Virus record (IMG/VR): IMGVR_UViG_3300005326_000706
Coordinates: 1 to 42,551 of that record
DNA length: 42,551 bases
Strand: one strand, 5' to 3'
Origin: a virus
Lineage: Duplodnaviria; Caudoviricetes
Shown here: one piece after another, positions 1 through 42,551 of the stretch
Numbering within the stretch: position 1 is the first letter of the stretch
Layout of the letters: every line of letters starts with the position of its first letter
The notes under the pieces: generated by a model
The model's database searches: none
The model's input: the letters and a program-made list of their open reading frames with translations, nothing else
Told to the model about the DNA's origin: nothing
Made by a program: the position numbers and the translations under genes

Positions 1-636
1 CTATTTTGGGGGGTGCCACTGGACTGAGAGGTCATATTTCGTGACGGAGGGGTCATAATTGATCATGGCTTCGAAGAAGGATGTCTCGCCGGCGGGGATG
101 GCTTCGGCCCGGCTTGCGTAGACTTCTTCGATGGTAATGAGGCGATTGGTCTGGTCCAGGGCGCGCACCTTGATTTTGACCCACTTGGCGGTTTGTTTGC
201 CCATATTCTTTACTGTGCCTTTGACCACGATGTACTGGTTTTGCTGTTCGGCCACCCATTCGATGACTTTGACGTCGGGGCCTGTGCTCGAGGAGGACGT
301 TGTCCCCTGTTGGCTGGGTGTTGTGGTGGGTGGGTAGTACGCCTGGCTCCTAACGCTATAGCCTCTCTCTTTCTCCTCGATGGCTCTGAGCCTGCCGTTT
401 TCGAACGTGAGCTGATAAATAAAGTCCCCTTCTCCCTGGTTGTAGAGGAGCTCTTCCCTGGTCCCGTGCGAGCCAACACTCTTATCTGCCGATTGCGGAT
501 GGCCGCAGTGTCTGACGACGGTGGATACCGAGTCGCCAACACGAACCATCCCATCCTTGCAGCGGATTGAATCTGTGGCATATGCATGGTGTGTTGCCAG
601 TAATGACAATATTATGCAGAAAACTGACGCTTTCAT
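1..636 (-). CDS. Secreted protein, DUF2845-like N-domain plus FxLYD-like C-domain
   Basis: Signal peptide ending AYA; 'IRCKDGMVRVGDS..V..HCGHP' DUF2845-like; S/T/P linker; 'VVKGTVKNMG...VKIKVRALD' FxLYD-like. Confidence 0.7.
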   Translation of the reverse strand: MKASVFCIILSLLATHHAYATDSIRCKDGMVRVGDSVSTVVRHCGHPQSADKSVGSHGTREELLYNQGEGDFIYQLTFENGRLRAIEEKERGYSVRSQAYYPPTTTPSQQGTTSSSSTGPDVKVIEWVAEQQNQYIVVKGTVKNMGKQTAKWVKIKVRALDQTNRLITIEEVYASRAEAIPAGETSFFEAMINYDPSVTKYDLSVQWHPPK

Positions 637-683
637 ATGGTGCCGTCCTTATATAAAGGGAGAACTTTAGTTTCTGGCGGCTA

Positions 684-1397
684 TCATGGTGTATCGAGTG
701 TTTTCTTAAATTCTTTTACTTTAAGTTTGAATAATTTTTGTTTGGCGTCATCATCAATCTGTTTAACACGTTCTTTGTACTCCGCCGTAAGCTCATTCAT
801 TTTTTCGTTGAGGGCGATTTTGCTTGCTATCGGCCTTGCAGTTTCTAGTCTTGCGAGCGACCGGCTTAATAGCATATTTTTTTGCTCGGCTGGCATGCTG
901 GCGCTGTTTTCCACTTCTCTTGTTAGACCTTCGATCTTTTCTATATATTCTTCTATTTCATACCCTTTCATATTTTTTAGGTCTTGTATGGAATAATTAA
1001 GAAACTCGGCGAGCCGATATGCTGCCATATCGTTATTGTTGGTATGGTTAGTTGTTGGCTGGGTATCGTTGGCGTGATTGGTTGTCGGTTGGTTTTCTGG
1101 TGTGTCCGATCTGGGTGATTGGTCTACCTCTGTTGCGTTAGTTGGGTTGCTGATCGCCGGTTCCCTTGAATTACCTGAAATGCCCCACCACGCAATCGCA
1201 ATCGCAATCAATGTGGTTGCTATGACAATTGGCTTCCATTGGGAAATAGTTCTGGAATCAATCGGTGGCCTTGCAGTTTCTTCTTTGGCCCCCTGCGTGT
1301 CGGTTGTGGAATTCGGAATTCTTGAAAATATAACTCCACATCCATAGCACTCATCACTTTTTTGCTGTACGCGGCCACATTTTGGGCAAGTGATCAT
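684..1397 (-). CDS. Zinc-ribbon, single-TM membrane protein
   Basis: CPKC..CYGC at the N-terminus, hydrophobic IVIATTLIAIAIAWW, helical C-terminus. Confidence 0.7.
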   Translation of the reverse strand: MITCPKCGRVQQKSDECYGCGVIFSRIPNSTTDTQGAKEETARPPIDSRTISQWKPIVIATTLIAIAIAWWGISGNSREPAISNPTNATEVDQSPRSDTPENQPTTNHANDTQPTTNHTNNNDMAAYRLAEFLNYSIQDLKNMKGYEIEEYIEKIEGLTREVENSASMPAEQKNMLLSRSLARLETARPIASKIALNEKMNELTAEYKERVKQIDDDAKQKLFKLKVKEFKKTLDTP

Positions 1398-1588
1398 AAC
1401 GAAGCCCCCTCTTTTTTTGGGTGGATCTCGATATTGCCCGTAGAGATATGGATGTTTGTACCGCCACTTATGGTGATTATCTGCTGTACGATGCGTGGCT
1501 GATCTTCGCTTTCATCTGGTGGCGTCGGTGCAGCCTGTGACATGGAGCCGACGATCTGTGAACGAAGGGTCGGTGATTCGATGGACAT
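1394..1588 (-). CDS. Small hypothetical protein
   Basis: AGGAGG RBS before ATG at 1588; stop overlaps the start of the next gene. Confidence 0.5.
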   Translation of the reverse strand: MSIESPTLRSQIVGSMSQAAPTPPDESEDQPRIVQQIITISGGTNIHISTGNIEIHPKKEGASL

Positions 1589-1843
1589 GATTCTGTTTCC
1601 TCCTTTGATTGTTGGGTTTATTGAGTGGTTGAGCGAGCACGGCCGACACAAAGGGGGGAAATAAAAGGTCCATACAGAAAGCAAGTTGTACGCCATAAAC
1701 GACTTATTTCATAAGTTGTGGCCGATACTAAGCTTTTTGGTATAAGTAAAAGGAAGCCTCGGCAAAGGTTGTGGCATCTTCTCCCGGGAGTGCTCTGGCT
1801 GTGCTTAGTAAAATGACACGATTTTACTCACCGGGGCGTCTCC

Positions 1844-2290
1844 TTATGAAAGAAGTCGGAGCCATCGCAGGATGGACCGCTTGTCCGGCTTCTTCTTCTT
1901 TTCGTAGAGCTCCTCGTAGTAGATGGCGATGAGCTCGGCCTTCTTGTCGGGCTTCAGGGTCAACCGCAGCATCTCCAGCCCCTCTTCCACGGCCCCGATG
2001 ATCTCCGTCAGCACCTCCAGGTTTACCGTGGACACACAGGGAGGGCATTGAGCCTTTTCCTCCGCCTTCTCTCCGACTCTCATCATGCCTTCGCCAGCAA
2101 CCAACCACTCAACACTTATTCCAAATTTCTCCCGAATGAGAAGCAAGACATCAGCGGAAGGGAAGTGAAGCCCTCTCTCCCAGGTAGAGATGGTGTTTTT
2201 ATGCTTCACCTCGAGGGCTTCAGCCAATTGGGCCTGGGTAAGTCCCAGTTTTTCCCGCGCCGTTTTGAGTCTTTCACCGATGCTTGTCAT
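1844..2290 (-). CDS. Phage repressor, XRE-family HTH
   Basis: 'IGERLKTAREKLGLTQAQLAEALEV...TISTWERG..FPS' Cro/CI HTH; divergent from the early operon; start taken at MTSIGERL. Confidence 0.9.
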   Translation of the reverse strand: MTSIGERLKTAREKLGLTQAQLAEALEVKHKNTISTWERGLHFPSADVLLLIREKFGISVEWLVAGEGMMRVGEKAEEKAQCPPCVSTVNLEVLTEIIGAVEEGLEMLRLTLKPDKKAELIAIYYEELYEKKKKPDKRSILRWLRLLS

Positions 2291-2299
2291 GATTTTTTG

Positions 2300-2450
2300 T
2301 GAGCAAAACCCCGCTGGAGTTTTGCTCATTTCTAGGCTGTATGAGCAAAACCGGTAAGAGTCTGTAATAATTACAAATAACAAAAAATTGTTCCGATTGA
2401 CTTTTGCTCACCGATTTTTGTGTTGACTGCACACAAAAATCATTTACCAT
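2300..2450. promoter_or_regulatory. Immunity/switch region with repeated operator half-sites and candidate early promoter
   Basis: TGAGCAAAA at 2300 and 2342, its inverse TTTTGCTCA at 2320 and 2402; 11-bp inverted repeat GATTTTTGTGT/ACACAAAAATC (2413-2441) overlapping TTGACT-16-TACCAT (2423-2450). Confidence 0.7.
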
Positions 2451-2540
2451 GTCAGCATGTTGTTGGGCGCATCTTACTGGTGGCTTCTGTCCGTGTCAAA
2501 GCGGCAGTCCGGACTCCGTTGAGGAAAGGAGGAGATTTTT

Positions 2541-2975
2541 ATGGCACAGCCCAGACAACTTTTAATTTTTGGCCCGTCGATCAACCCCGTGACGTGTCTG
2601 AAGACCTCGATGAGACAGACGCTCAAAGATTCGCGGTGGAGCCGCGAGCAGGTGGTGGATCGGATGAACGAGATCGCGGCGAGGGAAAAGCTGAAGGTGG
2701 GGCGCGCAGCAAGGATCACGGTGGCGCTCCTCGATGCCTGGGTCGCCGAATCCAAGGGAAACGTCATCCCTCTGGGGCTTCTGCCGGTCTTTTGCGTGGC
2801 TGCCGAAAGCCTCTCCGCCCTCGAGGTCCTGGCCGCATGCTGCCAGGCCAAGGTGGTGGGGGAGCGGGATGCGAGAATCCTCGAGGCGGCAAAGCTCGAT
2901 CTTGCAGTGAAACGACTTTCAACCCGCAGGCGAAAGCTGCAGCGGGAGATCTTGGAGGAAGACTATGGGAGTTGA
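2541..2975 (+). CDS. Early phage regulatory protein (CII-like)
   Basis: AGGAGG RBS; 'SREQVVDRMN...LDAWVAESK...IPL..LPVFC' resembles regulators found before MuA in transposable phages. Confidence 0.6.
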   Translation: MAQPRQLLIFGPSINPVTCLKTSMRQTLKDSRWSREQVVDRMNEIAAREKLKVGRAARITVALLDAWVAESKGNVIPLGLLPVFCVAAESLSALEVLAACCQAKVVGERDARILEAAKLDLAVKRLSTRRRKLQREILEEDYGS

Positions 2976-3291
2976 CATGGATGCGCCGAGTCTCCTTGAG
3001 GCTCGGCGACAAAGATACCGGGACATCAAGGCGGAGATGATCCGGCGGGGGATCACGACGGCGCAGGTCGCGCGAGAGCTCGGGATACATCCCGCATCGG
3101 TCACGAAAGTGATCCAGGGAATCTACAAGAGCAAGCGCGTGACCGATGCCTTACTGCACCACGGGATACCAGGGGGGCTTCTCGAGAACATCCCAGGCTC
3201 CGAGTACAAGGGACTCCTCTATGGGGCAGGGGCCGAAAACAAACCATCCGATGGCGAACCCAAAGGAGAACAGAAGGAGGCTGTGTCATGA
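2965..3291 (+). CDS. Ner/Cro-like HTH protein
   Basis: 'IKAEMIRRGITTAQVARELGIHPASVTKVIQG..KSKRV' HTH. Confidence 0.75.
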   Translation: MGVDMDAPSLLEARRQRYRDIKAEMIRRGITTAQVARELGIHPASVTKVIQGIYKSKRVTDALLHHGIPGGLLENIPGSEYKGLLYGAGAENKPSDGEPKGEQKEAVS

Positions 3292-3767
3292 CGGAAGCGA
3301 CGGAAGTGAAAACGGTGGTGTTGGCTACGGAAGGAACACTTCGGCATTACGCGGTCAACCCGATCTCGGCCGAAAACCTCAGACGCAGTCTTTCCGGAGC
3401 GGCCGCCAGGTCCAAGGATGGGCTGGTCTGCGTGATGGTACGCCTCAAGGAGGGGAGTCGTGTCCCGGATGATATCGATGTAGACCTGCTGAGCCGGACC
3501 GACCGGAACCTCTTCGAGGGGTGGACCGATGGAGAGCTCGTAGAGGGCTCGCCCGGTATCGAGCTCGAGTGCCCCGCCCTGTCCGTCCTATGCCTTAAGC
3601 CCTGGCGGCCAGAGCGCGTGTTTGAAAACATCAGCCTGGTCGTTTCGGTGGGCGCGATCGAGTCTTTGTACGTGAGCTACTTCGATAAGTTCGCCGAGCC
3701 CGACCCGCTCTCTCTCCCGGAACCCTGGGAGATCGGCAGCCCGCGCCTGTGCGAGATCTATAACTAG
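3288..3767 (+). CDS. Hypothetical protein
   Basis: AAGGAGG RBS; ATGA overlap with the upstream gene. Confidence 0.65.
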   Translation: MTEATEVKTVVLATEGTLRHYAVNPISAENLRRSLSGAAARSKDGLVCVMVRLKEGSRVPDDIDVDLLSRTDRNLFEGWTDGELVEGSPGIELECPALSVLCLKPWRPERVFENISLVVSVGAIESLYVSYFDKFAEPDPLSLPEPWEIGSPRLCEIYN

Positions 3768-3793
3768 ACGTTCTTCACCCAGGCGAGCGCCAA

Positions 3794-6199
3794 ATGGACG
3801 AACTCTACGTAACCCTCGAAGAACTGATTGAGGCGACGGGTATTCCCCGCGCTACCCTTGATCGTCGCCTCAAGGCCCTTGGGATCGAGCCCGAGCGGAG
3901 AGTGAACGGCTCGGGTCGCCCCAAGAACTACTATCCGATCTCGGACCTCCCGGATGACTGGCAGCTCAAGGTCAACATAAAGAGGAACGAGAAGCACCTC
4001 TCCGAGCTCAAAGCCCAGGGGCTTCTCGATCCTCCTTCTCTCGTCAGGCGCGGCCGCCCACGGAAGGGACTTCCGGTCCCTGTTTCCGTTCCGGCCCCTG
4101 CCTCCGCATCCAATCTCCCAGCGATATCGGGATCTACCGCGCTCATCTCTTCCGCCTGCTCCCTTCCGGCCTCATGGGAGGGGCTTAAGCAAGAGAAGAT
4201 AGATCGGGTTTTCGCCGAGGCTCACCTCGTGGGCCTTTACCGGGAGCATTACGGGAAGGCTCAAGGGTGGGGATCTCTCGGACCGGCAAGGGAGCAGTTT
4301 GTAAGCGCCTACAACCTGGGAGATGCAGGGGCTTTCCCCGAGCTCTTTAGAATCATCGGCCCTGTCGGGCGCTCGACTCTCGATGCCTGGGACCATCGCA
4401 TCAAGGTAGAAGGAAACGATTGCTTCGCCCTGGCCGACCGGCGCGGCAAATGGCGCAAGGGGCAGCGGGCCGTAACGGAAGCGCAGGGAAAGATTCTGGC
4501 CCAGGTGGCCTTATCCCCCAACGCCCCTCTCATCGCAGAAGTCATCCGCAGGGCCAGGGACCGCATGGCCTTAGAAGGCATCCCCTGCGAGACCTCGGAC
4601 GACACCCTGCGCCGCTTCCTTGGCGACTACAAGAAGGCCAACCTGGCTAAATGGACCGCCGTAAGGCAGGGGCATAAGGCCGTAAACGACAAGCTCGTCT
4701 ACCACATGAGCCGCGACTACGACGCCATCGAGGTCGGAGACATCCTCTTTTGCGACGGCCATGTGTTCAACGCGGGCTCCGAGCACCCGGACACGGGCAA
4801 GGAAGTCCGGATGATGCTCGTGACCTGGTTCGACATGAAGTCGTCATATCCGGTCGGCTGGGAGATCTCGCCCACTGAAAACACTCAGGCCGTGGCGACG
4901 GCCCTCTACCGGGCCATCCTCTGCCTGGGAAAACTCCCCAAGGTTGCATATCTCGACAACGGCAAAGCCTTTAGGAGCCGCTTTTTTAACGGGGTAGACG
5001 ACCTGCGCAAAACCCCTCTCATGGGCGCCTTCCAGCTTCTCGGGATGGAGAAGATCTTCGCCTGGGCCTATCACGGCGAATCCAAAACGCAGGAGCGCTG
5101 GCACAGGACCCTTGCCGAGCTCGAGCGCGAGCTCTCTTCCTACCGCGGCACATCCATAGATTTGAAAGTCCCCCGGCTCATGCGGGGCGAGAAGCTCCAC
5201 GTGGCTCTATATCAGGCGATAACCGGCGGCAAGGTCCCCTCGACCTTGGATCTTCACCGGGACCTGGCCGATTGGGTGGACCGCTACGCAGGACGCCCCC
5301 AGAGAGGACACCTCAAGGGGATGACTCCCCAGGCGGTTTTCGATGCCGGGCGGGGACCGGGGTTTACCGAGGATGAAGCGCGGCGCCTCCGGTTGCTCCT
5401 CATGACGTATGCGGTGCGCTCCATCCACCGGGACGGCATCAAGATGCCCTGGAGCGAGCAGCGGTTCTATCACCCAGGCCTTTACGGGCGGGCGGGGCAG
5501 CCCGGCATCGTTCGCTTCGATGAATTGGACCGGGACCGGGTGTGGGTCTACGACACGGGAAACCGCTTCATTTGCGAGGCCTCACGCATGCGGGCGGTCC
5601 ATCCGGCCGCGCGCGTGCTCGGGAGCGAGGCCGACCAGGAGGAGCTCAAGCGGCAAATCGAGCTCAAACGGCACCTTGAAAAGCAGACCTTCGGCCAGGC
5701 GCGGGCGTTTGTCGAAGCGGTGGTGGTTCCCGAAATGGAGCGGCGCGAGGCGGCCAAGGAGGAGGAGCGGCGTGAAGCCTTGAAGGCCGGGGAAAAGATC
5801 TCCGTCAAGAGAGCGGTTGAGGCTCCGCCCATGACCGAGGCCGAGGCGCGGCGGATACAGGCGGAATTCGAGGCGGCCATGCTTTGCCGGGAAGAGGAGC
5901 GGGCGGCTGAAGAGGCGGCCAAGGGCGCGGAGGCGGACCTGGATCTATTCGCTTTCGTCGATCCGGAACCCGCGCCGGAGCTCTCTTTCTGGGAGCAAGT
6001 GGCCCTTCTCCCGGACATGGACAGGTACGAAAAAGATATCGAGTCTCAGGTCAAGGGGATGCTCATCCCCCAAATGGAGCAGGCGTGGATGAGCTACTTC
6101 GAAAAGACGCCTGAATACGGGCGATTCATGGACTACTTCGAGCAGCACAAAAGGAAGATGGCGCTGATGTACGGAGCTGAAAAGGAGGAGCAATCATGA
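3794..6199 (+). CDS. Mu-like DDE transposase (MuA)
   Basis: N-terminal HTH; catalytic motifs FCDGH, YLDNG, SKTQERW; Mu transposase C-terminal-like 'VRFDELDRDRVWVYD..NRFICEA'. Confidence 0.93.
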   Translation: MDELYVTLEELIEATGIPRATLDRRLKALGIEPERRVNGSGRPKNYYPISDLPDDWQLKVNIKRNEKHLSELKAQGLLDPPSLVRRGRPRKGLPVPVSVPAPASASNLPAISGSTALISSACSLPASWEGLKQEKIDRVFAEAHLVGLYREHYGKAQGWGSLGPAREQFVSAYNLGDAGAFPELFRIIGPVGRSTLDAWDHRIKVEGNDCFALADRRGKWRKGQRAVTEAQGKILAQVALSPNAPLIAEVIRRARDRMALEGIPCETSDDTLRRFLGDYKKANLAKWTAVRQGHKAVNDKLVYHMSRDYDAIEVGDILFCDGHVFNAGSEHPDTGKEVRMMLVTWFDMKSSYPVGWEISPTENTQAVATALYRAILCLGKLPKVAYLDNGKAFRSRFFNGVDDLRKTPLMGAFQLLGMEKIFAWAYHGESKTQERWHRTLAELERELSSYRGTSIDLKVPRLMRGEKLHVALYQAITGGKVPSTLDLHRDLADWVDRYAGRPQRGHLKGMTPQAVFDAGRGPGFTEDEARRLRLLLMTYAVRSIHRDGIKMPWSEQRFYHPGLYGRAGQPGIVRFDELDRDRVWVYDTGNRFICEASRMRAVHPAARVLGSEADQEELKRQIELKRHLEKQTFGQARAFVEAVVVPEMERREAAKEEERREALKAGEKISVKRAVEAPPMTEAEARRIQAEFEAAMLCREEERAAEEAAKGAEADLDLFAFVDPEPAPELSFWEQVALLPDMDRYEKDIESQVKGMLIPQMEQAWMSYFEKTPEYGRFMDYFEQHKRKMALMYGAEKEEQS

Positions 6200-6292
6200 G
6201 GTTGGGTGACGGGCACCCATAAAAAATAGCCGCCTCCGATGGGCCAAATCGAAGGCGGCTCCAAACAACTTGAAAAAACGAGGGGTGAAACA

Positions 6293-7030
6293 GTGGAAAC
6301 CATAAAGTTTACGCCGCAATTGATCAAGACAAAATCCTTCCGTGATTCCGCCGTAGCCGTCGACGGGGCCGTGACCATGCCGGGAGATGAGCAGCTTATC
6401 GGGATCTGTGGAGCTGCGGGGATGGGCAAGACCTTCACGTCGGAGGTCCTGGCGGCTCAGTACGGCGGGGTTTACGTCAGGGTGCAGTACATCTGGAAGA
6501 AATCCGAGCTTGAATTTGCGCAGGCGCTCTGCCGCGGCGTCGGGATGGTCTCGCCTCCCTCGCGCAAGGGGAAATGCTGGCTCGAGGTCATAGCACGGCT
6601 CAAGGGAACCAACCGGCCCGTCTTCCTCGATGAAATGCAGCGGTTGCCCAAGGACTTCCTGCTCCTAGCCCTGGATCTAACCGACGCCACCAAGTGTCCG
6701 GTGATCCTCGTGGGAGAACCCGAGCTCAAGGGCATGATGGAGGAAAACAAGCGGATGTGGAGCCGGACGTTCCAGTTCATCGAGTTTGAGCCCATCGCGG
6801 TGAGCGACGTGATGCTCTACGCGGCCGATGCGACCGGGATCGGGCTCGATCCTGGTATTGCGGGCATTCTTCACACGGCGGCCAAGGGGGATTTCAGGAT
6901 CGTAAAGCGTTCCATGCGCGCCCTGGTGCAGTTCGTAAACGCCAAAGGGGCCGGGAAAGACGGAAAGCCCCAGGTGACCGAAGAGATGGCCAGAATCGCC
7001 GCCCAGGCGGGCTTGAAGGGCAAGGAGTAG
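6293..7030 (+). CDS. MuB-like AAA+ transposition ATPase
   Basis: Walker A GAAGMGKT, Walker B VFLDE; directly after the transposase; GTG start with GAGGGG RBS. Confidence 0.9.
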   Translation: METIKFTPQLIKTKSFRDSAVAVDGAVTMPGDEQLIGICGAAGMGKTFTSEVLAAQYGGVYVRVQYIWKKSELEFAQALCRGVGMVSPPSRKGKCWLEVIARLKGTNRPVFLDEMQRLPKDFLLLALDLTDATKCPVILVGEPELKGMMEENKRMWSRTFQFIEFEPIAVSDVMLYAADATGIGLDPGIAGILHTAAKGDFRIVKRSMRALVQFVNAKGAGKDGKPQVTEEMARIAAQAGLKGKE

Positions 7031-7032
7031 CC

Positions 7033-7629
7033 ATGGAGCTGAAGCTTGGGGTGAAAGAAGAGACCTTTGCGGGAAAGATCCGCGAGGCTGCCAGGCGGCT
7101 TGGCGCGGCGGGCGGGACCTTTACGGTTCAAGACCTCGGGGCCGAGGCTGGGGTGCAGGAGTATGCGGATCACCGGAGGATCGGCCAGGTCATGCGCGAT
7201 TTTTTGAACGCGGGCGAGGTGGAGCGGGCCGAGCCCGGCCGCTACCGCTACCTCGGCAAGGGGCGCAAGAAGCGCACAAAGCAGGACATCATGTGGGACT
7301 TCGCCCGTATTCGAGGAACGGTCACCCTTGAGGACCTGCAGGAGGTGGCCGGGGTCTCGGAAGACTATGCGAGGGAGTGGGTCGGGCGGTACGTGCGCAT
7401 GGGGATCGTGGTCAATCATGGCGAGAAATACCGGTTCATCGAGACGCCTCTTGAGATGCCCGTGTGCCACGAGAAAGCGGCTTACTTGAGGGAGCTTCGA
7501 TCTAAGCGAAAGGCGGCCCTGGCCGCCCTGGGGCGGGCCGCTGTTGCTCTGGATGAGGCGAGGGTTGCGGTGAACGAGGCGCTTGTTGCCGTGGCCGAGG
7601 TGGGTGAGGGTGAGGAGGAGACGAAATGA
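7033..7629 (+). CDS. Early hypothetical protein, probable winged-helix DNA-binding
   Basis: AGGAG RBS; two wHTH-like segments. Confidence 0.6.
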   Translation: MELKLGVKEETFAGKIREAARRLGAAGGTFTVQDLGAEAGVQEYADHRRIGQVMRDFLNAGEVERAEPGRYRYLGKGRKKRTKQDIMWDFARIRGTVTLEDLQEVAGVSEDYAREWVGRYVRMGIVVNHGEKYRFIETPLEMPVCHEKAAYLRELRSKRKAALAALGRAAVALDEARVAVNEALVAVAEVGEGEEETK

Positions 7630-7856
7630 GAACGTGTCCGTTGATGCTTTTGGTGGCTTCAGATCCGGCGGCGGCGGGCGGCCGGGTTAAATGCCTCGGG
7701 AAAGATTGCGCCTGGTGGACCGAGGTTAGGGACGCTCGCGGCTATATCGCGGCCGAGCGGTGCGCGGTGCCGCTCATGGCGGTGGGGGCCATACGGCGGG
7801 TCTGCGCCTTCGGCACCATCGCGGACGAGCTCCAGGACGTCGTAACGGAGGAGTAG
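7626..7856 (+). CDS. Small Cys-containing hypothetical protein
   Basis: 'CP...C.GKDCAWW...CA'; GAGGAG RBS; ATGA overlap. Confidence 0.65.
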   Translation: MRTCPLMLLVASDPAAAGGRVKCLGKDCAWWTEVRDARGYIAAERCAVPLMAVGAIRRVCAFGTIADELQDVVTEE

Positions 7857-7867
7857 CGAGGTGTGCC

Positions 7868-8158
7868 GTGAAAGTGGAAACGACCGTAACACTCAAACAT
7901 CTATCCAGGGAGGAGCTCCTGGAGCTCTTTTCGAGGGTGGCACCGCTGGTCAGGGAATCGGATCTCCTGTGGGCTCGCTGGAATGTCTTGGCCAGGAAGG
8001 CGCAGCGAATCGCGGATGCATCCCTCGAAGGTCCAAAGCCTTCGACTCATGCGGAATTCTCCGCGGCATCGAAGGCTTTCGACCGCGCCATGAGGCTTTG
8101 GGAACGGGCGGATGAGACGTATGCGCGCATGGAGCGGCTGCGAGAGAAAGGGAGGTGA
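7868..8158 (+). CDS. Hypothetical protein
   Basis: GAGG RBS before GTG; fills the operon gap. Confidence 0.55.
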   Translation: MKVETTVTLKHLSREELLELFSRVAPLVRESDLLWARWNVLARKAQRIADASLEGPKPSTHAEFSAASKAFDRAMRLWERADETYARMERLREKGR

Positions 8159-8162
8159 GAAA

Positions 8163-8687
8163 ATGTATGCGGGAGCAAGGAAGGCGAGGCAGGGGGCCGT
8201 AAATGGGCGTCAGATCGCGCTCATTCACGTGGCCAGGGCGAAGACGGGAATGGATGAGGCGGCCTATCGGGACATGCTCCAGGATGTCACCGGCGGGGCG
8301 GCCTCGAGCTCGAAGGATTTGACCGTTCCACAGTTCGAGGAGTGCATGAGAAGGTTTGCGGCTTTGGGGTTTAAGGGTACGGGCGGAAAACCTTGGCCGC
8401 CGGCCAAGGCGAAGCGTTTTGCCGAGGCTCGAAAAGAGAGGTTCCTCGCCTGGGAGCGGGGACTTGAGCCTCCTCCGGAGAAACTGCCGCTCATGGGGAA
8501 GATCAGCGCCCTGCTGTGCGCTCAGGGGAAATCCTGGGCTTACGCTCACGGAATGGCTCAGAAGATGTTTGCGGTCGAAAAGGTCGGCTGGTGCCATCCG
8601 GAGCAACTGCACGCGATCGCCGCAGCACTCTCCATCCACGGGCGGCGTGGTGCGAGGAAGGGGGAATCAGGTGCAAAAGAGGGATGA
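8163..8687 (+). CDS. gemA: Mu gp16/GemA-like protein (DUF1018)
   Basis: 'IALIHVARAKTGMDEAAYRDML......SSKDLT' and 'MFAVEKVGWC..EQL.AI' typical of the family. Confidence 0.85.
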   Translation: MYAGARKARQGAVNGRQIALIHVARAKTGMDEAAYRDMLQDVTGGAASSSKDLTVPQFEECMRRFAALGFKGTGGKPWPPAKAKRFAEARKERFLAWERGLEPPPEKLPLMGKISALLCAQGKSWAYAHGMAQKMFAVEKVGWCHPEQLHAIAAALSIHGRRGARKGESGAKEG

Positions 8688-8838
8688 GACCGGGGACTGC
8701 ACCGCGTGCAGCCACAAGAAGGCTTTGAGCAATAAGGCGTTCCGAGGTGTGCGCATCCCGGATGGACCGGGCAAGTGCGTCCGGCCTTACGGGCTCTGCG
8801 AGTCGAAGGAAAAGGCGCGGGAAGGGGGTGCGCGTTGA
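8671..8838 (+). CDS. Small Cys-rich hypothetical protein
   Basis: GTG start after a purine-rich RBS; CTAC...C...C; overlaps neighbours at both ends. Confidence 0.45.
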   Translation: MQKRDETGDCTACSHKKALSNKAFRGVRIPDGPGKCVRPYGLCESKEKAREGGAR

Positions 8839-9212
8839 GGGCCTGGGGAAGCGTGTGGCCGCTTGAATTTCACCTGGCGGGAGATCCTCCGGCACCGTTC
8901 GTGCCGGTGCTTGCAACCGACGGCCGCAATATGGGGATCGCCGTCTTTGCGGGCGGCCGCTACCACTGGCAGATTCCGGGAGCTTTCGGCGATGTGCTGG
9001 GATGGTCCGAGCTGCCGCATCCTCTCGGCTGCTTAGAGGATCTCTTGAGGGAGCGCGCTGGATGCCCCAAGTGCCGTGTTTGCGGCGAGCGGATGATGCG
9101 GTGGGGATGGTGGGGGGCGGAATCAGAGCCCTTCGAGTGGTGGTACTGCATGCGGTGCGACCTGGAAGGACATGCTCCGTACTTTCAGGTGCATCCGACG
9201 AGAGGGAGGTAA
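8835..9212 (+). CDS. Hypothetical protein with C-terminal zinc ribbon
   Basis: CPKCRVC...CMRC; TTG start overlapping the previous stop. Confidence 0.55.
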   Translation: MRAWGSVWPLEFHLAGDPPAPFVPVLATDGRNMGIAVFAGGRYHWQIPGAFGDVLGWSELPHPLGCLEDLLRERAGCPKCRVCGERMMRWGWWGAESEPFEWWYCMRCDLEGHAPYFQVHPTRGR

Positions 9213-9244
9213 AGCGTATATGGGGGTGGTGGAAGAAATGCACG

Positions 9245-9445
9245 ATGAGGCTTGAACGACGTTTTGCAAAGCACGAGCGGCTGAGGCGGAGGTTTGCGCG
9301 CCTTAGGATCGAACGGCTCACGGGGGCATCGCTGGGGGAATATCTGCAATACCCAGCGGCCTACGAGGAGCACGTCCGGGCCATGAGAAACGGCAGAGGC
9401 ATCCATCGGGACGACTTCAGGCCCCATTGGGCCGTGGTGAGGTAG
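9245..9445 (+). CDS. Small basic hypothetical protein
   Basis: Fills the operon gap; start uncertain. Confidence 0.35.
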   Translation: MRLERRFAKHERLRRRFARLRIERLTGASLGEYLQYPAAYEEHVRAMRNGRGIHRDDFRPHWAVVR

Positions 9446-9449
9446 GGCC

Positions 9450-10217
9450 ATGCATTGCCCCAAGATGCACGCAACCATGACCGTTTCGCGCTGCATTGCC
9501 AACCGGCTGGCGAAGGCGGGCCAAAACCGCCTGCATCCGGTCACTGCGCTCAAGTATCCCTGCTGCAAGGAGTGCCCGACGGGGGATGCCGCGGCGCGGG
9601 GCGAGCTTGACGATGCCGATGTTTTGGCGCTTCGAGCGGAGGCCGAAACGGGATTGAAACCCGCCCCCTCGCGGGAGGCCCGGCACGCGGAGCGGACGAA
9701 AAGAAAGGATGAGGATGTGAAGTCGCTTACGGAAGAGACGCAGGAAATGGCCCCTGCCGTTGCGCAGGCTCAGACGGAGTCTCAGGACATTAAGCGGTGC
9801 ACAAAGTGCGGCGAGACAAAACCCCTCGAGGAGTTCCACCGGCAAAAAGATGGGCCGGATGGGCGTGAATCGATTTGCAAGGTGTGCAAGCGGGATCGGC
9901 AGAACGAGCACTACCGGAAAAACAAGGACGCGATCCTTTCGAAACGGCGCATCCGCCGGAGCGCGGCCGGGCGGGAGACGAAGGCCCGCACGAAACCGGC
10001 GGTGAAAGCGGCTGCCGTGAATCTTTCGCGGGAAGGAGCGGGTTTGAAATCGGGCGCGTTAGAGGGCCTTCGCCTCGTCGTGGATCTTAGCCTGTATCCC
10101 GAGATCTTTGAGGAGATCCGCCTGATCGCGGAATCAGAAGACAGAACGCCCGAGGCCCAGGTGAGGCACTGGCTGCGCAAAGGGAGCCTTGGTGAGAGGG
10201 AGGCTTGCCGTGGGTGA
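9450..10217 (+). CDS. Zinc-finger protein with C-terminal Arc/RHH-like domain
   Basis: 'KRCTKCGETKPLEEFH...CKVC' finger; 'LVVDLSLYPEIFEEIRLIAESEDRTPEAQVRHWL'. Confidence 0.7.
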   Translation: MHCPKMHATMTVSRCIANRLAKAGQNRLHPVTALKYPCCKECPTGDAAARGELDDADVLALRAEAETGLKPAPSREARHAERTKRKDEDVKSLTEETQEMAPAVAQAQTESQDIKRCTKCGETKPLEEFHRQKDGPDGRESICKVCKRDRQNEHYRKNKDAILSKRRIRRSAAGRETKARTKPAVKAAAVNLSREGAGLKSGALEGLRLVVDLSLYPEIFEEIRLIAESEDRTPEAQVRHWLRKGSLGEREACRG

Positions 10218-10554
10218 GTTGGAAAGATCCGAAAAGAGCCTGCTCCGGAATCTCGTTTTGGAGGGGCTCACCCATCTTTCGTGCCCCATGCAGGGGCAGG
10301 TGGCGAAGGCCATCGATACCGCTGTCGACCGGTTTAACGCGCTTTCGGCCCGGCATCGGGCGACGAAGAAGTGCGGCCTGTGCGGAGAAAGATCCGTAAG
10401 GGGGGAGTACCGCCAGGGCAGGAGGATGTGGGTCTGCGATAAGTGCTGCGGCCGCGAGAGTGCGGGAGTGCAGGCTTCGGGAAAAAATTGCACGCAATCC
10501 AAGAAAAAACGGTGTGAAGAGGGCAAGCGGGCGGTCGATCCGGCCAAGGTATGA
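10210..10554 (+). CDS. Hypothetical zinc-finger protein
   Basis: CGLC...CDKCC; GGGAGG RBS before GTG. Confidence 0.55.
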   Translation: MGELERSEKSLLRNLVLEGLTHLSCPMQGQVAKAIDTAVDRFNALSARHRATKKCGLCGERSVRGEYRQGRRMWVCDKCCGRESAGVQASGKNCTQSKKKRCEEGKRAVDPAKV

Positions 10555-10670
10555 GCCGCCCTCCTGCCCTGGAAGCGGGGTTAAGAGACCCGGGTCCACC
10601 CGTCTCTCTACCCCAAGTGAGGATAAGAGCGCAACACGGGACAAGGCACAAAAATGCGAAGGAGAGAGAG

Positions 10671-11057
10671 ATGGGTAGAACCGGCATTTGCAGGGCGTGC
10701 GGGGATGGGAAAGAAAAGCCCATCAAGGGACGAGGATTGTGTTCGCATCACTACAGGCTCGAGCGGGAACAGGAGTTGATTGCTGGATGTGCCCCCGCCG
10801 GGAAGACGGAACTCATGGTGACAATCGATTTCAGCCTCGCTCCCCACCTGCTCCAGGGGCTTGAGCTCCGGGCAGGAGATGAGCTCAGGCCTCTTGGAAA
10901 TCAAATCCTCTGGGAGCTCAAACAGGCTGAAAAGCTCGCCGCTGAGCCCGTGACACTCCCCATGGCGAGCCTCGAGGAAAGGCGCTGCCCGTGCGCTGAG
11001 GAGCGGGAGACGAAGCCGGTTGCCGTGCCGGTGGCGGAGCTGGGGGGCGAAGCATGA
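10671..11057 (+). CDS. Zinc-finger plus Arc/RHH-like protein
   Basis: 'CRAC...GRGLCSHHY'; 'VTIDFSLAPHLLQGLELRAGDELRPLGNQILWEL'; AAGGAG RBS. Confidence 0.65.
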   Translation: MGRTGICRACGDGKEKPIKGRGLCSHHYRLEREQELIAGCAPAGKTELMVTIDFSLAPHLLQGLELRAGDELRPLGNQILWELKQAEKLAAEPVTLPMASLEERRCPCAEERETKPVAVPVAELGGEA

Positions 11058-11578
11058 GCAAGCGGGCGAGGGAAACAGCCGAGATTGTTGACGTGCCTCA
11101 AAGCAGGTCTCAGGTCGTTGACGACATCCGTGAGATCGGGCGTCTGCAACGGGATATCAAGCGGCTGGATTTGGCCAAGGCTGAGGCTATTTCGGCCATT
11201 GAAGAGCGGTATGCCACGGAGTCCGGGCCACTCAAGGAGGCTAAGGCAGCCAAGACACATGGCGTCCGTCTCTGGTGCGAGGTCAACCGAAACGATTTGA
11301 CGCAGGGCGGAAAGGTCAAGACGGGCAGATTCGAGACCGGCGAAGTGCGCTGGAGAATGGACCCGCCCAGCGTGACCGTCAAAGGAACGCCGGCCGTCCT
11401 GGACCAACTCCACCGGCTGGGGCTCGAACGGTTCATCCGGGTGAACGAGGCGGTGAACAGAGAGGCCGTCCTGGAAGACCCTGCTGCGGTGCGAGCCATC
11501 AAAGGACTCTCGATTACACAGGACGAAAAGTTCGAGGTCATCCCGTTCGAGGCCGAGCCCGAGAAGGCCGCGGTCTAG
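11054..11578 (+). CDS. gam: Mu Gam-like host-nuclease inhibitor
   Basis: 'WCEVNRNDLT.GGKVKT..FETGEVRWR..PPSV' and 'IKGLSI.Q.EKF.V.PFE' match Gam. Confidence 0.92.
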   Translation: MSKRARETAEIVDVPQSRSQVVDDIREIGRLQRDIKRLDLAKAEAISAIEERYATESGPLKEAKAAKTHGVRLWCEVNRNDLTQGGKVKTGRFETGEVRWRMDPPSVTVKGTPAVLDQLHRLGLERFIRVNEAVNREAVLEDPAAVRAIKGLSITQDEKFEVIPFEAEPEKAAV

Positions 11579-11605
11579 GCCGCCCACAGATAAGGAGAAA
11601 TCACC

Positions 11606-12010
11606 ATGTCAGCCGGAATCATCGAACAGGTAAGCCTTTCAAACCTCGGGCACGGCGCCGCGGTCGAGATCTTCGATCATGAGCTTATCCGCGTGCTTGA
11701 AAACATCCAGGACCCAAACACCAAGCCCGACGCAGTTAGGGAGATCACCTTAAAGGTCAAGATCAAGCCGGACAAGGCCCGGGATTTCGGCATCGTCGAA
11801 GCCCAGGTCGTAAGCAAGCTCGCTCCGGTAAATCCTTTCACAACCCGTCTTTTTATCGGTCACGACGGGGAAAAGCCGACGTGTCAGGAACACGATCCCC
11901 ATCAGCTCACGGTAAAGGGAGCCATCGAGCAGGCCAGGGCCGGGAGCGATGAGGAGGACGGCAATGTGACATCCATAGACAAGGCGCGCGGCGCCAGGAA
12001 GGGAGAATAA
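11606..12010 (+). CDS. Conserved phage protein (often annotated 'replication terminator protein')
   Basis: 'GAAVE.FD.EL.RVLENIQDPNT.....REITLKVKIKP...R'; AAGGAG RBS. Confidence 0.75.
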   Translation: MSAGIIEQVSLSNLGHGAAVEIFDHELIRVLENIQDPNTKPDAVREITLKVKIKPDKARDFGIVEAQVVSKLAPVNPFTTRLFIGHDGEKPTCQEHDPHQLTVKGAIEQARAGSDEEDGNVTSIDKARGARKGE

Positions 12011-12013
12011 CCC

Positions 12014-12726
12014 ATGATAAAGGCAGCCATCCAGTACATCGCCACTCTCGCCCGCCCGGAAACCGTTGAGATCGGGGATCTTACCTACAGCACAGGGCAG
12101 CGCTCATGAAGCCGCCCGCTCCGGCGCCGCTCGTCATGCACACTCTCACGGGCCTTGTGGACTATGTCAAAAGCGGCCTCGATGAGGGGGTGAATCCTGA
12201 GGACCTTGCCGTTCACGTGGTGGGACACGACCGGGTGGAGCTCGTATCCCGCCTCGACCGGGACACACAGACGAGAAGGACCTTTGCCCAGGTGCGGCTT
12301 CCGGAATTCGAGGAGTTCAAATACAGTTATTTCCACGATGTCGAGGCCTTCGTTATCCGGCTCCAGATGGGATTTGTGCAGGATGAGACCACAGCAGAGC
12401 TGCTGCGCCTGGTCGGAAACATAAGGGATGAGACCGTATCCAACACGGCGGACGACGGCGTGAGCCAGACGGTTACGGTCAAGGCCGGAGCGCACCTCGT
12501 TACGAACAAAAAAGTCCCGAACCCCGTTCACCTTCGCCCCTGGCGGACGTTTAGAGAGATCGAGCAGCCGCAGTCGGCCTTCGTCTTCAGGCTCCGGAAG
12601 GGAGATCCCCTGCCCGGCTGCGCGCTCTTTGCATCCGACGGCGATATGTGGCGCCTCACCGCCATAGAGAGCATCCGGCACTGGATCAATGAGCAGCTGG
12701 ACGGCCAGGTGCACGTGATCGCGTAA
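12014..12726 (+). pseudogene. Conserved phage partner protein, apparently split by a frameshift near 12095-12109
   Basis: 31-aa ORF MIKAAIQYIATLARPETVEIGDLTYST (12014-12109) followed in another frame by 12106-12726 (TLTGLVDY, DDGVSQ, VPNPVHLRPWRTFREIEQP, ALF.SDG). Confidence 0.65.
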
Positions 12727-12778
12727 GGGAGGATGGGCGGGGCACGGGCGACCGTGCCCCGCTTTGGAGGGGAGATGC

Positions 12779-13186
12779 ATGAGTAAACAGATGAGAGCCA
12801 TCCGGAGGGAGCTCAAGCGGGAAAACCGCAAATGGCCGGCGGCGTTGACGCCGGTTCCGGTCGACCAGTGGCCGGATGGGGCACCCGATGGGCTGGTCGC
12901 CGTTTTGAGATCGCGGCGCTTTCTGGTGCAGCAGTACGCGGAAGGAGGCGGGCTTATCCGGCTTACCGTCTGCCGCACGCACGTTCGGACAGACGGGGAT
13001 TATAAATCCGGCATCACCTGGGAGGACCTCCAGCAGCTGAAACGCGAGGCCGGATTCGGGGATTTTGACGCCGTAGAGATCTTCCCGAGGGACCGCGATT
13101 TGGTCGATTGCGCCAACATGCGGCACCTTTGGGTCTTCATGCGGCCGATCTCCTTTATCTGGCGGGCGACGGAGGGAAAGCTATGA
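12779..13186 (+). CDS. Conserved phage hypothetical protein
   Basis: 'GITWEDLQQLKREAGFGD..AVEIFP...DLVD.ANMRHLW' phage motif; GGAGG RBS. Confidence 0.75.
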   Translation: MSKQMRAIRRELKRENRKWPAALTPVPVDQWPDGAPDGLVAVLRSRRFLVQQYAEGGGLIRLTVCRTHVRTDGDYKSGITWEDLQQLKREAGFGDFDAVEIFPRDRDLVDCANMRHLWVFMRPISFIWRATEGKL

Positions 13187-13395
13187 GCTGTCGAAATTGC
13201 GGTGAGACGGTTGAGGTGTGCGGCGAAATCAGGAGGGAGACGGCATCTGCCTATCTCCTCTTTGACGGCGCGCGCGAGGGGTGGATACCCAAGTCCCTCA
13301 TCGAGGTCGAACGAACGGCGGGAGGCCGCGGGCCGGATCTTCCCGTAACTGTATCGATGCCCGAGTGGCTGGCTATTGCGAAGGGGTTCGCGTGA
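13183..13395 (+). CDS. Small phage hypothetical protein
   Basis: 'ET..AYL.FDG....WIPKS.I......MPEWLA..KG' common phage motif. Confidence 0.75.
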   Translation: MSCRNCGETVEVCGEIRRETASAYLLFDGAREGWIPKSLIEVERTAGGRGPDLPVTVSMPEWLAIAKGFA

Positions 13396-14084
13396 GCCCG
13401 ATTCCGTGTCAGTGTCCGGCCTGCGGTTTTTGCGGGGAGCTTGAAGCGTTTTTCGATCCCGTGGACTGGAAACGCGTCCTGGTGCTCAGGGATGAGCTCC
13501 CTGCTCTCGTTCAGCCTAATCTGTGGGAGTATCTGGCCCTCTTCCGGCCTGACAAAAGGGCGCTCACGGGCAAGCGGACGCTCAAGATCCTTACCGAGCT
13601 GCGCGACCTCACCACGACGGGCCGCGTGCGCTGGGAGAGATCGGAAGAGCGGCCGTGTCCTCCGGATGTCTGGGCCGAGGCCATGCGGGCGGCCATCGAG
13701 CGGGAGCCCCGGCTTGAGCACCTTACAGATCACAACTACATCCGGCACACGGCCTGGGGCAAGGCAAGACCCCTTGCCGCCAGGACCGAGCGGGACAATG
13801 AAGCGCGAAAGGTTTCGGATCGTGGCCGGCCTGTGCTCCCTCTCCCCGAGGGAGAGACCGGAAACCGGCTGCCGGGCCGGAGTGAGGGCGAATCCGAACC
13901 GCCTGCCACAGCCGAAGATATCCGCGCCCTGGCCGAGGCGCTGGGGAAGGCATTCGACGGAGGACCGAAGAAGAATTGCCATACATGCAAGGACTTTGAG
14001 CCGCCGCGTTGGTGCCGCCTTGATCCAAAGGCTGTGAAGCCGGTCAACCCTGCCGAGGCGTGCGGAAAACACCGGAAGAGGTGA
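13392..14084 (+). CDS. Mu-like conserved hypothetical protein with zinc ribbon; last gene of the early operon
   Basis: 'CQCPACG...YLALFRP.KRAL...L..HNY'; GTGA overlap. Confidence 0.7.
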   Translation: MSPIPCQCPACGFCGELEAFFDPVDWKRVLVLRDELPALVQPNLWEYLALFRPDKRALTGKRTLKILTELRDLTTTGRVRWERSEERPCPPDVWAEAMRAAIEREPRLEHLTDHNYIRHTAWGKARPLAARTERDNEARKVSDRGRPVLPLPEGETGNRLPGRSEGESEPPATAEDIRALAEALGKAFDGGPKKNCHTCKDFEPPRWCRLDPKAVKPVNPAEACGKHRKR

Positions 14085-14171
14085 TGTGACAATCTTAACG
14101 GATAGATCGGATGTAAACGTTCACGGGTACATCTGGAACGCGCCGAAATCGTTGTGATAATGGCGTGTAGC

Positions 14172-14190
14172 CGTATAAATCTTGTTGGAT
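14172..14190 (+). other. attI-like recombination site (entry point of the cassette array)
   Basis: CGTATAA-ATCTT-GTTGGAT has the attI1 spacing (7-nt L box, 5 nt, GTTRRRY); GTTGGAT is the exact complement of ATCCAAC in the next attC. Confidence 0.5.
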
Positions 14191-14231
14191 GGAAAGCCCG
14201 GAAGTTTTTCATGACCCCCATCGAAAAGCCC

Positions 14232-14260
14232 TTGACTTTGTACGCACAAAGTTCTACTTT
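14232..14260 (+). promoter_or_regulatory. Cassette 1 sigma70 promoter with palindromic operator
   Basis: TTGACT-17bp-TACTTT; inverted repeat ACTTTGT-acgc-ACAAAGT overlapping the -35 box and spacer. Confidence 0.7.
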
Positions 14261-14326
14261 GTTCTCAACACGGTGAGGGAACGGCCCGAACCGGAAAATG
14301 GGAACCGAGCGAAGTTGGAGGGTGTC

Positions 14327-14548
14327 ATGAAGATCACGGTTGAACACACAACATACGAAGGATCACCGCTTGCCCAGTTATGCCCCCACATGGCTGACCA
14401 ACCCGTCAGCATCTATCGGCTGTACGATGACAAAGGCGAATTCGTAACTCAAAGTGAAACCCTTGAAGGCATCCTTTCTGACGGCCTTGGGATTAAGATT
14501 ATTCCTCACCAAACTGATGACCCGAAACAGGGTTGGGATTTCGTGTAG
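14327..14548 (+). CDS. Cassette 1 gene A, 73-aa unknown protein
   Basis: GGAGGG RBS before ATG at 14327, downstream of the promoter. Confidence 0.7.
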   Translation: MKITVEHTTYEGSPLAQLCPHMADQPVSIYRLYDDKGEFVTQSETLEGILSDGLGIKIIPHQTDDPKQGWDFV

Positions 14549-14719
14549 ATGAGACGTGAAATCAAATCCCACAAGGGAGGACGCACGGAGAGAATTTATC
14601 TCCGTGCTACTCCCGAAATCAGGCAGAGAGTAAATGAGCTGGCAAAGCAAAAAGGTTGTAGCGTCGCTGACTTATTCGAAGAGTGGGTGAAGGAAAAGAC
14701 TGATCCAACAAAACGTTGA
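14549..14719 (+). CDS. Cassette 1 gene B, 56-aa ribbon-helix-helix protein (absent from the ORF track)
   Basis: Hand translation MRREIKSHKGGRTERIYLRATPEIRQRVNELAKQKGCSVADLFEEWVKEKTDPTKR; RHH pattern; abuts gene A; ends inside attC. Confidence 0.8.
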   Translation: MRREIKSHKGGRTERIYLRATPEIRQRVNELAKQKGCSVADLFEEWVKEKTDPTKR

Positions 14720-14809
14720 AGCGGACGGCGAACCAGTGCTTGCATCACGGTCTGAGGTTTTCTCTCACACCCGTACTGGTTCGCGCCGCCGCTTAACTCT
14801 GTGTTAGAC
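14703..14809 (+). repeat. attC site 1 (107 bp)
   Basis: R'' ATCCAAC; GTTgAAGCGG pairs with CCGCTTAAC leaving an extrahelical G; AACCAGT/ACTGGTT stem; R' GTTAGAC. Confidence 0.9.
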
Positions 14810-14812
14810 GGC

Positions 14813-14839
14813 TGAGCCCCGGTGTTTGGCCGGGGCTCA
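14813..14839. terminator. Hairpin terminator after the cassette 2 operon
   Basis: TGAGCCCCGG-7nt-CCGGGGCTCA perfect 10-bp stem just past the minus-strand stop. Confidence 0.55.
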
Positions 14840-14845
14840 AGGGGA

Positions 14846-15145
14846 TCAGGCTAGGTATGCGTGGAGTGCTTGCAACAGGAGATCGCGGAGTGAGACTTTG
14901 TCATCCACGGCGCGGTGCTGTGCCTTGGTCCAGATCTCTTCCGGGATGTCACGGAGGAGGTAATTGCCGGAAGAATGTGTCTTCCGAAAAATGCGTTTGG
15001 CAATGTGCATCACATTCACTGGTTTGTTCTCGGCGTGCAATCGCTTTATCTCCGCCTGTACATCTGGGTCACACTGGGAGCAGATCGCAGCTCCCCCCAT
15101 CAAGATATGAGCTTTCGGACTTCCACATGCATCACAGAGCTTCAT
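14846..15145 (-). CDS. Cassette 2 gene B, zinc finger plus RHH
   Basis: CDAC..CSQC, then 'NYLLRDIPEEIWTKAQHRAVDDKVSLRDLLLQAL'; ATGA overlap with gene A. Confidence 0.8.
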   Translation of the reverse strand: MKLCDACGSPKAHILMGGAAICSQCDPDVQAEIKRLHAENKPVNVMHIAKRIFRKTHSSGNYLLRDIPEEIWTKAQHRAVDDKVSLRDLLLQALHAYLA

Positions 15146-15792
15146 CTGCTGACTCCTCTCTCAATTTCTTCGGCTTCGCGGATAAATTCATCGTGGCGCT
15201 TCTTCTGCTCTTCCCGACTGATCCAGCCGTCTGCATCGTAGGTGAGAGCCCCAACCGCTTTCGACCGGAGATCGGCGGCTTTGGTGAGTGCGTTGCTACG
15301 ATCTTCGGCTTTCGCCGCCTCGGAATATTTCTCTCGCCATGCCACCATTCTTTCTCTGGCTTCGGCTCGGAGTTGAGCCGGAATCATCACGTTGTCGTCA
15401 GTGGTGCCGCGCTCGATCCTGTACGCCTCTTCATACAGGGCTTCGATTGCATTGCGTTCGCGGTTTGCGGGCAAGTTCGCTATCCGGTCACACTCGGCTC
15501 GATACTCGTTTTCGAGCCGAGTGGCCGCTGTATAGATGGCTTCGGCGACTACGGTGGGAGCAACCAGGTCCGACTTGCCGAAGCGGGCGAGCACTCGGAG
15601 GTCGGCCGGGTTCTGACCGCTCTTGCGGATCATGGCCACCGTATCTTTTTGGATTTTAGCGTCCAGGATGAGGGCGCTCATTGGGATGGTCGGGAGGTCT
15701 TTTTTGGCAACATGCGAGTGGATTATCACGCGGCCCGGCTGCCAAGTTGCTTCCCTCTTATCGTCGCTGTAAATCTTTTGGGGCTCTCTCAT
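15142..15792 (-). CDS. Cassette 2 gene A, 216-aa unknown helical protein
   Basis: AAGGAG RBS; lies between the promoter and the RHH gene. Confidence 0.75.
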   Translation of the reverse strand: MREPQKIYSDDKREATWQPGRVIIHSHVAKKDLPTIPMSALILDAKIQKDTVAMIRKSGQNPADLRVLARFGKSDLVAPTVVAEAIYTAATRLENEYRAECDRIANLPANRERNAIEALYEEAYRIERGTTDDNVMIPAQLRAEARERMVAWREKYSEAAKAEDRSNALTKAADLRSKAVGALTYDADGWISREEQKKRHDEFIREAEEIERGVSR

Positions 15793-15836
15793 TACCTTCT
15801 CCTTCCGAGTTTGGGGTTGCTGTCGATGTTGGATAT

Positions 15837-15865
15837 AATGTATATCATGATAATCATGATGTCAA
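15837..15865 (-). promoter_or_regulatory. Cassette 2 sigma70 promoter with palindromic operator
   Basis: Minus strand TTGACA-17bp-TACATT; spacer filled by ATCATGAT-t-ATCATGAT. Confidence 0.8.
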
Positions 15866-15914
15866 GAACGAAATGAGAGAAAATGAAGGGCTTTGGAAAA
15901 AACTTAGGGTGAGC

Positions 15915-15998
15915 GTCTAACCAAGGGATGAAGGCGGACCCGAACCACGCCGGACAAATTTGGTGGTGCTGTCCGGAAGCTTATCGGCGGCGTAATGG
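15915..15998 (+). repeat. Degenerate attC site 2a
   Basis: R'' GTCTAAC is the exact complement of the cassette start GTTAGAC; GATgAAG/CTTATC L boxes; R' reads GTAATGG instead of GTT. Confidence 0.6.
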
Positions 15999-16090
15999 CC
16001 TAACCCAGGGCTGCAAGCGACGGCGGCCAGCAAGGAAGTCGGTTCGGGTGAGGCCGAGAAGGCCGCCGCGCCTGAGCCCCATCGTTAGAT
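15998..16090 (+). repeat. attC site 2b (93 bp)
   Basis: R'' GCCTAAC; GGGCT/AGCCC and CGGCGGCC/GGCCGCCG stems; R' GTTAGAT. Confidence 0.88.
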
Positions 16091-16114
16091 GAACGTACAG
16101 CGAAGGAGGTCAGA

Positions 16115-16456
16115 ATGACAGCCATTGTAAGGTTCAAATGCGAAGTCTGCAGCAGAGAGTGGGATACTCAACCTTTCGTTTCTGACAAACTAGCCAACCG
16201 ATGGCTACAGGAACAGCGCCCACAATATTGCTGTGGGAATGCAGTCCAAGAAGAAGTGGTGACAATCCCAGCGGCACCCAGATTCATAAGCCGTGATATT
16301 GTCCCGGCAGATCTATCAAAAGAGAACAAGATCTACTCGCTGGAGGATATTGCTCCCCTAGATCAGGATTGCAAACTGGTGTGGTTGGATTCTAACAATG
16401 TCGCTGTTCTATGGCCGGGGTGTGATCATATTAGCCTGTATCAACGGGCATTCTAA
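16115..16456 (+). CDS. Cassette 3 gene, 113-aa unknown Cys-containing protein
   Basis: AAGGAGGT RBS just after R'; TAA stop inside the R'' of attC3, the classic promoterless cassette layout. Confidence 0.85.
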   Translation: MTAIVRFKCEVCSREWDTQPFVSDKLANRWLQEQRPQYCCGNAVQEEVVTIPAAPRFISRDIVPADLSKENKIYSLEDIAPLDQDCKLVWLDSNNVAVLWPGCDHISLYQRAF

Positions 16457-16538
16457 CCAGCAAAATGCAGCGGACGCACCTGTCATCGGTGCGTCTTCCG
16501 CATCAACCGAGCTGCGCCGCTGATTTTGGGCGTTAAAT
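16451..16538 (+). repeat. attC site 3 (88 bp)
   Basis: R'' TTCTAAC; AAAATgCAGCGG pairs with CCGCTGATTTT leaving an extrahelical G; GACGCACC/GGTGCGTC stem; R' GTTAAAT. Confidence 0.9.
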
Positions 16539-16772
16539 CGTCTTGCCACTCAGCAGGCCGAAGATAGCTCCAACCCCCAGCATCCATGTGGCTTGAAACT
16601 TATCGGAAAGATTGCAAAGCAGGGTGTTGGGTGCCGAGGGGTTATTGCAATAGGCGCAGACGCTGGCCCCGATCATTGAGACCACGGTGAGGAAAAGGAC
16701 AGAAAGGAATATCAGCTTGAATCCTGGGGAGATGTCGACCTGGACATCCCCCAGAGATGGCTTTCGGACCAT
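16533..16772 (-). CDS. Small two-TM membrane protein (cassette 4)
   Basis: Two hydrophobic helices; stop codon lies in the R' of attC3. Confidence 0.65.
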   Translation of the reverse strand: MVRKPSLGDVQVDISPGFKLIFLSVLFLTVVSMIGASVCAYCNNPSAPNTLLCNLSDKFQATWMLGVGAIFGLLSGKTI

Positions 16773-16775
16773 ATA

Positions 16776-16955
16776 TCAAACAGCCCGCTTTGTGTAAGTG
16801 ATAATGGTTCTTTTGAGCGGGTGTCTGATGCTTTCAGTAATGATTCTGGCTATGAGCCCAAGCAGCCCATCTTTCACTACCAGCTTGTCAGGCTGATGGT
16901 CTTTGGCTTTAGGTGATTTTGTGTCTGTTCTCCGGGTTTGAGATCCCTTTTTCAT
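16776..16955 (-). CDS. Small basic hypothetical protein (cassette 4)
   Basis: GGAGGG RBS before ATG at 16955; ends 3 bp before the membrane gene. Confidence 0.55.
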   Translation of the reverse strand: MKKGSQTRRTDTKSPKAKDHQPDKLVVKDGLLGLIARIITESIRHPLKRTIITYTKRAV

Positions 16956-17093
16956 GGTTACCCTCCATATCCTGGTATTGCCGATTGTCCACAAAAAGCA
17001 TCTCACACAACGAGGCGCACGACGAATAAGAGGAGGACGGACCGAAGAAGTTGGTCGACTACTGTAACCCGCGAGAGATAGTGTCTTCTTACC

Positions 17094-17128
17094 ATAAGGC
17101 CGCCCAAAAAGGCGGCTTATTTTCTTTC
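17094..17128 (+). terminator. Probable intrinsic terminator
   Basis: GCCGCC-caaaaa-GGCGGC followed by TTATTTTCTTT. Confidence 0.55.
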
Positions 17129-17407
17129 TCCTGAAGAAACAATACTTTGCATTATGCACCCGCCGATTGCGCTTGAACCCCTCCCCGTAAAAAATCCATT
17201 CTGCCAGTGATCGCCGGGACTTATCACTCTCATTCGCTCACGGCGACCGTGCTCTGCACCCCCGGCACGGCCGCCGCCTCCCTCTCCCCGTTCATCCCGG
17301 CTTAAAACACGACAACCCCGAGAGGCCCGTCCGGCTCCGACTCCCCTGATTATTCGAGGTGCGGAAAGCCGGGCGGGCCGCCTGATCGCAAAAAAAGGAA
17401 CGAGGCC

Positions 17408-17800
17408 ATGCCCAGATTATCGCAGTCATCCCTCGATAAGCTTGCCAGCTGTCATCCGGATTTGCAGCGCGTTCTGTGCGAGGCGATCAAGATCGTCGAT
17501 TTCACCGTGTGCGACGGCCACAGGGGCAAGGATGCCCAGAATAAGGCCGTGGCCGAGGGCAAGAGCAAAACGCCCTGGCCCACGAGCAAGCACAACCATA
17601 AGCCGAGCCTTGCCGTGGACGTGGCGCCGTACCCCATCGACTGGAAGGACCGGGAGCGGTTCATCTATCTCGCCGGGATCTTTAAGGGCATCGCCTTCAA
17701 AGAGGGCGTTCTGCTTCGCTGGGGCGGCGACTGGGATGGAGACAGCGACTTCCTTGAGCACGAATTCCGGGATCTGCCCCACTTCGAGCTCATCGCATAG
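17408..17800 (+). CDS. Endolysin, peptidase M15 family
   Basis: 'CHPDLQRV...DFTV..GHR...Q...SKH....AVD...LRWGGDW...DLPHFEL'. Confidence 0.92.
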   Translation: MPRLSQSSLDKLASCHPDLQRVLCEAIKIVDFTVCDGHRGKDAQNKAVAEGKSKTPWPTSKHNHKPSLAVDVAPYPIDWKDRERFIYLAGIFKGIAFKEGVLLRWGGDWDGDSDFLEHEFRDLPHFELIA

Positions 17801-17811
17801 GAGAGACTCAA

Positions 17812-17982
17812 ATGCTCTGGTGGCCATCATGGCCCTCCGCTTTCAACTTTCTTCCCGAACGCCGCCGCACAGAGCCTCCCATGCCTGTGCCGTCCCGAGC
17901 CGAGCGTTTTAAAAAACGCCGGAGGAAACGAAAGAACAGGCAAGCCAGGGCTAGCAGGAGATGCAACCGCAACCGCGCATAG
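17812..17982 (+). CDS. 56-aa Arg/Lys-rich peptide (absent from the ORF track)
   Basis: AGGAG RBS; hand translation ends ...FKKRRRKRKNRQARASRRCNRNRA; exactly fills the gap. Confidence 0.5.
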   Translation: MLWWPSWPSAFNFLPERRRTEPPMPVPSRAERFKKRRRKRKNRQARASRRCNRNRA

Positions 17983-17985
17983 AAG

Positions 17986-18228
17986 ATGGGAAGCACCTTG
18001 GAGCCAAAACACATTCTTTTGAGCCGGACCGTTCAGGGCTTGATCTTGATCCTCCTTGGGCACCTCGGCCCCAGGGTGGGGATAACGGCCGATACGGACA
18101 GCCTGGGGCGAATCCTCGAAGAGCTCTTCACCGTAGGCGGTCTCGCCTGGGCGCTCTATGGAAGGATCAAGGCGGAAAAGCCCCTGCGCTTCAGATCATC
18201 CGGAAGCCCTGAGACCGACAAGGATTGA
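17986..18228 (+). CDS. Small two-TM protein, holin candidate
   Basis: 'K..LLSRTV.G' followed by two hydrophobic segments and 'YGRIKA'; next to the endolysin. Confidence 0.6.
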   Translation: MGSTLEPKHILLSRTVQGLILILLGHLGPRVGITADTDSLGRILEELFTVGGLAWALYGRIKAEKPLRFRSSGSPETDKD

Positions 18229-18231
18229 CCA

Positions 18232-18582
18232 ATGGACCAGGCCACCGTCGCAGCCCTGCTCAAACTCGCCGCAGCCCTCAAGCCGGAATTGATTTTCTGG
18301 TTCCTCGTGGTCCTGATCGGAACACCCTTTGGCCTGGTTGTCGTCATCATGCTCTTCTGGTGGTTGAACGAGCGCCGGGCGTCGGAATTGATGCGGATCT
18401 ACCGGGAGGACGTAACCAAAGTGACCCGGTATTACGAAGAAAACGTCAAGCTGGTGGAGGCGCTCCTCAAGATCGCCAATGGGTTCCAGGACACCGTTGT
18501 CCTCAACACGCAGACCACTCAGCGCATGGTGGACGTCTGCCTCACGAACCAATTCTGTCCCAACGCCAGACTCCCCAAATAA
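18232..18582 (+). CDS. Membrane protein with coiled-coil tail
   Basis: Long hydrophobic stretch followed by a helical region. Confidence 0.65.
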   Translation: MDQATVAALLKLAAALKPELIFWFLVVLIGTPFGLVVVIMLFWWLNERRASELMRIYREDVTKVTRYYEENVKLVEALLKIANGFQDTVVLNTQTTQRMVDVCLTNQFCPNARLPK

Positions 18583-18603
18583 CGATACCCGCAAGGAGGA
18601 ACG

Positions 18604-18849
18604 ATGTCGGAGCGCACCCTTTGGCAGGGAATCAGAGCCGAAGCCAGGCAACGGATGAACGATTACGCGGTCCGGATCTCAGGACATCGGGACGCTCTGC
18701 GCATGCAGCTCGTCCAGACCGATCCTCTGCGGATCAATTCGGAGGTCATCCTCTCTTTGGCAACCGATTTGGCCGCTGCACGGACCGAGTACCTGGCCCA
18801 CCGCGAGACGTTCGAGAACGCCTGCCGGGAATTGGGCGAGGATTATTAG
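18604..18849 (+). CDS. Hypothetical protein
   Basis: AAGGAGG RBS. Confidence 0.7.
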   Translation: MSERTLWQGIRAEARQRMNDYAVRISGHRDALRMQLVQTDPLRINSEVILSLATDLAAARTEYLAHRETFENACRELGEDY

Positions 18850-18852
18850 GCG

Positions 18853-19455
18853 ATGGGCGAGAGCTACTCCTTTGAGCTCGTGGAAAAGGCCGAGCAGCTC
18901 TATTGCGTGGAGGGCCACACCTTCGAGCAGGTGGCGACCTTGACCGGTGTCGCCGTCTCGACGCTCAAGAGGTGGTCGGATCGCTACGGGTGGCAGGAGA
19001 GCAAGGAGAAGATCAGGAAGGCGCTGGGCTCAATCCGGACGAACACCATCATGCTCCGGGCAAGGCTCATAGAAAACTGCCTTACAACTCTCTCCGCCCA
19101 GGACGCGTTCGCCGTGGCAAGCCTTGAGGGAACAGCCATGAAGGCGGCTGAACTCGCGGCCAAGGGCCAGGCGGCATCTCCCGCCCCCGAGCAGCTTCGC
19201 GAGATCAAAACCGACGAGGATGCCGTGGCGGCCTTGGAAGAAGCGGTCCAGATCAAGCTCAACACGCTCCTTACAAACCCTGGGACGGTAAGCCTTGCGG
19301 CGGTGAAGGAAATCAAGTCGGCACAGGATTTTGTCCGCGGGCTGAGAGACGACCTCAACCGCAAGCAGGCAGCCGGGACGACGCAGGCCAAGAAGGGGCT
19401 CTCCCTTGAAGCGGCAAACGAGCTGCGCCGCGAGCTCCTCGGAATGAAAGCTTAG
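18853..19455 (+). CDS. Terminase small subunit-like HTH protein
   Basis: N-terminal HTH 'AEQLY..EGHTFEQVA..TGVAVSTLKRW...YGW'; C-terminal 'KGLS.EAANELRRELLG'; precedes terL. Confidence 0.75.
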   Translation: MGESYSFELVEKAEQLYCVEGHTFEQVATLTGVAVSTLKRWSDRYGWQESKEKIRKALGSIRTNTIMLRARLIENCLTTLSAQDAFAVASLEGTAMKAAELAAKGQAASPAPEQLREIKTDEDAVAALEEAVQIKLNTLLTNPGTVSLAAVKEIKSAQDFVRGLRDDLNRKQAAGTTQAKKGLSLEAANELRRELLGMKA

Positions 19456-19467
19456 GTGGGAAAAGAG

Positions 19468-21150
19468 ATGAGCGCGGCAGCCGTAGACAATCCCCTCGAC
19501 CCGTGGCCCGCGTGCGGGCACAAAAACGTCCCGGCCGTTTTCCTCGGCTACCAACAGCGCTGGAACGAGGACGAATCCGAGGTCAAGGTTTGCGAAAAGT
19601 CGCGCCGAATCGGCCTCACCTGGGGCCAGGCGGCAGATGACGTGCTCTTGGCATCCACGGAGGCCCCTCACGGCCAGGATGTCCTCTACATCTCCTACAA
19701 CCAGGAGATGACCCGGGAATACATCGACACCTGTGCCTGGTGGGCCAAGCACTTCGCCAGGGCGGCTTCGTCAATCGAAGAATTTCTTTTCGAAGACGAA
19801 GACCCGACTGGGGAGAAGCGCTCCATCAAGGCCTTCCGCATCTCCTTTGCGAGCGGCAAAGAGATCGTCGCCTTATCCTCCCGCCCGAAGAACCTCCGCG
19901 GTAAGCAGGGGCGCGTCGTGATCGATGAGGCCGCTTTCGTCGAGGACCTGGAAGCCTTGCTCGAGGCGGCTCTCGCCTTCCTCATCTGGGGCGGCCAGGT
20001 CATCGTCGTATCGACCCACTACGGCGACGACAACCCCTTTAACGAGCTGGTTCAGGAGATTAGGGCCGGGAAGAAGCCCTACTCGCTCCACCGCATCACC
20101 TTCGACGAGGCCCTGGCCGATGGGCTCTATCGGCGCATCTGTCTGGTGAGGGGCATCGAGTGGAGCCAGGACGGAGAGACCGCCTGGCGCGAGAAGATCA
20201 TAGCAAGCTACGGCGACAAGGCGGACCAGGAGCTTTTCTGTGTCCCGAGTAAGGGCTCCGGCATCTTCTTCCAACGCGTGCTCATCGAATCCTGCATGGA
20301 TAAAGCGATCCCTGTGCTTCGCTGGGCGTGCAAAACGGATTTTGCGCAGGCGCCCGACCTGGTCCGGACCAAGGAGGCGCTGGATTGGTGCAGATCTTTG
20401 TTATTACCGAGCTTGGACGAACTGCGGACGCTCTCGCCGCATTCGCCGAGCTACTACGGGATGGACTTCGGGCGGATCGGCGACCTCTCGGGGATTGTGC
20501 CGCTTCAGGAAACGACCGGTCTCTCGTACCGGGCGCCCTTCGTTGTGGAACTTCGAAACGTTCCTTTCAGGCAGCAGGAGGAGGTTCTGTTCTACCTCGT
20601 GGACCGCCTGCCGAGGTTCTCCGGGGGCGCGATGGACGCCAGGGGAAACGGGCAGTACCTGGCCGAGGTCGCCATGCAAAAGTACGGAGCCTGGCGGATT
20701 CAGCAGGTGATGCTCACCCAGGAATGGTACCGGGACAACATGCCCCGGTACAAGGCCGCCTTCGAGGACCGAAAGATCTCACTGCCCTTGGACCCTGACA
20801 TCCTGGACGATCACCGGGCCGTAAAGATGGAGAAGGGTATCGCCAAGGTGCCCGAAGGCTACAGGGGCAAGGGGCGGGATGGGGGCCAGCGCCACGGGGA
20901 TTTGGCCATAGCGGGCGCGCTTGCCTGGTTTGCCGCGATGACCGATGCCGGCCCCATCGCCTACGGCGCGGACGATCCCGAAGAAACGGAGCGGCTTATT
21001 GCACGCAATCTTAGAAAAATGCCCACGGCCGGGCCTGAGGCGTCGCCGGCAGGAGAGGACGAAACGGAAGGGCGGACCATGAATCGACTTTTCGGTGGAG
21101 CGGGGGCGGCCTTGCGCCGCCTGGCCGGGTTTGGAGGGCCTCGTGGGTAG
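19468..21150 (+). CDS. terL: Terminase large subunit (Mu gp28-like)
   Basis: EKSRRIGLTW, LRGKQG.VVIDEAAF, GMDFGR..D, DARGNG, HGD motifs. Confidence 0.93.
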   Translation: MSAAAVDNPLDPWPACGHKNVPAVFLGYQQRWNEDESEVKVCEKSRRIGLTWGQAADDVLLASTEAPHGQDVLYISYNQEMTREYIDTCAWWAKHFARAASSIEEFLFEDEDPTGEKRSIKAFRISFASGKEIVALSSRPKNLRGKQGRVVIDEAAFVEDLEALLEAALAFLIWGGQVIVVSTHYGDDNPFNELVQEIRAGKKPYSLHRITFDEALADGLYRRICLVRGIEWSQDGETAWREKIIASYGDKADQELFCVPSKGSGIFFQRVLIESCMDKAIPVLRWACKTDFAQAPDLVRTKEALDWCRSLLLPSLDELRTLSPHSPSYYGMDFGRIGDLSGIVPLQETTGLSYRAPFVVELRNVPFRQQEEVLFYLVDRLPRFSGGAMDARGNGQYLAEVAMQKYGAWRIQQVMLTQEWYRDNMPRYKAAFEDRKISLPLDPDILDDHRAVKMEKGIAKVPEGYRGKGRDGGQRHGDLAIAGALAWFAAMTDAGPIAYGADDPEETERLIARNLRKMPTAGPEASPAGEDETEGRTMNRLFGGAGAALRRLAGFGGPRG

Positions 21151-22645
21151 CATGGTCGAGCAGATCGTGCGGCATTTTGCCCCCGAGCTCATGGATAGGG
21201 CTCAGGTGCAAACGCTTATAGCGGAAGAGGTACGCCGGGCGCGCCAGGCCATCCCCATAGGGGGCGGATCATCCGCATCCCCCGACGGATACCGCAGGCT
21301 CAGCGCGGGAGGAGAGATGCCCGAGCGGGATCTCACCCCCATGGGGCAGGATTTGATGCTCGAGCTCGCCTACTACCTCTACGACTCATCCGGCCTGGTG
21401 AAGCGATTCGTCCGCGATACGAGAAATTTCTGCATGGGCGAAGGGGTGACCTACGCCGTAGGTAACGACACCCCAACGGGTGATGCCAAGGCGATCCTGG
21501 ATGAGTTCTGGGGCGATTCCATCAACCGGATGGATCTTAAACTCGGCGAGCGTATGGAGTTCCTGGGGCTTTTGGGGGAGCAGTGCTGGCCCGTGTGGGT
21601 CAACCCGGTGAACGGGCTCGTTCGGCTCTCCTACGCGGACCCCGTGAATGTGGATGCCGTAGAGCACTCGAGGGTCTTTCCGGACACCCCCGTTCAGGTG
21701 CGTCTCAAAGGGACGGCCGGGCGTCCCGGGCAAATCCTCCCGACCATCCGGGAGGAGATGGACCCCCGCCAAAAGACCTACGGGCGCCTTGTGGGCGAGT
21801 GCTTCTTTTTTGCCATCAATAAGCCCCCCAACGCAAGCCGGGGCAGGTCCGATCTAATACATGCCTTTGATTTTATAAACGGCTTCGAGGAATCGATCTT
21901 CGATGAGATCGACCGGATAAAGCTTATGAAAAGCTTTATCTGGGACGTCCTCCTGACGGGCGCAACCGAAGACGATATCACGGACTTTTTGAAGAAGAAC
22001 AAGACGCCCAAGGCGGGCAGCGTCCGCGCTCACAACGAGCAGGTCGAGTGGAACGCCGTGGCGCCCGACCTAAAGTTCGGCGACACCAAGAGCTACTTCG
22101 ATTTCATGAAAAGCTATCTCGCGGCGTGTCAAAACCGCCCGGACTCCTGGCTCGGGAGCGGTGGGAAGGCCTACCAGACCGAAGCTGATCTCATGGGGGA
22201 GCCCACGTTTAAAGACCTCGGAGAGCGCCAAAGGTACGTGAAATACATGCTCGAAGCCGTGCTCCGGTTCGTGCTCGATCAGGCGGTGATCCACGGACGG
22301 TTGAGAGAAAAGGATGGCGCGCGGTTTTGCGTAACCGTCAACATGCCCGAGATGGCGGCAAAGAACCTCGATTCGGCCACTAAAGCGCTCGAGTCGCTGG
22401 CGCGGGCGCTCATGATCGCGACAGATAAGGGATGGGTCGGGGGCGATACCGCCACAACCCTTTTCGCCGCAGTGGCGTCCATGACCGGTGTTGAAGTCGA
22501 CGCCGCGGCCGAGCTCAAAAAAGCAAAGAAAGTAGCGGATGGAGCCGGTCGGAAAGAGGCGGATGTCCCGATCGATTACCAGGCGAGAGAAGCCTTGATC
22601 GTAGATATCGCGGCCAGGGTGCAGAGGGCCTTGAATGCTGCCTGA
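21143..22645 (+). CDS. Portal protein
   Basis: About 500 aa after terL; 'RGRSDL' portal motif. Confidence 0.8.
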   Translation: MGSMVEQIVRHFAPELMDRAQVQTLIAEEVRRARQAIPIGGGSSASPDGYRRLSAGGEMPERDLTPMGQDLMLELAYYLYDSSGLVKRFVRDTRNFCMGEGVTYAVGNDTPTGDAKAILDEFWGDSINRMDLKLGERMEFLGLLGEQCWPVWVNPVNGLVRLSYADPVNVDAVEHSRVFPDTPVQVRLKGTAGRPGQILPTIREEMDPRQKTYGRLVGECFFFAINKPPNASRGRSDLIHAFDFINGFEESIFDEIDRIKLMKSFIWDVLLTGATEDDITDFLKKNKTPKAGSVRAHNEQVEWNAVAPDLKFGDTKSYFDFMKSYLAACQNRPDSWLGSGGKAYQTEADLMGEPTFKDLGERQRYVKYMLEAVLRFVLDQAVIHGRLREKDGARFCVTVNMPEMAAKNLDSATKALESLARALMIATDKGWVGGDTATTLFAAVASMTGVEVDAAAELKKAKKVADGAGRKEADVPIDYQAREALIVDIAARVQRALNAA

Positions 22646-23504
22646 AACGGCTTTCGATGGGCGCGTCGCAAAGATCATGAAGCGCATAGGAAAGCTCGAA
22701 GACGACGAGGTCGTTCGGGCCTTCAATCTCCTCGAAAACCTCAGGCGTCTTGTGGCCTCACGCATCGTTGAAACCGAGTGGGACGCCCACTTTGTCCCGC
22801 AGCTCCAGGAGGCGATTTCCCGGGCCGTGGCGGGATTCGGCGGGCAGTACGAAGGGCAGCTCACCTCGGGCATGCGGGAGATGATCGATGCGGGGATAGA
22901 CGCCGTCGACTGGCCTCTCGCCTCGGCCGGGATCAAAGTTTCGGCGCCGGAGATATCCAGGACGGCGCTCGAGCTCCTCCAGGGGCACTCAATCGTTCTG
23001 GCGAGGGGCCTTACCGACGACCTTGGCAGAAAGCTCAACTATGAAGTCTCCATGGGGGTTTTGGGCGGGAAGACGCCCTTTGAAGTCATGACCTCGATTG
23101 GGCGGAACCTCACCGACCGAGGGGTTTTCCCGAGCATCGCCGCAAGGGCCGAGGCCATCACGCGAACCGAGATGGCGCGGATACACAGCAACGCGCGCGA
23201 GGCCCGCATGGAGAGCGTGATTGCGGCCAACCCGGACCGAAAGTGGCTCAAGAAATGGATCCACAGCAAAAAGAAGGGTCAGCCGAGATCGAGCCACGTG
23301 GCCCTAAACGGTGTCATGGTGAAGGTGACCGAGGATTTTCCGGGCGGGCGCCCGTATCCCCACGCCCCGGGCCTTTCGGCATCCGAGACCGTGCACTGCG
23401 GCTGCTCGCATGTCTTGACCCTGGCCGAATGGGAGAAGCTTCCCAAGGATTGGGAGCCGCAGCAGTATCAACCGCGGTCCGATGCGCTGGCGTCCGCCGC
23501 ATGA
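22635..23504 (+). CDS. Minor head protein (Mu gpF/SPP1 gp7-like)
   Basis: 'RAEAITRTE', 'KKW..S....R.SH...NG', 'ETVHCGC'. Confidence 0.85.
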   Translation: MLPETAFDGRVAKIMKRIGKLEDDEVVRAFNLLENLRRLVASRIVETEWDAHFVPQLQEAISRAVAGFGGQYEGQLTSGMREMIDAGIDAVDWPLASAGIKVSAPEISRTALELLQGHSIVLARGLTDDLGRKLNYEVSMGVLGGKTPFEVMTSIGRNLTDRGVFPSIAARAEAITRTEMARIHSNAREARMESVIAANPDRKWLKKWIHSKKKGQPRSSHVALNGVMVKVTEDFPGGRPYPHAPGLSASETVHCGCSHVLTLAEWEKLPKDWEPQQYQPRSDALASAA

Positions 23505-23517
23505 AGGAGGGGAAACG

Positions 23518-23805
23518 ATGAATAGAAAACCGCTCTCGCATATCGATGATCTGGCTGCGCGAGCTGCGCAGGGCGATGAGGCTGCCGGCCTGGCCGAAAG
23601 GGCACGCATAGAGTGTGGCATCGATCCTAAGTATGTGTTTAGCGCCACGGTAATGTCTGACGGAGAGGTCGTGATCGTCACGAACGGAGGCTCGAAAGTG
23701 CGCTGGGTGGAGGGGCAGGACGCCCCAAAACTCACACCCGTCCAGATCACCGGAATCAACCCCGAAAACGCCAGAAGAAAGCCCATCACGGGCAAGGGAA
23801 AGTAG
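23518..23805 (+). CDS. Hypothetical protein
   Basis: AAGGAGG RBS. Confidence 0.65.
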   Translation: MNRKPLSHIDDLAARAAQGDEAAGLAERARIECGIDPKYVFSATVMSDGEVVIVTNGGSKVRWVEGQDAPKLTPVQITGINPENARRKPITGKGK

Positions 23806-23809
23806 GCCC

Positions 23810-26194
23810 ATGTTTACGGTAGAAAACCCGCCGGAGTGGCTCAAGGGGCTTCCTGAGGCGGCCATTCGGGCAGGCCTTTCCGCCTACTGCGCCGTTTTCT
23901 CCGGGACGAAGGATGAGGCCCAGGCAAAGCGCGCCTCCATGGCGGCCGTCAAGGCGGGTTTCGAGCGGGGACCGGATGGAGCCTGGCGCGAGAGGTCCGA
24001 TATCTCCTCTGTGCGCCGCGGCGTGCTGCGCTTTCGGGCCGCCCAGGCAGATACCTCGGGGCTGATGTGGGAGGCGGTGATCATCGCCCCGGGGCTTTCC
24101 TTGAGCATGCCCCGCTTCTACTGGTCGGAGGAGGTGCTCGCCAAGGCGGCGGCGCTTTTCCAGGGGGTGGACGTCAACGCCTACGAGCTTACCACCGATT
24201 TCTACGGCCATCTGTCCATCCCGAACGTCTCGGATCTCGAGGACGTCAAACGGTATCTCACGGCACGCAAGGCGGGCTGGGTCGAAAAGGCGTGGTTTGA
24301 GGCGGGGGTGGGCGTTAAGGGGCTCATCCGGTTTTTGCCGGAGCAGGCGTGGCTCCCTGAGACGATCAGGCAGGGCATCGAGGCTGGGAACCCAAACGTT
24401 TTGGGGCTCTCCATCGACTCCAGGGTTCGTGGTGTCGAGGTGGTCGTGGATGACTGGACGGTGGTGTGGGTGACGGAGATCCTGGGCGCAAGCTCGGTCG
24501 ACGTCGTGACCCGCCCGGCGGCCGGGGGGAAATTCTTGAGGGCCGTAGCAGGCCTGGGTAAGGAGGAAGGACGTATGGAGAAGGAAAAATTATTGGCCCT
24601 CATCAAGGAGAAGCGGCCCGATTTGCTGAAAGGCAAGGATGCTGCGGCTCTGAGCGAGGATGAATTGCTGGCGCTCGCCAGACAGTGCATGGAGCCTGCG
24701 CCCGATCCCGGTACGCGGGCGGCTCAGGCCACAGGCGGGCTTACGCCGGATGAGATCGCAGCGCAGATCAAGTCGGCCGTCGAGGCCGTGGAGCAACGCG
24801 CGGCGTGCTCCCGCATGCTGGATGCGGAGCTTCTCGAAGCAAAGCTTCCCGAGATGGCGGCTCAGTTCGTGCGCGATGAGTTCGCAGGGCAGGTCTTTGA
24901 GGCAGAAAAGCTCACTGCGACCATCAAAAGGCAAAAGGATTATCTCGCGACCATGGCCGCGACCACGGGAAACGGCGGATCAACATCGCCCTGGGGCGAT
25001 CAGTCGCGGGCCTCGGGCGGCCTCGGCATGCGGGATAAGGTGCAGATCGCCTCCGATAAGCTGTTCGGACTCACGGGAGACGATATCACGGGACTTGCGG
25101 CCCTTCGACGGCTCGACGGAAAGCCCGTTTTCGAGGGCTTGCGGGTGGCCCAGGATTACGAGGGGGTCCCGGCGCCTGCCGGAATCGCGGAGCTTTATGT
25201 GCTCCTCACCGGCGACGCGGAAGTGAACGGCGGGTTCCATCCCGCCCGCCTCAGCCAGGATATCCGTGCCGCCCAGGACCTCAATAGCGCCACATTCGCC
25301 TTCGCTTTGGGAAACACCTTGGCTCGCCGTCTGGTCAAGGATTACCGGGAGGCCACATATGGCGAGGAACTGCTGATTTCCATCCGCAAGCCGGTCAAGG
25401 ACTTCCGGCAGCAGGAAGCGGTAATGATTGGCTACTTCGGCGATCTCGACGACGTGGACCCCGAGACCGAGGATTACCAGGAAATTTCCGGCGTGACTGA
25501 CGAAGAAAGCACCTACGCCGTCGGTCAGAAAGGCAATTTGCTTACCATCACCAGAAAAGTCATCAAGAACGACGATCTTTCCGTGATCCAGCGCAAAGTG
25601 ACTCGCCTGGGCCGTTCCGCGCGACGCACACACGCCAAGTACGTATGGGGAAAATTCGTTAATAACGCAACCTGCTCCGACGGGACTGCCTGGTTCACCG
25701 TCGGGCACGGAAACCTTGGAACCACGGCCCTCTCCCTTGCCACGGCTCTTGTGGCCTACAAGGCGCTTGCGGGCATGACGGAAAAGGACTCCGGTGAAGT
25801 CATCGGCCTCTTGGACAACGATGATGTCAAGCCCGTTCTCATCTATCCCCCCTCGCTCATGGAAACCGCCGAGAGCATCGTGAATGACGAGGCGTACTAC
25901 ACCGGAAACGACCTCACGACCAAAACGCGCAACTCGCTTCGCGGCAAGATCACGGGCCGTCAGATTAGCCGATTGAGCGATGCCAACGACTGGGGGCTTC
26001 TCATGCCATCCTCCGAGGTGGACATGGTGGAGATGGGCTATCTCGACGGCCGCCAGGAACCCGAAATGTTCGTGGCCGATCAGCCCACGAGCGAGCAAGT
26101 TTTTGTAGCAGACAAGGTCCGCTACAAAATCCGCCATGAATACGCGGGGGCCGTGATCGACTACAGAGGCGGCTACAAGGCTGTGGTGGCCTAA
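23810..26194 (+). CDS. Fused ChaB-like / prohead protease / scaffold / major capsid (gpT-like) protein
   Basis: ChaB-like first ~60 aa; protease 'GLSID...SVDVVTRPAAGGKF'; capsid 'KDF..ITRKVIKNDDL...F...HGNL...GYLDGRQEP...YKIRHEY...DYRG'. Confidence 0.88.
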   Translation: MFTVENPPEWLKGLPEAAIRAGLSAYCAVFSGTKDEAQAKRASMAAVKAGFERGPDGAWRERSDISSVRRGVLRFRAAQADTSGLMWEAVIIAPGLSLSMPRFYWSEEVLAKAAALFQGVDVNAYELTTDFYGHLSIPNVSDLEDVKRYLTARKAGWVEKAWFEAGVGVKGLIRFLPEQAWLPETIRQGIEAGNPNVLGLSIDSRVRGVEVVVDDWTVVWVTEILGASSVDVVTRPAAGGKFLRAVAGLGKEEGRMEKEKLLALIKEKRPDLLKGKDAAALSEDELLALARQCMEPAPDPGTRAAQATGGLTPDEIAAQIKSAVEAVEQRAACSRMLDAELLEAKLPEMAAQFVRDEFAGQVFEAEKLTATIKRQKDYLATMAATTGNGGSTSPWGDQSRASGGLGMRDKVQIASDKLFGLTGDDITGLAALRRLDGKPVFEGLRVAQDYEGVPAPAGIAELYVLLTGDAEVNGGFHPARLSQDIRAAQDLNSATFAFALGNTLARRLVKDYREATYGEELLISIRKPVKDFRQQEAVMIGYFGDLDDVDPETEDYQEISGVTDEESTYAVGQKGNLLTITRKVIKNDDLSVIQRKVTRLGRSARRTHAKYVWGKFVNNATCSDGTAWFTVGHGNLGTTALSLATALVAYKALAGMTEKDSGEVIGLLDNDDVKPVLIYPPSLMETAESIVNDEAYYTGNDLTTKTRNSLRGKITGRQISRLSDANDWGLLMPSSEVDMVEMGYLDGRQEPEMFVADQPTSEQVFVADKVRYKIRHEYAGAVIDYRGGYKAVVA

Positions 26195-26224
26195 CTCCCC
26201 TTCCCCTCGTCTACACTCACTCCG

Positions 26225-26247
26225 GCCCTCTCCCCATGGGGGAGGGC
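26225..26247. repeat. REP-like palindrome
   Basis: GCCCTCTCCCCATGGGGGAGGGC intergenic hairpin preceded by CTCACTCCG. Confidence 0.45.
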
Positions 26248-26265
26248 AAAAGAAGGATCAAGCTC

Positions 26266-27207
26266 ATGAGAAAAATTCAGTGGTTCGACTTTGCGCGCCT
26301 TCGGATTTTGGCCTTCCTGGCGCTTTTGATGGTTTTTGCGCTCGCCTGCGGGAATGCCCATGCCTACGTCGTAAAACAGGGCTGGGCGAGGGTTTCGGCC
26401 GTGGCGGGAGAGGCCCTGGCTACAGGGCAGGTCGTATGCCTCAAGGATGCCGACGGGAAGGCGTACAAGGCCGATGCAAACGATACGGCGCTTCGGCCGT
26501 CTCTGGGTATCGTGGGGAAGGCGGCGGCTTCGGGCGAAAGCGTTGAAATCATCGTGCTTGGCGTCCTCTCCGGATGGACGAGCCAAAGCGAAGGGGTAAA
26601 CGTCTATCTGAGCGAGACGGCGGGAGCGGTGACGCAGTCGGCCCCGACCTATGCCCAAGTGGTGGGCGTTGCCCTGAGCACCACGGAAACCCTGTTCAAC
26701 TTCAGAAATTACCAGGACACCAGCACACTCACGGCCCTTGGAACCCTCACGGGGGCAACCCCCATCATCCTCGAAGGGGCGACTGCGAACGACTTTGAAA
26801 CGACCATCTCACCGACCGACCCGACGGCAGATCGAACGATCACCGTACCGGATAAGTCGGTGACGCTGGCCTCGACTGTTCTGGTCGTGACCGCGGACGC
26901 CAATGGAAAGAGCGTGGCTGCGGCTGAGGCAGGCGATATGCAGAGCTGCGGGGGAGCCGGAGTCTGGGCGCTTCCCGAGGCAAGCACCTGCATCGGCTGC
27001 ATCTTTGATCTCGCTGTGACGGCCGCGGCGAATGTGGATATCAACCCGGCCGACGGCGATTTGATCCTGGGGCTGACCGATGCGGCAGGGGATGCCATTC
27101 GGTGCGCCGCTGCAGGGGGATCTATTCGGTTGGCCGTGCTCGATGCCACGAATATCGTCGCGCTCGGGGCCTATTGCCCCGGCGGGGCCTGGGCCGACGT
27201 AAATTAA
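26266..27207 (+). CDS. Capsid decoration/cement-like protein (DUF2190-like) with apparent signal peptide
   Basis: 'AGEALATGQVV...DGKAYKADA...GI...AAASGE.V...G...VYLS..AG' cement-like; basic-hydrophobic-AHA leader. Confidence 0.7.
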   Translation: MRKIQWFDFARLRILAFLALLMVFALACGNAHAYVVKQGWARVSAVAGEALATGQVVCLKDADGKAYKADANDTALRPSLGIVGKAAASGESVEIIVLGVLSGWTSQSEGVNVYLSETAGAVTQSAPTYAQVVGVALSTTETLFNFRNYQDTSTLTALGTLTGATPIILEGATANDFETTISPTDPTADRTITVPDKSVTLASTVLVVTADANGKSVAAAEAGDMQSCGGAGVWALPEASTCIGCIFDLAVTAAANVDINPADGDLILGLTDAAGDAIRCAAAGGSIRLAVLDATNIVALGAYCPGGAWADVN

Positions 27208-27221
27208 CCGTAAGCGATTTC

Positions 27222-27247
27222 GTAGGGGCGGGGTTTATCCCCGCCCT
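27222..27247 (+). repeat. GTAG-type REP-like palindrome
   Basis: GTAG followed by GGGCGGGG-ttta-t-CCCCGCCC. Confidence 0.55.
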
Positions 27248-27261
27248 CAAAAGGGATCAGC

Positions 27262-27963
27262 ATGGCCGATCTGCAGGACTACCTCGACGCCCTAGGAAGC
27301 CTGGTACCGGGAACCCATCCCCTGGGAGATGCGGAAAAAACCAAGGCGGTGGGCAAGGCCCTTGCCACACACAGTAAGTACAAACCCCTGCGGATCGTTG
27401 AGGACGTAATCGGAACGGGCGAAGCCGGTTACGCCCTGAGCGATCTTTTGAGCGCCTGGGATGAGGATTTTTCGGGCATCCAGGATGTGCAATGCCCGGT
27501 CGATGCGGACGGGCGGGGCGAGTCGTTGGATGCCGGAGACTGGGACGTGATCGAACGCCCCACGGGGAAATCGCTTTTGTTCTCCGCAAATGTCCCGGCG
27601 CAAGAGGCGACTTTTCGTGTGATCTACACGGCCCGCCACGGCTTTACCGGAGAAGATGACGCCTCGACTGTTCCGGCCGCAGACGAAGAGGCTGTGCACT
27701 CCCTTGCGGCAAGCTTTTACTGCCGCATGCTGGCTGCGGCCTACGCCCAGGACCAGGATTCGACCATTCATGCCGACTCCGTGGATCACAGCTCTAAGAG
27801 GCGCGAGTACGAAGCCCAGGCAGCCAAGTATCGGGCAGAGTACGACGAGCACATTGGGGCCGGGAAGAAAGAGACCCTTCGCCCGGCCTGCCGCATCCAG
27901 GACCAGGACGTCTCTTACCCGTGGGGATCGGACCGGCTGACCCATCCTTCGAGGTGGAGATAG
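27262..27963 (+). CDS. Head-tail adaptor candidate
   Basis: Position after the capsid genes; 233 aa. Confidence 0.6.
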   Translation: MADLQDYLDALGSLVPGTHPLGDAEKTKAVGKALATHSKYKPLRIVEDVIGTGEAGYALSDLLSAWDEDFSGIQDVQCPVDADGRGESLDAGDWDVIERPTGKSLLFSANVPAQEATFRVIYTARHGFTGEDDASTVPAADEEAVHSLAASFYCRMLAAAYAQDQDSTIHADSVDHSSKRREYEAQAAKYRAEYDEHIGAGKKETLRPACRIQDQDVSYPWGSDRLTHPSRWR

Positions 27964-27966
27964 GCG

Positions 27967-28473
27967 ATGGAGTTTGAAGTTTCCATCTCGGATGAGGGCG
28001 CAACGCGATTCCTCGAACAGCTTCCCCAGGCTCTTCAGGATGAGGCGGAGGCGACGCTTCTTTTTGTTTTGGCAAGGCTTGAAAAGGAAGTGGTCGAGAA
28101 AACTCCCCGCGGCGTGGGCGGTGAGGCCGGGCTTGCGGGATCGTGGGCGGGCGAGGTCGTACGATACGGAGAGGGAGTCATGGGCGTTTTTGGAACGCCC
28201 TTTGAGTACGCAGAGCCTGTCGAGCTTGGACGAAAACCCGGCAAGAGGCCCCCGACTGAGCCCCTGGTGCTTTGGGCCAGGCGCAAGCTCGGGCTCGATG
28301 AAAGGCAAGCCAAACGGGCCGCTTACGTCATTGCTCGGGCCATCGGCAAGCGCGGGATAGAAGGACACTTCATGCTGCGCGATTCCTGGACGATGCTCGA
28401 GCCCTGGATACGCGATGAGCTCGAAGGCATCCCCGATCGGGCGCAAAGGAGAGTGAGCGGTGGGGCTTTCTGA
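27967..28473 (+). CDS. Neck protein (HK97 gp10/Mu gpG-like)
   Basis: 'TPRG...L..SW...YAEPVELGRKPG...IARAIGKRG'. Confidence 0.8.
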   Translation: MEFEVSISDEGATRFLEQLPQALQDEAEATLLFVLARLEKEVVEKTPRGVGGEAGLAGSWAGEVVRYGEGVMGVFGTPFEYAEPVELGRKPGKRPPTEPLVLWARRKLGLDERQAKRAAYVIARAIGKRGIEGHFMLRDSWTMLEPWIRDELEGIPDRAQRRVSGGAF

Positions 28474-28912
28474 CATTCGGACAAGGATAAAAGGGCTTCT
28501 TCTGGGAGTCGATGGGATCGAGATCGTCCATGAATACAGGCGATACGCAAGCAATTGGGGGAAGCTTCTCGAGCTTTTTAAAACTGACGGGGGGATCATC
28601 CACGGCTGGATGATCAGCAGATCCGGCGTCGGTTCGGAGCGGCACAACAGCAAGATGTGCGATCGCAACCACACCGTGACCTTAACCGGCATCTACGGCC
28701 TGGACGATGCCGGAGGATCTGAGCTTGTGTTCCAGCGTATCATCGAGGACCTCCTGGACGCCGTCGAGACGGACAAGACCCTCGGCAAAACCGTCCAGGA
28801 ATGCAGCCCGGCAAAGACCGCCATAATAGAGACAAGAATGTTCGGCAATGTGCTCTGCCACTATGCAGAGCTCGTTGTCTCCGTCACGGAGATCGTGACG
28901 CCAACCAGCTAA
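28460..28912 (+). CDS. Tail completion/terminator protein
   Basis: Position before the tail tube; 'FGNVLCHYAEL'. Confidence 0.65.
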   Translation: MGLSDIRTRIKGLLLGVDGIEIVHEYRRYASNWGKLLELFKTDGGIIHGWMISRSGVGSERHNSKMCDRNHTVTLTGIYGLDDAGGSELVFQRIIEDLLDAVETDKTLGKTVQECSPAKTAIIETRMFGNVLCHYAELVVSVTEIVTPTS

Positions 28913-28924
28913 GGAGAACGATCC

Positions 28925-29893
28925 ATGGCCATCGCATCATCTGCAGACAACATCCGTTTTAACGGCACGGGCATTGCTTATGCCGCAGCGGTCGCCTCCG
29001 CCAACCCGGGGGCGGACATGGGAGAGCTCGAAAACTTTTCCTTCAGTCAGGCCGTTTCGAAGGACCAGGTCAAAAGCACCCGCAACGCCGCGCGCGGAAC
29101 AATCCTCGAGGCGGTGAAGGAGACCGACGCAACGCTCAAATGGGGTCTGCGCGAGCAGACGGACGAAAACCTCAAAATGGCTCTCATGGCCGCCTCCGTG
29201 AGCACGGCCAACCAGACGGCGGACGGGGTCTATCAGACCACCCAGACCTGGGTGGCGGACGAGTATATCGATCTCGGGAAATTGGATGTGGTTTCAACCA
29301 AGCTCAACCACGGAACGGTTACGGGAGGGCCCTTTGTTATCGGCGAAATAATAGCCCAAGCTGATCCGGTGGCGGAAGGAAAGATCGCCTTTGTGGGCGC
29401 CGGTTTCATTGAGGTGGTGGAGGTCTCCGGGGCATTCACCGCCGGTGAAGCCGTCACGGTTGCGGCCAAGTCGGCCACCCTTACGGGGGTTGCCACCCTT
29501 CGGGACGCGGTGATCACCAGCGCGGACGGCGCCACCCGCAGGGCGCAGGGTACGGATTATACCATCGAGCCGCGTGCCGGATACGCCAGGAAACTCACGG
29601 GAGGGGGCGTCCTCAATACCGACAAGGTCTCCTTCGACTGGCCGGCGGTAGCCAAAAAAGTGCTTTACGGCCTCTCCGCCAGCACCGTGCAGCGCAAAGT
29701 GACGTTTGTGACCGACCCTGACGATTACGGCCCTCGCAAGCGCTACACGTTCCACAAGGTGTCCGTCTCAACGGACGGCGAGCAGGATCTTTTGGGGGAC
29801 GGAACCGAGCTCCTCAAATGCTCCGGGACCGTGATTCGGGACACCAGTCAGCCCGCGGGAGAAGAGTATTACAAGCTCGAGATCCTGGGGTAA
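28925..29893 (+). CDS. Major tail tube protein
   Basis: AAGGAG RBS; beta-rich; 'L.E.T.ENLKMAL', 'GTDYTI..RAG'. Confidence 0.75.
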   Translation: MAIASSADNIRFNGTGIAYAAAVASANPGADMGELENFSFSQAVSKDQVKSTRNAARGTILEAVKETDATLKWGLREQTDENLKMALMAASVSTANQTADGVYQTTQTWVADEYIDLGKLDVVSTKLNHGTVTGGPFVIGEIIAQADPVAEGKIAFVGAGFIEVVEVSGAFTAGEAVTVAAKSATLTGVATLRDAVITSADGATRRAQGTDYTIEPRAGYARKLTGGGVLNTDKVSFDWPAVAKKVLYGLSASTVQRKVTFVTDPDDYGPRKRYTFHKVSVSTDGEQDLLGDGTELLKCSGTVIRDTSQPAGEEYYKLEILG

Positions 29894-29942
29894 GCACATA
29901 CCAGCCGCCTGTTCATTACGGCGTTTTTAAAAGGGGTATCTC

Positions 29943-30218
29943 ATGACCAAAGCAGACTTGATCCAGCGCATGGCGGAAGGTGCCGGAATCACCAAGGCCC
30001 AGGCTGAGCGGGCCTTGAGCGCCTTCGAAACGGCAGTAACGGACACCGTGGCCGCGGGCGGCAAGGTGACACTGGTTGGGTTCGGCACTTTCGCTGTCTC
30101 GGAAAGATCCGCCCGCACGGGTAGGAATCCCAGGACGGGCGAGGAGATCGCCATCGGGGAGAGGCGGGTCGTCAAATTCCGGCCCGGGAAAGAGCTTTCG
30201 GAGCGAGTGGCCGGGTGA
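29943..30218 (+). CDS. hup: HU-family DNA-binding protein
   Basis: 'MTKADLI...VTLVGFGTFAVSERSARTGRNPRTGEEI.I..RRVVKFRPGKEL'. Confidence 0.95.
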   Translation: MTKADLIQRMAEGAGITKAQAERALSAFETAVTDTVAAGGKVTLVGFGTFAVSERSARTGRNPRTGEEIAIGERRVVKFRPGKELSERVAG

Positions 30219-30266
30219 TTTTGCACGCAATCTTTGCATTTAATCCAAGAAGATTTCGGAGGGGAC

Positions 30267-30665
30267 ATGGCGCCCGATGATGAAATGAAAGAGCTTTTGA
30301 CCCTCATCCCCGGATCGGAAGAGCTTGAGGCGGGGGGTGAAAAGGTCACCGTCGCTTCGTTCAAGGTCCGGCAGATACCGAAGGTTTTGACCCCGCTCAA
30401 AAGCCTCGGGAAATACGTCAATGGGGACGACCTCGACTTCGACGGGCTTCTCACCGAGGGGCTCGAGCACCTTGCGGCCGTGGTGGGAGCGGCGGTTGAT
30501 CGCCCGGCCGAGTGGGTCTTAGACCTTTCGCTTTCCGACCTGGTCCGGCTCGCCACGGCGGTGCTGGAGGCGAACAAGGATTTTTTCAGCCAGGCCGCCC
30601 CGCTACTAAAAAGTCTCGGCGGCGCGGTGGCCGCATCCGCTGGGCGGACGTCTTCCAGACACTGA
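30267..30665 (+). CDS. Tail assembly chaperone (G)
   Basis: GGAGG RBS; between tube and tape measure; 'EANKDFF' motif. Confidence 0.75.
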   Translation: MAPDDEMKELLTLIPGSEELEAGGEKVTVASFKVRQIPKVLTPLKSLGKYVNGDDLDFDGLLTEGLEHLAAVVGAAVDRPAEWVLDLSLSDLVRLATAVLEANKDFFSQAAPLLKSLGGAVAASAGRTSSRH

Positions 30666-30868
30666 TCGGACATGGTCACCGGCCGCTCGATATACCGGAT
30701 TACACCCTGCCCCAGGTGAGGGCGTATCTCGGGGCCGTAGCGAGACTCTCTGCCGAGCGGGACCTCATGCGGTTAAGACTCGGTCTTGTGGCCGCAAGGG
30801 GCGCAAAAGACGCCGTGGGGGAGATGGCCAAGACTCTCGAGCGCATCAACGAAGAAGACGACCGATGA
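30581..30868 (+). CDS. -1 frameshift extension of the tail chaperone (GT)
   Basis: Slippery T TTT TTC at 30581-30587; -1 frame open to 30868 ('WADVFQTLIGHGH...IPDYTLPQVRAYL'). Confidence 0.65.
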   Translation, partial: FFQPGRPATKKSRRRGGRIRWADVFQTLIGHGHRPLDIPDYTLPQVRAYLGAVARLSAERDLMRLRLGLVAARGAKDAVGEMAKTLERINEEDDR

Positions 30869-31067
30869 GGGCCGCGAAGAGCCCTGCGGCAAGCACTGCA
30901 AACGCAAGGCAAACCGCGACCACTACGGGGGCCATAGCCAGGCGGACGGCCCCCGGTTCGCGGATGAACAGCCCCAGGAATCCGATGGACCCGGCCCACC
31001 AGAACAATAGAGAAAGCCAGTGGTCCAGCAAAAAGGCGAAGAGGCGATAGGAAAGCGGGGGACGCAT
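30846..31067 (-). CDS. Small antisense-oriented membrane protein (moron-like)
   Basis: GGGAGGT RBS; two hydrophobic helices; fills the gap before the tape measure gene. Confidence 0.6.
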   Translation of the reverse strand: MRPPLSYRLFAFLLDHWLSLLFWWAGSIGFLGLFIREPGAVRLAMAPVVVAVCLAFAVLAAGLFAALIGRLLR

Positions 31068-31094
31068 GAGCGGACCTCCCTTCATGGGTGATGC

Positions 31095-34000
31095 ATGGCG
31101 GACGATAAAAAGCTCAAAGTAAGCATTCAGGTGGAAACGGATGAGGCCGGAAATAATGTAAGCCGCCTGAAGGCCAAGTACAACGAGATGGTCCTGGAGA
31201 TCAAGAAGCCTCTTGGCCAGATCGATGCGTTCTCCGCCCTGCGAAAGGAGGTGCTCGAAACACAGCGAGCCCTTCGGGATGCCCAGACGCGGGTGAAGGA
31301 GCTCGCCCGCGAGGTCAAATCCTCGGAATCCAAGACCGGAGATCTCAAAACCGGCTTCGAGAAAGCAAAAGATGAGGTCGAGGCCGCAAAGGCACGGGTA
31401 AAAGAGCTCGCTACCGAAATCCAGACGTCTAAATCGAAGTCAGATGATCTCAAGACCGGCTTCGAGAAGGCAAAAGATGAGGTCAAGGCCGCGAAGGATC
31501 GGGTAAGAGAGCTTTCAGGTGAACTTCAGGCTTCGGAAACCAAAACAAGAGAGCTCAAGGGAAATTTTTCCAAGGCAAAAGACGAGGTCAAATCCTTAAC
31601 GGATACCTCTGCACGCCAGAGAGAGGAGATCGGCAAGCTCAAATCCTCCCTTCAGGCGGCAGGCGTCGACACATCGAAGCTCGTCACGGAAAAGGTCAAG
31701 CTGGAAAAGGCATTAAAGGACACCACGGCGGCCTTCCGCGGTGAGGCGGCCGTAGCCAATGCCAGGGACGATCTCGGCCTCAAATCCCACCAGAGTCTTC
31801 GCCAGGAGATCGACCGGCTCAAAGCATCCTACATCACGCTTAAATCTTCCGGCACTCTCTCTATGACGGAGCTTGCCCAGGCGAAGCTTCGGCTCGGTGA
31901 CCGCATCCGCGAGCTCGGGGAGCAGCAAAACGGGTGGGTCACGAGTATCGAGAAGGCCAAGGTGGCCGCGGCCTCGTTCGTAGGAACACTCTTGTTGATT
32001 AGGGGGGTAACCTCGGCCTTCTCGGACTTCGGACAAAAGATGGCCGAGGTGAACACCCTCCTTAACCTGAGCGAGAAAGATTACGGAACCCTCAAAGAGA
32101 CCATCCTGGATCTATCCACCCGTATTCCCCAAAGCGCTGAGGGATTGGCTGCGGCGGCCTACGATCTGGTGAGCTCAGGTGTTGCCCTGAAGGATCTTCC
32201 CACGGCGCTTGAGCTTTCGGCCAAAGCGGCCATTGCGGGGGTGACCGACACAAAGACGGCGGTCAACGCCGGAATGGGCGTCATCAATGCCTACGGCAAA
32301 CAGATGGGAGAGCTCGGGAACGTCTACGACGTTCTTTTCCAGGTCGTGAAAGACGGGGTTACCACATTCCCCGAGCTGGCCCATCATATCGGAGATGTGC
32401 TCCCCATCGCGCGGGCCGCCGGAGTCGACATAACCGAGGTGGGAGCCGCCATAGGCCAGCTTACGAAGGCCGGGATACGGACGCCGCAGGCCGTGACGGC
32501 GCTCAAAGGGGCCATCCAGCAGCTCTCCATGCCGACAGGTGAAGCCAAAAAGGAAATGAACGCCCTGGGGATCACCTGGGAAGGCCTGATCAAAACCCTC
32601 TCCAAGATCAAGTCCCTCAACCTGGATAACGAAACGCTTAGGAAGATCATTCCGGATGTGGAAGGCCTTACGGGGGTCTTGAGCCTCACTCAGAATTACG
32701 AGGGGCTTATCGAGATCCTTGGCCACGTGAAGGATGCGGCAGGCTCGACTGAAGAGGCCTACGGCATCATGGACAAAACCCCAGCGAGCAAGGTGCAGCT
32801 GCTCGAGAACGCCTTTTTCCGGTTGAAAGAGGCGCTTGGCGCCGATGTGAACCCTGTGGTTGGTGAGGTCACCAGGAGTATCACTGACCTTCTGAATAGC
32901 CTGGCCAATCTGGCCAAGGTTAAGCCGGGCTTGACCGGGCTTTTTCTCGCCTTGATCACCGGAGTTGCAAGTTTGGGTGCGCTTCGGCTCGCAGGATCGA
33001 CGCTCTTCCTCGTATTCGGCCAGGGCGTGGGAGTGCTGGCCCATGTTAAAAACGGGCTCACTCTCGCGTTTCAGTCCGCGGTGCCGCTTCTTACGACCAT
33101 ACAAAACGGCGTTCCGACCCTGAGCCGCTTTCGCGCTTCCCTCCTGGCTCTGGGGTCGGTCCTGATCGTGGCGTTCACCTTTGATCGGCTCTCGGAGCTC
33201 GCGAAGCTCTTCGGCGAGTACGTGGAGCTCCAGAAAGGGATCGATAAGGTAAGCGCCGCCTACAAGAAATCCGCCGAGGAATTCGAGGCCTACAAGGATA
33301 CGAAGATCAAGGGCTTTGATGAGCTCAAGGCCAAAAGCGCAGATGCGCTTCAGGCCGAATACGAAAACCTTCAAAAGACCTTCTCCTACTGGAATCGATA
33401 CCAGCAGGCCCTTGAGGTGAAATCCCAAGAGAGATCCTTGGGCGGCCTCTTTAAGACCGAAGAAGCCGAGGCCGCCGAAAAGGAACTCGAAGGGGTCAAT
33501 GCAAAGATCGGCGAGATCACCAAAGGGTTTGGCGATGTGGGACGGGCGGCCAAAGAGAACAATGTGACTCTTGTGGATTTCCGGGAGAAGGCCGCAGCGG
33601 CAGGAGATTCCGCAGCGGCTGCCGGAGACAAGGCAAAAAAAGGGGGGAAGGATACTGAGGCCGCCAATAAAGCCGCCAAGGAAGCGGTTGAGGCACTGGG
33701 GAAAGAATTTGATTCTGCCGGCCGCGAGATGGCCAACGCTTACGATTTTGCGGCCCAGCAGGCTAAAGCCCTGGCATCGGATGAAAAGACCGGAGCCCAG
33801 GCCGCTCTCGAGATCTACAGGCAGAAGGCCGACACCCTGATAGGCGAGGCCAACCGCGAGTACGCGACAAAATTGGCGGTGCTTCAAAAAGAGGGTGCCG
33901 ACGAAAAGACCTACACCGAGACGGCTAAGCTGCTCGCCCGGGAGCTCAGGAGCGCCAGGATCAGCGCCCTTGAGGATTATAGATCCAAGCTCCAGCAAAC

Positions 34001-35156
34001 TTACATGGAAGCCATATCGGAGGAAAACCGGCTCAAGGAAAAGGTGCAGAGCATCACCAGCGAAATCGCCTCCTCCCGTTCCTCGCTCGAGGACCGGACG
34101 AGGGAGATGAGCCGGCGCACCATGACCGACCTTGAGGCATGGACGGACAGGCAAAAGGAAGCCTACGAAGATCTCGATAAGGCCGTTTCGGCCTTGAGCC
34201 AGGCCAAGACTCCGGAGGCATACGCCGATGTGGCCAAGCAATTCCAGGAGGCCCAAAGAGAGGCCGAAAGCCTCGTAACCGAGGTGAAGGATGGTGACAA
34301 GACTCTGGTCTCCATGACGGAAGGCTACAACGCTTTCGTCCAGATCGCGCAGCAGGCGCAGTCAGGCTTCGAGCAGGCCAAGCAGAGCGAGTCCGAGGCC
34401 ACACAGCAGCAGATCCAAGGTGTCCAGGAGAAAGGAGCTGCGGCCCTTGCAGAGCTCGAGAAGGTCACAGCCAAGATCAATGAGATCAATGCAACGCCCA
34501 TCGAGCCGACGGCGCGCATCAACGTCGATTCGGCCGAGATAGACGCCAAGCTTGCCGAGATCCAGCAGGACACCTCATCGATCCACACCATCCATGTTCA
34601 GACGGTAGAGGAAAACCATACGGGCGGCCGCATTGGAAAACTGCATTCGGGCGGCGCGGCCTCATCCCTGCCCGGCGTATCGAGCGCCCTCGTCCCCTTG
34701 AAATCAAACGAGCGGCTCTCGAAACTCCTGGTTGATGAGTATGTCTTTCGCCCCGAGGTGACAAAGAAATGGGGCTCGCTTCTCGATACCATAAATTCCG
34801 GAAAGCTTTCGCCGGGCGAATTCGTAAGGCGTTTGCTCAAAAAATACATGCCGGATCTCGACCTCGGGAGCATCCCGAGCTTCCACGTTGGAGGCGCCCT
34901 GGCTGCCGTCCTGCCCAGGGTGAGCTTTAGCCCTGTGGATCTTTTCGGGGATATCAGGCTCCCCGAGATACCCTCCTTCCACGAGGGGGGAGCCATCGCC
35001 GCCGCGGGTCCCGGCTCAGGCGAAACCATCACTCTTCGCCTTCAGGCCGGAGGGGTGGAATTGCCGGTCTCCGTATCCGGCCGCAATCCACGCGGACAGG
35101 TAGCCGAGCTCGTGGCCGAGCTCGAGAAGCTGAGGCTTACCCGTGGCTCTCGCTAA
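31095..35156 (+). CDS. Tape measure protein (TP901-type core)
   Basis: 1353 aa Ala/Lys-rich; 'F...MAEVNTL...LA..AYD..SSG...G.TTF.ELA' core; three ~35-aa N-terminal repeats. Confidence 0.93.
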   Translation: MADDKKLKVSIQVETDEAGNNVSRLKAKYNEMVLEIKKPLGQIDAFSALRKEVLETQRALRDAQTRVKELAREVKSSESKTGDLKTGFEKAKDEVEAAKARVKELATEIQTSKSKSDDLKTGFEKAKDEVKAAKDRVRELSGELQASETKTRELKGNFSKAKDEVKSLTDTSARQREEIGKLKSSLQAAGVDTSKLVTEKVKLEKALKDTTAAFRGEAAVANARDDLGLKSHQSLRQEIDRLKASYITLKSSGTLSMTELAQAKLRLGDRIRELGEQQNGWVTSIEKAKVAAASFVGTLLLIRGVTSAFSDFGQKMAEVNTLLNLSEKDYGTLKETILDLSTRIPQSAEGLAAAAYDLVSSGVALKDLPTALELSAKAAIAGVTDTKTAVNAGMGVINAYGKQMGELGNVYDVLFQVVKDGVTTFPELAHHIGDVLPIARAAGVDITEVGAAIGQLTKAGIRTPQAVTALKGAIQQLSMPTGEAKKEMNALGITWEGLIKTLSKIKSLNLDNETLRKIIPDVEGLTGVLSLTQNYEGLIEILGHVKDAAGSTEEAYGIMDKTPASKVQLLENAFFRLKEALGADVNPVVGEVTRSITDLLNSLANLAKVKPGLTGLFLALITGVASLGALRLAGSTLFLVFGQGVGVLAHVKNGLTLAFQSAVPLLTTIQNGVPTLSRFRASLLALGSVLIVAFTFDRLSELAKLFGEYVELQKGIDKVSAAYKKSAEEFEAYKDTKIKGFDELKAKSADALQAEYENLQKTFSYWNRYQQALEVKSQERSLGGLFKTEEAEAAEKELEGVNAKIGEITKGFGDVGRAAKENNVTLVDFREKAAAAGDSAAAAGDKAKKGGKDTEAANKAAKEAVEALGKEFDSAGREMANAYDFAAQQAKALASDEKTGAQAALEIYRQKADTLIGEANREYATKLAVLQKEGADEKTYTETAKLLARELRSARISALEDYRSKLQQTYMEAISEENRLKEKVQSITSEIASSRSSLEDRTREMSRRTMTDLEAWTDRQKEAYEDLDKAVSALSQAKTPEAYADVAKQFQEAQREAESLVTEVKDGDKTLVSMTEGYNAFVQIAQQAQSGFEQAKQSESEATQQQIQGVQEKGAAALAELEKVTAKINEINATPIEPTARINVDSAEIDAKLAEIQQDTSSIHTIHVQTVEENHTGGRIGKLHSGGAASSLPGVSSALVPLKSNERLSKLLVDEYVFRPEVTKKWGSLLDTINSGKLSPGEFVRRLLKKYMPDLDLGSIPSFHVGGALAAVLPRVSFSPVDLFGDIRLPEIPSFHEGGAIAAAGPGSGETITLRLQAGGVELPVSVSGRNPRGQVAELVAELEKLRLTRGSR

Positions 35157-35595
35157 CTGCGTGCTCTTTTCAACGGAGCGAGGGGCAAGCCTTGCCCCCT
35201 TGAGCCTCGATCCGGCGCCGGCGACGCTGGTGGATCTTGAGTTCGCCCACGTGCACGGAGAGTACTCCCCCGGAGACGGCGCAGGAAAGCGCCGGGGCGG
35301 AAAGACGCAAACGCTTGACGGCGTCGTGGTGCAGGATTTCGGCGTTGTCGTGGCCGATAGCGAGATAGCGCTCTCCATTTCCATGGCCATATCGTCCGCC
35401 CGCATAGCGGTCATGGACGCGGCCTGGGCAGTGCAGGATGGCCTTTGGTACTGGACGGATTCAATCTCGTGCTGGAAGGTGCGCTTTGCCTCCCCCGACG
35501 GCTGGAAGAGGTGGAAGAACCTACTTTTTGCGGCTCAAGGGGACGATGTCTATTCCTTTGAGCTCAAGCTCTGGATCGTTTCGAAGGATCTATAA
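35143..35595 (+). CDS. Distal tail protein candidate
   Basis: 150 aa immediately after the tape measure gene. Confidence 0.6.
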   Translation: MALANCVLFSTERGASLAPLSLDPAPATLVDLEFAHVHGEYSPGDGAGKRRGGKTQTLDGVVVQDFGVVVADSEIALSISMAISSARIAVMDAAWAVQDGLWYWTDSISCWKVRFASPDGWKRWKNLLFAAQGDDVYSFELKLWIVSKDL

Positions 35596-35598
35596 CGA

Positions 35599-38500
35599 AT
35601 GGCCTTGCCGTATCGAATCCTCCTTTCCGGCGTTGACGTGAGCGCAAAGGTTGCCTCGTTTTCAATCGAAGCAAGCCTTGAGTCGTACTGCCGCGAGGCC
35701 GAGGTGACGTTTGCCGATCCGTCCGTGCTGGCAGGGATCGATCTTTACATCCTGCCGGACGCTCCAGCGCTTTCCATTTTTACTCGAGCCGACCTCTCCG
35801 GAGCCTGGGTTCCCCAGGGGACGTTTTTTGTCGAGCGGCCCATTTACAAAGACGCAGCCAGCTCCAGCACGGCGGAGGGTGTTTGGGGCCGGAGCAAAAC
35901 GGCCCTCCTTGGTTCCCCATTCGCGGCAAAGGTGACCAAAACCTGGACTGGGCAAACCAGCTTTTTTGCGATCTGCCAGGAGATGTGCAATGCATCCGGC
36001 GTCTCCTGGGATTCGGCCTATAGCGAGATCCCTGATTTTGTAATTTACCCCTACAGCTACCAGTCCGAGGGGCTCTACCCTATAGCGGTTATTTCTGAGC
36101 TTGTTGAGCTCGCCTACGGTCCCTCCGGTCTGGTCACGACCGACGGGGGGGATCATCTGTGCATCCGCCTCCTGCGGTACGCCCCGCAGCCGGGGGAGGA
36201 GACGGCAACTTTTGAGGGTGCCATTATCGCTTCCCTTTCGCGGGAGCCGGAGTGGCCCGAATTCGGCAACCGCATCCGGGTATCGGCCTCGGCTGGAGTA
36301 GGAGGAATCGGGGTTGAGATCACCGTTTCTGACCGCTGCCTGGCCGCAACTCTCGGGCGGGCGAAGCTTTTGGCCAGGGTGACGGACGAAGACGGGGCGC
36401 CGATGGACGGGATTCCGGTCGCCTGGTCGACTGCAAACGGCTTCGTCGCCCTGGATTATCCGGCCACAAACACCCAGCAAATCACGACTCCGAACGAGAA
36501 GGTGAAGGCGCAGGACTACTACAGCATCTCCGTCACCCACACTCCGGCCTCGATTGTGGGCGTGTGGACCGAGCGCGACAAGGCGCACGCTGATAACCTA
36601 GCCGCGGACGGCTACACCCTCAACGGCAAAACGATCACCCTCACGCGCCGGCTTGCCCACTGCGATCAGTCCCTTGTCATCTCCTATATTGTGGGTGGCG
36701 TGGCCATAAACTATGCCACGGCGGGTGCCACAGCCGGGACAGAGACCGTAACCGCCGACGCCTACGGCAATACGGCGGCGGAATCCCTATACGTCGAAAA
36801 CCCCTGCCAATGCCCCCCCTCGATTACGCTCAAGGCCAATCCCTCGAGCATCAAAGTGGGAGAGTCAGCTCGGCTTATAACTTACGTCGAGGCCGGAGGA
36901 GCTCCGGTTACGGATGGTCGTCTCGCCTACAACACAATAGACACCAGCCCACACGGGCACCTGGCCTGGACAAGCAGGGGCCTTGGAACAATCGATGTCA
37001 CAAACGAAGAGACTTCGGCGGTAAACGAGATCGCCGGCATCACCCAGTGTGACCTTTCGATGCATGCGGCCTCTGTCGTTGGGATCTGGCAGTACGAGGA
37101 AGACGAAGAGGGCAACAAGACAAAGACGGGGGCCAATCTCTACTCCGATCATTCCGGGAAAACCGTGGATCTCTCGGAAGCCATTGCTACGGGGACTCCT
37201 CTTCTTGCCGAGTATGCCGCTCCCGGCGGCGCGGTAAATGTCTATATTGGCTACCTCAAAGGTACTGATCGAATCCGGGCGTTGGTGATGACGACGCGAG
37301 AGGAGCCGACCGAAGTAGTAGCCACGATCACCGTATCTGAGGAGGGGGACGATGGGGACCCCGAGGATTGCTGCAGCGACGGACTATGCAACACTGAGGA
37401 GAGCCCCTGCGACGCAGCCTCCGAGGCCTGCGAGGATGGAAAAATCTGGTGTAAATCGGGAGGCGCCTACGGTTGCAATGCCGTGGCCGATTGCGATGAC
37501 TGCGGCGTAGGCAGGGTCTGGTGCTTTAAGTCGGGCGTTGAGGGTTGCTGGGACAACTCAGAGTGTGATGCAGAAAAACCCACCGGTGGGGAGGGGAAAA
37601 TATATTGCCGCTCCAGGGGGAGAGACGGCTGCTATCAGCCGGTCGACTGCGACTCCTGCGGGGCGGGGGTCATGTGCTACAAGGATGGCGTCCTGGGTTG
37701 CTATGCCGAATCCGAATGCGATACCGGCACTGGTGGAGGTTTGCAGGAATGTCCCTCTGGTACGAAGTGTTGCGAGAACAAGGAGACTGGTAAGCGCGGA
37801 TGTTTTGAGTCCAGCCAGTGCAGCAGTGGAGATGGTGATGATGGCGACGACGGGGACGATTGGGACGAAGACACAGGGGCTGATTGCACCAAGGCCGATG
37901 GCAGCACTGTAAAATGTGCGCAAGAAGAAGCCTGCTGTGAAAAGGGCGGAGTGCGCAGCTGCTGGCCCTGGGGGCAGTGTGACACGGTTCCAGACGGCTG
38001 CTATACGACGGATTGTCAGCCCGACCCCAATTCGTGGTGCCTATCCAATCGATTCGATGAGGCGCTAAGGAAATACCAAGCCTCTGGCTGCTCATGTCTT
38101 GAGCTATGCCGCAAGGAATTCGACAAATATGGGACCACCCAGACATATGACGAGGCTTCATATAAAACTATTATAGATATTGTCGTAAATCGTTATGGCC
38201 TTACATTTGGGTCTCCTGAATTCTACGAGAAGTACGAAGAGCTTAAAGATAGGGCGATATGCAGGTGCTTGGTCGAATGTGATCCGTGTTGGGCGATGGA
38301 GTGTGAGGATTCGGACCCATTGGTATTAAGTGGCCCAGCTCCTGTAACATCCCCTGGTGGATACACATATTCTGCGTCTGGTGGACTTACGCCAGGGAAA
38401 TACCATTGGTCGGTTTCAGGGGCCGGGACTTCGTATGACCCGTATTATACCGGACCGAATCTATACGTCACATTGAACGGTGCATGTGGGGCGTTTAATG

Positions 38501-38802
38501 TTTCAGTCAGCGATTGGGGGGGGTGTGCAGCCACCTCACTAACGGTGCAAGTAATCAACGCCGGGCAGTGGATAGTAACCGGCATTGAAGGCTGCGATAA
38601 TACTATCTGCGATACTTGGGGAATTGCGGAATGCACCAGCGGAGATACTAGAACTACTTATTTCTGGACCTACGGAACGCATTGCCCCCAGTGCAGCCAC
38701 CTGGGATGTCCGTGTCCGGGTGGCCCATGTCCGGATCCCAGTGCCGTAATCGAGCCACGAAAGACGTTTCGAATCCAGCGTAAAAGATGGGAGTGTTTAT
38801 GA
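35599..38802 (+). CDS. Tail hub/tip protein with Ig-like domains and Cys-rich C-terminal region
   Basis: Hub-like N-terminus; Big-1-like 'ARVTDEDGAP..GIPVAWST'; dense Cys/Asp/Gly repeats from ~37360. Confidence 0.75.
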   Translation: MALPYRILLSGVDVSAKVASFSIEASLESYCREAEVTFADPSVLAGIDLYILPDAPALSIFTRADLSGAWVPQGTFFVERPIYKDAASSSTAEGVWGRSKTALLGSPFAAKVTKTWTGQTSFFAICQEMCNASGVSWDSAYSEIPDFVIYPYSYQSEGLYPIAVISELVELAYGPSGLVTTDGGDHLCIRLLRYAPQPGEETATFEGAIIASLSREPEWPEFGNRIRVSASAGVGGIGVEITVSDRCLAATLGRAKLLARVTDEDGAPMDGIPVAWSTANGFVALDYPATNTQQITTPNEKVKAQDYYSISVTHTPASIVGVWTERDKAHADNLAADGYTLNGKTITLTRRLAHCDQSLVISYIVGGVAINYATAGATAGTETVTADAYGNTAAESLYVENPCQCPPSITLKANPSSIKVGESARLITYVEAGGAPVTDGRLAYNTIDTSPHGHLAWTSRGLGTIDVTNEETSAVNEIAGITQCDLSMHAASVVGIWQYEEDEEGNKTKTGANLYSDHSGKTVDLSEAIATGTPLLAEYAAPGGAVNVYIGYLKGTDRIRALVMTTREEPTEVVATITVSEEGDDGDPEDCCSDGLCNTEESPCDAASEACEDGKIWCKSGGAYGCNAVADCDDCGVGRVWCFKSGVEGCWDNSECDAEKPTGGEGKIYCRSRGRDGCYQPVDCDSCGAGVMCYKDGVLGCYAESECDTGTGGGLQECPSGTKCCENKETGKRGCFESSQCSSGDGDDGDDGDDWDEDTGADCTKADGSTVKCAQEEACCEKGGVRSCWPWGQCDTVPDGCYTTDCQPDPNSWCLSNRFDEALRKYQASGCSCLELCRKEFDKYGTTQTYDEASYKTIIDIVVNRYGLTFGSPEFYEKYEELKDRAICRCLVECDPCWAMECEDSDPLVLSGPAPVTSPGGYTYSASGGLTPGKYHWSVSGAGTSYDPYYTGPNLYVTLNGACGAFNVSVSDWGGCAATSLTVQVINAGQWIVTGIEGCDNTICDTWGIAECTSGDTRTTYFWTYGTHCPQCSHLGCPCPGGPCPDPSAVIEPRKTFRIQRKRWECL

Positions 38803-39281
38803 CAGATCAGGACAGCAAACAGGCCAGGATCAATGAAATCCTCGTCATCCTGACCGCATTCCCAGCGGAGGAGATGCGGGCCGCGCTGAAACAGCACAAT
38901 TTGGCCAAACGAGAGGCGAGGGTCTTTAATGGGTGGCGTGTTTGGCCGGGACCCGATATGCCTGAGCCACCCACAGAGTGGCGGAAAATCGGGCTAATTA
39001 CCTACTACAGAGAGTCCCCACCGTCTCCAGCTCAGTCTTCCAAGCCTGCACCTGTTCGGCCCAGGGCACGAGTGGCTCCTCCCACTCCGGTAAAATCCGT
39101 CCGAGGAAAAACGGACACCTCGCTCCGGGAAAATCCTGGGGTAACGTGCCCTTTTTGTGGAGGCGAGACGTATCTTGAGCCGCTCTGTCCTGCTGGAAAG
39201 GAAGGTAGGGCCGGGATGTCCGGCCGCGTGCTGTGCGGTGATAACTCTGATCACGTTTTTTATCTTCAGGGGGCAAACTGA
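38799..39281 (+). CDS. Hypothetical protein with C-terminal zinc finger
   Basis: CPFC..LCP..C; ATGA overlap. Confidence 0.6.
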   Translation: MTDQDSKQARINEILVILTAFPAEEMRAALKQHNLAKREARVFNGWRVWPGPDMPEPPTEWRKIGLITYYRESPPSPAQSSKPAPVRPRARVAPPTPVKSVRGKTDTSLRENPGVTCPFCGGETYLEPLCPAGKEGRAGMSGRVLCGDNSDHVFYLQGAN

Positions 39282-39937
39282 TGGCTAAACCCAATCTCAC
39301 GTGGCTCTACAACGACGCCCTGAACGATGGCGCAAATACGGGCAATGCGTCGGGAGGAGCTGGGGAGAGTAGCTCTAACTGGGTCGTCCTCGATACCGTT
39401 AACGACAAGTTGATGTTTTTAGACGTCCAGCAGGTGGACGGAGACAACAGGGCTGGAGCGAGGTATCCGCTAATCATCCCCACCTCAGGGTCGATTGAGG
39501 CACCCAAAACCTTTATCGATGACTTGTCGGCTGGCGTTTTCAACCAGGTCCCGCTGGCAGGGACTACGGCCGGCGATCAGTCGGGCGGCGCAACCCGGTA
39601 TGTTTTCGCGATCTATTTCGACGGATCAACCGTTGGCGTGCCGTATCTCGAAGCGTGGAACACGAGCGCCCATGCGGCCGCTGACGATGATTTCCTCGGG
39701 GGCGGGACTCCGGCCAACTCGACGATCAGAGCTATCGCAACCACCAACGCGGCTCCCGGGAGCGCAACTTGGGCGGGGACTCCATTGAGTGGTACGGATA
39801 GCCGGATACAGCTGGATACCGGCGCGCTTAGCGGAGCTAAAAATCTTTATTTCAACATAAAGCAGATCATTTTGAGCAGCTTCGCGCCTCAATCCGATAG
39901 CGGGATCGTACTCACCTGCCGGTATCTGTACGCATAG
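39281..39937 (+). CDS. Virion structural protein candidate
   Basis: Gly/Ala/Thr-rich, beta-type, in the tail operon. Confidence 0.65.
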   Translation: MAKPNLTWLYNDALNDGANTGNASGGAGESSSNWVVLDTVNDKLMFLDVQQVDGDNRAGARYPLIIPTSGSIEAPKTFIDDLSAGVFNQVPLAGTTAGDQSGGATRYVFAIYFDGSTVGVPYLEAWNTSAHAAADDDFLGGGTPANSTIRAIATTNAAPGSATWAGTPLSGTDSRIQLDTGALSGAKNLYFNIKQIILSSFAPQSDSGIVLTCRYLYA

Positions 39938-40007
39938 CGCCAGCAATTCATCCTCGCTCAGAGCCGCAGGCGGGATCGTACTCACCTGCCGGTATCTGTA
40001 CGCATAG
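39900..40007 (+). repeat. Perfect 38-bp direct repeat, two copies, 32-bp spacer
   Basis: GCGGGATCGTACTCACCTGCCGGTATCTGTACGCATAG at 39900-39937 and 39970-40007. Confidence 0.95.
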
Positions 40008-40020
40008 GGACGCTCCGGTC

Positions 40021-40464
40021 ATGGCCATGCCAACACTCAATCATCTTCTTGCCTGGCGAATCAAAGTTTGTTTCGCCGATAGGCTCGGGACACGGGAATA
40101 CCTCTCTAACGATATCCGGCACTTCGACCCCGGATGGGGGGATGAGACATTCAATCGCGCCATAGAGCGTCTCGAATTTTATCTTCCAACGGGCCACAAA
40201 ATCCTTTTGGCTGGCATGGAGGAGTACAACTTTTTCGTTGAAGCAGCTCAATCCCTCTCGAATAAAGCCGGGCCAGCTATTGTTGCCTTCTGGCTCCTCG
40301 GAAAGCTTCCTGGACCCTCCGTTGTGGAATGCTGGCGTATCGGTGCCGGCCGGATAGTGCGTAGCCGTACGACCTACGGCAAAGAGTGGGGTGGCACCCC
40401 CTCTCGCGGCTGGAAATGCGGCGCAGTGGGGCCGTCTCCTATTTCAACGCTGGTTGAGGTGTAG
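40021..40464 (+). CDS. Hypothetical protein
   Basis: ORF in operon orientation. Confidence 0.65.
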   Translation: MAMPTLNHLLAWRIKVCFADRLGTREYLSNDIRHFDPGWGDETFNRAIERLEFYLPTGHKILLAGMEEYNFFVEAAQSLSNKAGPAIVAFWLLGKLPGPSVVECWRIGAGRIVRSRTTYGKEWGGTPSRGWKCGAVGPSPISTLVEV

Positions 40465-40467
40465 GGT

Positions 40468-41982
40468 ATGTTCCCTGATGGATGGAATAGGCGTTGCGCC
40501 ATAACGATTGATCACACCCAGGTCGCCGCGGCACTCTCATCGTTTACCCTCTACCTCAACCAGAGCAATCTCCCCTCGGAAATGTTCGACGCTGACGGCA
40601 GCTATCCGGCCAGGTCCGACGGAGGGGATATTCGATTCTCATCAGATGAAGCGGGCTCAGTTCTTCTCGCCCGCGAAATCGTCAATTTCGTGATCGATAA
40701 CGATCCGGCAAACGGCAGTGCGCAGATCCATGTGATGGTGTCAGCTCTGTCAGAGGTAGCGGATACCGTTATCTATGTCTGGTACGACAATCCTACGGCA
40801 ACGGAACCGTCTGCGAGCGATGCCGATGGCAAGTATGCCGCCTGGGCGGCAGAAGACAAACTTGTCTGGCACACCAATCAGTCTCCGGCCGGGGGGGCTG
40901 AATGCCTGCTGGACAGCACGGCAAACGCCCACCATGGCACTCCTAGCGGCATGGTGGCAGGCGATCTGGTAGATGGTCCACTGACCAAAGCCCTTAATTT
41001 CGATAACTCGAATAATTATGTGGCCGAACCAAGCCATGCGGATTTCGATTTCGGGTCGGCTCTCACGATACGCTTTTGGGAGTGGGCCTCTGCGAGCTCG
41101 GACGAAAGAGACGGGATACTTTGCGTGCTCAATGGGTCGCAGGTTCCGATCCATATCGGGATCGGAGGCAGCCAAACGAATTGGGCAACTGGTGGGAATA
41201 AGCTGTGCCTGGGTGTGAACTTCAACGGGTCGACCTGGGGCAGCCAGGCGATAGGGAGTAACAGTCTGAGTGGATCGTCTTGGAATCTGATCCATTTGGT
41301 TAAAAGCGGGGATTCCTGGATATGCTATTTGAATGGATCTCAGGAGATCTCGGCGACCTACAACTGGGACCCGGTCCAGGGTTCAATCATTTTTGGGGCC
41401 CACATCACTTCTGACAGATTCGTTTTGGGAAAACTGGCTGAACTCAGGGTTACCAAAGGCACGGCGAGATCTGCCGAGTGGGTCTTGACCGAATATCGCA
41501 ACCAGAGCAGCCCGTCGACGTTCGCTGCGGCTGGCGTGCCAGCCATCCCTTACCCGACTTTTACGGCTTTGGAAGATTCGTCGCTGGATTTGGCAGCGTA
41601 TTATCAATCTCTGGAAAATATCTGCTTTTCGCTTCGAGCACATGATGGGGTGGAATTCATCGATTTGTTGATGACGCTGCAGGCTCTTTTACCCAGTATC
41701 GGACTTGAGGATGTGGGACTTGGCTGCCAAGCCTATGGCCTGGACATCTTAGACATGTACTTGGCATTGCATACGGCGCGCCAGTCCTTGCATAGCCTTG
41801 GGGTGCATCTGGATGCGGCCTCGCCTATTGCCTTGTGTGATTTTGCTGCGTGGCTCAGCGCCACAGATGGCTCCGGAATACTGGATATGGCTTTGCATCT
41901 TACGGCGGTACGCGCAGCGTCATCACTCCGGTCGGTTATCGGGCAGCGCATCTCATCTATTGTGAGCGAGGTAGTGGCCTGA
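40468..41982 (+). CDS. DUF2341 plus LamG/concanavalin-like protein (receptor-binding/fibre candidate)
   Basis: 'W..R..ITID...DGGDIRF....L..EI......IYVWYDNP' DUF2341; 'WNLIHLV.SG....YLNG...G.LAELRV...ARSAEW...EY.NQ' LamG. Confidence 0.8.
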   Translation: MFPDGWNRRCAITIDHTQVAAALSSFTLYLNQSNLPSEMFDADGSYPARSDGGDIRFSSDEAGSVLLAREIVNFVIDNDPANGSAQIHVMVSALSEVADTVIYVWYDNPTATEPSASDADGKYAAWAAEDKLVWHTNQSPAGGAECLLDSTANAHHGTPSGMVAGDLVDGPLTKALNFDNSNNYVAEPSHADFDFGSALTIRFWEWASASSDERDGILCVLNGSQVPIHIGIGGSQTNWATGGNKLCLGVNFNGSTWGSQAIGSNSLSGSSWNLIHLVKSGDSWICYLNGSQEISATYNWDPVQGSIIFGAHITSDRFVLGKLAELRVTKGTARSAEWVLTEYRNQSSPSTFAAAGVPAIPYPTFTALEDSSLDLAAYYQSLENICFSLRAHDGVEFIDLLMTLQALLPSIGLEDVGLGCQAYGLDILDMYLALHTARQSLHSLGVHLDAASPIALCDFAAWLSATDGSGILDMALHLTAVRAASSLRSVIGQRISSIVSEVVA

Positions 41983-42551
41983 TGCTGATCGTTGCGTGGA
42001 ATATCAATCCTAATCGCATCTGGTTCGCCAGCCTGGCAGATACAGGGACCGGCATTGCAGTCAGTCTTTATCTCACCCAGGCCGACGCAGAGTCCCAAGC
42101 CAACAGGCAGGCCTACGGCGAATCCTCCGGCTATAGCGGTGCGGTTACGCTTATGAGCGATGTCGGAGCGACAGTGCCAGTCTCGCTCTACCAAAATCCA
42201 CCATCCTGGCACCTCCAGGTGTCAGGAGCAGCTCAAGATCCGGCAGTGATTTACCGGATAAAAGAATTCGTCGATCTGGACGATATCGAGCACGCTATCT
42301 ACCGTAATGCTGGCCTGATTCCCGTACGGGCACAGGCGGAAATAGATGCCCACGCACACGTGAAGGTCGCGTTCAGTGCCGAGTCTGGAAGCCACCACCC
42401 CACGCTCCGTGCGGGCGATATCGCCAGAATGGCGGCCCAGAGCCGCGGTGTGGATACGATAGCTCAAATAGTGAGCCACAAGATCGAGGGAACCCCCGAC
42501 TCCCTTTCGGATACGGTCACCCTCGCCTCTTTCAGGCCGCTCAGACGATAG
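41982..42551 (+). CDS. Hypothetical tail-region protein
   Basis: GAGG RBS; TGATG overlap; ends at the window edge. Confidence 0.6.
   Translation: MLIVAWNINPNRIWFASLADTGTGIAVSLYLTQADAESQANRQAYGESSGYSGAVTLMSDVGATVPVSLYQNPPSWHLQVSGAAQDPAVIYRIKEFVDLDDIEHAIYRNAGLIPVRAQAEIDAHAHVKVAFSAESGSHHPTLRAGDIARMAAQSRGVDTIAQIVSHKIEGTPDSLSDTVTLASFRPLRR

What the first reader, a model, noticed from the sequence alone, without database searches (positions are those of the whole stretch)
14172..16960. Integron cassette array built into a Mu-like transposable phage, with no integrase
Seen: three canonical attC sites (14703-14809, 15998-16090, 16451-16538) and one degenerate site, all co-oriented, with RYYYAAC/GTTRRRY-type ends and extrahelical G. 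Each cassette start complements its own inverse core (GTTGGAT/ATCCAAC and GTTAGAC/GTCTAAC exactly, GTTAGAT/TTCTAAC at 6/7), and the cassette 3 stop lies inside R''. Known: this complementarity is the footprint of IntI-mediated insertion of circular cassettes. No tyrosine recombinase is encoded in the window. Inference: the phage has a cassette-capture hotspot between its early and lysis operons, loaded in trans by a host IntI, which would make a replicatively transposing phage a carrier for integron cassettes.
Basis: partly seen in the sequence, partly recalled or inferred. Interest (0 to 1): 0.93.

Follow-up and report, generated by a model that had tools for sequence, protein, structure and literature searches.

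The report
Mu-like phage with integrase-less integron platform
A transposable (Mu-like) prophage carries a row of integron gene cassettes behind a site built like a bacterial integron's entry site, and a related phage has the same entry site with entirely different cassettes, so these phages likely borrow their host's integrase to pick up and swap accessory genes.

Summary
Three attC sites (14703-14809, 15998-16090, 16451-16538) fold as attC hairpins and score 34-48 bits on a model built from 17 bacterial attC sites. The fourth site is a relic (15 bits, noise level). No tyrosine recombinase is encoded. A related Mu-like phage (L089) has the same site (15 of 18 letters) at the same position, followed by different cassettes. 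Cassettes also lie near the homologous gene in 6 of 65 more distant viral loci (5 of 57 clusters), one with its own attI-like site and five cassettes; 0 of 83 control loci had any. Best reading (0.72): an integron lacking only intI, likely loaded in place by a host integrase. Recombination was not tested and the host is not identified. Integrase-less attC clusters in phages are published (Qi 2023), and this scan noted many on other DNA. I did not find a transposable phage, or a shared attI with swapped cargo, in print. Cargo functions are unknown.

The parts
3794..6199 (+). Mu-type DDE transposase (context)
   Evidence: phrog_310 E 8.8e-82; Mu-transpos_C E 4.8e-11
6239..7030 (+). MuB-like transposition ATPase (context)
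   Evidence: phrog_296 E 7.9e-30; AAA_22
11054..11578 (+). Mu Gam-like end-protection protein (context)
   Evidence: phrog_491 E 8.9e-48
13281..14084 (+). last gene of the early region, left anchor of the array; function unknown
   Evidence: phrog_2161; precomputed PF27180; orthologue at 64-65% identity precedes the array in L089
14153..14161 (+). possible extended -10 element upstream of the head site (candidate cassette promoter, weak)
   Evidence: read from the sequence; not called by the promoter scan; not conserved in L089
14169..14190 (+). attI-like head site: L-box part CCGTATAA, 5-nt spacer, core G|TTGGAT; predicted crossover between 14184 and 14185
   Evidence: 15 of 18 letters shared with the L089 head site; rank 1 of 867 GTT positions against host attI sites; core complements R'' of attC1 7/7
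14185..14803 (+). cassette 1 (50% GC): candidate own promoter 14232-14260 with an inverted repeat in its spacer, a 73-aa orphan gene and a 56-aa gene
   Evidence: promoter read by eye, below the threshold
14327..14548 (+). 73-aa protein, no relative found
14549..14719 (+). 56-aa probable ribbon-helix-helix protein; stop codon inside L'' of attC1
   Evidence: NikA-like E 7.9e-4 and RHH_10 E 2.1e-3, both below cut-off
14703..14809 (+). attC1 (R'' ATCCAAC, L'' GTTGAAGC, L' GCTTAAC, R' GTTAGAC)
   Evidence: (47.7 bits); 93.7% identical over 95 nt to a site in array L329
14804..15992 (+). cassette 2 (55% GC): two genes on the opposite strand with their own promoter and a hairpin at their 3' end
   Evidence: start core complements R'' at 15915 7/7
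14813..14839 (.). 11-bp hairpin, likely terminator of the inverted genes
14846..15145 (-). 99-aa protein with two CxxC motifs; 38 other clusters at 53-71% identity; a distant relative lies next to an attC in L355
   Evidence: 38% over 48 aa
15142..15792 (-). 216-aa protein, no family found
15837..15865 (-). sigma-70-type promoter match (10 of 12) overlapping an inverted repeat
   Evidence: 1 found, 2.2 expected in shuffles
15915..15998 (+). degenerate attC (R'' GTCTAAC intact, R' GTAATGG lacks GTT)
   Evidence: 15.4 bits, E 0.28; z 0.31
15998..16090 (+). attC2, directly abutting the degenerate site: likely relic of a cassette that lost its gene
   Evidence: 38.5 bits; preceding core matches only 4/7
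16085..16532 (+). cassette 3 (50% GC) with a 113-aa gene (16115-16456) whose stop lies in R''
   Evidence: no family
16451..16538 (+). attC3
   Evidence: 33.6 bits; 76% identical to the second attC of L089; its arm motifs retrieve 121 bacterial sites
16533..17096 (-). tail module (50% GC) with two inverted genes (16533-16772, 79 aa; 16776-16955, 59 aa), no attC
17097..17118 (+). intrinsic-terminator-like hairpin closing the array region
   Evidence: 3 found, 3.9 expected in shuffles; a hairpin plus T-run sits at the same place in L089
17198..17301 (+). non-coding stretch conserved in L089 (78%), right anchor of the array
17408..17800 (+). endolysin
   Evidence: phrog_465 E 3.2e-39

Best explanation
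This Mu-like prophage carries an attI-like site followed by attC-bounded cassettes but no integrase, and a host integron integrase (IntI) likely inserts and removes cassettes there in trans. Shown: the sites, the missing recombinase, the same head site at the same position in a related phage with different cassettes, and closely similar attC sites in other arrays. Inferred steps: (1) an ancestor of the two phages acquired a host-type attI just behind its last early gene; (2) while the phage is a prophage, host IntI recombines that double-stranded site with the folded bottom strand of a circular cassette's attC, so the newest cassette stands first; (3) attC x attC excision and decay remove older cassettes and leave relics such as the degenerate site; (4) cassettes are expressed from their own promoters or by read-through to the terminator at 17097; (5) replicative transposition and packaging then carry them to new hosts.
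For: Head site: 15 of 18 letters shared with L089 although the two intergenic stretches differ in length (106 vs 166 nt) and align poorly. It ranks 1 of 867 GTT positions in the window, and the L089 site ranks 1 of 349, on a matrix from eight intI-adjacent sites. Four host sites of this form complement their first attC 7/7 and two do so 6/7. The first cassettes of both phages join the head site with 7/7 core matches. L089 shares both flanks (64% protein on the left; 78% and 71% DNA on the right) but no cassette gene. attC1 has close relatives with other flanks in both runs that hold the phage and in arrays L325 and L327-L331, which have no match to the window's phage genes. Its family shows changes on both sides in 9 of 20 predicted pairs. 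34 of 122 genomes of the class that holds 39-46% identical transposases encode an IntI over the cut-off. Cassettes recur near the homologous gene in 6 of 65 viral loci, against 0 of 83 control loci, and none of the six records searched encodes IntI.
Against: No recombination was tested. Only two phages share this head site, so two separate captures of attI-plus-cassettes cannot be excluded, and L383 shows that a different attI-like site can be gained in the same zone (ranks 5 and 38 of 332). The attI matrix is partly circular: sites were picked with a TAA-N5/6-GTT pattern, two of them because they resembled the phage sites. Only 8 of the 19 IntI rows with an attC call gave such a site. The 18-letter head pattern also hits four unrelated viral contigs with no attC. 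No empty site was found. The DNA right of the last attC differs between the two phages and has no attC. Eight genome-resident elements with the flank-gene homologue (one cut short) show neither attC nor the strict head motif. No joint showing cassette loss or gain was seen in two runs (contigs only). The host is not identified, and the control loci are probably from other hosts.
Confidence: 0.72

Rival explanations
1. Block capture. Each phage, or an ancestor, took up a ready-made piece of a host integron (attI plus first cassettes) by illegitimate recombination. The block has been inert cargo since.
For: Qi et al. describe prophages that captured integron segments. Cassettes 1 and 2 have their own candidate promoters and one attC has decayed. 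A different attI-like site occurs in L383.
Against: It needs two captures of near-identical attI sites 100 and 160 nt behind orthologous genes, with no intI remnant in either phage. attC1 is 93.7% identical to a site in a separate array, which suggests a recent arrival.
Confidence: 0.15
2. Off-target seeding. Host IntI inserted a first cassette at a chance GWT (attG) site, later cassettes went in at attC sites, and the likeness to attI is coincidence or later drift.
For: IntI inserts cassettes at GWT sites genome-wide (bioRxiv 10.1101/2022.09.11.507474). The single reversed cassettes in L346 and L378 have 7/7 cores but heads that score poorly as attI (ranks 18 of 239 and 5 of 237), so this route likely operates in these phages.
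Against: The window and L089 heads match host attI L-box parts letter for letter (CCGTATAA as in L237, CCGTCTAA as in L238) and rank first in their records.
Confidence: 0.08
3. Cassettes are exchanged by homologous recombination between similar attC sequences of phage and host arrays, without IntI.
For: attC1 has 82-94% identical relatives in other arrays.
Against: It does not explain the exact 7/7 junctions at the head site, which has no attC homology.
Confidence: 0.03
4. Assembly artefact. A bacterial cassette array was spliced into the phage contig at an attC repeat.
For: An independent assembly breaks inside attC1, where summed depth rises to about 62 against about 7.6.
Against: In that assembly one contig joins early genes to cassette 1 (9282-14743) and another joins cassettes 2-3 to the endolysin (14733-18138), at equal depth (7.6 and 7.2). 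L089 has an array at the same place. Extra cassettes hidden at attC1 cannot be excluded.
Confidence: 0.02

Closest known systems
CALINs (clusters of attC sites lacking an integron integrase) in phage genomes; Qi et al. 2023, PMC9892861 (17 CALINs in 10,705 genomes; five of six tested attC sites recombined with attI1)
   Same: Two or more co-oriented attC sites in a phage with no intI; cargo mostly of unknown function.
   Different: Here an attI-like site heads the array, a relative carries other cassettes behind the same site, and the phage is transposable. 'Mu-like' occurs in that paper only in a reference title and 'transposable' not at all. I did not check whether any of its 14 Table S1 phages is transposable.
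Shewanella prophage M16-3 (Qi et al. 2023; Bujak et al. 2021, PMC8541194)
   Same: A prophage CALIN that starts with an attI site.
   Different: M16-3 also carries a complete integron with its own intact intI, is described as inactive, and is compared with P2-like phages rather than named Mu-like. No relative with other cassettes is described in the main text.
Bacterial integrons (intI, attI, Pc, attC cassettes), as in genomes of the class of G001 (from a Syntrophobacteraceae MAG) and in cyanobacteria
   Same: attC architecture, attI core of the same form, cassette-start/R'' complementarity, shared attC families.
   Different: No intI in cis; Pc not established; mixed attC types; one inverted cassette; the platform sits in a phage.
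attG off-target cassette insertion; Loot et al., bioRxiv 10.1101/2022.09.11.507474
   Same: IntI can place cassettes outside its own integron.
   Different: attG needs only GWT and differs from attI; the head site here has an attI-type L box conserved between two phages.

Membership tests
attC site | R''-L'' and L'-R' boxes, AAC/GTT cores, length 57-142 nt | tested here: met
   107, 93 and 88 nt with all boxes; length range from PMC2727003. Not met by the degenerate site (R' GTAATGG).
attC site | bottom strand folds with unpaired central spacer and extrahelical bases | tested here: met
   the first extrahelical base is C rather than G on the bottom strand. G16-to-C cost 2.7-fold in attI x attC for VCR.
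attC site | scores on an attC covariance model | tested here: met
   33.6-47.7 bits on my model R1; IntegronFinder's model was not available
attC site | recombined by IntI | not testable with these tools
   needs a recombination assay
CALIN | two or more attC sites within 3 kb of each other (criterion of Qi et al.) | tested here: met
CALIN | no intI nearby | tested here: met
   the record is classed as a provirus, 84% complete, so the host chromosome was not seen
complete integron | intI gene beside the array | tested here: not met
complete integron | attI at the head of the array | tested here: met
   by sequence only; matrix partly circular; activity untested
complete integron | cassette promoter Pc upstream of attI | tested here: inconclusive
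   no match; a weak extended -10 seen by eye, not conserved in L089
complete integron | cassette content varies behind a fixed attI | tested here: met
   two phages, no shared cassette gene; n = 2
Mu-like transposable phage | DDE transposase, MuB-like ATPase, Gam, head and tail genes, no tyrosine integrase | tested here: met
Mu-like transposable phage | TG...CA ends with a 5-bp target duplication, variable host DNA at virion ends (recalled) | not tested
   the window ends at gene borders, and the longer contig behind L320 could not be fetched

The most novel reading that the evidence does not exclude
Transposable phages of this group use borrowed-integrase integrons as a regular way to gain accessory genes. 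They keep an attI landing site at the early/late junction, gained more than once (window and L089; L383), let the host IntI load it, and then move cassettes between host integrons by transposing and packaging.
Probability: 0.35. Interest if true: 0.8.

Novelty: new variant of a known kind. Interest (0 to 1): 0.64.

Why it matters
Published phage CALINs leave open whether they are stranded fragments or live platforms (PMC9892861 suggests off-target homologous or illegitimate recombination). Two phages with one shared attI-like site and different cassettes make that question testable with a 100-bp fragment. If the site is active, a phage gains a gene-capture device without encoding its enzyme. 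A transposing phage then becomes a route by which integron cassettes, a pool reported to include anti-phage and resistance genes (abstracts), could move between chromosomes. No such cargo was identified in this window.

Tried and rejected
Rfam found nothing. BLASTN of the array against phages and plasmids found nothing. Single-protein viral scans with the flank gene and the transposase found nothing. Endolysin relatives were distant phages and served only as a control. attC1 patterns found nothing in genomes or viral contigs. The 18-letter head pattern gave L089's contig plus four hits judged chance. My heuristic scanner is insensitive: at the strict threshold it missed both L089 sites and one even when loosened, so negatives rest on the covariance model. 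L395 (25.3 bits) was dropped because it lacks GTT at R'. The one hit among 27 prophage and terminase-relative loci (L290) lies about 11 kb past the last gene with a match to the window's phage genes and was not counted. A nested fold joining the degenerate R'' to the R' of attC2 leaves attC2's own stem intact and was not pursued. Cargo: no PHROG, Pfam, NCBIfam or PADLOC family over cut-off, and no usable Atlas hit for the 73-aa and 216-aa proteins. The 99-aa protein matched 1 of 401 genomes, with no attC beside it. Run X2 holds scattered short pieces of the phage at low depth and gave no alternative junction. No structure or complex prediction was run.
Full report
1. The record. The window is a whole 42,551-base record, classed as a provirus and 84% complete. 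It encodes a Mu-type transposase, a MuB-like ATPase, Gam, an endolysin, terminase, portal and tail genes. It has no tyrosine recombinase: PF00589 gives no match at E<=0.1 and a bacterial IntI gives at best E 0.17. The array is 50-55% GC, against 62% in the early and 59% in the late region.

2. The attC sites are real. The three bottom strands fold into attC-type hairpins (z -4.64, -3.12, -4.70; 0 of 200 shuffles as good). A heuristic scan finds only these three in the window and none in 10 shuffled windows. I built a covariance model from 17 attC sites picked by that scanner in IntI-bearing bacterial loci. It scores the window's sites 47.7, 38.5 and 33.6 bits, the next hit 15.5 and the degenerate site 15.4. 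Of the 121 distinct sites extracted, 97 have AAC and 111 have GTT at the expected places outside the pattern. Cognate core matches are 7, 7 and 6 of 7, while non-cognate pairs score 4-7. The first extrahelical base is C on the bottom strand, not G.

3. Not an assembly artefact. In an independent assembly, one contig spans early genes to cassette 1 and another spans cassettes 2-3 to the endolysin, at depths 7.6 and 7.2. The break is inside attC1, where other contigs in both runs carry attC1-like copies with different flanks. A metagenome scan gave 12 loci. L320 is the same DNA as the window. L325 and L327-L331 bear L320's assembly label, are 43-50% GC, have no match to the window's phage genes and hold attC sites, six of them in L329; one is 93.7% identical to attC1. 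No intI lay on those short contigs. An alignment of 14 such sites shows changes on both sides in 9 of 20 predicted pairs.

4. A related phage has the same entry site and other cassettes. A protein search gave one close relative of the gene left of the array (65%), found on L089. L089 matches the window on both sides of the array, but none of the window's cassette genes. It has two attC sites (50.3 and 29.5 bits), both with 7/7 core matches. Its first cassette holds a 59-aa gene; its second holds four genes, among them a Bro-N protein; an inverted pair with a weak Gp49/RelE-like match follows. The heads share 15 of 18 letters up to GTT, although the intergenic stretches are 106 and 166 nt and otherwise align poorly.

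5. The head site looks like attI. Among 59 rows with an IntI match and at least 300 nt upstream (with duplicates), 19 had an attC call. Eight of these (six distinct loci) had a TAA-N5/6-GTT site whose core complements that attC, four at 7/7 and two at 6/7. Their L-box parts include CCGTATAA (L132, L166, L237) and CCGTCTAA (L238), the same letters as in the window and L089. A matrix from these six plus two look-alike intI-adjacent sites ranks the window's head 1 of 867 and L089's 1 of 349 GTT positions. The selection is partly circular, and other integrons in the set have other heads. Both L boxes lack the C of AAC, as Bouvier et al. state for attI sites. The same 18-letter pattern hits four unrelated contigs among 2.9 million, so position, not the motif alone, carries the weight.

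6. Recurrence and limits. Among 65 viral loci with a more distant homologue of the flank gene (57 clusters; 31 with a transposase, MuB or Gam match), seven had model hits of 20 bits or more. I dropped L395, leaving 6 of 65 loci and 5 of 57 clusters. L383 has five cassettes right after a mor gene, with core matches of 7, 7, 6, 7 and 7, behind a site with a 10-bp inverted repeat and TAA-N5-GTT that resembles the Shewanella attI printed by Qi et al.. L390 has two reversed cassettes (7/7 each). L346 and L378 have single reversed cassettes with heads unlike attI. L355 and L358 are 98-99% identical but differ in the attC segment, with one breakpoint at an R' core. L378 had no transposition-gene match within the locus. 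Five of these records were searched for IntI, with no match; most are incomplete. Control: 0 hits in 83 other viral loci (834 kb), probably from other hosts. Against generality: 1 of 27 prophage and terminase-relative loci had a hit, outside the phage-like genes, and eight genome-resident elements with the flank-gene homologue lack the strict head motif.

7. Host. Not identified. Transposases at 39-46% and portal or terminase at 56-61% identity occur in genomes of the class or phylum of G001, a Syntrophobacteraceae MAG by its record title. One relative of the 99-aa protein is named from a Desulfobacterales MAG. 34 of 122 genomes of that class have an IntI over the cut-off. I chose this group after seeing these leads and did not search other phyla.

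8. Mechanism. Shown: anatomy, missing recombinase, shared head site, different cargo, shared attC families. From the literature: IntI recombines double-stranded attI with the folded attC bottom strand and inserts at the first position. Inferred: host IntI acts on the prophage's site; older cassettes are lost or decay; cassettes 1 and 2 are expressed from their own promoters, probably under their ribbon-helix-helix-like genes; transposition and packaging spread them. Cargo functions are unknown. I put this reading at 0.72, block capture at 0.15, attG seeding at 0.08, attC-homology exchange at 0.03 and artefact at 0.02.

9. What is known. Qi et al. 2023 (PMC9892861; main text read, supplement part 1 of 2, Table S2 figures not visible) report 17 phage CALINs and IntI1 activity on five of six sites, and an attI-headed CALIN in prophage M16-3. 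That prophage has its own intI and is not one of the two Mu-named prophages of its strain (PMC8541194, passages). I saw passages only of PMC2727003, the attG preprint (supplements closed), PMC4119200, PMC11434368, PMC13492144 and PMC13323075. Eight searches showed no paper on an attI-headed, integrase-less array in a transposable phage or on related phages with different cassettes behind one attI; most listed papers were seen as listings only, and subscription journals are largely missing. This scan has noted many phage attC arrays on other DNA, none by sequence likeness to this one and none holding all my Mu-related words.

10. Verdict. Real; a CALIN by definition; it likely works as an integron that borrows its integrase. 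New variant of a known kind; interest 0.64.

Noticed in passing
L355:10345-13525 (and L358): A four-gene module with type IV Cas matches (Csf2, Csf1, an unassigned 225-aa gene, Csf3) lies in a Mu-like provirus between an attC (13520-13582) and a degenerate attC-like site (about 10228-10315), on the strand opposite to the attC top strand.
   Followed up: partly
L355:8147-9821 vs L358:9313-11521: Two 98-99% identical proviruses differ by rearrangement within their attC segment; one breakpoint falls on an R' core.
   Followed up: partly
L383:5290-6654: An attI-like site with a perfect 10-bp inverted repeat, then five short cassettes (61-82 aa genes, no family), right after a mor gene; the last core runs straight into the next phage gene's ribosome-binding site.
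   Followed up: partly
L089:11097-13084: One cassette of about 2 kb holds four phage-like genes including a Bro-N protein, so a phage-type module is itself packaged as a cassette.
   Followed up: partly
L089:10693-10706: A palindrome resembling a parS site (consensus recalled) lies about 100 nt upstream of the head site; it occurs in no other record fetched, and the window has only a partial match.
   Followed up: partly
L166, L139, L095, L114, L119, L131, L132 (cyanobacterial loci): Sites of the same attI form, often preceded by an inverted arm 7 nt upstream (TATACGG-N7-CCGTATA in L166 and L139), suggest one attI type shared between cyanobacteria and the class of G001.
   Followed up: partly
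window 1-1696: Three minus-strand accessory genes at 45-50% GC left of the repressor, one with DUF2845; no attC there.
   Followed up: no
window 29943-30218: A 91-aa DNA-binding protein (phrog_379, E 6.6e-34) sits inside the tail operon between the major tail and tail chaperone genes.
   Followed up: no
window 39936-39969: A 34-bp perfect inverted copy of a stretch near 24642-24675 in the head gene region.
   Followed up: no
L287, L288, L290, L291 (G503, G497, G493, G508): Elements with a 42-46% identical transposase, MuB and two more early genes but few or no matches to the window's head and tail genes in the fetched DNA; possibly non-phage Mu-like transposons.
   Followed up: no
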